This document shows, in pieces, positions 1 to 64,000 of a stretch of DNA of 64,000 nt; positions within the stretch are counted from its first letter, which is position 1; the number at the start of each line of letters is the position of its first letter. The notes under the pieces are model-generated. The model worked only from the letters and a program-made list of their open reading frames with translations. It was not told the DNA's origin and did not search any database. The position numbers were made by a program, and so were the translations under genes. Origin of the DNA: Cirrosporium novae-zelandiae (Eukaryota); NCBI GenBank assembly GCA_026023565.1, contig JAPETS010000009.1:248001-312000 (forward strand), read 5' to 3'.

Positions 1-3
1 CAA

Positions 4-330
4 GTGATCCAGCCAGCTTCAAATTCTAACTTGGTCGTACTTCCAGAAGAGAATGTCGGAGGCGGCGACGTTACAGCTGGACTAGGCCCGCTAATCTCCA
101 GCTTACAAGATCTCTGGGTCTTGGCAAGGGTACTGCCACAGTCTAGAGATGGCGAAGCTAACAGTCCCCCTTACGACGAATCTATCTCATTCTTTGAACC
201 TGGAGGCGATTCCATCTCCGCCATGCAACTCTCGGTCCTTTTTAAGCAGGATGGTATCTCTGTAGACGTGCAGGACATTTGATCATCCAATGCAGAGATT
301 ACAAGCAGCATATCTTCTTAGCCAAGATGG
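4..330 (+). pseudogene. NRPS thiolation (PCP/PP-binding) domain relic, frameshifted, cut by the window edge
   Basis: Reads FFEPGGDSISAMQL...VQDI (GGDS at 202-213). After GAC ATT T, a shifted frame gives GAT CAT CCA (DHP), i.e. the canonical QDIFDHP with 2 nt missing. A stop follows shortly. Confidence 0.7.
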
Positions 331-3300
331 TTCTGAGGGAAAGCTTAGGCTTCTGAGGCAAATGGAGCCTCACTTTCGAAGCTAGGCTAATATAGATTTC
401 CATTGATGTCCAAGTGTTAATACCGCTCATGTATCTAAGCTTTTTGGCACTAATAAAGGGCAGATGAACATAGGGGGGAAAATGCTGAGGAAATAGCCGG
501 AAGTGTATTTGTTTCATCATTTTCATGTTATTTTCATCTTTATTTTCTGACGATGTACGGTTTTTAACAAAAAAAAAACTACATTGCTTCTTCTTTTTTA
601 AGGCTTGTCTCAAGATATATGATTTTATTACTGAAGATTTTATTTAGCTCATTAACTAATCAATCAATCCTAGGATGGGATATAAGTTGAGATGTGGTGG
701 GGAGCCGGGGAGGGGAAGCCTTTTCCTTCTCCTTCTCCCTCTTTCGTAGTGCTATAGTAGGGTAGATTACATCAAGTAAAAAGTAGATGATGAATTAAGT
801 CCATAAAAATAACCCCGCTTAAATAATACAATACCCCTCGCAGAACTCTCTAAGTAGAAACGCTTCACACAAACAATAAACCGCTAAGCGCGGGTTGTGC
901 CATGCTAATTCATAATAACACTTGGCAAATATTAAACATATCAAGAGATAGTCTATATAATTATGAATATAATAGCTAAAGAAAGAGAAAAAAGAAAAAA
1001 AAAGAAAAAGAGGAATAGAAACGAAGGGAACCAACCAACCAACCCATAACTGAAATTTCGAATCCATCTGTATCTATTTAATTTATTATCTAACTAAACT
1101 TTTATTTTTTGAAAACTAGAATCCGATTTAACTTACTAATTCAATAATAAAAACGGGCTTACTTTTTTTTCTTTTTCTTCGTCTTCTTCTTTTTTACTAC
1201 TCCTACTACTACTACTGTAAATATAAAGGAAATTATATATACTATAGTAGGGGTTGATGCCCGTATGTATACTCACTCAGTAGAAAGGTATAAGCTTGCT
1301 GCTGCTGTTCGTAACATGTTGGGAGGTTGATTGATAAGGCAATAACAACAGCAAAGGAACGATTGTGAAATTTTTTTGTTTTTTGCTATTTATTTTTTCT
1401 AGAGGAAAAAAAATCTATCTATCTCGTAAATAGGATTTGCAAGTGATTTCTTTCTGTTGCCGTTGCTGCTCTTTAGATTAAAGTGTTAGAATGGGTTCCT
1501 TTATTCCTTTGCTCCTTTACATATTTATATATTTATATGGGGAGGCTCTCTAACCCTTTTTCCTTTTCTTCCAACAAAATGCAAAATATAATTTACGAGG
1601 TTCTACTCTTCCATTCACACTACAATCTGTGAGATATAAGTTGTATGTATATAATTAGAGGGTGTATCTACTATAAAAAAAGGGGGAGCTGTGATGGTTT
1701 GTTAATCCTAGATAAAACAACTACTCCTTCTCCCCTCTCCCCCCCCAGGGAATGAATTATCCCAACATCTTTGTGTACTATGCTGTACAGCTGAAAACGT
1801 CAAGACTATTTAAATTGATCTACTGGTAAAAGACACGATGGCTTGAAAGAGTCCTTCATTCAAGTCTGGACTTGGATTTTAGGGAGCTGTTTTTAGAGTG
1901 TTGGGATGGAATTAATAGGTTGGTTGGGGTATGTATCATGCAGTATTGTGTGTTAGTGGCGGTGGGGGATACACCACTATAATCCAAATCCAAGCAGTGA
2001 GCGCGTGAGTGAAATTATAAATGATCGGTACGGTTTTGAAGAAAGAGCGTATCTGTATCTGCATCTGCATCTGCGTCTGCGACAATGGTGATGAGGGTGC
2101 CATTTAGAACTCCTTTGTATAATTGTAAAAGGGGAGCACACGGATGGCGTTAGTATCGGTATCGGTATCGTTATGATTATGGTTATAAGAGAAATTATAC
2201 TTGCAATTATGGAGTTTTCTAGACTCGTGCAGCTTTATTTTGTTTTTCGCCAAAAGGGGTTGTTTGCTTAAGATTCTAATTGCTTGGTTAGTTACTTGGT
2301 CGTAGGAAATGTAAGTAGCTAAATGCGAAGGAATATAATGATGGAAGCATTTGTTTGATGCTCGTTCCAGCTAGGAGAGACAAGAGGTTGGAAGATATAA
2401 TCTGACGAGGGAGACCTACCTTATGCACGTTTGAGGCGCGTGGATTCTTATGTATGTAGATGGATGGAGAACGAGAAGGCTTAATCGGCAAAGGATCTAG
2501 ATTATTTAAGCTCGCTGTATGAGTAGGTGGAGGTTTTGTCGTTTGTCCTGATTCTAGCTGGCTGCCGTGGTTAGGGAGGGTTCGTGATTTGAGTATGCTG
2601 AATGTGAAGGGGGTGGCTGTCCCTATGTAGAGAGGAAAATAGAGGTGACAGTAATGTGATTGTGGTGGCCGCTTGGAAGACGATTTCGACGCTGGTGGTC
2701 ATAGGGACTCCTTTGGCTACCCTCTTGAATTCTTGAACAGACATCCCTCTAGCATCAGCAACTCTGGATTACAAGTTAAGAACCTCGTCCTTTTCGGGCC
2801 GAATATCTGGGACGTGAATATGTATAGTTCCTTACTTGGTGAGTCTTGGGGATATCCTATCCTCCTATCCCCACCAGCGCTTACACTCCCTCCATGTAGC
2901 TATCTAGCCCACCGCTTGCTACAAGACGGCTAGCGACAGGGGAGGGGGCGGGGGCAAAGGTGATTGCATTTTTTTTATTTATCTTCGACGTCTCCTATGA
3001 CCGTATTGATTGCTTCAGGTTGAAAGCTTCCAACACCGATCCCACCACTGGATGGTCGCAGACTTAACTTTCATTGTAATATAGCTCAAACGCCCAAGTC
3101 AGTCAGTCACCCACCGGTAACAGTGATAGACAGTGGTTTTTGCTTGATTTACACCTGTCACCACCTACCTACCTTATAATTTTTATTTCCAGCCAACCAA
3201 TACGTAGTGTGAGTATTGATGGCAAGATACAATACCCGCAGTAACCCTTTGAACTTTCGACCGATCGGAGAATGGAAGTCGGCAGCGGTTCACCCGCCGA

Positions 3301-5896
3301 ACCTGAACCCGACCCCGAACGGAGTATCCGAAATACCAAATTAGGGGGCCATCCCCACCATCACCGCTGCTCTGCCCTGTGCTGTATTGATGGAAGTACC
3401 ACTACGGTTGCCAAGCTCTTAGAAGGTGGGGAGATTGTCACAGTAGTGGTAGTCTTGGCTATACTCATTTGCCGTGTGGTAGTATATCATGGCATCGGAC
3501 TGTGTCTCGTTGGGGGGTTTTCGGAGTACTATGCTGTACTGCTGTAGGGACTACTTGAAGATTTCGTGATTGCTGTGACCTTCTCGTGAAACATGGACCT
3601 GCTATCGTGCTCCAGTAGAGTGGAAGTGTATTTCACTCCAGATGAGGTGAATAAGTCACTTACACCACCGTGATAATGTCGATAGTGTGTGGTGATAGGT
3701 TAATTTTGCGCCTCCTTTTGTTATTGTTAGACCGTTGTTTGTGTAGACGGTAGACCGAACTTACTAGTCCGCATTGTTACGTTTGTGGAGAAGTATTCAC
3801 TTTAGGTAGCAATGATGGTGGTGGTGGTAAGTAGAGATGAGAAAGAAAAGGAATAGCTGAAGCTTATTTTTCCGTCAAAAAGACCATACACTGATTAAGA
3901 GAGAACTGTTTTTTGTTTCGAATGAGAGATTTTTGATTGTTTCTACTTTTAATATTGATTAGTTGAATACCGTATTCAAGTACAGCGTTGGTAGGCTTTG
4001 CTTTCGTGGTGATTACAAAATAAATGTCAGTGTCATTTCTCACTGAATTGTCTTGCTGGGATTTTAGTTGTAGGGAGGAAATAGTGTGTATATAAAAGCT
4101 TAGTTAGAAATAGCTCTTGAGTCCTGACGGCATTCATGATGGTTAACTATAAGGGCCTTGGTGTTCTAGTCACGCCTCCAGAGAATCTGTATTTCGCCGA
4201 CGAAACAAGAACACTAAATTTCATATTAGGCTGCCATGCCGTCAACAGTTGCCTCTATGAATATATATATCCTCTTTTAGCGTCACGGGGCTTGCCATGT
4301 CTAGCCTTAGCTAGTCAAGCTCCTCTAATCATACCAAGCCTTTTAAGAAAACACTGGAAAAAGGTTACTGAAAAGCCAGTAGTAGGATGGCGCAGGTACA
4401 GCTCAGGGACAGAAAATGGTAATGCAGGGCGGTGCTAGGACCTAAAAGGATCATGAACTGTTTAGGAGGTAGTGGCATGTTCATCAGGTTTAAGTGACCA
4501 GTTACCAGATACGGAATCTGCAGGCTTTGGTGGCGCCAGTAAGGTTAAGATTAGACAATATCTCCTAGAGCACGTCAAAGGTTTCCTGGTTGGGTGTAGC
4601 CTGAGCTAATGATTGATAGACTTTGACAAAAGAGATGGGGTTCAATCATTTGGGTCCAAAACGATCAAGAAGATCCCAACAAGGGTTTTTTCTTAATGTA
4701 ACCTTCCGCTTTTCCAACTATTTCTGTCTCAGGTACACCTTGCAATACGAACCTGGTGGGAATATTGTGAATAATAGAACTTAATTTCTTGCTCATTCGT
4801 CTCTTCTCTTTGGCTGATTTGGGTTATTGTTGTTGTTGATGGAGGAAACTCGGGTGTGTAACGGCCTGTATAGTACCCGGTGGTCAGGTTAAGACGGTTT
4901 CAAGGCTTGATGAAATGACCAAATCTTATCGGTGATAGTCCCATGCACCTCTAAACCTTTTTCACATCAAGCTATGGTTGCATCAATCTTATTGTTGATG
5001 CTTCAATTTTATTTTCAGGGCGTTGGTGTCATTGATGATAACATTTTGACCGTTGACCTAAATTAGTTGGTGCGGATGGTAAGTTCCGGTCTCGACTCGG
5101 TTGTCGGAGCTCGGATCGGGAATGAAAAGGGCCGAATAGCCAGTCGGTGCCGGCCTTGAGAGTTGAAGAAATGCAATTGAATCTAACCCCAGGAACCCCT
5201 CGACTTGCTTAAGCTTGTCTTTATTCCTTATTGGTTGTAATCTGTACCTGGATATCGTGGGGTTGGTATCCATGACTAGTTTCCACCACGCCAAGCCCGA
5301 GCTTTGGCCGGTCCACGAGACATGCATTTACCGTCTATTTAGGCATCACCCATTCATACCATTTTTATTTGTCATACCAAGAAGTAGAAAGAGACTTTTT
5401 ATTCGTGGAAAGTCCTTTGCCGTTGACCTCCATTGTTTTGGTGAGGCTGATGATGACGGTGACAAGCATCATTGAATCGCTGTGTTGATCATTGCTTAAC
5501 TTCCATGGATGCTGGTTCTAGAAACGTTGATTTACCGTTACCCCTGGCGGGAAGAACAGAAGCTGCTCGTCCTAAACTTTATATGTCTTGGAAAGTCTAA
5601 ACTGAATAAAACCTAGTAAAGCTATATTATATTAAAGTAAAATTGTTCTTTCGGATTTCTGTAGTTGACTTTAATAACTTTACATTGAAATCTACTGCAC
5701 TCATTTCCCTAGTTTTAGAGTTGAAATTAACTATGTAGCCAGGCGAGCCACGTGCGTATTGAATTATTTGACTAGGTACCACACAAAACTATATAATCTT
5801 CACTAAATATCACGCCAGCTCCTCAGTTGACATGGGAGAATTGAAAAGCTTGAGCATAGTAGAATAAAAGATGCAGCCTAGATGTTAAGATCTTCT

Positions 5897-6464
5897 CTAG
5901 TTGGCCAGGGAGTCTGACGCTCCGGCTAGGCGACAGTAATAATGGAACTGTAAAAGGTCAGCGCACTTGATAACATGATATTGTAAAAAGTATGTTGGAT
6001 ATACCTCGTCACCACCAATGTGCTTGGCATCAGACTGGCACCATGGAATGTCGCCAGAAGTGACCTGTATTTCATCATTAGCTAAAATAATCACACAGGA
6101 AGAAAACCATCTATGTAGTACATACCATACGGCAGTCGGGGCATGTATCCCACCACTTGCTACCAGTGTGACGGTTGCGGTAATAAGTACAGGCCGTGTT
6201 GGTAATGGCCTCCTCGTACACATTCTATAATGAGAATTCAGTTAGATACCAGGCCTATAAGTTAGAGAATAGAGAAGTTGCATGGCATACATTTTTGCCC
6301 GATTTCGTGATACAGACGGCCGAGTGGTGGAGATCAGCAAAGACACTAGAAAATTGGTTTTAGCATGTCCTCAACAAGTTTGAGAGGAGCGTCTGAGATG
6401 TGGAGCAAGGAACATACCCTGCAGCCATGCTGGCCAGCAAAATAGCGATAGCAGAGAACTTCAT
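5897..6464 (-). CDS. Small secreted cysteine-rich protein, 103 aa, 5 exons
   Basis: Manual splicing: exons 6464-6418, 6345-6291, 6224-6126, 6064-6005, 5947-5897, all GT-AG and in phase. Product MKFSAIAILLASMAAGVFADLHHSAVCITKSGKNNVYEEAITNTACTYYRNRHTGSKWWDTCPDCRMVTSGDIPWCQSDAKHIGGDEFHYYCRLAGASDSLAN, with a signal peptide and 6 Cys. TATA-like element near 6584-6591. Confidence 0.9.
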
Positions 6465-7514
6465 GGTGAAAGAATTTGCTGGTATTTGAGACAACGGGAA
6501 CGATTGGTGGTCAATAATATTATAATGCGTATGAGCAGATCAGGAAGGACAGTGCAATTGAAATGGTGCGAGGATCACTAGGGTATATATACAAAGACTC
6601 ATCCATTTATGGCATTGATAGACCATCTCTTCTAGACATCTAGTTTTTCTTTCCAGTGGTCTGAGTTTATTGGATTATTGCAATTTTTCCGAGTCTACTG
6701 AGAAGAAACACTTTGGTATTTGCCAGGGCATATTCCGAGAAAAGACATTGGTGACCGTTGAGAAAACCGTGAACTCACGTTATGAAAAAGGAAATTAAAG
6801 AATGATCAAAAGTCGGATCATACAGTTCGTGTTGAATTATACAGACGTGTGAGGTTTATTCAATGCCAAGGAATTAACTGCCTCAGACTTCAGTTCTGTC
6901 CCCAGTACTGCCCCAGTCCAAGCTGGATAGCATCAGGTAGTATCAAGCTCATTCCAACCCTCCAATAAGCTTAAACCTTGTTAACCGTATTTGTCTAAAT
7001 AGACTCAACACCATCGGTTTTGTCGTGCAGTAGCCTAGCCGAACTTCATTTCTCCAACTTCTTTTTTCCCCCTGGTCTTCTTCCATCTCCCTTGGACTGA
7101 AGCCTCAATATGGTCACTGCTCTTTCGTGTTCGGTTTCCATCAAATTTCCATCACAGACTTATTTCCTCATTCATTCTAAATAATGTTGAAGAATCCTCA
7201 AAACAACATGCCAAGGACCTCACACCTATGCACGTGGGCTATGCTGGACACTTGAAGCTCGTAAATTCTAACGTTATTCTCATTTACCATTGTAAGTTGT
7301 CAGGCGACGAGGACATCTAGTCGCAGTGTCAAGTCATGATCACCAGAGACCCAACCCCCCCTGGGGAGAGAATGGATGGAGAGGACCACGATCCAACAAG
7401 TATAAAGAGCTTCCTGTCTCCTACATCTGTGACTTCTATCTCCATCCAACCATCACATTCCTTATTTGCAATTGGTTTTTGTCTTTTGATCCACCGCGCA
7501 TACAATCTTTTGCA

Positions 7515-8285
7515 ATGCATTCCATCAGCATCTTTTCCTTGCTCCTGGCAGCCGGGATGCTCGTGAGCGCTCGTCCGAGCGCACCCGGCCCCATCCTCCG
7601 TCGTGAGTTGAGCGAGGACGACATCATCCTCTTCAGCAACGATGGACGCGTCGAAGTGATGGCCAAGGAAGCCTATTTCGCCGAGCTTTCAGCCTCCAAC
7701 GTGACTGTCGGACCCCCCGATGGCGAGCAAACCGTCCCCACCGAGGTAGATGGTGATTCTGAAGAAGCCGCCTCGACCAACGAAACCCTCTCCCGTCGCT
7801 GTTCGTCCTACAAAATCTTCAAGAACAATGCAGTGTCCAATTTCCTCAACTGGGACGTGCCCATGTCCTCGGTTGTGCACGCCACCGGCGGCACCAACAC
7901 CATCGCCGTGACCGCCGGCTACCAAATCTCCAACAGTCTTGGCGTTTCCGAGTCCGCCGACTTCACCATCGTCAAGGATTACCTCTCGGCTTCGTACGGC
8001 ATTACATACACCCAGACATGGACCTCCACCTATGCTGCCGCCTACACCTTCACCATCCCATCCGGAAAATACGGGGCCGTCGTCAGCAACCCCAAGACAG
8101 TTCGACATAGCGGTTCAGTCAGCGTCGGATGCGTCGGCTCGTGGTCCCGGAAGAGCACTTTCCAGGGCGACTCCTACTCCAGCAAGGCCTACGGCGGACT
8201 CAGCTGGGTCGACGGCACCATCAGCCTCTGCACCGGCAACTCCTACCCTCTCCCCCGTTGCATCGGCTCCGGAACTATCAGCTAA
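7515..8285 (+). CDS. Secreted protein (256 aa) with propeptide, resembling the fungal 'CELP0028 effector-like' family
   Basis: ATG 7515 begins a signal peptide MHSISIFSLLLAAGMLVSA. Dibasic sites ILRR and LSRR; motifs DDIILFSNDGRVEVM and NWDVPMS; 4 Cys in the mature part; strongly C-ending codons; TATAAA near 7401. Family name is from recall. Confidence 0.85.
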   Translation: MHSISIFSLLLAAGMLVSARPSAPGPILRRELSEDDIILFSNDGRVEVMAKEAYFAELSASNVTVGPPDGEQTVPTEVDGDSEEAASTNETLSRRCSSYKIFKNNAVSNFLNWDVPMSSVVHATGGTNTIAVTAGYQISNSLGVSESADFTIVKDYLSASYGITYTQTWTSTYAAAYTFTIPSGKYGAVVSNPKTVRHSGSVSVGCVGSWSRKSTFQGDSYSSKAYGGLSWVDGTISLCTGNSYPLPRCIGSGTIS

Positions 8286-9098
8286 ATCGGCTAAGCTAGC
8301 TCGATTAACTATTGATTGAAGCGTCTTTCTTGAGTCCCGCGAACGAACGGACGCTTACTTACTCTATTCACTTGTTTAATCTCTGGAGTGATTCGATTCT
8401 CCTTTCTCCTTATGCACAGTCTTGCTTCAAATGCCTTGGCTTTTTTTTCCTATTATACATATTTTTATTGTTTATTGTACTTCAAAAAAAAAGGAGCCAA
8501 TCAGTACTGTACATACAAAGCTAGCTAGCATAACTCACTCTCTCGCATGTCATTAGGGCATCGTCAGACTTCAAGCCGAGGGGACTCTCTTGTCCCCTTT
8601 ATAAATATAATTTTTCTTGTCTCTGGCATCTGAATCCGTTGAGCTGTAGTCTCGAAAATACAATTAACTCATTAGAATAAATATTAAACAGATCACAATT
8701 CTTACCTTTCTTCCGAATCTTTTCGCACTTTGAATTCCAAATCTATTAATCTCTCAATATCCCACATCTCCACCCTCCCCCCCACAGCGCAGTCCGTCCC
8801 CTTACGGTACCCCACTTAAATTCACAATTCCAACAATATTTATCCTACTCCTCATTTAGCCTCTAAATAGTATCTATACTCGAAACCTAGAGCACAAAAA
8901 CCCCCTAACTCTATCACTATCACAATTGACCTAACTACGATACCAATCCATTACTAACAACTGGTACATCAATGTCACTAACACTAATGTTAAATACCAA
9001 TATCAAAAAACCCCTAAGCATCATTATCTATGGATAGTTAACTGCTTAGTAAGTAAATTTAGAGGGCGAGAAGAAGGTGACGTGAAGGATTGATTAGT

Positions 9099-9118
9099 TG
9101 TGTGTGTGTGTGTGTGTG
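9099..9118. repeat. (TG)10 microsatellite
   Basis: Read directly. Confidence 0.95.
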
Positions 9119-9320
9119 CAATGATTTTATTGTCTGTATATTCCGTTTATGTTAAGGATTAAGCTAAATATCATTTTCTTATAGTGTAGGTATAAGATGG
9201 CCGCGAGTGTACACTATGGTCCATGTGAGGGTACGTAAGGACAGTAGTGTAGTGTACACTGCAGTAGTAGTGGTAAAATCTTAACACTACCTGATTTGCG
9301 GCCACGCTATTTGTAAAATG

Positions 9321-10290
9321 TCAAGCAGCGGACAGCCGCATCTTTTTCATAGGTGGTTCATCACCCTCAAACTGCCAACATGGGTGCTCGAGTGCATCCT
9401 GGACCCTAATTCGCTGGTCCTGGTTTCCCTCCGCCCATTGATGCCTTAGCATCTGGATAATAAGTTCGCTGACTGTTATAGAAGGTTTGTTTGTAAGTAA
9501 GCATCTTAAACCTGTCAAGAGGCAGGTATACACTTACTCTGTGATGTCCTCTTAGCTTTGCTGCGACGTATTCTATCTATGGACTCACGGTACATGGCGT
9601 GAAATGTGGGCCTCAAGCTTTCGGAATCGGCCCCCGACCGCCATGGATTTATAAAAAATTTCCAGGGGTGATTTCCGCATGCTAATTCGTAGCCGATGAT
9701 GCCCATAGCCCAAACGTCAACCAAACAGTTATAACCTTGCATTTCACGCTCTGGTGCGAGGTACCATAGTGTGCCGCCATGACCTGGTGTCGGAGGGACT
9801 AAGGTCCCAGAGTGCAATTGCATTGCGCCTCCGATATCCAGTAGAATGGCCCGAGCTCCATTGATTCCGATATTGCCGGGTTTTAGATCTCCGTGAATCC
9901 ACCCGTGAGAGTGAAGGAAATGGACCCCTTGTAAGGCATCGTGGAATAACTTCATGGCTTCCGAGCTTATTCCTGAGAAGGATCTACTAGATCTTAGTGT
10001 ATATGTGTATACGATGTATAGGGACGAACTTATCGGCGAAGCTGAATATTCTGAATAAGTTGATTCGTTCCTATGTCTATAAGCTGGTCAAAGGTGCCTT
10101 TTACTAGAGGTTGAAGAACGAGGGCGACGTCTTCGAAACAGGTGGAAGTGTATTCCACCTTTCCATTCTGGTAAATTATATCCTTCAAAGATAGTAGTCG
10201 GCCCTCGTCATCCTCAGTTTCGGCTAACCTTCTTAGGTCTTTAAGAACCTGGATTTCTTTCTGCACATCAATAGCTGTCTTCCACAGGCT
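9321..10290 (-). pseudogene. Ser/Thr protein kinase, probably a pseudogene (N-lobe eroded, broken splice donor)
   Basis: KEIQVL (helix C), IHGDLKPGN, LLDIG (DFG equivalent), GTLWYLAPE, DVWAMG, and a last exon with RIRVQDALEHP. Stop at 10030-10032 overlaps a donor-like ATAAGT. No Gly-loop or VAIK seen upstream. Confidence 0.7.
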
Positions 10291-10759
10291 TCACGTACAT
10301 ATGCTGACGACATATCGGTACCTGGCCCTGACGAATACTATCATAAGCGTTACTGAAAGCCAATTTCGCAGCAGGTTGTCTGGCCTCAAGATGGCAAATA
10401 CACACTGGGATGGTGGGGATGGTGGGGATGGCCCTAGCGTCCGCCTTTAACCTTAAATACAAAGATCTTCGAATGTAAGCTAAACCTAATTTGATAAAGT
10501 CATGCTGCGGGGTAACTTGTTCCTTGCAGGCAGCAATCTCATCTTCCCTACTTGAGTACTTTGCATCAATTGGTTAAATGTATATTTTCACGTCATTACT
10601 GCCGCCTGCTCAAAAGTCACGTGAAATGTGACTTAGTAATGCTCTCGGACTAAGCCCTTCGCGTCCCAAAACACATAGTCCAACAACCTAACCCTCTCAG
10701 TCTCTATTCAACTTTTCGCATTTCCTTGTGTGTTATCCACTGCAGCACAGCTGTCAATC

Positions 10760-11653
10760 ATGCGATGGATTGATGCTGCCGCCGTTGTTGATGAGTGGCG
10801 ATTTGGCGTACTATCCCTCATTCCTCTGCTCTCTTCTTGCTGTTCATACGTAGTGCTGACAATTGCCCTCTATTACATCTAGCCTCGTCCTGATGTTGTT
10901 TCCACCCAAGGCCTCCACCTCGTTCCTCACCCGGACACTCCAGTGATAGACTGGGTGCCTGGTCCCGACTTTGAGGAGAAGCTACAAAAGAAGTTGGATC
11001 TTCTCCTCTTCGTACAAGATATACGCTGTTACAAGTATGGGGAGCAAGATGCCGAGGAGTGGCCCATCGGCCATACTCCACCGGAACTCCAACAACGATA
11101 TGATGATCGACAGGCTCGAGCTATGGACCTTTTGGAGGCTCCTACTCCTCTCACCCCTGAAGATAGCTCCAATGACAATCTGATTGCTCTTGCTAAACCG
11201 AGCCACCTCATGCCAGATAACAGCCCGCAACTCACTGCTTATGATATACATGACTTGGTCCTCAAACAAAGATCACAAGTCCCATACACACCACCCTCAT
11301 CATCGGAAGGGCAACCCTCACAGCGTCATCTCCCCTATTTACGGCAAAACTCTGAAAACAGCCCACACGTCCGCAATCTAGATAAGAATGATCAGTCGGA
11401 GTCACTTGGAGACCGACAAAATATTTCTCTTCTTGGTGTAACGTCCTCACCAAATCGCAACGGCAAGTTACTGGGTGTTACAAAACAGCCTAAAAAGCGG
11501 CGGTATTCTAAGGTTGACGGTGAAACGGAACGAGTGGATTTCATGGGGCACCCAACAGGTGCGGTAATGGATTTAAAGCCAGTCCTTTATAACGATTCAC
11601 CTATCCGAAAAATCAAGAAAACAAAAACCTTGATTACGGATCCAACAGATTAG
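10760..11653 (+). CDS. Hypothetical protein (2 exons), divergent from the kinase
   Basis: Exon 1 10760-10807 (MRWIDAAAVVDEWRFG), GT..CTGAC..TAG intron, exon 2 from 10883 in frame with the 236-aa ORF. Basic NLS-like PKKRR; low-complexity C-terminus. Confidence 0.6.
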
Positions 11654-13767
11654 TCCAGACACATTTATATAAACAGGAACGGAAACGCTATCTTTCGAAA
11701 GAGTATCTGATACAGGGTCTAAAAAACACCAGGAATGACAAACAGTTTTTAAAACATGTCATGTTAATGTTAATACTTTGTGAGAATTCCACCGAATGCA
11801 CCATTCTCCGGATCAGCGCCCTCTACAATTTTCATATCACGACTTAAGCAGCATGGGCCTGGACACATCGATGCGACTAGAGAAGCTGGGCCCTAACAAG
11901 GAAGGGATATGAAAAACAACCGCAGAAAGTTCTCCAGTCAAGATTATCGGCAAGTAATCCTCACAATCACCAAGTGCTCTGCTACGGCCCCACAACAGAC
12001 TACATACATTTTCTGATCATCTTCAGCCTATGAAGCAACTACCAGTTTCCCTAGCAGCCGCCGCAACGATGTTTTACAGTTCGCAATGCTAGAAGCCACC
12101 AGAAGAAAGCGATTGAGTTTAATAAACAAAAGAGGATTATGGGTACTATAGTTCGAAAAGGAATGGAATGTCAGAAGTCTTGGGGTTGTGTTGAAACTTC
12201 TGCTCAGGCTTCGCTTCGGATGAACCAGGGACGCACACGCACACTATAGCTGTAACTCATCCTGAGGGTTCAACCAATGAATCCAATCATCATCCCATCT
12301 AGATATAGATAGCCCAATACCCATGTTCCCGAATTCTAAGCTCCCAACCTCTGAAGTAAATATACTGTACATGTACGTTCAAGCACTTTCCCATAAGTAT
12401 GGCCAGGTAAAACACCCTACCTGTAGGTACGCAAAAGTACAGTACCTACTTACTACCCCTACTATACTTTCGAAAGTATATACTACAACAAACTCAATCC
12501 ATAGATAAGCTCCCTTCGAAGCGCCCACTTTCAGACTTTCCCCTTTCAAGACGGTCTCAGGTCAAAACAATAAAATACAAAAAAAAGTAGTGGATCTATA
12601 TCTCCATGGAGTTGTGGGTGGTACTGGATGGATGGTTGGTTGGTTTGCTGGCTAAAGCAACTTAGCTAGGCAGCAAAGGTGGTAACAACAAGATGAAGAA
12701 GAAAGGCTCTACTTGAAGTAGTATTTAGCTAATTTAATTAATTAGATAAATTACAAAGAACTTTTTTATACCCCACCCACGTGCCCATGCTACAGTAGCT
12801 CAGCCCTACCCGGCTAGACCCGCCTACCCGTCCAGTCTACCCCACAGTCCCTATAGTCTCCACCTACTCGAGCCTACTAAGTCCCACCAGTTCAAAGTTT
12901 AAAAAAAGCCCCCCCCTAAAAAACAAAACAGAAAACCCTCCACTCCACTTTACGCCATCCCATCTCAATTTTCAAGCCCTGAAGAACCCTCGAAGGGAGG
13001 GTATTCTCTTCACCAGCCTCAGAACCCCCCAATATTCACTCCATCTTTATTGGAGAAGGAGAAGGAGGAAGAGAGGGGGGGGATTAATGAAGTGTAATTC
13101 GAGTAGTCCGGTACTATCGTGGCGGAAATTGTTATTATTATTATCGATGGCTAGTGAAGCAGGAGTGGGAATGAGAATGGGAATGAGAGATATTTAGCAT
13201 TTAGTCTAGTTCATAGGGCTGGACTGACGGTTATGACCCCCCCCCCCTCTGTCCCTTCTTTCTTATTAGGCTAAATAGTATGGTAATATATCTTAGCTAT
13301 CAAATTTCCAAATTCCCAATCCTGAGCGATTAACATGACCTTTTTGGTTAGGTTGGGTTTTAAGGGTTGGGTTTCAAGGATAAAGGAAGTATGCGATTTT
13401 TATCCTTTCCTTTTGGAAGGAAGCTGGAGGGTATTCAGTATCTAGTATTTAGAGAGTAAGTGGTATGTATTATGGGTTAGTTGGTTGGCAAGGTGAAGAG
13501 GAAGTTCTATTTTTTTTTTTTCTTTCTTTCTTTTTTCTTGCTCGCTGCTCTCTGCTTCCTTTATATACATACATACATACATACGTATATTACATACCGT
13601 TTTAACTCCAAGTTAAACTTAAAGTTTGAAAAATCCCCGAGCCCTAAAGTAACTAACCCACTATCGCGGAAATGGCCTTAGCCGTAGTAAGTACTATTGT
13701 TAGACCAAGACCTTGATTCCCCCAAAGTCAGTTGAGTCCATATAAATGCGAATAATGAAGTGAAAAC

Positions 13768-13789
13768 GGGGGGGGGGGGGGGGGGGGGG
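13768..13789. repeat. Poly-G run (22 nt)
   Basis: Read directly. Confidence 0.9.
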
Positions 13790-14037
13790 TTGTGGTATTT
13801 TGAAGTTTGTTTGAGGGTATTGGAGATGAGATCAGAGTAATGTAATTAAGTTCATGATATGATATTTGTTACGAATGTCAAGCTACTGTACACAACGACC
13901 CCCTGATTCTGGAAACTTGAAAGTCATTTATATCCAAAACCAAGTTATACACAGCGAAAGGAATGGGACCAGACCAAACCTCGACCAACTAGACTCTTGA
14001 TTGCCTTACCTAATAAGGTCTATTATGGTCTATCACA

Positions 14038-14056
14038 TGTGTGTGTGTGTGTGTGT
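14038..14056. repeat. (TG)n microsatellite
   Basis: Read directly. Confidence 0.9.
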
Positions 14057-15117
14057 ATAAATATTTAGACTACCTGGAATATTACTAATAGAATTAGTCT
14101 ATATATATTTGTTATTCCATTTAGATTAGATAATTAACGGATTTGATAAGGTGTTTGTGAATCAAAGTTCAAAAAACTTTCTCGGCACTCCGCTAAGACC
14201 GGCCAGACCAAGGCCCTCAATCTGGTCGATTCCCTTCCCTGTTCAGAATCCTTTCTCCCCTCCTCACCTTCCGGTAAAACTCTAAGCCTACCTACAGTAC
14301 TTGCCTAACTCGGTTTATATCACCAACTACGACCAAATATATATTTCCTTCTATCCCTGTTACGGATACCTTATATGACTAGATAGATTGCCCCATTGTA
14401 ACAAGCGGGTAATCACGTCCTTTTGGCTTAGGGGTAAAATTCTAGCTTATCGCTAACAATCCCATTCTGATTCTATTCGACTCGATTTCACTATCTGCTA
14501 TCATATATATATATACTCTACTCCACAAACGAAAAAAAAAACTTCTTTTTCTCCTGTTTAATTTGCTATTATTTTTCAATGAAAAGTTATTGAGTAGTTT
14601 AAGTTGATAGTACTTAACTCTCTTTAATAAAACACACGATAACCTAACTAGACATAACCTAACCTCCATTCAATCTTTTTGTAAACTCTCAAGGGTTGAC
14701 TACTGTGAAAGAGTTACCAGTTTTTGGCTGCCTAGGGCACCGAATGAGGGCAAACCTCTATTCGGAAAGCTCTAGGTAAGCAAGAACAGGGGACAACACA
14801 CCGGAACCTCGGAGTTAGTTTCTTATCCATTTACGTACTAGTCCTAGACATAGGGTACAGCTATCTATCTATATAGGTAGCTGTACGCCCTGATAGACAT
14901 AGACGAATAACAGATTTTTTTGCTCCCTTAATTCTTTTATTTTGTTTGGTTGATTTGTTTGTCTACTCTAAGAATCACGTATTTATTTATTTATCTAGGT
15001 CCTATATACGATACCGTTCCTATAGCTGCCCCAGGCCCCTTATATCCTATACCCACAGCTCTATCTAAATGCTCAACCCTAGCACTCTTTCACACTACAA
15101 ATATTCCTACCGTTTCA

Positions 15118-18100
15118 TCACAAATCGTCCATTTCATCCGCCAGTTCGCTCCCAATGAATGCACGCCTAGTTTGAACATCGTTCGCCATGCTGTGGCTGA
15201 ACTTTGGGTTTAGGACCGTTGCTTGTCGTGGCGGCGGAGTCTCATAAGACATATGTATGGTTGGTGAACGTCCTCCTTCTTGGCCATTCAGATTGATTGC
15301 TTGGCGCAGATAGAGAGTGTCCTGGGCATGCCGAACGACTCTTTGGGGTCTATCATTGTATGAGTATAGATAGTCTTGCCCATGGATATATCCCTACTTA
15401 TCGGCGTATATGTCGTCCTCTTTAGAGTACACCGAAAGACTCTGCGAAGAGCTCGTAGGATACTTCTGCTTCTGGCTCTGGAAGCGGTCAAAGCGGTCGC
15501 GGCGTTCGTATGCAAGTTCTGCGTCGTTTTTGCCCGCTGTATCGGCCATGTAGCTGTCGAATTCAAGCGTTGCAGTTGCTACGATCTTGAAATGCCTCTT
15601 CGTCAATCGTGGCGTGCCAATACGCGCATAAGGATCCCTCTCCAAGCGCTCCATATACTCAGCGCGCATATCGTGGTACGCAAGAGACAAGGCAATTTGG
15701 AAAGCGTTTCGAATTTGCCGGCCATTCCATCTCCCTTTCCCGTGCGAGAACTTCTTAAAGTGTTTTTTCGCAAATTTTAGGATTTCATTGTTGTCAATAT
15801 AAAGGGGAGGGTCTCCGGTCTGTTTCCGTCGTTGTTCCTCAACCTTTCTAATTTGCTCAATATTCATCTTCCAAATCGCCGTCGTTTGCTCTTCCTCAAG
15901 GGGCGGGTAGTACAGGCTCATGTGGATGCGCGATTTGAAGGCCTCATCATGAGTCCCCACTCGGTTTGTTGTTAAAAATAGAATCCCATTATAGTACTCA
16001 AGGACTTGCAGAAAGACTACGCTTTGTGTAAGCCATTGCTCGTATTGATAATTTATGGTATGCTTCAACTAACCTGAAACCAGTGCATTTCTTTTCAAGT
16101 CAGTCCTCGATCTCTGTGAGAGAAAGATGTCAGCCTCGTCGAGCAAAAGTATGCAATCCTACAGGTGCGCTAAACGGAATATTTCGTTGAGAGCCGATTC
16201 GACATCTGACGGCGTGAAGCCAAGGTCCCCACAGGTTATCGTGAAAAGCGGCTTCTTGTTTGCCTTCGCTACGCCTTCTGCCGTAGATGTCTTGCCAACC
16301 CCTGGTACGCCGTGTAACAGGATGACAATTCCTCTGCCTTTTCCTTGGATCACATCCTGATCGAGACTATCGGCGTAGTGTACCTTTTCAATCCCTTTCT
16401 TCACGAAGTGGGAATCTACTAATGCTTGGACCATATTTTTATGATTCCCGGGAAGTTTTAGACTTTCAAACGCAGTTTTTTGTTCGACGACTAGACTCGA
16501 GTACCGAATATCTATCTGGAAAAATTTGCGATTTCGAAGTACATACGCGAAGAGTCGTTTTGGCAGTAGAACGAGATCTTCTTCACGAAGGTCCTGCTTT
16601 TCTATGTTTTTGTTCATTCCCTGTTGGTGTGTACAGCTGATGAGAAACTTGTCTCTCCTGAGGTTTTCATTTCTTTCTCTCATAGTAACACCTTCGGTAA
16701 CTTGGACATGTTCAGCGATCTCTGAATCAAGCCTTTTGCGATCCTTATCTGACCATTGGTTAATCAAGACATTATCGAGTTTTGATGAATAATCCTCATC
16801 GACTTGTAGTGGTACATGCAATTTGGGCCTCCACTCTGGGTGCACTTGAAAAGCTTCAAAGAAGTCAACTATGATATCACTATCGACATACTCTAGATGT
16901 TCCCTCTCAGCTTTTATGGGCCGAGGTTCTTCTACAGAGTATCTTCTCACTCTTTCTGTTTCTCCAGGATTACGAGCAATTGTCACCCCATTGTAATATA
17001 GGTGTTTTGCTGCAGAATAATCTTGGAATATCTCGCCCCGTTCTTTCAATTCTTTCCAGATCCGGTCGTGATTCCGGGCAAATCTAAATGGATATATCTC
17101 CAGAGATAGGATATCACGTTCACCCTCAAAATAAGGAACGATGAATTTTTTTCGAACTGCACCGAACGAGGCTCCGCTGTAATCGATGTAATAACACCTA
17201 ACTTTGAAGGTTGTTAGTTTACCACCATCATCACCATCATCACTATCATCTCCAGAATTGCTCCTATATCAGAAAACCCTTGAACGCCTAACATATTCAA
17301 TCTTTTCTTGAATAGAATCGCTCCCAGAGTCTGGATAACTTTCACGCCTAAGAATTTGTCTGTGTTTATTAACGCGGGAAGCTCCCATAGTCCATTTAAG
17401 CTCTAGGGATGGAAAATTGCGGATAGTTGATTGATGAGAAATGGAATAAATTCTCCAAACAGCCTGGTACGATGAAGATAAAGGAGACCTTGTTATATCG
17501 TCATCTGGTCGCTCTGAGCGGATAGGAGCATATACAATCTCCCCCGTCCGGAAAAGATATCACAGATCATCGAAACGGACCTTAGGACGAGAATTACTCT
17601 GACAGCCATCAAATTGATGGTACAAGGGGATGATCTTCTTGTCAATAAAATTAACGTAGCATCGCATATCTCTTAACGCTTCAGGACTATCCAAGAGTGG
17701 GTCCAGAGTTTCTTCGATATCATCGTTATGAGCAGAGCTTCCTTCAAAATTCTGGTCGGCTAAGCCAGAGCCCTCCCTATCGGCGATCTTACTATCAGAG
17801 TTAATATCTTTCTTCAAAGAAGAGCATGACATCTCTTCTGTTGTTTGCATAGTCTTTGTGTCATCTTGCTTTGTCACTGTATCACTCGAGTTCTTGACAC
17901 TAGCAGATTCTTGTCTTTCGAGTTCTCCCCATTTAGATTCCAGTTCACGGAGGGCCTCCTTCATCTTTTCATGAAAATAAATTATTGTTTTGAAGGGCCT
18001 GAAGAAAGTCCGCGGTTTCGAGGCCCATGACTCTCCAACGATTTTTCTGAGTATGGCAAGAATAGGCAATGACCGTATACGGACTCGCCGGGGCCAACGT

Positions 18101-18690
18101 TCCTCAGTCTCAGCCTCAGCACTGCGTTTTGGCTGCGCTATCAATTTAGCCTTGTTAGGTGACAGGATCGGATTTGATCTGTATGTGTTTATAATCGTCT
18201 GCTCCGTCCAGATTTCCTCTAGATTATGTCCTGCAAGAAGAACCTCAATCGCGTAGCGGGAGTCCTCTTCGCAATAACGGTTCTTGAAATCTGAAAAGTT
18301 GACGGTTCGTACCTCCGACATGGCCGGAATTCTCGCCGGCTTTCTATATTCGGAGGCCTCAGTCTCAGAGGAGGAATCATAATCGACTTCTTCTTTTACC
18401 CCATGCTTGGGTTTTGGTTTCAGTCCGACTTCAACCTTTGGAAAACTCTGGATGGCCGTGAATCGTTCTTCGAGCATGCTCAAACGGCTTTCAAGATGTT
18501 CTAGGTAGTCACGCTGAACTTCAACTACAGAAGCTTGATTCTGTTGTAGTGGTGCCTTAGTTAGATCCTCCTTGGCATCTGACCTAGCTTTTATAACAGG
18601 GGATTTTTCGGAATTGTCTTGGGGTGCTGTTTCAACATCTATTCCATTAATAGTTTGGATGGTCACTGTATTTGGCCCTAAGGCTTTCAT
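15118..18690 (-). pseudogene. Large fungal AAA+ ATPase with DUF7025-type N-terminal region; four in-frame stops, no frameshift seen
   Basis: Motifs RVRIRS, RPFK, RFDDL*YLF, CYYIDY, Walker A HGVPGVGKT, Walker B LLLDEAD, FLTTNR, AFKSRIH, WNGRQIRN. Stops: TGA 17560-62, TGA 17269-71, TAG 16159-61, TAG 15394-96. The frame stays open about 90 codons to TGA 15118-20. One intron near 16020-16073. The true start may be slightly upstream (ATG 18801). Confidence 0.9.
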
Positions 18691-20001
18691 GTTATGTGGT
18701 TGTTTGGCAGAGGTGCTATTGCCGTGGGGCTCTACTGCCTACAAACTCCTAAATCAGCATTTATTCCATGAAGAGTAGAGGGGATTCCTCGCCTCTTCCA
18801 TATTGCGCGGCTCCTAGTGTTGAAGCTGCTGTTGACGGTGGCAGTTTGCTTCCTCGTTATATCGTGACAGGAGGGAGAGTGGTAAGGACTAAGTTGGGCT
18901 TGGGCTTAAGGCACTCCGACAAAGTTTTTGTAGATACAGAAGGAAAATTCTTGTTAACAAGTAGCTGTACTCATAATTTTACTACAATAGGGTGCCTCGG
19001 AAGTAATACTCCCCTCTACCTTAATGATAGAACCTTTAACTGCTTACATGGGGTAGGCGCTACGAACCCTGGTGCCTAGGTCTAAATCAATATTAAGTGA
19101 AACGGCACAATATCCATGCTACCTAAATATTAGAAAACCTTTTCAATAGCGGAATTAGTTGGTACTTCTCTGGATGTGTTACATGGTAGAGCGCCGAACT
19201 GGATGAAGAATATGAAATGCGACATACATGTTACGGACAGCAAGTTTATATAGCTAAATTAGGTTACTCGCTTTAACTAGTGGGTAAACCACGTCCTTTT
19301 GGCATAATGAATATCACTTCGCGGCGACGTGCCCGACTAGGAGATTAGTAGATCAATTTTAAGGTGGATTTTGAGCTGAGAAGATCTGCAGCCCCGCCAA
19401 GTATCTACTCGAGTACCTAGGTGGGGGGTGCATGGGCCATATAAAAACCTCGTTTACAAAATGATCACTATCGTCGGTAGAATTTACAGAGAAAACAATT
19501 ACATTCTTTGACTGTTGATGAATAGCTGTGTAGCATTAATAAATAATAGCACATGACTACCGAATAATTAATATTTAGAGAAACTATAATAATAATATAA
19601 GTTGGTGTTTAAAACTAGCCGATATTACAATATATTGAGTAACCACTGTAAATAATAAGTATAGTCAAATGGGCTCGACCTTCAGGCGGTGATTATGGCT
19701 GAAGCTGAGAAAACACCCCAATGTAAATTTATCCTTGAAAGGTAACTCCGGTATTTACCTTTGACCTAAAAAGCAAAAGGCTTGGCTTCCGATGTATCAC
19801 AAAGCATTCTCTTAATCTATTCTTGGTATCATCTTCGCTGCGAGCGGAACGAGCTCTCAGCCCTATGCACTGTGATTTCTAATGTTGCTCCCCCTACGAG
19901 TTAAGAACCTCGCCGTCGTTCTAGAAAACCCAACTCGAACTATAACGGAGAGGTGCTTTAAGAATATCTTTCAGGGTGCACTTGACTTGAAACTGGGAAC
20001 G

Positions 20002-22058
20002 ATGACCATCGAATCCGCTAGAAACTACGTCGACAAAACAGGCACCACGCCATCATTCCGCTTTCGGTGTCCCAACGCACTTTGACAACCAACGGGCTGA
20101 GTACACAAGACAAGAATCTTACCAGTACGTTCAGAAGCTAGAGGACAATTTCTTTGGAAAAATACTGATAAACACATAGTGGTCTTGAGGAGGCCTTGGA
20201 GCAGTACCAGGCCATCGCAAAGCCGCCCCCTTGATTTCGATGTCAAGACCTGTACATGGAGAGATGTCCTTGATAAGGCATCCAGAGCCGAAGATCAATA
20301 TATTGCTGATGGTAAAGGTAAAAGAAATCTGGTTCGAAAGATAGGCAGGAAGGCAGGAGATTTCGCCCCGGCCATAAGCCCATAGCTAGAGATGGTACCT
20401 AGCGATAAAGGGTTAGTCGTATTGAATGGGGGCTTGAAATTGATCTTTAAGGTAGGAGAATGCTACTCCATTATAAAAATTTTCTGACCGTCCTCCTTTC
20501 TGAGGGACATAGATTGCAAAACAGAGAGCAGAGAAACGGGAGAAGGTTATGGAAACCTTTCATGAAATCCCCAAGATTGTTGAAATGGCACAAACCAAGC
20601 GGCAAATTTTCCCGTCGAATCAGACACTGAAAGATCGAGCTGTCAATTTATATACGACCCTTCTGCATGCCATCACAGGTTCAATCGCCGAATTGGTTCG
20701 AAAGAGCTTGAGTAGGTCCTTATGTCCCAATCGTGCAACTTTTATTTTCTAACATATTTTCACAGAAGCTCGCACGGTTGACTTTTTTAAGGGACCGCTT
20801 GCAGGAAAACCGATCGATGAGATATTAGGAACAGTCCAGAAAAGTGTGCAAACCCCTTCGAAATTGTGTAGATGATGTCAAGAACCAGATGTTAGCGGAT
20901 ATAGGTAACTTTGCCATACAAAGCAAACCAGAGCTACGAGCAATCCGTTGGGACACTAAGAAAACTGAAGTCGAAGCACGTGGGATCAGGACCGACTTAG
21001 GAAACGTGAAAGGAATTGCACAAGGCATAAAGGGTCAACTCTCCGGTGTTGAGGATATGGTACTAGAAGTCAAACGGAAACAAAATGAGATACTCAAGCG
21101 GCAGGATGAGAAGGCCCAAAATGATGGAATAAGGGCTAAGAACGATCTGTTCCAACTTTTTCTAGACGAATTGCGCAGTAAGGACCCTTTGCGATTGGTG
21201 CAAATAAGTAATTCTACTCACTCTGTGAACAGAATTTAATTTAGAAACAGAAAGAGAACGAGCCTCGCACCCCGAATCCTTTCAACCCCTGGTCCCTTTC
21301 TCTCCTTAGCCGAATTGCTCACACTACTTCAGATACCCCATATGATGACAAGCAATGATCTTGACTATGTGCTCAGGCAGGGCAGCGACTTTGATCTCAC
21401 CGCACAAGGCCAAGCGCGATGGCTCCTGCGAACACGCCAGTTTCAAGGCTGGCTTTCCCCCAGAGATTCGGACCTCCTACTCGTCGATGGTAATACGGAC
21501 TCCTCTATAGGGGGAGGGCTATCGCCACTGTCCCTCCTCTGCGCTACGCTCGTCCTCAGCTTTTTTAAAATGAGGCCTCGGCCTATCTCACTGCACTTCT
21601 TCTGTGGCCAGCACGACGCCCCCGACGATGTGCTCAAAGGCCCCAACGGACTCATCAGAAGTCTTATTACCCAGCTCCTCCTAACGCACCAAATGTTTAC
21701 CCTCTACTTCATCAACTCACATCAACATTGCACAGGCCTTGAGGCACAATCGCTCGCTGCTCTCTGCAATACCTTCCAAAAGCTAGTCAAGCAGCTCCCG
21801 CCTCGCACGCTCATCTATTGTGTCCTGGACGGTATCTCGCTGTATGAAGGAACAGATTGGGACGGCGACCTAGCTTTTGTAGTTGATCGCCTGAATAAAA
21901 TCGTCAAGGATGAGTGCTTGCAGCCTACATTCAAGTTGCTTATGACGAGCCCATACTTTACCCGCTCTATACAACGTCAAATAAAGCCTTCTCAGCATGT
22001 CGTCCTTCAGGAAGGCATAGCTGATGGTCAATCCATCTCTCAGCGTTCTTTATGGTAA
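20002..22058 (+). pseudogene. NACHT/NPHP3-N-like protein with helical N-terminus, coiled coil and degenerate P-loop
   Basis: Four GT-AG introns (about 20125-20179, 20452-20512, 20712-20766, 21178-21232). Motifs CTWRDV, GGLKLIF, FQGWL, LLLVDG (no GKS/T), LHFFCG, LIRSLITQLL, YCVLDGISLYE, KLLMTS. Lesions: +1 shifts in runs at 20035-38, 20226-30 and 20853-56, plus TAG 20383-85 in place of a likely Trp. Confidence 0.8.
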
Positions 22059-22169
22059 TTCATGAATAAGTTTGCATTTTCCACTAACTAAGTATAGCTA
22101 CCGAGATTCAGTAATGGCAATGACCCGTTGCATTGTGATCGCTGGGAAGTTTTTTTTTTTTTGCTTGCC

Positions 22170-22960
22170 TTTGTGATCAAGTTGCACATAATGAAGAATA
22201 GAGTCATAATTTGGAGTGCTTCGTTAGATCTCCTAGACTAGCAAATGATTTAACGAGCCTTTCGAAAGATAGGCTCTCTTCTCCAAAGTAGAGGAAGCAG
22301 ATAGTTGACCACTTTTCCTAAAACACCGATAGCATAGCTGCACTCGGTGACTACTTCTCAGTGGCCACGGCGACTATCTATGAACAGGCTTCTTTGGTTG
22401 ACGTTAGACTCGCTCTTATGGTACAGTACATGGCCGTCCACGTGGTTAGACAGTTCTCTCTTCACGGAATTTGCAGTGGGTAGCAACAGTATTGATGATA
22501 GCACCACGCCGGCGAAATTCCACTTTCAAGGCTGTTCCCGGGAGCTAATATTCGAGACAGACGTGAGATTCGAGGCCACAAAAGCTTTATCGGCAAGAAT
22601 GAGGCCCAGAAGAGCGACATGGGGACTGAGAATCAGGGGCAGATAGAATTTCTAGTATAACCCGAGGCTATCGGATGCCTTATGCCTTTAAGCCTTCTTC
22701 TACCTTTCCCTCGACGTTGATCCAATAGCTAATCGGAGAAGACCTTCATTGTACGATGAGAGATAGTTGGCATAACCTGATTAGAATCCTTGCCTGTGTA
22801 TTAGTAGCATCTATAAAGTAGTTAGACAAACGATGAAACTGCAGGAGAAAGTAGATGAAGAGAATGAATAATTGCCTGTGCTATCGTTCCTCGATCCCGT
22901 CAAGGAGATGCTATTGTCTGTATAATCCTCATCCTCACTACACCCGAAGCAGTAAGTGAC
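22170..22960 (-). mobile_element. Internally deleted relic of a DUF3435 tyrosine-recombinase gene (Starship captain family)
   Basis: Colinear motif blocks on the minus strand: acidic N-terminus; FSD*LLDQRRGKGRRRLKGI; SLGLY*KF; LILSPHVALLGLILADKAFVASNLTS; LPGTALKVEFRRRGAIINTVATHCKF; AAMLSVF*EKWSTICFLYFGEESLSFERLVKSFASLGDLTKH. Recognised from recall of DUF3435 proteins. Confidence 0.75.
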
Positions 22961-22989
22961 CACAAGAAACCTCTGCGGAACGTAGCCGG

Positions 22990-23560
22990 AAAACGGAAGA
23001 TACAGTGGTCTAACTTGGCTGAAGAGAAAGATTCTGATTGTTTTGGTCGAAATATTCCTTAGGCCACGTTCCCTTTCGAATCCAATACTCGACTGGATCG
23101 ATCTTGTGAGTGATGTCGCCCGTCGCAGATTGGCCGCCTGTATCCAGAAGAACCGAGTTTGCAATATGTGTTTGTTGCTGCTTTCGAAGGTGATTGGTTG
23201 GAGCACGAATATGTGGTTCTTTGGGTTCATGTGCTCGTTTTGGTTTTCGATCCTGAGCTTGCAGCGGGCCTGGTAGATTCTGTGAATACTCAACTGGAAT
23301 TAGCTTGATGACATAATAAAAGGAGAGTGACATGCCTCTTTGCCGGAAGCGTTGCTAGGTAGGGACAGAAGCGGATGCTTCCGTTCAGTATCAGTATCCT
23401 TGGATACAATTTGTTTCTGGAGGTGTTGCAGGCGTGCGCTCCTACGAAGAGTTGGTTGTGGTCGTCTTTTTAGAATACCCCGAGGCAACTTCCCTATAAT
23501 CAGTTAATACGGGTTAGTCATGAGGTATGAATGGCTTGCTTACCTTGGTCTTTTGGTATC
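22990..23560 (-). pseudogene. 5' fragment of a DUF7924-type accessory protein
   Basis: LRRSARLQ and DPVEYWIRKGTWPKEYFDQ match the N-terminal signature of this family as I recall it. Truncated, with stops. Confidence 0.5.
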
Positions 23561-24075
23561 GAAGGTTTCCGCTGATGACAAGCCATATCGGCTAGAGGGG
23601 GAGGTGTAAGTCGTGAACTGATGTATAGGTAGACGTAAGAGCGTGATGAAATGTTCTGCCTGGTAACTGTGGTTGCTAGAATATATTAATGCTTCAGAAT
23701 ATCTTCCATAGATGTAATTCATTGTCCTTGGATAAAATAACACAACTCTTCGAGCTGGTTCTGGGATGTCTCTTATCACCTAACAAGATCTTATCATAAG
23801 GGCCAACCAGACTTTCGGGGTGACCCCTCTGCTAGCGAGCAATGACCTTCACTTCTCTCTAGCGAATGATAACAATCCTAAGTCATTTTTACTGACCATC
23901 GTCCCCATGTCTCGGTTCCAACCCACCCCCCAGTTCTGGTAGCTCTCTGGTTAACTTCCCACAGAACTTAATATATGCGCTGCCACATCCTTTGGAGTCC
24001 CAAATGAACTCGGAGTAGTTTGTTGGTTAAAATTTACTGTGAAGGGGTTTCTGTGACCCCTGCTGGCCATACAAA

Positions 24076-25757
24076 TCACTGGCTAAGTTGATGGCTCTTT
24101 CGGAAAACCTCTCCGTTGCCTGGTACCGTGAACTCATGTTTCCACCAAAGACAATTTATGTCGGTTTCATTGCTATCGTGACCATTCCCGTCAGCGTTGC
24201 CAAAATTGATGACGTAATATTCTTTCGGATAATCTATACAACGACCATATTTTATGCATTCGTTGTGGGACATGTGCCAAAACAAGCTATTATGTTGATA
24301 CGGCTCGAGATCGAAGCCGTCCGAATCAAGGCCCATAAAACATACTTGAAGATTGCCAGCTCTCTCGCGTACGTCAATAAAAAAGTTACCAATCGAGTTG
24401 TAATACTTTCCAAGATATTTTTGCAATGAGCGAGCTGGTCTATCAACTGTTTTGCCTTGTATCAGCTTTTTCTTGACAGTTTCCATGGTCGAAGTGCTCC
24501 TTTTCGCAGCCAACCGGGCGTACTGGGTATAATCGGTTACATTGATTGTGTTGCCAAACAATTCCTCAATAAGGAGCTGGCCAACCAGTCTCACGCCACC
24601 AGTCAAAGCAACAGAATTCGAAAGAATAACAACTGCACTGGAAGTTTCGGGGAAGACTGCGGCAAAAGACGTGAATCCGGGAATATTTCCTTCATGAAAT
24701 AGCCCCAAGTCGCGATGGCAACCCTTCGCCAAGAATGGGGATGATACCGGGAGCAGCACCAAACCCTATTGGGGCTGGAAGTTGCACACGAACCCAACCG
24801 GATGCATAAGAGTTTTCGAGAATCGTGGAAAGAGGGAGGGTAATCATTCCTCGCCAAAGATGCGCTAACTTCTTCAAGGGATTGCGCGGAATCTTCGATT
24901 TGTGGTGTTCTATCTGGATCTTCGCCGCATCTATAAATGCATTGTAGAGGATAAGCAGGTCATGAACGGAGCTTCGAACTCCGCCAGCGGATCCCACCAT
25001 AAAATTGTCTCCATGTAGAGGTGGCGGAAGTTGAAACGCAGTAGCGTTTTCTAGCGTAGCATATGGCTTTGCAGTGTTTTCGGCATGAATTGAAAAGTTG
25101 GTGTAAAACGTTCGGGTCATTCCTAGTGGATCAAGGATGTGATTTCGCAAGAACAAGAAGTAGTGAGCGCCAGGCACTTTCTCGATCGCTTGACAAGGAC
25201 TTCGTACACCATGTTGTTATAAACGAACTCGGTCCTTAAGGGTGCCGCAACGGACACATAGCCAAGTATCGGAACTGCATCTGCACGATCCAACGAGACT
25301 CTGTTGTCCGATAGTAGCCAGAGTGCGTCATACGAAGGCAATCCAGTTCGGTGGGATAAAAGATCAGCAATTGTAATATTGTTCGTCGGGTCTTTCTCTG
25401 GTCGCTGGAACTGAGGGGTGATATCCTGCAGTTGCGTGGTCCAGTCCAATTTCCCCTCGTCGACCAAGATGGCGACCATGGCAGCAGTCAGGGCTTTCGT
25501 TAGCGATCCTATAACGTAGGTAGTATTCTCGTCTGGACAAAGCTGAGCATCAATATCACGAAAGCCAAAGTTTGCTTGGTGTATGCCCTCTCTATGGTGA
25601 AGGACACCGAACGATAGCCCTGGCATCCCAGATATGGAGCATATATGTGTGATGGCCGACTCGAGAGCTTGAAATCTTCCGACAAGCCTACACCAACCGC
25701 GCGATTAATATTATTGCTGGCAGCGCAGACAGCCAAAGTAACCAAAACGACTTACAT
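24076..25757 (-). pseudogene. Beta-lactamase/serine-hydrolase family protein with C-terminal DUF3471-like domain, frameshifted
   Basis: SGMPGLSFGV, IGSLTKA (SxxK), DLLSHRTG, FVYNN, ILDPLGMTRT, AGGVRSS, HEGNIPG, GKYYN. Frameshifts near 25195 and 24705; ATG-TAA at the start of the signal peptide. Confidence 0.85.
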
Positions 25758-26520
25758 GATTCAAGAGACGATGAATCACAATAGCGGTATTGGATCTGAG
25801 GAAGGGAAGTAAGTGAGAGAGTTATTTGCGTAAAGATGTAGAATTAAATCTATGAAAAATATGCCATCTATACCAAAGTGAACTCCCGGGGACAGAAAAA
25901 GCGCGACTCATTTTTTTATTCTAATTATACAATTTAAGCAGCGGATAATAGTAGCCTACACCTTCAAGACTGCAACTACAGTCTTACAGTGAGTGCATTA
26001 ATACATGGTTCAATCAACCTTTGGAAGGCCTTGACATTATCCCACCCGTACTATTCAGTCAACGGTTCTACCATTGGTAGAAAGCCAGAACCCAACTTCT
26101 GTTATAGCCATGAACTAATGCACACACTTGCCGTAGCGCGCACTGGCCATATCAGCCTTATCTGAATAATTCAGGGATTGATGAATGTAATATCAGACAG
26201 AATATTCCTATAATGACCAAATAATGGGTATGAAGACAGCTAACACTGCCAACGATAGATAAAATGGAACCCCTCCAACGAACCAAGAACCAAGTCTGCC
26301 GTCGCTCCCTTCAAACTACCAATATCACCGTTCAACAATGCCATTTCCTTTAGAAAGTCCTCATAATATCGCACATATCGCACAAGCTCGCTTTCTCCGA
26401 CCACGAACAGAGAGACAGACGACGAAGCGCCGACAAATAACGTCTGCAGGCTGATAACAGACCCCGAGTCTTCTGAATATAATTATTTGCCAGCTTGAAA
26501 CGTTATTTGTTGAATTTACC

Positions 26521-28010
26521 ATGGTTGAAGATTTCAGTCTTGGAAATGGACTTTACGACCCCAAGAGTGCACAAGTAGAATAAGGTATACTAAGAAACCT
26601 GGCAGAATCCAATCTGACGATAAAGCAGCATCGTCTTCATTCATGAACTTAGTAGCGGCAGGATCACAACATAGACCAGCGCAGCTACGGAAGGTGTGCC
26701 CACGACAAGATTTTGGCCGAAAAACTTCTTGCCTACTACCCGCCTAACAGCTCGTAACTTGTCGTCTGGATATTGTGGTAGGGCGGGTCTGCAGGCTCAT
26801 GGAGCGTACGAACTTTCAGGATTTAGGTATAAGGAAGAAGCTAAATAGTAGACTAAAGCTTCTGTTCATGATACTCGTATAATATACGTACGGAATATAA
26901 TGATTCGTGGACAAAAGTTTTCAATTGGTAAACAGATAATTGGTCAATCTAGAATAATAAGGATAGATAATGGATGCCCCTTCATAACTCGCTCGCTCGC
27001 TTTTATAACCAAACAAAAGCAAATATCACTTTTTGGGGTGAGACTGTATATGACAAAGTAGGGTTGCCGACTTACTCTGCTATAATATGATGCAAGTTTT
27101 GCTCATTTTTATCCGCTGTAAGAACAGAAGAATCCTGTTAAGACAACGATTGGTGATCACGCTGCTACACTCTTTCTTGCCCTTAGCAACCTCCGTGCCA
27201 GCATCAAAACAGTAAGCATATTATGCTATCTCTAAGGAAAAAATACTCATAACGCTCAATGTGAGCAGCCGTCCACTCGACCACCAATTTTCGTTGCTTA
27301 TAGCCTTGGAAGCCTTGTATGCGCCAATGCATTGCCTTGCTAGCATGGCCCCAGTGAGTCAAATATCGCCCCCGTGAACAGCGCAAGTGGCGTCATCCTT
27401 CTTGGAGCACTATTTGAAGGATCAGAAAAGGCGTGATGGGGGAACAGAGGAACAGAGGCCTCCAGTTTCCCCAGCTATTCAGCTCAAAAAATAACGAGAA
27501 GATCAAAAACCAAGGAGCGCTCGCAAAAGCTTGCCAGCATTAACGAAAACTTCTATAAGCTACTAAAAGCACATGATCAATTTGATAACCATCTGAGAGC
27601 TGCTTACTTCTTCGAAGAATACCTGATATATGTTATGAAGAAGAGAATTAGTCTGATTGTACTGAAAAGCTCAGCAAATTTGAGCGGAATCTATCACATC
27701 TTGATCGCAGCATCTCATAGTGAGAGTAAAAATTTGCGGATGAACACAGAAATGGATATAAGAACATATCTGAGACTTTGAGCTAATGGATCAGGATGCT
27801 GAATGAGCAACATACTGCCCATGAAATGCTGGTTAGTAGCTATCTAACTTTTCTAGAACTGTGCTGATCGAAACTTGCAGGGTGTTGTACGACAAGGAGA
27901 AGCCAAATACTATGGTAAAATCGAGGGTAACAACGAGATAGTGATGGGAAATGCATACGGTGAACTAACAAATCCCATCAACCTTATAGGAAGCAGAACA
28001 GCCGTGAGAA
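26521..28010 (+). pseudogene. SesB/SERAC1/DUF676-like alpha/beta hydrolase with G/N-rich C-terminal exon, interrupted by an insertion
   Basis: LYDPKSAQVD-IVFIHELSSGRITT*T; FWPKNFLP..ARNLSSGY|insertion|DA; TIGDHAATL; PPIFVAYSLGSLVC (degenerate AHSLGG); GVILLGALFEGS; FFEEY; KFADEHRNGYKNISETLS*WI. Last exon from 27881: GVVRQGEAKYYGKIEGNNEIVMGNAYG. Confidence 0.8.
26774..27084. mobile_element. 311-bp solo LTR (or MITE) with a 4-bp target-site duplication
   Basis: ATAT at 26770-73 and 27085-88. Begins TGT, ends ATA (ACA with C-to-T). Ends form an imperfect inverted repeat, 13/21 identical, 7 of 8 mismatches transitions. Excision restores GGA TAT GAT GCA (GYDA). Confidence 0.8.
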
Positions 28011-31000
28011 GCCTTTCTTCCCCTCAACTGTATCTAGTACAACTAACTCTCTTCGCGTAGAACTACTATAACTAAAGCTAGAATCCGGAGCCAAAGCGAG
28101 AAAAATACTTAAGAGACGATGATGATTGATATTTAACGCATTGCCCGTGGCTGTTTGAGGGGCCAGGATCTCATTCATCTCAACAGTATTACTGCTACAA
28201 CCTTTCGCAATTCCCTCCAACCGTCGTTGGTGAGCCATTCTTTCTTGTCTGGAGCTTCAGTTACTGTAGTCTGTAGTAATATGATCCTTTTCCTGAGCCT
28301 GATTTACAAGCCTCTTCGAGCTGCCATTCATACAGATGAATCTACCACTTGACGAAGCGCGTATCATATCCTTGCTCCTGCCCCTTTCTCTTTCTCTGGC
28401 TATGCCATCTGAAAGGAAATTGAGCAACAAAACGACTTTATGTACCCAATATCCTTGCTATAGTTGTGGTTTTCTAAGATGGCAAATACATCGACTGACC
28501 ACTTGTGAATTACCTTATCATTCAACGTTTCCGAGTTTTCCTTGACATATTCCTAGTGATTTCTCACCTATTTTTGGTCCTTCTTGAAGGCTTCGAAGCT
28601 TGCTATAAGAAAAAGGCTAATCTTTGGATATTAATAATATGTGATTGGCTTTTCGGATGTAGTGGAAATAGTGAGAAACGCTATTAAATGTAGCTCCATC
28701 AATAATCAAATAAAGGAAAATGTACAAGTGAGAGAATCAGACATCCCGAGATAGGAACAAGCTTCATTTCTGCCATATACGATAAAAGCATCCTCATGCT
28801 GATTGACGTTATGCGCTTATCAAATCCTTTTTGGGCTCTTTTCACTCCCCGCTGAATGAACTATGGTTGGGGGTGTCGGATACCATAAATACCTGCTTGG
28901 GTTTGATTCTCAAGAGCGCTAGTGATTGGTCACACTGGTATCAGTGTTCTTCTGGGGGATCTAGCTCCGAGGTAGGAATGCTAGCTCTAGAGAGGCGTCG
29001 ATGGACTAGGAACGGGAGATGGTTGATGGCGATGACTTTGATGATTTGATATGTTCCGTTCCAGGAGCATGTCTGCGGCAACGTCTAGCCTCGTCACCCC
29101 GGTGCCTCGGGTAGGTCCACTAAAAAATCAAGTCGAATGACTAAGAAGATGCATTTTCAGGTACCAGAAAATCAGGTGTTATTGTGTGTAAGGATGTAGA
29201 ATTAAGCAATCAAAAGATGCTCTCTGGATACTATCGAGTCTTGGCACGGAATATTCCGGAACTTCAATATATCCCTTCTAGAAAACAACATCAGCACATC
29301 AGGTTGTACAGTACATGTACCATCCTCTTGCAAAGCTGCTTCGGATGGGAAAAATCCGATTTGTTGCTTACAGACGAGATATAAAATTTGTGGGGAGATT
29401 TTCCACAATAGATTGCTACTTTTTTTTATTTGTTTTTCGAAGTTATACGACGGACGGGCTAGATGGGTATGAGCCAACGACGTCGACTCTCTACCACGCT
29501 ACGCAGTGGATTAATGAATGGCCCTGCGCTGCGGTTCTCAGTACCTAAGTAGCTGTTTGATCTACAGGGTCGCTCCTTGGGAGCTACGGTCCTCATTGCT
29601 TGTACTAACCTCGATAAGCGAGCAATGTTAGTCGTCATCTTGATCCCCTAATTCCACTATCACTACATTTTTATCCTCAAACCCAAAGCCATCCGATCAA
29701 CATACGAACCAACCTTCCTATAAAGGCAACACCTCATGAAATAAAAGTTCCAAGTGTACGGTGTTGGATTTTCTATCTAGCTATCTAGGCGAGATGGAGG
29801 TACGCTTCCGGGCCCCACTTAAGTAACCATCTCCCCACCCTTGACACGCACAATATTAGGCCATGTGCACAGACAAAAGCAATCAATATTGAATAACTAA
29901 CTCAAGTGGATCTCCATCCGTCGGTGCTTAAGCAATAACACAAGCTACGTACTTGAGAGCTTGACTTCTCTTAAAAAAAGATTAGTTACATAAGGTGAGC
30001 CTAACAAGTTAAGCCTCTCCGCGGAAGCACGGAGAGGAAAAAGCATTTACCTATTCGAGTACATATTCATCATCGAAACTGAACTGACCTCCGGCCCCCT
30101 AGTTTAAAACCTTCTTCTTCTTCTTCTATCATTTACCTACCTACCTATATCGTACAAAGTATGAGGTTTAAGCTCTCAGCTCCAAATCGGGTGAGCCTAA
30201 GAATAAATAGCTTTCCATCCACCAACCATCATCCGCGTCGCGGGACGTGCGGGTGGCTTCTAACGTCCACAAACGTCTACGATGAAAAAAGCAAAAAAGA
30301 ACGAACAAATGACTTGCATCATTCTTTGGAAGCTCTATCCTCCTCTCAACTGGAACAAAAAATCAGGAGAGAGCTCTCAAACCCCCCCATCCCCTTTCCC
30401 TCTTGCCCTACCCTGATTCCCAGAGGCCAGGGACCAGCCAGGGGCCTTCCTACGTTAGTCGTCTCAGTAATTAACTCTCACAAGGTTTGATTTGACAGGA
30501 TATGTACCGAGGAACCTCCTCCTTACCGACCCGAGTCCATATACAAAACGAAAGTTTCGTTGAACCGAAGTGTTTGATCCGACTCTTGAGGGCTGAGAGT
30601 TCTATTACTATAATATGGACATCGTCATCGTAACCTGATGGGTATTCTTGCTCTTAAGCGAGGTTACATTTCAATTCCCTGGGTGGATTGTACTCGTGGT
30701 TCGTTATTTCATGTCCGACGAGTCTTTCAAGTTGATCATTTTGCAATACTTGGAACTGTTCTGAAAGTATAATCATAAAATGAATGGCTAGCATCTGCTG
30801 CATATTATTGATACTGACTTGAAGGGTTATATATATACATGAGAAAATAAAATAAACGCCAACTGCAACTCGCTAGAACCAAGCATGAGACATGGGGCGG
30901 AGCTTCTCCTATATGAAGAAAATTGAGTAGTAGAAGTCTATTGGCAATGGCTTTTTGAGCTTCGCTCCATCCAGTGCTTTTTTGCATACATGTATGTTAA

Positions 31001-31071
31001 CTCCAGTAACATCTTCCTCTCACCCCCGCATCCAGTCTCACCTCAATTACGCCACTCTCGTACAAGCTCGC

Positions 31072-33004
31072 TTACAACTCGTCCGGCCCTCTCCCGACCA
31101 CATCCGTAACTGGACCCGTATACACCTTCTTCCCCTCCACAAAATACATAACCAAACTAAGAATAGCGATAGCTATAAAAATAACCACGCTCCAATTAAA
31201 GGTTTCGACATCCACAGGTGTAGCATTGGGCCAGAAACTCCAGAAAAACGCAAAAAGCACGTATACGACGCCGAAGGCGTTGATAGGGACACCCCAACGG
31301 CCTAAGCTCCAACGGCATTGGGGCAGCAGCTCGGGGTGCTTCAGACGACGGTAAAGAACGCATGCGATAGAGATAGAATAGGACATGAAGAGGGCGGAGA
31401 CTTGGAGGGAGATGATAGCGTTGAAAGCGACGGAGGACCCGATGTTAATGAGAGCTAGAATGCAGGTAGTAGTGCAAGTCATGGTGATAGAGTTGACGGG
31501 AATTTGTTTCTTAGGATCGACTTTGGCGAGCCATTTGTAGCCAGGGAGACCTTTATCACGGGCGAAAGCGAAGGTCTGACGACTAGTGGAGGCGTTGAAA
31601 GAGATGTTGCTGATAATAACAAGAATTAAAAGAATGATGGTTAGAGCGTTGACGCCAGCGGTGGAAACAGTATTTTTGAAAACCCAGAGAAAGGGGAAAC
31701 CAGTGACGTCGTTGATTGCGGCATCAACATCCACGACGCAGAAGAGGTAGGTAACGAGGAGAACCAGGCCAAGAATACCGTTGAGCACATAACTCCAAAC
31801 CATTGCCAACGGCACATTTCTACCGGCGTCCTTGATCTCTTCAGCCATATGGGCAGTTGCGTCTGAGCCTGTTTCGGGAAATATATCAGTTGGGTCCTTT
31901 CTCAAGTGGTGAGCTCATGATGAACACGTACTAATGGAACCGTAAATAGCAGAGATCTGGCCAATCATCAAGGATAATCCCATGCTTGACCATCCTCCTT
32001 CGTTGAGGAATCCGGTAAAGACCTCTTTGGCCGTATTTCTCGGAGAGCAAATCCATAGGACGACGATAACAGCGATGAAATCGAAAATGTGAAGCAGCAT
32101 AACCACATTCTGGATCATAGGCAACTCGTCGGCAGCCCAGACATTTGCAATAAAAATAATAAGAACCATGGCATAAATCAAAAGAGTTCCTTGCCAGTCC
32201 TTTGGATCATATGCGGGATAGTTGATCGATATCAAACCTTGGATCATGGTCCCGGTAAGATATGAACCGGAGGCTATACCAGCTTGCCAGCTGAGGGTTG
32301 ACATCCATCCTATCCTCTGTTAGGTTCTCCATGTCGAAAAGCTTTGGGGGGGGAGTGTAGCTGATACCTGCGAAATAGCTCAAGAATTTCTGATATTCTG
32401 TGGGTGCAAATTCGGAAACCCAATGGTATTGACCACCAGAGATTGGAGCCCTAAACTAAATGAGCATTATTCACAGTTCGATGGTGTCATTGACTTACAT
32501 CGAGGCCATTTCAGCTAATGATAACATAACAATACCAAATCCAATAAAGGTCCAGACATATGACCAAAACAAGCCAGCTAGGCCACCATCTATCATTCCT
32601 TGGGTATTGGAACTAGAACCATGTCAACTACGAACAATTCCTTTGCAAAGAATTGATCCAAATACATTAAGAGATACTCCCATGTGGCTTGCAATATAGC
32701 AGTAAAACTGAGGGCAGACAGCGAACGATAGTTTCTCTGATAGCTATTAGCTTTTGATCTGGAGGAGAAATTCCAATTGGTATCATCATTGCTTCTATCT
32801 TACCTTGAGTTCTTGTTTCTTCCCCATACGATACATATCCTTCTTGTCGTATTTAGTAAAGCCCGTATCACCGGGCACACCATGATCAGAGAATTCATCG
32901 TCGATACCATCAAGATCATATTTCTTAGCAATTTCCTCCGAAGAAGCTGTCGCCGCAGCCTTTGCAGCCTCATCATTGGCCGTAGTACTAGTAGGCGAAG
33001 ACAT
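31072..33004 (-). CDS. APC-superfamily amino-acid/GABA/choline permease (multi-exon)
   Basis: DMYRMGKKQELK|RNYRSLSALSF, SLAEMAS, GGQYHWVSEFAP, HMAEEI, SRQTFAFARD, FNWS; about 12 TM segments; GT-AG introns. Confidence 0.93.
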
Positions 33005-34164
33005 AGCTTATAAGATCAAGGTCGCCGTAAACGAAAGAAGGAAGAATACACGGCTGAATGTGGTGAATGACGAACGAATATAAAATTCTGTACAATGAAA
33101 TACAAAAGGCTCACACTGGGAGAAAGAACGAAAAAGAAAGTACCTTGAGTGTAAGCTTCAAAAGGCAACACAATATAAGTGGGTTAGGGTCGACTTTTGA
33201 TTTTTCTTCGGAGCTCCTTGGGGGGGTAACTCGACAGAATGTAGATATCATGCCGAGAGGGAACATGTGAGTGGATTACGCTACTGCATGCATAGTCGAC
33301 AAGCGCATTGTCCCACCCACCAACTAGTACATGCTGGGGACACCATATTAGCTGCAGTAATTGCATACTGTTCTGATCCTTTTAATAATATTTATTTATA
33401 TTCTTTTCGACTACCTACTTGGGTAAAGGGTATGGATTGGTGTAAATTAAATAGCTGGGGTAAATGGACGGTGTGGATAGATACATAAATAGATGTATCA
33501 TAGACGTATAGACGTATAGACTAATATTATTTTTATTTTATATGCAGCATTGAATCTTAAAGTCGAGTGTTGTTGGATAAGATATTCCTGAGCGCACGAG
33601 CATTAAGGGGGTGGGTGGTGATGGTTAAGCGAGGGATGGATGTCTGGTAACAAAAGAGACAGTAGTATCCAGGCCAAATTTTCCCCTTCAATCATCCTGG
33701 GGTATGCTGGTTCATTTCGTAACCAACAAATCTCCATCTGCGAAGGGTTTTGCTCTCTGTTAGGAAGTTAAGTTAGATACCTTAACTACTAAGCTAAAAG
33801 GATATGATTACCCGCTAGTGAAAAGAGCGAGTAACTAACTCTATTGGGTTATATAAACTCGCTGCACCGTTAACGAGTCCTTCTTTCAACAACTTCCAAT
33901 TTCAGTTTTTGTCAATATCAGGTTCCTAAACGTTATCGCTTCCGTTGACTGATGGAAGACTAATGTTCAATAATCCTCAAGGACAGCGGCAGTTATGTCT
34001 TTCCCGATAATGTCCAACCCAATAATGAATGCCGTCTATGGCATATTCTTCTTTATTTAATATACTTCTTTTTTCCTTGAACTATTCTTCTTTCCCATGT
34101 AGATCCATTGTTGTTTACACACTTTGATCTCGACAATTATATCCTACTTTTACGGTCTTTACTC

Positions 34165-35734
34165 ATGGTGAACATGGAAATCCCAGTAGGAGCATTGCCT
34201 CCTCTGGCATACATTACAGACACCGACCAAGGAGGAGTAATTGCCATTATGACAGCACTCATTTTTGCTTTCTTCTTATGCTCTTTTATGGCTAGATTAT
34301 ATATTCGGATTACAAAACCACCGTGGGGGAATGATGATAATACTATTACAATTGCTACGGTATTATCCCCACCCATACTTTAATATATATATATAGGAAT
34401 GTGAATTAATGATGGTGTTTTCTAGATTTTGTACTTGGCTCAAACTGCTCTTGTCTTTCGTCAGGTTGGCCGTGGGTATGGAAGAGCTGAAGATCTTGTC
34501 AGCGCTCAAAATATATTGAGTATACGAAAGGTAAGACGCAACGTTGACTCTTGACATGACCATGCATACAAAAGTTACCCCCTAAAAACGCGAGTCTCAC
34601 ATTATATTGTTGCATAGATGGAGTACGCCAGTACCATCCTTTACATCATCATCCTCTCCCTCTCAAAATTCTCCTTTGCCGCATTCTACAGCCGATTGAC
34701 CCTCAAATCCTCCCACACCCTCGCCATTCGAGTTATTCTCGCAGCTTCAATCCTTTGGGGGATTGCGTCTGTCTTGATAATTTCCATCCGGTGTCATAAT
34801 AAGCATCCTTGGTTAGATTGGAACAAAAAAACGTGCCCTGGTCTTGTAAGTTTTTTTTCTGGTTTCTTGAATCCGGCTGAGATGTGCAGCACCAAGGCTC
34901 ATTGAAAGTTTGTAGTGGACGCGTTGGGAGATTGTTGAGTCTCTTGATATTATTACCGAGGTAACTGTGTTTGCCATGTCAATCTATCTGATCAAGGGAC
35001 TTCAAATGCCCTCAAAGTTGAAATGGGTTGTCGTGGGAGCTTTTGGGTCTCGACTCGGGTTAGTTTGAACAAACATTCCCTTGTGGCACGCATTGCTGCA
35101 AAATCCCTTCCTAACGTATTCCACCCACAGAGTCATCCTCATCATCATCCTCCGCATCCACTACATAAACCACACCCTCTCCTCCAACAACACCAACCAA
35201 GCCTCCTCCACTTCCTCCCTCCTCACCCAACTCCAACTCGGCTACTCCCTAATCTCCAATACAATCCCCAGCCTCCGCCCCTTCATGGCCGCCTACGAAG
35301 ACGCCGGCCCCCAGAAATCCACTCTCAAGTACAGCGGCAGCGGCGCCAATAATTCCTACCCCCTCAGCACCCTCAATACAACAACAACCTCAAAACACAA
35401 ATCCTACAGCCCCAACACAGCACTAACATCACCACCATCACCATTACTACAATATCACCCAGAGGCGGCAGCAGCAGCAACTGATAGCGAGTTTCGACCC
35501 GACCAAAATAATATCCACCATATGGCACTTGTGAGTCATAATAAGAAGAAAAATAAGTCGGGGAGTATTAGTAGTAGCAATAGTCAGAGGATGATGATTC
35601 AGAAGACGGTGGATTGGTCGATTCAGAATGAGGCGGAGGCGGAGGCGAGGGAGAGGGAGAGGACGATGCAGCAACAGATGGATTATGGTAATCGTGATGG
35701 AAATGGAGATGGGGAATTTGGGGGAAGGGTTTGA
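34165..35734 (+). CDS. PTH11-like integral membrane protein (fungal rhodopsin-like domain, no CFEM)
   Basis: ARLYIR..WGNDD, GRGYGR, YASTILYIIILSLSKFS, DIITE, FGSRL, IPSLRPF; several GT-AG introns; polar C-terminal tail with IQKTVDW. Confidence 0.88.
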
Positions 35735-36876
35735 GAGGGGGGGTTGGAGCAGCGTTGTCAATAGACTGGACCAACCAGACTGAGCCCCTTGGTCTTGTCA
35801 GTCTATTGAAAGCCCAGTCTAATCGCAACGCTGGTTTGGAGATGGTCATCGGGAAGATGCTAAGGTTATCTATGATACTGTACTATACAGTACAGGGAAG
35901 GGAATGCACATGGATTTTTTCATGTGCAGTACTGGTGTCACAACGACGCCTAGGATATGGGCTCTTACAAGACACAGAGTTAGGTGTATGACTGGTGTAT
36001 TCACTTGTACAGTTTATTACCTTACCTACCTACCTTACCCTACACTTCTTAAAGGTAGGGGTAGCCTTTGATTTTTTTTATACCATTTATAACCATTACC
36101 CCCACACCTAACACACCTATAGTTAGTTAGTACTATTAGGTATTTCTACCCCTACACTACACTGATATTTTTTATAAAGGGTTTTTTAATAAATCAAAAG
36201 TTTTATTATTGTTTGATCATTGATATTATGGCTACCTTGGGTTTTGGAGAGAGAGAGAGGAAGGGGGTTGGAGGGGGTTGGTTGGAGATGAAACATTTGG
36301 AATGGGGGAAGGGAGATACTAATATACTACTATACTCTAGGGAGGGTATAAGGTAACATGTACATGTACTGGAATGTTAGGTAAAAAAAAAAAAAAGAAA
36401 GAGAAATCCATTCATGCATACATGCATAATTAATCAAATTTCTTCAAACCCCTCATTCCCATTCCCATCCCTTTTCCTTTCCTTTCGCCATCCCCTCCCT
36501 AGCCATAGCCATAGCCATATATTATTTAACACTTTTTAAAAAAAAATATATATAATTCCAATACCTTTACAAATACCCCCACAAGTGTTTTTTTTTTATA
36601 TATCTATATATATAATAGATCAAATCTATGATTTAATATTGAAAGGGAAGGGGAACTGACGGAAGGACGGATAGGTGGGGTGGGGATTAAATGATATATA
36701 TATAAACGAGAGAGAGAGGGAAAAAGAGAAAAGAAAAAAAGAAGAAGAAGAAGAAGAAGATTGCATGAGTGAGAGGGAGAGCGATCATATAGCCCATGTA
36801 TTTATATACATACAGTACGGTATTTACAAATCCTTCCTTTTCTTCGCTCGTTCACTCCACCCACTATACTTACTAA

Positions 36877-36896
36877 GGGGGGGGGGGGGGGGGGGG
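36877..36896. repeat. Poly-G run (20 nt)
   Basis: Read directly. Confidence 0.9.
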
Positions 36897-37086
36897 AGAA
36901 ATTTCTAGGTGAAAACCTCCCTTCCCCCCCCCTTTCCACCTTTTTTTTTTCTTCTTCTTCCTTTATCGTCTTTCTTTACCCATTTTACCATTACCTTTCT
37001 TATGTTAAGATGCTAGTTAGTTTATTCTTTTTTTTTTCTTTTTTTTTTTTTAATTGGGTAATGAGTGTTGGGTTTGGAAAAGGAGT

Positions 37087-37114
37087 GGATGGATGGATGG
37101 ATGGATGGATGGAT
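37087..37114. repeat. (GGAT)7 microsatellite
   Basis: Read directly. Confidence 0.9.
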
Positions 37115-38329
37115 TGATAGGCTTACTTACTTACTCACAGCTTCACTACTACTTTACTATTTTGTAATTTTGTAATCATCTGTGTTGGTCTTTAAGACCT
37201 ATGGTTTATGGTTTGTATCTATAACCTAGCCTTTTTTATAAAAAAAACAAAAAAAAAACAAAAAAAAAACAAAACAAAAAACACAAACCAAAAAAGAACA
37301 TAAACTTCCTTTCTATTATAGCCTTTCTATTCCTATTCCTATTGCATCCTACATTCAATTAAATTAAATTAGTTTTTTAAAAATCTTTAAAACTCTTTAC
37401 CCCCCCCTGAACGAGTCCCCCACCTACCTTCCATTCATTCGTTCGTTGGTTTATTCTTAATAAAGATACACTGAGCCTTTTTTTTTTTTTCCTGGAAGAT
37501 AGATGAATGGATGGCTTTAATCTCGGTTTCTAAAAAAGCCTACTTTGAAAGAAAAATTGGATGATATGGAAGGTTTGGTTTTGTGTAAAGGGGTGGAGTT
37601 GTTATTGTTATTGTTGTTGTTGTATAGAATATCGAGGCTTTTATAGAATACCTGCCTGCCTACCTGTTTAGAAGACTGAAATTTAAAGCAGAAATTTATA
37701 GTTCATGTTTATATTTTTGATAAAGTTTTGCCTACATGGGAGATAAAAAAAAACAAAAAATGACGCTTGAGGGAGTTGAGGGTACATCAACCAAGATTGA
37801 ATCGGAATCAAGTGTGTTGTGTTCTTAAAGAGAGAGAGGGGGGGGGGAAAGGAAAATTGAAGGGATAAGTCCCATGTTATGTTCAAACCTAACATTATAA
37901 TGCTGAGAAACTGAACTGGACTTAGGAGAATATATATATGTGCGTACGCGTAGACTCGATAATTATGGGTGGCATGTTGGGTAAACATGGTAGGAAGCTT
38001 GATAATTGGTAAAGCTGGCAAAGAACAAGAGTGTAAATCTTAGAGAGAGTAAAATTACTAGTTATGTTACGTTTTTGTACTCAGTCAGTAATATAGTGGG
38101 CGAATGAAAAATAAAACCTGAGATATTAACTACTTGTTTTGCTGTATAAAAAAAAATAAAAGACTGTATTTCTATAATAGGAGGTGTCAGAGTGAATTAA
38201 ATTAAGAATTTTAAACTTCTTTCCGAGTCCAGAGCTTATTGAGTATTATTGTATCCCGTCATCAGTATCTCCCTCCGTCCCGAGGTCAATTCCACCATTT
38301 TGTTCTTACCTTTATTCAGCAGTAAATTC

Positions 38330-38330
<1 letters not shown>

Positions 38331-38362
<32 letters not shown>
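38331..38362. repeat. (GTT)n microsatellite
   Basis: Read directly; it is the source of the spurious poly-Q ORF. Confidence 0.9.
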
Positions 38363-39729
38363 CGATAGCTCCTCGTCATATGGGATATGGAGTTGGTGGA
38401 TAGAGACGAGAATTCAGGCAAGGAAAGTAGACCAGACCAACGAGACCACCGCACTAGGTGAGAGAGGAGATTGGAATTAACGGGACTTGAAAACAACGGG
38501 GGCTGCTGCCAGTTTGTGAGATGTTTGCTGTTGAAATCTGGGAGCGGGGTGGGGGAGGACCTACCACACAATAGTCTTTTCCAAGATAAAACTCGACCTC
38601 ACTGCTTATACATTACATATACTTTAATATACTTTTTTTTGAGAGTTTATAAGATGGTGCTATACTTCATTTGAAACCAAAAAAAAAAAACACCTACCAC
38701 CTATAGGGTAGCATCTGTTACGATTGAATATCTCTTTTCTGTATTTGACATGAATATTTGAAGAGGATAAATAAAAATGTAGTGTGTCAAGATGAATCAT
38801 GGTGTGAAAGAGTTCTGAGGTTGGGCGTTTATATGGGCAGTTGGGGATAGAAACTAGGGCTTTTAGGAAGCTGCTCGAGGGGAACCATGAGTTGTATAAT
38901 ATCCCTTTTTGTGCCTTAGGTTCTAGAAACCTAGGGAAACTATATATATATATAAGGCTGGAGGTTCAAGATTAGCCCGAAAGGAATAGGGAGGGGCTGA
39001 GCATGAAGCCCTTAGGCACTAGAAATCGCCAACTCTTTCACAAATAGATATTCCAGATATTCCAGATACGCACGCAAGACAGGAACAAAACACAGATTAA
39101 ATAACCAACCTATCCATCCATGCTGAATTTTGTCCCTTGAATATGAGGAAGCTAAAAATGGCCCGTTATGGTCCTCCATTTGAGCCTGGGTCCTGTTTGT
39201 AGTTGTGAATTTCCTAAGGGTAGGAACCGGTCAGCTTTAGATATAAATTTTATATAGAAAACAGTAATCTTATTCTTCCGTACATATGATAGCTCAAAAA
39301 GATGATCAATCCCCCCGATCTCCAGCCAAGAAGCCGGTAGCAATATATACTGCACCTCCAAACCTTACTATACTACCAGATCTAATTCCAACATACAGTA
39401 AGATAAAATTTAATATAGTACTTGAGGAACAGAAAAGAAAAGTGCCACAGCGGAGGCATGGCTAATAGCCGGAAGAACGGAGACAGCAATCCCCGATCTC
39501 CGCAACTCGTAAAAACAATTCTATCAAACCAAGGAAATCTGAGTCTTTTATATATCCAAAGGGAATGGCATGTTATGTACAGTATAATTGCTCAATGGGT
39601 CTTGATGATGGAGCCATGGATGGTGTAATATATACAAGAACAAAGTCAACGGATGGCCTAGTTTTCTTGCCTCGCTCCTCTCCCCCTCCTCCACCCCTCT
39701 CCTATTCGTTTAGCCCACGTCTGTCTCAT

Positions 39730-40572
39730 CTAGTCGCCAAGGACATAATCAACCCGACACCAAAGCGTCACCGCGCCAGCCGTCAAAACCCCCCCAATCC
39801 CTCCCGTAGAACTCGTGGACGGTGTATAAGCATTATCCACATAATCCCCATTACTTGTGATAATGGAACACTGGCTAAAATCCGCCGTACAAATCCTCAT
39901 CCCCTGCACCGTGGCACCCGCATTCACAGCCTGAATATCCGAAACATCCCATCCGGACCACTCAGAATTTTCCCCGTCTCCGAAATCAAATTCTCCCCAC
40001 GTGCTGTCGTAGCCGCCGTAAGAGTCTGTAGGGAGAGAGGTACCCTTGGCGGTTCCCCATGCGCCCTGGCTGTTTTCGTCAAAGGCAACCCAGACTATGT
40101 CGCCATCGGTGAGCGTGAAGCTGACTGCAGAGTGACCATACCAGCCATCCATTAAGCCGTCTGGTCCGATTTTGTTCCAGATGCTGACAAACCATGTATC
40201 ATCGCAGTCGCAGTCAAGCATGAAGCGAACGGTGTATTTGTATTCTGAGGCGACGTCGGCATCGACGATTATGATGTTGGAACCCCAGGGGTTGCCAACG
40301 TTGCCAACATATTCTTCTGAGTTGCCGGCAACTGTGGTTGGGGACGTACGTGCACCGAAGCCGCTGGTTCTGTACGTTGTGGCTGCTACGCCATGGTAGT
40401 TGGCGATTGTAGCATTAGGTGCAGGGGTGGTAGTCGCACCGTCGGCGGTAGAGCGCTTAATAACTTCATGTGGGTATCTATGCAAGTGGTTTGTAGAGGG
40501 GTGGGCAAAGACGGAGGTGGCACCTAGCGCGAGGAGGCTAAGGAGGCCAAACAAAGAGTTGGTGGGCTGCAT
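39730..40572 (-). CDS. Secreted allergen Asp f 4-like protein (280 aa)
   Basis: Signal peptide, KR processing site, GNVGNPWGSN, WNKIGPDG, VAFDENSQG, WGEFDF, SGWDVS; intronless. Confidence 0.88.
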   Translation of the reverse strand: MQPTNSLFGLLSLLALGATSVFAHPSTNHLHRYPHEVIKRSTADGATTTPAPNATIANYHGVAATTYRTSGFGARTSPTTVAGNSEEYVGNVGNPWGSNIIIVDADVASEYKYTVRFMLDCDCDDTWFVSIWNKIGPDGLMDGWYGHSAVSFTLTDGDIVWVAFDENSQGAWGTAKGTSLPTDSYGGYDSTWGEFDFGDGENSEWSGWDVSDIQAVNAGATVQGMRICTADFSQCSIITSNGDYVDNAYTPSTSSTGGIGGVLTAGAVTLWCRVDYVLGD

Positions 40573-41799
40573 GGCGGATGCTCACTTTGGATTGCTATTT
40601 GAAAAATATATTCTTCTGGTCAAGGAGGGGTATATATAGTAAGGAGTGTGCTCTAAAGGAGTGGTTGCAAGTTAAATCTGTTCACACATAAGCAAGTGCA
40701 CCTGGGTAGAGACCGTGGGAGGAAGCTGAAGACGGAAAGGACAACGAAGAGGATATCAGGGCAGACTTAAAAGAAAACGGGAAAGACGAGATTCGGGATT
40801 ATCAATGGGAAGTAGCAGTGAACCTCCGCACTATACAGTCACAATGAATTCATCTCGGCGACATTCGCTACAAATCCCACAACGCGATGGCAGGGCATGG
40901 CTGTGCTAGTTCCTACAATAACCCCCACGAGGCCGTAGGGTTCAAGACGAGAACTTCAACTCATCAAGGATCTTAGGGAACTTGAACGGTATCTAGTAGG
41001 AAGGCGAAGATGGTGAATAAGAATAAAGAGACGCAAAGAGTGGAGAGCTGTACTGTACAAGGTGAAAGAAAAATATCTGTAGTATTATTCTGATATTCAG
41101 GTCAAAATAGCCAACTTGGTATCAGATTGTAGTTTCAGCAAATGTATTTAGAGCGGAAGGCACGAGGTGGTACCTGCACGAGCATTGGAGTGAATGGTTA
41201 AACCATATCTTTAACCATCTTCCATCGATCCAGCCTTGCCAAGGTTGAATGTAACCATCTAGGATTGGAAAGATGGATGCAATTTTTCCTCATCCGTCAT
41301 CTATCTTCGACCCTAAATTTCGGAAGGATTCAGTGGTGTGATTTGGTAGGATAAGGTAAAGTATTCGAGCTAAAAGATGATTTTATTGTCAAATTTTTAT
41401 TTACATATCAATCGAAGTGCCAATAATTGTTTGTGATGAGCTTGTTTTGTTATTGCATTGAATCCTTCGCTCTCATTGATTTTTTTTTTGAGACTCATTT
41501 TGGTCGTCGATAATTGGCTGACATTGGTTGTTCCCTCGATGAGGTTCACGGGGTAACCAGACTGCAGAGCTGAAGTTATGGGGTCCATAAAGAAGGTCAA
41601 TGAATCTTATCTCTAGGAATTTAAGTTAGGTGAGCAACACACTCCCCTATAATTTAATAGTAACTTTGAAGAGTTATAATATTTTCCCACAACAACATTC
41701 AATGGTGTTTTGAAACCAAACTCGTGGTAAAATTCCGTAACATTCACTTCCCGTAGCAGCGGAATAATTCCTCGTTAGCGGCCACAAAACGCAATCTCG

Positions 41800-43580
41800 A
41801 AGGTCAGATCTAGTTACGCGTTCGCGCCATATCTAACTTGGCATAAGGAGTTCTTCCATCTTCGCCCAAGGCACCAACCTCAATACTATGCTCAAGAAGG
41901 ATGCGCACAATTTCTTCGGTTTCACCTTGAGCCGTGTACCAGAGGCGACCTATTGTATGCACCTCGTGCTATCCATTTTTCTACTCCCTGATGCGCTAAC
42001 AATAGGTTGAATATCGTGGCCTAATCTCTTTCGGCTGCGCCATGAACGGGTCTGATATAGAGGACCATCTAGTAGGGTTACTTTTGCACTGTACTGGAAG
42101 TGGTGAGCTATAGATGGCCTCAGCTCTTATGAAATATGCGTACGCTAAGGTAGTTGGACCTCTTTGTTCTGGCTGAAATATCAGTGTTATCCTTCGATAG
42201 CAGCATTGTCAAGATTTCTCGATAATCGTCTCCTACATCCTAGATTAGTGTCGTGGCCCCTAGTACATGCAGTATATTCAGTTTCACGTCATGTCGGTCT
42301 AGTAACATTCTGATTACATTCTCGTTTCAATACACGCATGAAGTAAGTAGGAATCTGTACTTAGCCATGTTTGTCTTGGGGATTGACATTGGATACTCCT
42401 CAGGAGAAAGCAGACATCATGAGATGATCTGGAGCATGTGTTATCACACAATTCATCTTGGGAAGATCCCGAATGATACCCCTATGATCATTTCCTGCGG
42501 CATAGGAAAGAGCATCATCCCCCACTCTTAATATTAAGTCAGGCATACAGTCATCCAGAGCCAACATGATTTGAACAATTTGCAACCTTTTCTTCCAAAC
42601 AGCCAGCACGTCCGGCTCTTAGAAAGCACACACAACTCAATATCTTTGTGGTTTTTAGCGGCGAGGTAAAGAGGCGTTTCGCTATGAATTCCTGTGCTCA
42701 AAGTGCTGGCACATTTCTCTACTGGAGTATTGGCTATCACAAACTTGTTGCTTTCACTGAGTAAAGGTAGAGCAACCTTGCTTTCTTTGGACCGTTTGTC
42801 AATTTCAGTATTATTCTCGACAAGGATATCAACTGTTGGAAAACTTTTGATGCGATATGCAAAGGAGAACGACCATCATCAATGGTTCCATGAATTTCCA
42901 TACCGTCATCAGTCAAAAACTGTGTTTGTTCGTTCCCTTGCTGTGCATTTGCAGAATGAAGCAAGGTCCAAAGAAGAGTCAAGCTTTACTTCGTAATTTT
43001 AACATTATTTTCGAGCATGAGTTGGAGGACGGGAAGGCCTTGTCCTCCATTGCCAAATGTAAAGCGCTTCCGTATATTGGACTGTCAACATATGCACATG
43101 CACCTAGCTCTTGCAATGTATAGACGGCCGTCTCAACTCCACTCCAAGCTGTAATCTGTATTAGGATGCAGCATCTGTAGTCGGTTCGTAGATACATCCG
43201 CGCCATGTTCCAGAAGAGCCGAACACACGTTGGAACATCCATATTTGCTCTATCATAAAGCAAAGTGCTGCCATCGTTGGTAAACGCATGAATGCTCGCC
43301 GTTCTTTCAAAAAGTATGCTGAGAATTCTCCTAGACTTATGCAGACTCTTTGCCAAGGAGAATAGAGTGTCCAGCTGAATACTTGACTCCAAAAGAAGCT
43401 GCCCAGCTTCCACGATGGAAGGTATCAAAATTCTCTCCGTGAATTGTGCTCTAGGTGTAGAAGCTTCCAAGAGCTGTAGGCCCGAGATGATGGCATCTCG
43501 GGTTCCTATTGCGGAGACCAGTTCAACATCGGAATGAGATGTTGGAGTGTCGGAGTGCTGGGGTATAAGCCCTAACACAG
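41800..43580 (-). pseudogene. Heavily degraded ankyrin-repeat gene
   Basis: Fragments in different frames: GSTLLY, GSALHLA, GRSPLHIAS, ETPLYLAAKN. Many stops and frameshifts. Confidence 0.65.
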
Positions 43581-44692
43581 CTCACCACCTAAAACATTAT
43601 CACAAAATAGATTCCCTAGAAGAGATAAATTAATCAACTAAATAATGCAATCCCCTTAAGAACACCTACCTCATCCTAACTCTACCACTCACTCTATGCA
43701 ACTCGCTATATCCAACTAATAAATAACTGCCTACCACCTGCCTACCCAAGTACTTTCGAATGTAAGTAAGCAAACGATAGATAAACTCAACATTAAGTTC
43801 AATCCACTGCAAATTCAAATTGATTAATGACTTTTAGCATGTGGAGCAAGCAGCAGTCAATGCATGGGGGTTGGTTGGTGGTTGTCCTCGGCCCCGCATC
43901 TTGGCTTCTTCTTCTTGGCACCGTGTGCGTGTGGGGGATGATATAATTATTGAAGAGCCACGAGAGCTTGGTTGGACTACACAGTACACCGTTACTCGAG
44001 TACTCACCACCAACTATAACGTATTTAGATCCATTATTATTGTGAACTTTGCATTAGACTATGTATTATGGAGTGTGAGTTTTAGATAGAGTAATTTCGA
44101 TTTTTGTTGTACATAATATCTTAGGAGGTCCACTTAGTAGTAGTAGGCCGAACGCACACCGCATATGCTCCGCATGTGCGCCTCAGGCAACCCGACTATG
44201 GCTGGGGCTGGCTTATTGATACGTTAGTAAGCCCGCACTGCAAAAGGGACACCTGTGCATAGTAGTCTCTTAAGGAAATACAACTACTTGTATACGCACC
44301 CCTATTTCCCCGATTAATCGAATTTATTTATCACAATTTTTCTATTTTTTATTTTTATTTTCAAGATGATGTGGAATAATGGAAATATTTGTTGATGGAT
44401 TTATTTTTTTATGTTTATCAAAGGTTTCTAGTTTCTACAAGTAGGTTAGATGTTGTAATGAGCTAATGTAATGTACGTAGTACTGTACCTAGGTGGCATG
44501 TGGGTGGGAACCAGTATTAAGGTTGGGTCAATATTAATAGATAAGCGATGAGGAGTAAGAGAAGGGATGGAGGATGGACAATGCAGCATGCAGCATGCAA
44601 TTGTTCCAACCATCCAACTAATTCAAAACACCACAGTAACCCCCTTCCCCGCACTTCCCCCCGCAATCATCAATCACTCCCCCCCCCCCCCT

Positions 44693-46629
44693 TTACGCAG
44701 CTGCCCTCCCCTTCAAATTCTTATTCCTAATAAGCAACGCGGACATCATAATAACACCCGCAATTGGCACCGCAGCAATATAAATATTATTCAAGCTCTT
44801 TAAATACGCCTTGACCACGTTCTTCCGCATTTCACCCTTCAGCTTCCAGATCGCATCAACCGAGCCCTTGACCGCTTGTGCTGGCGCATTTGGCGCGTAA
44901 CGAGGAAGATAGATGTCTAGAGAATTACTCAAGATTGCGGATGCGATGGTGGGACCTAGCATTCCACCAAAGAGCTGGGCGAAAGAAACGATGGCGATGG
45001 AGATTGGGATTGCTTCGGGTTCGTTGTCGACTTGAACAGACAGAAATGCGACATTCTGTGTGAAGCCGATTCCCATGCCGTAGATGATTTGGTAGCCGAT
45101 GAGGCGGGCGCTGGAGGTGTTTGCGTCGACGGTATAGAGAAGCCCACCACCCAATGCGAGGAATATTGGGGACGTGTAGCCCCAGTGAAAGTAGTTTCCG
45201 GTCCAACTCATGATGAAGCCTTCGATAATTTGAGAAACTACTACGGTGAGGAGAAAAGCGATTATTTGGAGACCAGCATTTAGAGAGGAGACGCCGCGGG
45301 CGGCTTCGTAGAGGACAGGGAGGTCAACGGCCACGAATAGGTTACACATTAAGGTGAAGAGGGCGAGACTGGAGGCGCCGACTACGGTGCGGTTTTTGAA
45401 GGTACCCGGGGGCATGATGGGCCAGATGGCATTGAATTCCCAGAGGACGAATGCTGTCATTATGGCTCCAAAGCCGACGAAAAGGCCAATGACGGTGGCG
45501 GAGTTCCAGGGGTATGTTGAGCCTCCCCATTGAATGGCTAGTAGGAGGCATATAAGACTACAGGTCACGATGAAAAAGCCTGGAAAGTCGATAAGTGCGG
45601 TGCGACCCATCCATCCGTCTGTTTGGTATTTCCACTTTCCTCGCGTGACTTTTTGGAACCGTTCATCAACCCATGTTTGAGTGGATTCAACGAGAGGAAA
45701 AGGGGGGAGAGAAGGTAGAGTCCACAGATTAACAAGTGTGGTGATTACTCCAATGGGCAGGACGATCAGGAAACACCAGCGCCAACTGACATTGTCTGCA
45801 AAAACACCAGCCAGGATAGGACCCACTGTGCTTGAGACGGCATTCTGTAGACCGAAGAGACCAAGGATAATTGGTCGATTCTTCAACTCTACAAGCATGG
45901 CCACAAGAGTCTGGACAGAAACCCAGCAGCCAGCAGCTCCGATACCCGTGAATGCCCGCCCAAGGATTAAGGTTTCAATATTATGAGCTGCCCCAGATAG
46001 CAGAGACCCAAACATGAAAAATCCAATGGCTACAATAAGGACATATTTGGAATTGAACAAAGCAAGATATTGCCCAAAGAGAAGCATGCAGGGGCACTGC
46101 GTCATATAGTATGCAGATGCAACCCACCCAAGTCGATCTAGAGCATTAAACTGAGATGCTACGATCGGTAGGGCTGGAGCGAGCATGTTGCCTCCCATGC
46201 CAGTGGTGAATTCGCTTAGAATCCAACCGCAAAACGCAAAAATAAGCTTGCGGCCATGCAAATACTCGCGCTCTTGATGCTCATAATGCATACCCTTTCG
46301 AGGGCCTCCAAAGTCCACATCCTCGATGTGCTCCGCTGTCTCATGTGGTAGTCTCACGTCAAGATTGCCAGTAGCAATGTCGATGTGAGAATATTCAGCC
46401 GATCCTGGTTTAATGTTAGTTAGGTTTCGAAGCTGAATCAGGAGTGCAATTTGCAGCTCGTACCTTTCTTGTCAATGCTTGATCTTGGACGAACATTCTC
46501 GTGACTTGTTTCGTTATGCTCCTCATCACTCGAATCACGACGGTGAAAAGTGTGACGATGTTCAAGCTCCGCAGGAGTCGGAGCATGTGGGGCGGCTCCC
46601 TCAGGGCTGAGGTGAATTTGATGTTCCAT
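44693..46629 (-). CDS. MFS DHA2 (14-TM) efflux/transport protein
   Basis: Exon 1 MEHQ...DKK, one intron near 46405-46463, then in frame with the 554-aa ORF. Motifs APALPIVASQF, WVASAY, GRAFTGIG, GPILAG, WRWCF, WGGSTYPWNS. Confidence 0.93.
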
Positions 46630-47199
46630 AGTAGTGGAAGTCTAACAAAGGATGCTCAAGTAGTGTTGTAAGTGGTTGATACAAATTTTCAACTTCACCT
46701 GTAGAACTGAATGCTTTTCAAAATTCGAGGACATCCATTATAAATATGGCCTCTCGCAACAGCCTCCCGAAGAGGGGGGATGAAGGAGGGGGGACGAGGT
46801 GGGGAGGCATTTTTTGATCCTCAGAACTTGCAACTGAAGTTGGAGAAAGAAATGCTGTCATCCTTCAATTCGATCAGTATTAGTAGAGATATAGTCGGTT
46901 CGTGGTCCACATCTAAGACCTTGTTGTTGTGTTTTCTGTATAGGTAGGAGAAAAGCCATATCACGACCCCAGGTTTTCCTAAAGCTTTGGACGTTTCCCC
47001 ACATTCCATTGAGTATCTACCATCATATGCATCATTTTAAGGCTGTATTTGATTGGGTATAAAAGTGATAATCCGGCCAGAGCTGTCTGTGTAAGTTGGC
47101 GAGGGTTTAGTGTTGCATCTTCTCCTCAATTCATGTTAGAGGGTTCAGGATCCGACGCAACTGCCATGACCCCATTTGGTTAGATCGTCAATACATCCA

Positions 47200-47250
47200 C
47201 ATTCGGGAATCGGATCATCGACGGAAGCCCCAGCCTTCGTGGATATAAAA
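47200..47250 (+). promoter_or_regulatory. CGG triplet cluster (including CGG-N8-CGG) and TATA in the MFS/SnoaL divergent promoter
   Basis: CGG at 47204, 47211 and 47222, followed by TATAAAA near 47244. This is a Zn2Cys6-type site pattern; function is inferred only. Confidence 0.3.
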
Positions 47251-47367
47251 GACTAACAGGATTTTGTCTATTGAAATTCCATCATCGTCTTCATTACCTC
47301 CAGATCTTTTCTCAAGAGATAAGCACCTCGGCTGAAAATAGTTAAACTATCTTATTCGATCCCCAAG

Positions 47368-48069
47368 ATGACAATCAAAAATATTGACCTCCAGGCACTT
47401 CTTCGCCGTATTCAACACCTCGAAGACATTCATGCTATCAACAATCTCATGGGCCGTCGTGCCTATCTTCACTCTGCTGGTCGTCACGATCGCGAGATTA
47501 ACGAACTCTGGAGTCATGGTGAGGACGTAGTGTTCGAAGCCGAAGACATGGGAGCATGGACGAACCTGTCGACCATCAAGAGGTCATATGTCAACGGAAA
47601 CCCGTTTCCAAATACGACAAAGGGCCTCATGATTGAGCACACGCTTACCACTCCCGTGATTGAAGTGGCAGAAGACGGCCAAACAGCAAAAGGTGTCTGG
47701 ATCTCTCCGGGGCACGAAACCTTCCCCATTAGCGAGGATAACACCCCAGAGGCCTTCTGGTCCTGGGGACGCTATGCTGTAGACTTCCGCAAGGAGAGTG
47801 GGGCGTGGAAGATTTGGCGTCTGCATGTTCTAACGACATTCCGGACACCATATGGTCAGGATTGGGTGGCTTCGTCACTTCATCGACCAGAGCATCTTCC
47901 GAAGGAAGGAGAGCCGATGGAGTCAATTGGAGGCCCCGACAGACCAGTTTCTTTTAACCAGCCTTATCACCCAGACAATACACCAAAGTATCAGCCCGTC
48001 CCTCCAGATCCGTACAAGACATGGGCGGATACCTTTCCTTATGCCGAGCTCCATCAGGATCCCAGATAG
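47368..48069 (+). CDS. SnoaL-like (SnoaL_4, NTF2 fold) protein, intronless
   Basis: RRIQHLEDIHAINNLMGR, EHTLTTPVIEVAEDGQTAKGVWISPGHET, WGRYAVDFRKESGAWKIWRLH. Confidence 0.9.
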   Translation: MTIKNIDLQALLRRIQHLEDIHAINNLMGRRAYLHSAGRHDREINELWSHGEDVVFEAEDMGAWTNLSTIKRSYVNGNPFPNTTKGLMIEHTLTTPVIEVAEDGQTAKGVWISPGHETFPISEDNTPEAFWSWGRYAVDFRKESGAWKIWRLHVLTTFRTPYGQDWVASSLHRPEHLPKEGEPMESIGGPDRPVSFNQPYHPDNTPKYQPVPPDPYKTWADTFPYAELHQDPR

Positions 48070-48449
48070 TCGGTGGAATAGACGGTTCACCAGTTGGTCG
48101 GCTCAACCATGATGAAGAAAGTGGGATGAAGATCTGGTAAATTTGCAAACAGAGGATGAATGTAGCAATATTGAAATTGAAATTATTGATCGAAGCCTGG
48201 TGATCTTCTTAACAAGTAGATATTTTTCTTAAAGAGAGAGAGTAGCTTCAGAATACAAATTTGTCTCTAGAATTGTACACAATGAACTTCTGTTATTTGT
48301 GAAAAAAATATTTTTAATGACATAGTAATTAGGAAATAGGTATAGCAAATCGTGTATCAAAATGGCCTACAAAGTTTTCTTACTTCATTTGGTCCATGCA
48401 CCCCTGTCGGGTGCCACAGGGCCCTTCTCTTAAGCTCTAACACCGACCC

Positions 48450-50461
48450 TTATATTTTGGTTCTGATAACCCTTTCCGACAGTAGATCTTCCTTGATTAT
48501 ATCCGCTGCCTTTTCAGAAACAGCATATACGCTTGACTGGATATTTCCCCTTGGGATCAATGGGAAAATACTAGCATCAACAATTCTCAAATTGTGGGTC
48601 CCATAGACCTTGAGACGATTATCAACAACGCCTCCGAGATCCTTTGGCATCATGGCACATGTGCCGACTACGTGATAATGAGGTACAATCCGCTCCTTTG
48701 CTAATTGCTTAGCTGCTTCCAAATCGTTTTCAACACTATTGCCATGAATACGTCTACCGTCCTTCTTAAACAGAGAAGCCATCGGTTCGGTTTTTGCAAG
48801 GGTCTCCAGCCACTGTACATGTCGAGCATGGAGCTCAAGGTCAAGAGGGTGAGTAAAGAACCCGACGTCCAAGTCTGGTTGGTTGGCTGGATCAGCCGAG
48901 TTTATATGAACCGAGCCGCGAGAGAAAGGATAGTTAAGGACCGCAACGATAGATATGTAACTTCCCGAGGTGGTTGGCGCAAAGATGGTCTTTGGACTGG
49001 GACCATTTTGAGGATTCAATTGAAATGGTGCTAGCCATAATAAGCCTACCTAATCATTTCTTACAATTTTGAAGCAACTCACCTAGAGTATATTGGCCAC
49101 TAGCATCGTTCGCATTTCGAAAGATTTCACGAATGAGCTCATATTGTTTTTCCTGACCAGGAAAGTCCTTGAATTTGTTGCTATCCAGATATTGGTCGAT
49201 TAACTTGTCAATGGTGCTGCTACCACTCTCGCTGGCAAATTCAGCCACTGGCATGTAGGATGAAGAGAGACTACATATGCCCAGTGGTCCCAATCCCGAT
49301 TGTTGATAGGCCGCCATAGCAGCTCCAGCCACCTCAGGGTTTCTCATAATATCCCCTGATGTTTTTTCATCAGCAACCTCCCAGCTGTGAGGTACAAATC
49401 CATGTTCTTGCAAGTTCTCGCCAACAAGCCGATTATTGATAAGAACTTCAATCCTATGCGAATTTAATAACTCTGCATCACCAATGCCCGACAACTCCAA
49501 GAGTTGCGGCGTTTTAACCGCTCCTGCGGCAAGAATCACCTCTATCTTCGCATGAACGTTTTGTTGTTGGCCATCCTTGGTTACAATCTCAACGCCGACA
49601 GCTGCAAAGTTCTCTGCATCTACCTTCTCTAACATGATCCTTTCTACCAACGCTTCAGTTATCACATGTAGATTCGGGCGCTTCCGGACCTCAGCATTGT
49701 AGTAAGCATTGCCAGCGTGACTCCGCGTGTTTGTCTTCGGATCTATTGTCCCAGGATTGCTAAAAGCACCTTTGGAAACACCAGACAGTGGGTCACCTGT
49801 AAGTTCATATCCTAGCTGTCGGAAAGTCTCGGGCCAGGCGTCATTATAAGGGGTGTACCAATCCTGCCCCCAGGAAGCTTGAATAGGCCCGCTGGTACCC
49901 TGTATGTTTTTGTCCAAGTATTCTAATCCTAAGCGGTCACGAATTTTGGCTGATGGGGGATTGAAAGTATGGAACTTTCGAAAGTAAGGGACCATGTCTT
50001 CCCAACCCCAACCAGGGTTACCCAATTTTTCCCAAGCATTGTATCCCGCTCGCGACGGATAGATCATCATACCCAGATTGATAGCTGTTGAGCCTCCAAG
50101 CAAACGGCCCTTTGGTTCCGCAACTTGACGTCCGTCCAACCCTTTCTAGTCAGGTAGATAACACATCAGCGACAGAACATTCTAACGGATAGGCAAAGGT
50201 TTAGACCTGGGGTATGCTCATGTGGCACCAGTCATAATCCGGATCGAAGTATGTAGTTGCACAGAGTCCTGGTGTGATGACTCGCGGATCATCGAGGCGA
50301 TTAGCCCCAGCCTCGACAACGAGAACATTAAGGCTTGGATCTTCAGTTAAACGGGAGGCCACCACGAGGCCTGATGTTCCACCGCCAACGATAATGATGT
50401 CAAAAGTTTTAGAACTCAAGGAAGCCATAGAGATACTATCTGCGAAGCTATCAGCTGCCAT
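48450..50461 (-). CDS. GMC oxidoreductase (AA3_2-like), 3 exons, no signal peptide
   Basis: FAD motif IIVGGGTSG, GRLLGGSTAIN, EVILAAGAVKTPQLLELSGIG, VGENLQEH, SRGSVHI, HVVGTCAM, LRIVDAS, GNIQ. Confidence 0.95.
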
Positions 50462-51063
50462 GGTGAGTACACAAAACCTAATCTGGGATTTTGAAAAAGT
50501 GAGGGGAGATAAAGGGAAAATGGAGGGCAGTTAGCACTATCATATTTATGTGTCACGAAGATCCATTGATCATCCTTGATGACAATTGTACTTGATGGTG
50601 TCTTTTTCTTCCTGGTTTTTTCTTCAAGCTAAACACGTAATGGGAAATTCTCCTATGCCTTATCGGAATGGCGTTCGGAGTTGAACCTAAATCTCGGCTG
50701 GCTCCTATATAAACCTAGCTCGCGCATTCTGAAGGATTCCAATGATCCATTTTTGTCTCTATCGGAGAGGGTGGCTGGTGAGTTATCATGGATGCATTGT
50801 GAAGTAAAACGGTAGGCTTTGATGGAGAAGGCTTTGGTGGGAGTGGGCCCGCCTAGCCGGCGGAACCCTATCATGTCAGCCCAAGCGAGTCGCGACAAAG
50901 TAAGTTAATCCTTGCATTTTGTCAAGTACCCCCACTAATCACAATATTTAAACATTCAACGACTCTACATACTCCAAAAATAAACCATCATACGTTCAAG
51001 GTGTTTAACCTTAAGGAAACATTTCATATTTTTATACACCTCTGGGACTAATTATATTCATCT

Positions 51064-52840
51064 CTATTTGTTCAGGCGACTTGCTCTCAGAGGATCCCGC
51101 CAAAAGAGACACTGCTCCCTGCGAATGATATCCGGCTCCACTTTGGTCTCATTTGGTGAGATCAAAATCTGCTGCCCGGCAGTTGTGTTTAGACCATAGC
51201 CACTATGGTAATTCGGCCACTTGGGACTGTTGCCCCAACGGAGAGTGTTGGGATTGCCAGTAGCAACGAAACTGGCAAAATAACCATGTAGAATGTGGCT
51301 CACATTGTTTGGATATTGCACATCTGGTGCGTTCCAAGTATATTTGGTGTCAGATGTGTGAGGGATTCCTTGCCAAGCGGGAAAGGAATTGTTGGTATTA
51401 AAGCGTAGCTTCCAAGTCGGAACATTGGCAGTGGAAGTGCGATAGGCAGTTTCCTGGCCCGGACACACGTAACCGTAGTCTGTCCAGGCGGCCGAAACTC
51501 TGTTATATTGAGTACTGTTAGGTGAGTTAATGTAGGGTGATGTTTCCGGATAGGCGACAGGATCTGGATAGAGTTCATCAAGGAGGTCAATGTCTGTGGC
51601 GTTCAAGCCTGGAGATATGTTGTGCATATAATCTAGAAATTGGTCATTTGTTATCAAGTCGCCGGGGGTGTAGTATTTGCCCTCATCCGTCGTACTCGTA
51701 GTGATGACGGGGAGTTTATAGAAAGTGCCTTCGATTCCCGAGACCGATCCCGGCTTCTCTAAGAGTGCCCCGCCGAGGGTTGGTTGAAAAGGCCATGTAA
51801 TGTTATACTCAGAGTCTGTGAATAGTTTCGAGCTAACAGTTTCAATTATTGAAACGTTAACGGCCCGCAGACAATCTAGAGTATCATTCACTTCCGCGCA
51901 GCCTATACCATTCATAAACTGCGCATACTGTCTCTGGTAGAGCGCGTACGAGGCGTTGGGGAATGCCCGAGCTGTCACTCCTCCAGACTGCATGATTGCT
52001 CTAGCAAAAAGACTATGGCCTTGTTGAGTACCGTAGTTGTGAAAGTAATGTATACCAGTTGAATGTGCGCCAGCAGATCGGCCCCCAAGAGTTACTGCAT
52101 CAGGATCACCGCCGAAATTGGTAATATACTTTTGTACAAACTCCAAGAGTCTTCGTTGATCAGTTAAGCCTAGATTAAGAAGGCCTTTCTCCTGAAAGAG
52201 TAATGATGGGAGGAAGCCCAAGGCACTAACCTATGACGGAGATAAGCCTTGGTCTATTCTATGACCTGTGTTGAACTTACTCTATAATTGAAGGTGACTA
52301 CCACCAAGGGAGCCTTGGATGACGCCACAAAAGCGGCTCCATCAAAAGATCTAGCTGAACCACTGACAAAACCACCCTGAAACGGGTTAATTCTAAAGAT
52401 TTTTAGGGACATCGTAGAAGGAATTTGCATACTCCATGGATCCAAACCAACACGGGAAGCTTCTGGCTCATCGAAATATTTTGAGTACGATAAACATTCA
52501 TGTTCAAGCAAGCTTCATCCTGAGCATAGCTTATGGACGAAGGATCTTGAACACAAATTTTCCCGTACTCATTTGCTGCTTGGATTCCAGAGAGGTTCTT
52601 AGGGGGGCCAACATGCGTAAAACGATTCGCACCAATTGGTTGGGATGCATAATCAATGCCCAGCCATGCGTTTACAGAAGCAGGAAGAGGCTGTTTGGTT
52701 ATGGTTTGGTTAATGACAGTGCCAATGAAGGTTCCATGGCCAGTGAGAGTGGCTACAGGAGCATTAGTAGAGGTAGCCTTGATGGAACCAAAGACAGCAA
52801 AGAGGGCTGACAACAGGAAACAGCTCGGGAAGAATATCAT
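51064..52840 (-). CDS. Secreted type-B carboxylesterase/lipase
   Basis: Signal peptide, WLGIDYA, EACLNMNV, VWIH|GGF, NYR, FGGDP, nucleophile GRSAG, TDEG, GIPHTSD; two short introns. Confidence 0.95.
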
Positions 52841-54386
52841 GGTGCAATGGCTTTTTGTAAGATTCTAGAGCTATTGAAAAGCTCCAGGAGAGTGTACACA
52901 TCTTTATACGAGATCTAAGGGAACGGGAATAACAATTCCGTATAGATTTGATCATAGCTGCGATAAGAGAAGAAGATACGATTGACTTCTTCTTTGTCAT
53001 ATAGATTATACCTGAATATTGGGCATAGATATACGATAGCGGAAGAAGGCCGAATTGGTTGAATTGGCCCTGAAGAATGGAAGAAAAGAGTCGGAGCTTG
53101 AAAAAGATCCGAAAAGATGCGTGGGTCAAGCACATGCCAAGTAAAAGCCGTTAACCGTGCGTGCCGTTACCCCTCGCCGGGTGGCTTTTCTTGGCAGGGG
53201 AAAATTGTTCTTAGTACAGTATTTCTGTGGCTTCTGTTAAGGATTCCGGAAGATACCGTGCCAAGATTAGATAGTATAACTAGAATATTTTGGATAAATT
53301 TAATAAAGAACCATACACAAAATCACATTTCAGAGCACTGTCATGCCAGGTGTTCGTTGGCAGTATTTTCAAACGTCCTGTTTAACTTGCGCTTCGGTAG
53401 TACAAATTCCTTGGATCATTTCTAAGTAGCCTAGTTGTCTGAACCCCAGGAGACTAATACCGCGGAACACCTTGACTAGTTTTTCCTCGGAGCTTCCAAG
53501 TACCACTGGATGGCTCGGAAGATTCTACAGCTTCAACTTTTGCACGTTTCTCAAAGAACGAGATGGGGCTTAGAGCATCGTTGGATAGCTGGATAAATTT
53601 AATGATGAATTTGAAGGTTTCTATTTCGTCCAAGAATGATAAATGTTTGTCCTTTCCAAGTATTTTTTATTGCTAGACTGGTTTCTTGTTCACTAGTGGG
53701 AATCCATTAGCGCTCATCCCCACCTAAACGAATGAACAAAAAATATTCCAGTTCCATTTCCCTCTCACGTTGCGCAGGGAAAGAGTCCAGGGCATCCTTT
53801 TTTACTTACATCACAGGGTGCCATCAAGGGGGCCAGTATCCAAATATCCCCTAATCCTCACACCACCACAAAACCCCTAGTTAAATAAAATACAAGAAAC
53901 TCCACCATATATAGATAAACCATACACTCATATCATCATCAGCCTAAACACTACTTACTACATCTATAATTAGTGTGTAGAAGTGTAGGAGGCGAGGATA
54001 TTTGATTAAAAGATACAGGGAGTAGGGCGAACAGCGCGGCATGTTGCGCCAAACTTCCGGGCGTGGGGTCTGGGGGAAAGGTTTTTTGGTGTTTGTTGTA
54101 GGGCAACCTGCCCCCCACATCCGCCCCAAACCTAATCTCAAGCCCCCTGTCACCCCAATAACCGGCATCAATCCAAACTTAACCTAACCTACAGTAACCC
54201 CTATTAACCATCGACCTCTCTGCCCTAGTTTTAATACTCAGCTTTGTAAGGCTGAATAGAGTACTGAATAAAGTATCTAGGGGTTGTAGGATTGTAGAAC
54301 ATATTCCACTGTTATTTCAAAACATTAACATATTTATAGAAAGTATACTTGAAGAAATACACGTCGTGATTATCTATATTGTTATT

Positions 54387-57300
54387 CACTGAAGACTGCA
54401 CTTCGGCATTCGAAAGGCTCGTTGAAGCCTATACCGAAATTGCAAGAGCTCTTCCACGATTTGATCGTCTGCAATATGCCTTCCAAGGTCAGGAAACTCT
54501 GCAGAACGCCCTTGGGTTGGTGTACGCGGATATCCTGGAATTCCATCGTCGCGCCTACAAGTTCTTTCGAAGACGAGCATGGCAGCTCTTTTTCGATTCA
54601 CTGTGGAAGTCATTCGAGCCTCGATTTGATGAGATTATTAGAAGTTTATTGAAACATAAAGAACTTGTTGATAAAGAAGTTTCCACTATTGATATAATTG
54701 AATCCAGAATTGCTCGTAGGGAGGCACAGGAAGAACTGGCGAGGTGTGAAAAGGATCGAGCAACGAACCAACTTCAAGTGTCCCTATCATGGTTGGACAT
54801 TCAAGATTGCCCTCAAGAAGACTACCTTGACAAGCTGTCTATTCGTCGTCATCCTGAAACTTGCAAATGGACATCTAGAAATTCTAAATTGGTGTCATGG
54901 ATGCAAGATGGCCCAACTGTGCCATTTATTTGGCTCAACGGTATTCCTGGTTCTGGAAAGTCTAAAGAGAATGATAATTTCTATCTACTGGCGATTTTTA
55001 TACTTACAAGTGTCAATAGGCAAGTCTATTCTTTGTTCACATATAGTGAACCTGATCCAATCCAAAAACAACATAACAGTGGCTTATTATTTCTGCTCAC
55101 ATGACAATGATGGTCAAGCAGCTGATTCTGGAAGCTCTATCTTTCGAACGATTATCATACAAATTTTGAGATCCAATCTTGATTTAGGTTTATATGCCTT
55201 CGACGAATATGTTAGTAAAGGTCAGAATCCTTCTATGGTTAATACTAGGCGCCTTCTCGGAGAACTCCTGCAAATCGTACCTTCTGGTCATATTGGCATA
55301 GACGGCCTTGATGAATACCATGATAAAGATCATGCGTCAATCCTGAATGCACTAATCTCACTCAACAATCGCTTGCAAGAACACTGCAAAATACTAGTGT
55401 CTAGTCGTGAGACCGGGGAAATCAAGAAGAAGCTTCGTTCGAAGTCGATGCTCTCTTTAAAGGACAGTCGGATGGAGGTAGACGGCGACATTAGGATTTA
55501 CGTCAAAGATTTACTGATTAAGCTCCAAGAAAGTCTGAACTGCGAGATCAATGAGAAAATTATGAATTCTATCGAACAAACTCTGTCTAAAAAGGCAACC
55601 GGTATGGGTATAGAAACTGATTTTGGTCATGGCTTTCACTAAACTATCTACAGGAATGTTTCTATGGGTGTACCTCATGGTCACCACGCTCGAAAACCAG
55701 TACAGTGTAGAAGATTTGCAAACTGCTGTGAACTGTTTACCTGAAGGACTCCATGGCGCGTTAGTATTGGGCATCTCTTTCTATTTTCAAAAATTGACAA
55801 TACAAGTTACAAACGAATTCTCGATCGCATTCAAGACTTGAATCCCCAGCTTCGAAAAAAGATTATAAGTCTACTCGAATGGATCGCCTGCTCGTCCAGG
55901 GCTTTGAAGACGTTTGAGCTGCTAGATGGGGTCTCAATAACCCCTGCTCATCCTGTATTGACTGAAGATATAAAACTCCCAAGGAAATCATCCAACACTG
56001 TGGCCCCATAGTGGAGGAGGATTCCCAAGGTACTGTGAGCTTTGTTCATTTTTCAGTGAAAGAGTAACTATATGACCTCGTTTACTTTACTAATAATTAC
56101 TGACCATTTCCCAGATACTTGCTCGATGAGGTAAGCGGTCCGTTCCTAGATGAAGTCCGAGCCAACTATAATCTTGCATTTTCATGTATGGCTTGCTTAA
56201 ACAACGGTCGAGTCTTTTTTCAATCGGACGAAAACCATCAATTTTGGAGGGTTGTCAAAGGACTCCATGGGTTACATCGCTATGCCCACGATTTTTGGCC
56301 AGATCTTCTTCTTTACTATGACAGGAAAATAGGCAATACTGCCCAAAATGCGCCACAGGCGCTTCTTCAACAGCTGTCGGAATTATTATGAATCCAGACG
56401 AGGTCGCTCGACACCAGGAAGCAGGATACCCCAGGTTCGGGGAGAGCCACTCCTAAGGAAGAAACTTTAAATGGCATTGTGGCTTGGCTTGATGATGCAG
56501 CGGGCGTGAGACTTTTAGTACAGGATGTGCAGAAGTTTAAAAGAGTATCGGCCAAAAGAGAAAAAGAGAATCGAACTGTCGCAGGCGAGTGAGTCTTATC
56601 GTCAACACAAAACGGGGGTTAACTTACAAGTTGCAGCTTCCGAAATTAACCATGCAGACAATAACCCTACTCTGCTCAGCAAAGTCCTCCAGAAATATGA
56701 GACTATTTTAGAAGGTCTACTAGACAAGCCTGCGGATTATACTCCCCAAGGAATCACAAAAGATGAATTTCAAGCTTTTAGACAGCTGTTTAAGACCTCG
56801 ATTTTCATGTGCAGATATCAAGCTTGCCATCAAAGCGGTATTTGCTTTGCTACTTCTCACAAACGGAAGAAGCATGAAGACAACCACACACCAATTCATT
56901 ATTGTAGTGACTCTAGATGCGGCATTTCTCTCAAATCTGCACGTGCTATGAATCAACACATGAAGACATACAATACCAAACTTGAGGAGGAAGTCTCCAT
57001 GTTTAATCCATCCTGTTCTGCTAATGAGGGGAAAGAACCCTCTGCAGGAATGTCACCTAGCGTAGGTTTGAATAGCCTCAACACAGACTTTGCCGATTTG
57101 AAACCGGATTCCGTAGGAGTAAATTATAAAAAAGAAGGCGAAGGCTGGCACGCCATCTTCAATCCAAATATTCCTCGTCAGTTGGATTTTGATTTAAAGT
57201 ACCATTTTGACTATGACAACAAGGCTTGGTGTATTGCATTCAGCGATGATGGCAAATGTTTTGCAGTTGGGCTCGGTCACGAGGCCCAGCTAATTGATTT

Positions 57301-58392
57301 GTCGTCTGGAAACATGTTGTTTAGTTTTATACATGAGTATACCGATCAGAACAAGAGTATCGTAGCATCTCTACGCTTTAGCCCAGGTGGAAATACCTTA
57401 GTCACAAGAGCCACGGATGGTCATATAAGAGTAAGTGATTGCATCAATCCGAACGCTGACTGCGACTAATGCTTCTTGTAGATTTGGGGTATTTATTCTA
57501 GAGAACTTCGTTCTCTACTCACGGGACATAGAGATTCCGTTTCTGCAATTGACATCTCGAGAAATTGCGATGTGATCATTTCTGTAAGTCACGATTGTAC
57601 GGTCAGAGTTTGGGATTACAAGTCGGGGATATGCCTACAAACTTGGAACGCTGGCCCTAGCCTTTAATCGGTGACAACATCACCAGAAGGCCAGTTAATT
57701 GCCGTTGGAGGTTTCTCTGGTGGGATTCTAATGCGGACTATTGATGGCAATATAAACAAAATCCCTGCACCCGACGGTTCTATCTATTCTGTTGTATTTT
57801 CTCCTAGTGGCGCTTCGCTGTTCAGTACCAGTCTCCAAAGAACGGTGATAGAATGGTCTGTAGAAAAGGAATCAGGGGATATCTCGTTTGCAAGGGAATT
57901 GAAAGATCTCGTGGTGTGTATTCATGACTTTTTGCTTTGTTAAACTCCGCACAACACAACATACACTAAAACTTTTCAGGAAGATGCTTGTACTTTAGCT
58001 GTGCCCTATGGTTCTCGGTGGCTATTGGCTGGATTAGTTGACGGGAACGTATACTGCTGGGATCGCAATACTGGAATACCTCATTGCAAATTGAAAATAG
58101 ACACCGAATTTGGTATGATTATAACAGCCGCTAATCCCGGTTTTCAGCCTATCTTAACTTTTCTGCATTTGGTTGTCTGTCATACTAATTTTTGTTTCCA
58201 TAAATAGTTCTGGCTGTCGCATCGAATCGTAGTGGGGATATGTTTGCAACCTGTGGTAGGGAGGGAAAGGTAGGAGTGAACATTCCTGTCAGAATTATAT
58301 AATGTGTCCTAAAATCCCCACAGGTAGGAATCTGGTCTTACACGGACAGAGGAATAAATCAGACTGATCAAGCCGACGCTCAACCGGAATAA
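54387..58392 (+). pseudogene. NLR-like NACHT + C2H2-like zinc fingers + Tup1-like WD40 gene, 5'-truncated and disrupted
   Basis: LPRFDRL, YADILEFH, TCKW, WLNGIPGSG|KS, YYFC, IDGLDE, ILVSSR, GMFLWV, FVHFSVKE, CRYQAC..HEDNH, WHAIFNP..WD repeats. Lesions: donor GAAAGT near 54956, frameshift near 55980, TGA 56389-91, TAA near 57665. Confidence 0.85.
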
Positions 58393-59852
58393 GCCCATCC
58401 TTATCCTCAATCATATGGCTTACCTTCTCTACCTGTGGGATCCCTTGGAGCGACAGATATATCTCCGTTGCCTATCTTTTGATATTCTGACCAACGAGGC
58501 CTAGCTCCATGCTTCGCTTTCTTGTATTGATATAATATTGCCACGAAGCAAAGGGTTTAAGGGAAGCCTTGAAGAGGAACATGAAGATGGCGAACCTACT
58601 ACTGAAATAAGTTGATTCCCTTTATTAAGAATTCCATTGACGGCCCGAGACCCTAACTGAGGCCCTGATTGACCCCAGCTGGACTTCGCTTAGGCCCAAA
58701 AATCGTAGCTTGCTTCAAGAGAGCTTCAAGAGATGTGGCCTAAACACCAACTCGGCTAATACTTGGTGAATGTAGTTCTTCATACGCTCAAGAATTGATA
58801 GGAATCTTTCATGCCTTTTGGGGAGGAATGCAATTACAACAATCTAGCTCAGTTTAATAATCTAAAGTCACGTGCCAAGAACATAGAATCCTGTGTTGTT
58901 AGACAAAGGAGAAGGGAGTAAATACCTATGTATAGATATATATAGGAGGCTTTGCGTTTGTAAGACTGCAGTTGCAGTCTTGGGATGTAGGTTACGCGTA
59001 GCGCGCTTGGCGCAAGCCGGAGGTACTATTATCCGAAGCCTAAGATTCCAAAGGTTCTATACCTATTCCTTGAAGCGTTGCTTCAACCGAATCAATACAT
59101 TAAAAAAAAACTAACCTGTTCCTGAAGAGGTGATAACTGCTCTTGTTGTTGTTACTAGTCGTTTCCTTTTGCTCTCTTTTCTTGGCAACTAAGGAATATG
59201 AATCCTTCAAAAATCATTCATTAAAGTCGCCGAGGTAGTATTACTAACAATCCTGCGCACAAACCGGGAGTCTGCCTTGATATATATCTACTCTGGGAAT
59301 GTTTAATTTTTCCAGTTCATCTAAAACTCCCTAACGATGCAATAGTTACACCAAAGTCATCAATATGGCACCACCATGTTCAGTTAATTCAAACAGCACG
59401 ACACGTCTTGACAGCCGGTGAAGACCCTTGGCAGTCATCCCGTCTCTAACGTCTTAGTTCAACATGTCTATTCCTGAGTGGAGATGCCGTCCCATTTTCG
59501 ACTTCGTAGCCCTATTTCATCGCCAAGGTTAATTCTGCCGAAGGCTAGCCATCATGTACCCTCTCCTTCGGTAATATTCTCTGGCATGTGTATTATGATT
59601 GTTCTCTACATAAAAGGGGCAAGGTTTCCTATATTTCCGTGACTCTTCTCGTTCTCGCCAGAACAATTGACTGAAACTAAACTTCATACATTCCTTTTCA
59701 TCTTGTCCAAAGATCTATACACTCCTTATCGATCAGAGGCATTCATTCCTTCATAGCATTCAGTCTCTAGCCTTGACTGGCTCCAATTGTATCTGTCGAT
59801 CAGAGCACCAAGTCCCTCAAATCTGTGATTGTGGATATATCAATTCTTCAAA

Positions 59853-60680
59853 ATGTACACCCTTGCCCTCCTCGTGGCTCTCCTTCCGGCCTGCCTTGCC
59901 TTCCCTACCCCAACTGTTCTGCAGGAGCGTAATGTTACCCTTGAAGAACGTCTTGCGACGCTCGAAAAGCGAAGTTCAGGCAAGCGTGGTCTCGCTTACA
60001 ACGACGTCTCCCTTCTCTCGGGCTTCGAATCCTCTTCCTATATTAGCTGGGCATACAACTGGGACAGTACGACCGACACTCTCCCTGACTCCGCATGGGA
60101 ATATGTTCCTATGCTCTGGGGTACCGCCGCCACACACACCACCAACTGGGCCGCACGTGCCTCCGCCGCCATCGCTTCGGGCACCACCCATCTTCTCGGC
60201 TTCAACGAACCAGATCTTTCGACCCAAGCCGATATGACCTACTCCGAGGCCGTCACCGCCTGGAACACGTATATGGAGCCTTTCTCCGGCAAAGCCAGTC
60301 TCGTCTCCCCTTGCGTCACCAACGGTGCATCACCCATGGGGCTCACCTGGCTTGGCAACTTCCTCGACGCATGCACAGATTGCACAATTTCAGCTATCGC
60401 GATCCACTGGTACGACTCAGCCACCAATTTCGCATATTTCAAGGAATACATCAATGAAGCCATCACCCTCGCTGGTGACAAAAATGTGTGGCTTACCGAA
60501 TTTGGTGCCACAGGGACGGATGCCGAAATTGCGAGCTTTTTGGAAGAGGCAATCAGCTTTTTGTCTGTGACGGATAAGGTCACATATTATGCTTATTATA
60601 TGGTTGCGGATGGCTATTTGATTGATGGGACCAGTGTGAGCAGCCCTGTTGGGACGACTTATAGGGATTATGTTCCATAA
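59853..60680 (+). CDS. Secreted GH128 (Asl1-like) beta-1,3-glucanase
   Basis: Signal peptide MYTLALLVALLPACLA, KR site, KRGLAY, WAYNW, YVPMLWG, catalytic FNEPD and WLTEFG, IHWY. Confidence 0.93.
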   Translation: MYTLALLVALLPACLAFPTPTVLQERNVTLEERLATLEKRSSGKRGLAYNDVSLLSGFESSSYISWAYNWDSTTDTLPDSAWEYVPMLWGTAATHTTNWAARASAAIASGTTHLLGFNEPDLSTQADMTYSEAVTAWNTYMEPFSGKASLVSPCVTNGASPMGLTWLGNFLDACTDCTISAIAIHWYDSATNFAYFKEYINEAITLAGDKNVWLTEFGATGTDAEIASFLEEAISFLSVTDKVTYYAYYMVADGYLIDGTSVSSPVGTTYRDYVP

Positions 60681-62505
60681 TCTGGGACGGTTGTGGTAGC
60701 GGAATGGGCTTTCTCGTTAGCTGTGAATAAGGGGGGAGCTTTCACTTCCTTCTATTTTATATATCTTCCGATTTTTGCACATAGTTAGGCCTTGAGCTTA
60801 GTTGAAAGAGAAGGAATAGGCCCATGAGGCGTCATGATATAGCATGAGAACGAGATGGGATGATATGAGATGGTACATATCAGCTGGCTCTTGTGAGTAT
60901 GTACGTGTGTGGGAGAAAGAGTACAAATGAATTCTACGTGTATATATCGATTCTCTATTGAGTGTATATACTTTGTCACCCACTCTATTTAATTGCCACC
61001 TATATAGGCGACATCTCTTGCTCCATCACGTTCATGGCAACCTACAAGCTATCTACAGACAGAATATGACATAGCTGCATCCTCACCGCTCCCTCTTTGC
61101 CTTCAGCTCAGTGAGGAAAAATAATAATAACGTAATTGCTAGCCATTAACTCACCAACCAGGCCCCTTCTTCTCAATCACCCACGACTAGTAAAATAAAA
61201 CATCTTCCCAGTGTCCTTTAATGACGTCATGACCGAACCCTTTATGACTTTGTTCTAATAAAATGCCACTGGCTGGGGGATACTAAGCCCCGGGATGGTA
61301 CGGGTCTTATCAGTAAAAATTTCATAGGGAGTAGGTGTGGGAAGACACAATGACGTCGTAGAAGAGCACTATGATGGGGGTTTTCCTAAAGACAGAAAGG
61401 GGTGTTTCTATTACGCCATTAATTCAAAGGAAATAAACCAGAAATGTAGTTGGCTAGAATAAGCAGTAGTGATGATGATGATGATGATGATGTTAGTAGT
61501 AGCAACGATTAAAGTTAACAAGGTAGTCCAGTATACGTGACCCGAGTTTCGAAACCTTTTTAGATAGAGTTGGAGTGAAGATTTCGAGATCAGCTTCGAA
61601 GTTCCTAAGGCTATTTTATTATTTGGGTGTTGGTCTCTCGCTTTTTCATGTTCATCACTACCCTTCTGGCTAGTGTTTAGTCTCCACAGATCCTAATTTC
61701 AGTCAAGGAGAATTTTCATAGGCGATCAAAAAAATAGCCTTGGATATCAATGGACAATTGATAAAATGTTCAAGGGAATGCACAGTGGGGATTGAAGACT
61801 ATGTATATATACATTGTGGCCATTAGCGATTAGTTCTTGCAGCCTGTTATCTGGTCGAATCAGGGGTGTTAAAGTCTTCTCTGGCGGTGATAATTAGAGA
61901 TAATTATAGAAGCGGAAATAACTGCTGGATGGTTGATTGTTCAATATGAATGGTTGAATGGTGGTGATAATGGCAATGTTTGGTATACTAATGGTTTTTA
62001 CGGTTAGTAATTATTTATTCTCCGATCAGACAGACAGCCTTGTCTGCCTTGGCCACCTTACGACCGCTAGAGCTTAGAGATACACAATATTGAGTCCCCA
62101 TTGACCAGAACAAGAATCGGCTACTAAAACTCCGCCAGTATATCGTGATCCGTGCGGTCCGTCGAGATCTAAGCCAGGATATTATATTAACATTGCACCA
62201 ATTAACACCTGCCATGGAAGCTCGGTTCGCGACAATCCTGGGACAGCTGAAGGATAGAAAAAAACCGTTTCGAGTTGAAGAAGCAAGCCATTATCAAGAC
62301 ATAGTAACATGACGCTAATATCAAGCTTCCATTAGACTAAGAGAGCACAGCCTCATATTGATTTGATTCTTTTTCAAGTTCTTCGCATTCTTTTTTCATG
62401 TGCTCCTGGATTTCTTAATACAAGCTTTATGAAGCTCATCATCTGTTGTGCATTGAAATTCCTCAATTTTGGAATTTTGTCTTCTTCCCTAGCTTAGTGT
62501 TCATT

Positions 62506-63750
62506 ATGTTGTTTTCACTGTCTTCACTGCTGCTACTCTACTGCCTTCTTGCGGTGAGCAATGCTACCATACAGACCGACACAAACTACACCCTCACCAA
62601 CTCCGCAACCGGAACCGACACGGTTCTGAAGAGTCCCAATTCAGACGAAAGTTCCGATGACAGTTCAGACGACGACGGCGATGAAGAGTATGTCACCACT
62701 GGACAAGCGAATAGCAACTACAAAGCTTCAGAATTGTGGTACCTCACCTCGGTCTCGGACGGTTCCTATCACGTCTTCAATCGCGATCTAGGTAATAGCT
62801 ACCGTCTCGACTCTCTTACGGATGGGGTTCACTTATACATGGGCGAGAATGATAACTCCCAGAAGGGACAGTTTTGGGAATTTGATACTTGGTCCGATGG
62901 CACATACAAGGTCTGGCAGCGCTCGGGAAACAGCTCTTGGGTTCTAGGTCTCGACTCGAACCACAAATATGCAGTCCTCGGTGATGTCGACAATAATGAT
63001 AAGACGCAGCACTGGAAACTGAATGATGTAGCTTCTTCAGGAAGTTCGACGGCTGCTACTTCTGCAGTCACAGCGACAACCATCACTACTGCTATTGCTT
63101 CTGGTTCTGCCACCTCCTACAAAGCCACCGCCTCAACAACAACAGCATCATCATCATCATCATCATCAAGCTCAAGCTCAAGCTCCTCCCTCAGCACCAC
63201 ATCCAAAAGCTCCTCCTCCCACCACAGCGGCCTCTCTACGGGCGCAAAAGCCGGTCTAGGAATCGGAATCCCCGTCATCGTACTCATTCTCCTCGTCTGC
63301 CTAGTCCACTTTCTCAAGAAAAGGCGACAACAAAAACGGCGACAGCTACATGGACCAAGCTGGCACAAAGCCAACCAATCGAATCCCGATTCCGATCCTG
63401 AACCCGATGCCCGGGACATCATATACAAATCCAATAAGCCTGAACTCAGCGGTCGCTCTATCGATCCTATAGTAGATAATCCCCCTAATACTACTACTAC
63501 TCCTACTACCACTACTACTACTACAAATAATCTCACCACTCCCACCCCTACCACCACTGTTTCCACAGAAGCGATGACACAAGTATCACCGAACTCGGGA
63601 TATACTTATAGCAATTTTAATAATAGTAGCAACAGTGGAAGCATCAGTAACAATAATCAGAAATGGGAATTACATGGAACATCGTCTTATCGATCCAGGG
63701 CGGAATTGCCGGGGAGATGGCCGTATGAGGATAGGCCGGAGTTGCCGTAA
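62506..63750 (+). CDS. Type I membrane protein: ricin-B-like lectin, Ser/Thr stalk, Mid2-like TM, cytoplasmic tail
   Basis: Signal peptide; three QxW-like repeats (SELW, GQFW, TQHW); S/T-rich stalk; GLSTGAKAGLGIGIPV TM followed by KKRRQQKRR; tail with PELS, WELH, AELP and PELP. Confidence 0.85.
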   Translation: MLFSLSSLLLLYCLLAVSNATIQTDTNYTLTNSATGTDTVLKSPNSDESSDDSSDDDGDEEYVTTGQANSNYKASELWYLTSVSDGSYHVFNRDLGNSYRLDSLTDGVHLYMGENDNSQKGQFWEFDTWSDGTYKVWQRSGNSSWVLGLDSNHKYAVLGDVDNNDKTQHWKLNDVASSGSSTAATSAVTATTITTAIASGSATSYKATASTTTASSSSSSSSSSSSSSLSTTSKSSSSHHSGLSTGAKAGLGIGIPVIVLILLVCLVHFLKKRRQQKRRQLHGPSWHKANQSNPDSDPEPDARDIIYKSNKPELSGRSIDPIVDNPPNTTTTPTTTTTTTNNLTTPTPTTTVSTEAMTQVSPNSGYTYSNFNNSSNSGSISNNNQKWELHGTSSYRSRAELPGRWPYEDRPELP

Positions 63751-64000
63751 TGGGGGAGAAAGAAAATGAGGTTGATTAAAAAAAAAATTTTTTTTGACTC
63801 CTGGGCTTGCTTGGTATGGTGGTGGTAAGAAGACAAAGGAGATGATAGAGAAAGGGGTTAGAAACAACTATCCTCCGCACACACAGACTCTGTCTCTAAT
63901 CCCCACATACCCACATACCCCTATACCCAAAGTTCAGGATTTAAATTCTTTATAACGATAATGGTAATGATAATGACGACAACAACGGCAATGACGTTTA

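Follow-up and report, generated by a model that had tools for sequence, protein, structure and literature searches.

In plants, the head-to-head NLR pairs RGA4/RGA5 and RRS1/RPS4 combine one member whose P-loop is dispensable with another that supplies the activity. The "integrated decoy" concept has been reviewed (PMC4246468). Fungal NLRs with NACHT domains and WD40, ANK or TPR repeats have been surveyed (PMC4986451, PMC9815663, PMC12258605) and, according to the consulted parts of work on NWD2/HET-S and related fungal pairs, adjacent genes there encode an NLR and a second cell-death component (PMC4344463). The consulted parts of two of the surveys (PMC9815663, PMC12258605) make no mention of a pair of the type described below, and we found no publication describing such a pair, nor did a literature search return any on DUF7025 or AAA_lid_13.

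Here we analyze a locus within a 64,000-nucleotide stretch of the Cirrosporium novae-zelandiae contig JAPETS010000009.1 (the window), in which a minus-strand DUF7025/AAA/AAA_lid_13 gene (15115-18690; the AAA gene) is divergent from a plus-strand NLR-like gene (20002-22058; the partner). Pfam and tblastn confirm what an earlier note on this DNA had described, a DUF7025-type AAA gene and a P-loop-dead NACHT-like gene facing away from each other across about 1.3 kb. The locus is a dead copy of a conserved fungal two-gene unit, and both of its genes are pseudogenes. Their deposited locus tags are consecutive (M1834_009557/8), and the deposited annotation (P0054, 743 aa; P0002, 444 aa) cuts both short at or near lesions, these partial models being 100% and 95% identical to the AAA gene and the partner, respectively. 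The features of the AAA gene and of the intergenic region are as follows.

15115..18690, minus strand: AAA+ ATPase pseudogene, DUF7025 - AAA - AAA_lid_13 (Pfam, single-frame tblastn)
17562-17560, minus strand: TGA replacing an invariant Trp (FDDL*YLF; Trp in 44/45 homologues)
17271-17269, minus strand: TGA within a window-specific insert of ~45 codons (gap in 38/45 homologues)
16311-16288, minus strand: intact Walker A, GVPGVGKT (invariant in the family alignment)
16161-16159, minus strand: TAG replacing an invariant Trp (LAHL*DCILLLDEAD), two codons (Asp-Cys) before Walker B (Trp in 45/45 homologues)
16152-16129, minus strand: intact Walker B, ILLLDEAD (sequence and family alignment)
16073-16017, minus strand: in-frame 57-nt intron, GTTAGT..TAG, containing a TAG (GT..AG, from the sequence)
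15396-15394, minus strand: TAG in the variable C-terminal tail (frame open for 91 more codons)
18691..20001, no strand: intergenic region, putative bidirectional promoter, 1.31 kb between the divergent start codons

If its stops are ignored as far as the double TGA at 15120-15115, the AAA gene comprises about 1,171 codons, and tblastn follows it in frame -2 throughout, from 18690 to 15115, with no frameshift. Its Pfam matches are DUF7025 (5.2e-14), AAA (5.1e-07) and AAA_lid_13 (1.6e-14), and the intact Walker A and B, sensor 1 and arginine finger reported earlier could all be located in the sequence, the last two as TTN and the arginine of SRIH. The 57-nt intron corresponds to a gap in all but one of 45 AAA homologues, and its position is common to most related loci, as the HSPs of the homologue P0055 break at residue 824/825 in L001, L003, L005, L006 and L022-L024. 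Two of the stops allow more than one reading. The TGA at 17271-17269 is either a lesion or a piece of an unannotated intron, only a weak 96-nt GTGAAA..AG intron being drawable around it, and the TAG at 15396-15394 is either premature or natural, the 91-codon extension beyond it ending in an acidic stretch that resembles the ends of some homologues.

This gene encodes an AAA+ ATPase of the classical clade, whose large, folded N-terminal region contains DUF7025. In sequence its AAA module matches VAT, p97, NVL, Rix7 and Msp1 (from E 6e-12 for VAT D2 to 6e-8 for Msp1), the fold agrees (Z 8-10), and it shares with VAT/p97/Cdc48, NVL/Rix7 and Msp1/ATAD1 the Walker A, Walker B, sensor-1 and second region of homology arginine. 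Unlike these proteins, it has a single AAA module preceded by a folded N-region of ~560 aa that is specific to fungi and comprises more than DUF7025, a family-specific lid (AAA_lid_13) and no aromatic at the aligned pore-loop-1 position, where GDLG[LF]TP aligns to LSKWVGE of VAT. Because this aromatic is absent, the substrate-threading role implied by the term "remodeler" is not a given. The AAA family far exceeds that of the partner in size (2851 matches scored among 7999 candidates); 86 of its members, shorter forms of ~930 aa, form a well-supported clade.

Tblastn follows the partner through frames 2, 3, 1, 2 and 3 in that order, and the gene has the following features.

20002..22058, plus strand: partner pseudogene with DUF7708-like helical N-terminus, coiled coil and degenerate NACHT/NPHP3_N fold (tblastn, Pfam)
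20043..20046, plus strand: +1 frameshift, MTIESARNYVDKTG (frame 1) to PRHHSAFGVPTHF (frame 2) (three-frame translation against P0006 and P0007)
20126-20189, 20452-20512 and 20712-20765, plus strand: introns
20226..20230, plus strand: +1 frameshift in a run of five C (..AIAKPPP / LDFDVKTCTW..; tblastn, three-frame translation)
20383..20385, plus strand: TAG at a conserved Trp (AISP*LEMVP against INPWIDLIP; Trp in 14/16 aligned homologues covering the site)
20850..20856, plus strand: +1 frameshift at AAACCCC (..ILGTVQKSVQ / PLRNCVDDV..; tblastn, compared with P0003)
21237..21239, plus strand: in-frame TAA in a variable linker, hidden by the deposited model in a 57-nt intron (21198-21254)
21474..21533, plus strand: strand beta-1 and degenerate P-loop site LLLVDGNTDSSIGGGLSPLS, LLLVDGN..GGGLSPLS, without GK[ST] (sequence, alignment)
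21810..21839, plus strand: Walker-B-like strand LIYCVLDGIS (sequence)

The partner is a protein of ~650 aa derived from fungal NLRs, with a DUF7708/Goodbye-type helical N-domain and a long coiled coil. Of a NACHT-type domain (NPHP3_N, 2.4e-11) it retains the alpha/beta core alone, and it has neither a winged-helix domain nor repeats; at this locus no C-terminal tail is recognizable. The Walker B (VLDGIS) and the LLLVDG..SPLS at the P-loop are found as previously noted, and repeats and a Walker A motif are absent. The family profile search returned 3307 matches at E<=0.001, of which 919 clusters reach E<=1e-30; the top 150 are 233-791 aa long, and among 18 relatives Pfam finds NPHP3_N in 14 and DUF7708 in 7. 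In nearly all members the Gly-Lys-Ser/Thr of Walker A is replaced: G-K-[ST] is present in 6/155 and missing from 149/155, with Arg (86/155) or Lys (36/155) at the Lys position, where the window partner has Gly. This bears out the expectation that close relatives would lack repeats and almost never carry a canonical Walker A. The Walker-B-like Asp is retained in 145/155 relatives, followed by Gly in 120.

These properties set the partner apart from its closest described counterparts. With fungal DUF7708/Goodbye-like-NACHT (NPHP3_N)-WD40/ANK/TPR NLRs, a canonical example of which lies in the same window at ~54370-58207 (DUF7708, NPHP3_N, intact GIPGSGKS, GIDGLDEY and WD40 repeats), it has in common the DUF7708-type helical domain and the NPHP3_N/NACHT core; unlike them, it is short, lacks the GK[ST], the winged-helix/HETHS part and the repeats, and has an AAA+ neighbor always present where visible. 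In NWD2/HET-S pairs, as far as the consulted parts of the source go, a complete, P-loop-competent NLR signals through a short amyloid motif (PMC4344463). The second component of those pairs is a HeLo pore-former, whereas the neighbor of the NLR-like partner is an ATPase. The plant pairs have the same divergent orientation and what may be the same logic, a resemblance of logic only, as both of their members are full NLRs, whereas here the active one is a classical AAA+ protein of another clade and the NLR-like one is truncated. In fold, residues ~390-610 of the partner model match ORC/Cdc6 (Z 13.1, rmsd 3.3, 165 aligned) and Avs3 (Z 12.5) as well as a STAND-TPR protein (Z 10.2), ZAR1 (Z 10.0) and Apaf-1 (Z 9.2). 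The C-domain also aligns with the non-catalytic AAA+-like scaffolds Sir3 (Z 11.4) and ORC subunits (ORC/Cdc6 Z 11-13) and, like them, has the fold but not the catalytic motif; sequence profiles, however, group it with NACHT/NPHP3_N rather than ORC.

The locus was inactivated recently. Across 150 highly conserved AAA columns the window shows 6 differences, including the two Trp stops, compared with 0-12 in intact homologues. The earlier note had counted few lesions in both genes; both are indeed broken, but the damage to the partner (three +1 frameshifts, a TAG and a TAA) is heavier than that proposal allowed. A second assembly of the same reads, derived from the same sample and so not independent, spans 15065-22200 in one 10,808-nt contig (k-mer depth ~369) with zero mismatches and zero gaps. 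Similar lesions were not seen in other window genes, where examined; the in-frame stop of the amino-acid permease falls within an intron.

The unit is found in other genomes. Among 24 metagenome loci with the partner, 12 show an AAA match, on the opposite strand and upstream in every case, and in the remaining 12 the sequence ahead of the first partner match is no longer than 1.5 kb, too short to show pairing. The AAA gene is thus divergent and upstream in 12/12 contigs with enough upstream DNA, which represent about 10 distinct lineages when the near-duplicates L004/L005 and L022/L024 are each counted once. In related loci a distance of 0.9-2.5 kb separates the first AAA HSP from the first partner HSP, and tblastx between loci detects no other consistently conserved block around the pair. 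Consecutive locus tags occur in four other named genomes (BP5553_05124/5, N7482_009594/5, N7462_001906/7, AJ80_02941/2), contigs of equal size carry both genes in Cytospora mali, Mollisia scopiformis and Xylariales sp. PMI_506, and one further 8,560-nt contig is likewise assigned to both; gene orientation is known for the metagenome contigs and the window only, not for the named genomes. Divergent adjacency holds down to 25-30% protein identity, and the genomes span several fungal classes. For 17 pairs, the resolved parts of the two gene trees are in agreement, with 9/14 splits in common (label shuffles: mean 0.48, maximum 5 in 2000) and a Mantel r of 0.887 (reached by 0/5000 permutations). 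Homologues were adjacent and divergent wherever this was visible and, together with the tree agreement and the partner architecture, all three checks proposed in the earlier note favor a coupled pair; its argument that joint decay reflects coupling fared less well. In the L021 contig both genes are wrecked, but in L001 and L005 only the AAA gene is hit, by a stop at a conserved Trp or Gln, with none in the partner HSPs, so the two do not always decay together. The interpretation given in the earlier note is partly supported.

We consider it reasonably probable that the locus is an inactivated copy of a conserved divergent two-gene unit of filamentous ascomycetes whose products act together, likely in a conflict or cell-death setting. 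The two genes would be co-expressed from a common upstream region of 0.4-1.5 kb, and the nucleotide-blind NLR-like partner may serve as scaffold or executor, with the AAA+ protein providing the ATP-driven step in trans, be it assembly, disassembly or activation, for which an ordinary NLR would use its own NACHT domain. "Nucleotide-blind" fits most partner members but not all, because a few keep a full Walker A (e.g. P0224, with GAFAVGKT at the site). By analogy with other fungal DUF7708/Goodbye-NACHT proteins, the setting may be a non-self or stress response; these adaptor/remodeler and defence roles are what we infer. Many other moulds and lichen fungi carry an intact, head-to-head version of the pair, which points to a two-part system that has not been described.

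It is unlikely that the pair is held together only by a bidirectional promoter or by chance inheritance as a block, with proteins that work in unrelated processes. Congruent trees and adjacency are also expected from block inheritance or duplication, co-inheritance alone yielding the congruence, and the stops confined to the AAA gene in L001 and L005 suit such independence; against this, divergent adjacency persists in all informative contigs to the low identities given above, where the other neighbors all differ, and the same pairing recurs across fungal classes. Quite improbable is a selfish or mobile poison-antidote (driver-like) cassette, in which the NLR-like protein is harmful, the AAA+ protein is its keeper, and the two spread and die as a unit. 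Variable flanking genes, recurrent nonsense mutations at conserved Trp, Gln or Arg codons at four loci (the window, L001, L005 and L021) and the greater decay of the partner here are consistent with it, but AAA-only stops beside a seemingly intact partner do not suit an indispensable antidote, no terminal repeats, whether inverted or direct, were found on either side of the pair (the closest candidate being two 36-nt segments, 72% complementary), the window holds no second copy, and by commonly used index thresholds the gene bodies carry no RIP composition signature (TpA/ApT 0.62-0.92, (CpA+TpG)/(ApC+GpT) 1.12-1.39). A-to-I editing of UAG to UGG is known in some Sordariomycetes, and to our knowledge such stop editing has been described for other fungal classes only. 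That the genes are still functional here, their stops edited or read through or their lesions being artefacts of, or minority alleles in, a metagenome-assembled genome, is highly improbable: the AAA gene does have stops alone, with conserved columns kept as well as in intact homologues, and three stops fall exactly at Trp codons, but editing cannot repair three partner frameshifts, two of the AAA stops are TGA, in which the A comes after G, a poor editing context, and the second assembly shows no variant.

Several partner paralogues per genome (M1834_009558, M1834_009504 and M1834_003629 here) would fit a cassette. As at least two further paralogues are present in the genome (M1834_009504, M1834_003629), loss of this copy fits birth-and-death turnover of a multi-copy family.

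The head-to-head pairing of the AAA gene, a DUF7025 / AAA / AAA_lid_13 ATPase pseudogene, with its partner, a NACHT-like (NPHP3_N) pseudogene, is real, and constitutes the main result of this analysis. In the window, which comes from a member of the Xylobotryomycetes (Pezizomycotina; NCBI taxonomy), the two genes are separated by 1.31 kb and comprise the following features.

15115-18690, minus strand: AAA gene, a single reading frame that opens with the ATG at 18690 and closes with two TGA codons (15120-15115)
16311-16288, minus strand: Walker A of the AAA gene, GVPGVGKT, invariant in 25 relatives
16073-16017, minus strand: intron of 57 nt in the AAA gene; in most related loci the match to the AAA homologue P0055 is interrupted here, giving two HSPs
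20002-22058, plus strand: partner, four exons encoding a helical N-terminus, a coiled coil and an NPHP3_N-type domain

A pattern search of public metagenome contigs with the partner returned 24 loci. Twelve of these also contained an AAA match, in every case on the opposite strand and upstream of the partner, with 0.4-2.5 kb between the first AAA match and the first partner match. The other 12 loci extend no more than 1.5 kb upstream of the partner and so are uninformative on an AAA neighbour, while near-duplicates (L004/L005 and L022/L024) reduce the informative loci to about 10 lineages, among which the lowest partner identity to the Venustampulla reference used as tblastn query (P0006) is 25-30%. 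Nothing else is conserved around the pair between loci, and no third conserved gene was found. Among named genomes, the two families have consecutive locus tags in Venustampulla echinocandica, Penicillium canariense, P. macrosclerotiorum and Polytolypa hystricis, and lie on equal-sized contigs in Cytospora mali, Mollisia scopiformis and Xylariales sp. PMI_506. Five of these seven pairings came from a comparison of 20 partner representatives with the 120 AAA matches listed, in which the other 15 representatives were uninformative. The adjacency and divergence of homologues that the earlier note had tied to a two-component module are what we observe wherever the contigs allow it to be seen.

The histories of the two families also agree. 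Trees built from 17 pairs, leaving out fragmentary (L011, L021) and duplicate (L004, L022) rows, had 9 of 14 splits in common, compared to a mean of 0.48 and a maximum of 5 with shuffled labels, and the AAA and partner distances were correlated with r 0.887. Every well-supported group is common to both trees, and deep branches are unresolved in each. This congruence points to co-inheritance, not contact. Among 128 AAA sequences placed in a tree, all 15 rows known to be paired fell among the long forms, and none belonged to the clade, strongly supported, that unites 86 shorter forms. A complex prediction for the Venustampulla proteins, which combined residues 136-720 of the AAA protein with 365-654 of the partner and used neither alignments nor controls, scored 0.00, a value that speaks neither for nor against contact.

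The partner is NLR-derived and has neither a usable nucleotide switch nor a sensor. The window copy has no Walker A of the form GxxxxGK[ST], with GGGLS at the site, and it is without the Arg/Lys found at the former P-loop lysine position in 122 of 155 relatives. The description of this protein in the earlier note, with LLLVDG...SPLS at the Walker A site, a Walker B that reads VLDGIS and no repeats, was confirmed by sequence and by Pfam, which matched NPHP3_N at 2.4e-11. Its homologues are similar: the family consensus at the P-loop site is G-[RK]-[IVT]-S-P-[ML]-S, G-K-[ST] occurs there in only 6 of 155 relatives, and no WD40, ANK, TPR or other repeat family was detected in the 18 members scanned. 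One of 150 relatives has a full Walker A at this site, and this shows that the family goes back to a working NTPase. At Walker B (hhhhDG.DE), the D is kept in 145 and the G in 120 of the 155 relatives; in the partner, I-S stands where an acidic pair would follow Asp-Gly, and a Glu or Asp comes three positions further on.

The family is large and uniform. A profile search with the partner gave 3307 matches (919 at E<=1e-30), and none of the best 150 of these 3307 exceeds 791 aa; a profile search with an 18-sequence partner alignment gave 3 matches. At least two further partner paralogues are present in the same genome as the window, which fits turnover of a multi-copy family. Neighbour clusters in the ESM Atlas, taken as a lead only, have 81 to 624 members, all ascomycete, some with NPHP3_N and DUF7708. 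DUF7708 was matched in 7 of the 18 members (best E 5.6e-07) and fell under the Pfam cut-off in P0006 and P0007, and the model of this N-domain has low confidence. Four homologues (P0013, P0178, P0314 and P0326) carry the source name 'Goodbye domain'.

The C-terminal domain of the partner is predicted to adopt an ASCE/STAND core fold. Residues 390-610 of the P0006 model matched Avs3 (Z 12.5), STAND-TPR (10.2), ZAR1 (10.0) and Apaf-1 (9.2), and ORC/Cdc6 scored just as high (13); pLDDT over these residues of the partner model is 70-90, and the whole-model mean is 56. A Foldseek search of the P0006 model against the PDB found no match at E<=0.001, and coiled coils were the sole matches of the partner sequence profile to the PDB. 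No Pfam match was found C-terminal to the core, where helical or winged-helix HETHS domains would lie, and about 50 mostly disordered residues separate the P0006 core from the protein end. In many homologues (e.g., P0005, P0006, P0011 and P0013), the last 15 residues include an acidic stretch, and one of the final three is aromatic (..DDYN, ..DSDEW, ..EEDQF). Across 103 full-length relatives, the aromatic residue was found in 54, the acidic stretch in 40 and both in 25; such an acidic-aromatic tail may be a docking motif.

The AAA family protein, on the other hand, apparently is a competent ATPase. Walker B (ILLLDEAD), sensor-1 (LFLTTNR) and the second-region-of-homology Arg (KSRIH) are all present in the window gene in addition to Walker A, in agreement with what had been read from the sequence before, and the Walker B, sensor-1 and Arg motifs of P0055 align with their VAT counterparts. 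In the window ORFs, Pfam places DUF7025 (5.2e-14) before the AAA module and AAA_lid_13 (1.6e-14) after it, and both matches are complete in the homologues P0055 and P0074. The protein model consists of disordered ends, a confidently folded N-region (~140-720) and one classical AAA module, which is nearest to VAT/p97, NVL/Rix7 and Msp1 in sequence and fold searches. Fold searches with the whole model matched the ATPase module alone, leaving the N-region (140-720) without a fold match. Substrate threading by such ATPases uses an aromatic residue in pore loop 1 (K-[WYF]-V-G). In a pairwise sequence alignment this residue is absent, with GDLGLTP (GDLGFTP in the window) opposite LSKWVGE of VAT D2.

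These observations lead us to consider the pair a functional two-gene unit that is probably real, and dead in the window. We rate it as belonging among the paired or split NLR-type modules. How such a unit might work is more tentative. Most likely, both genes would be co-expressed from the common upstream region, and the ATPase would provide in trans the energy-dependent assembly, release or activation of an NLR-like scaffold whose N-domain would be of the DUF7708/Goodbye group. Published work connects that group with death domains of the HeLo/MLKL type (PMC9815663). A more specific mechanism, which we regard as rather doubtful, is a split NLR that would be old and widespread in filamentous ascomycetes: a NACHT protein bearing a death domain would have dispensed with its nucleotide switch, and a dedicated AAA+ machine, whose gene lies head-to-head with that of the NACHT protein, would load, restrain or fire it.

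Two other, less probable explanations of the pairing can be weighed against a functional two-gene unit. A shared promoter may be all that links the two genes. Alternatively, the pair may be a selfish poison-keeper cassette. No flanking terminal repeats of the pair were found. Under the split-NLR mechanism, the many copies with fresh Trp or Gln stops would stem from fast turnover under conflict.

Fungal NLR-like proteins are numerous and, to our knowledge, very few have a known mechanism; we likewise know of none with a known mechanism among the thousands of members of the DUF7025 AAA family. A literature search, supplements aside, found no paper that names DUF7025, DUF7708 or AAA_lid_13 or that describes the pair. 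The tightly conserved association between a NACHT protein that lacks its switch and an intact AAA+ ATPase provides a testable context for both families, and opens the direct question of whether the ATPase replaces the nucleotide cycle that the NACHT protein has lost. Genera with intact pairs include tractable ones (Penicillium, Aspergillus relatives, Cytospora). If the split NLR is true, NLR-type signalling would have outsourced its energy-using step to another class of ATPase.

The window copy itself is a young pseudogene pair. The two genes are 95-100% identical to the adjoining partial models M1834_009557 and M1834_009558 of a metagenome-assembled genome. An assembly made separately from the same reads (same sample, depth ~369) gave an identical sequence across the pair, so that an assembler artefact is excluded as the origin of the lesions. 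The one sequencing run found to contain this stretch is probably its source sample, and no RNA run was listed for it. The AAA gene has four in-frame stops outside its intron and no frameshift. Two of these stops take the place of an invariant Trp (44 of 45 homologues at one site, 45 of 45 at the other), and one of the two lies two codons (Asp-Cys) ahead of Walker B; the third lies within an insert absent from most homologues and is conceivably part of an intron, and the fourth is in the variable tail. Stops aside, the gene is conserved to the same degree as its intact relatives, with substitutions at 4 of 148 highly conserved columns (0-12 in the controls). The partner is more damaged. It carries three +1 frameshifts (near 20044, at the C5 of 20226-20230, and near 20850-20856), a TAG at a Trp kept in 14 of the 16 aligned homologues covering the site, and a TAA in its linker, and it has no recognisable C-terminal tail. 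Introns were ruled out as the cause of the frameshifts, since no sequence separates the shifted segments. The three frameshifts also make it unlikely that editing or read-through rescues the stops.

The partner is thus in a worse state than the earlier note had it, which read similarly light decay in both genes. The related claim that they decayed together is true of two of the four decayed loci, the window and L021, with the AAA gene alone affected in L001 and L005. Joint decay is thus compatible with coupling and is not evidence for it by itself. In these metagenome loci, L001 has a Trp-to-TGA change (~6999) and L005 a Gln-to-TAA change (~5669), each in the AAA gene only. The fragmentary L021 has six stops (8877-9796 and 10259), five in the AAA gene and one in the partner, leaving both genes wrecked. 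The stops in the three loci fall at conserved Trp, Gln or Arg codons and are mostly explicable by C-to-T or G-to-A transitions. RIP is recognized by TpA/ApT above ~0.89 together with (CpA+TpG)/(ApC+GpT) below ~1.03, plus a duplicate copy. The gene bodies do not have this composition (0.62-0.92 and 1.12-1.39, respectively), and no second copy of the pair lies within the 64-kb window.

Damage of this kind was not seen in the other window genes examined. In the deposited model of the AAA gene (P0054), a 300-nt intron jumps both TGA stops and removes the conserved WYLFRTGEIVY, and the model stops at the TAG; that of the partner (P0002) begins at an internal Met, with a frameshift and the TAA spliced out. 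Gene callers can therefore mask such pseudogenes by invented introns and truncated models.

The genes around the pair in the window are ordinary, and no transposon-type domains were detected among the ORFs scanned. Their products are a protein kinase fragment, beta-lactamase-fold/DUF3471, an Asp f 4-like allergen domain, an MFS transporter, a GMC oxidoreductase, a carboxylesterase and a glycosyl hydrolase, and the neighbouring ORFs are located as follows.

9515-10087, minus strand: ORF
24076-25704, minus strand: ORF
39730-40581, minus strand: ORF
44693-46471, minus strand: ORF
48450-52864, minus strand: ORF
59829-60680, plus strand: ORF

A canonical fungal NLR at 54370-58207 (plus strand), with DUF7708 (1.6e-10), an NPHP3_N/NACHT domain containing an intact Walker A (GIPGSGKS) and GIDGLDEY, and WD40 repeats, contrasts usefully with the partner, which lies 32 kb from it and has no such switch; this NLR is spread over several frames, reflecting introns or lesions. 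Just 3' of the partner, 22210-22853 matches 1506-3553 of L005 (~40-58% protein identity, tblastx E 3e-17). The L005 segment lies beyond the 3' end of its AAA gene, so that the relative position differs, and the match is unannotated and absent from other loci. Finally, the AT-rich spacer 3' of the AAA gene contains poly-C and poly-G runs of up to ~20 nt, at 13237-13264 and 13751-13787, 0.5 kb apart.
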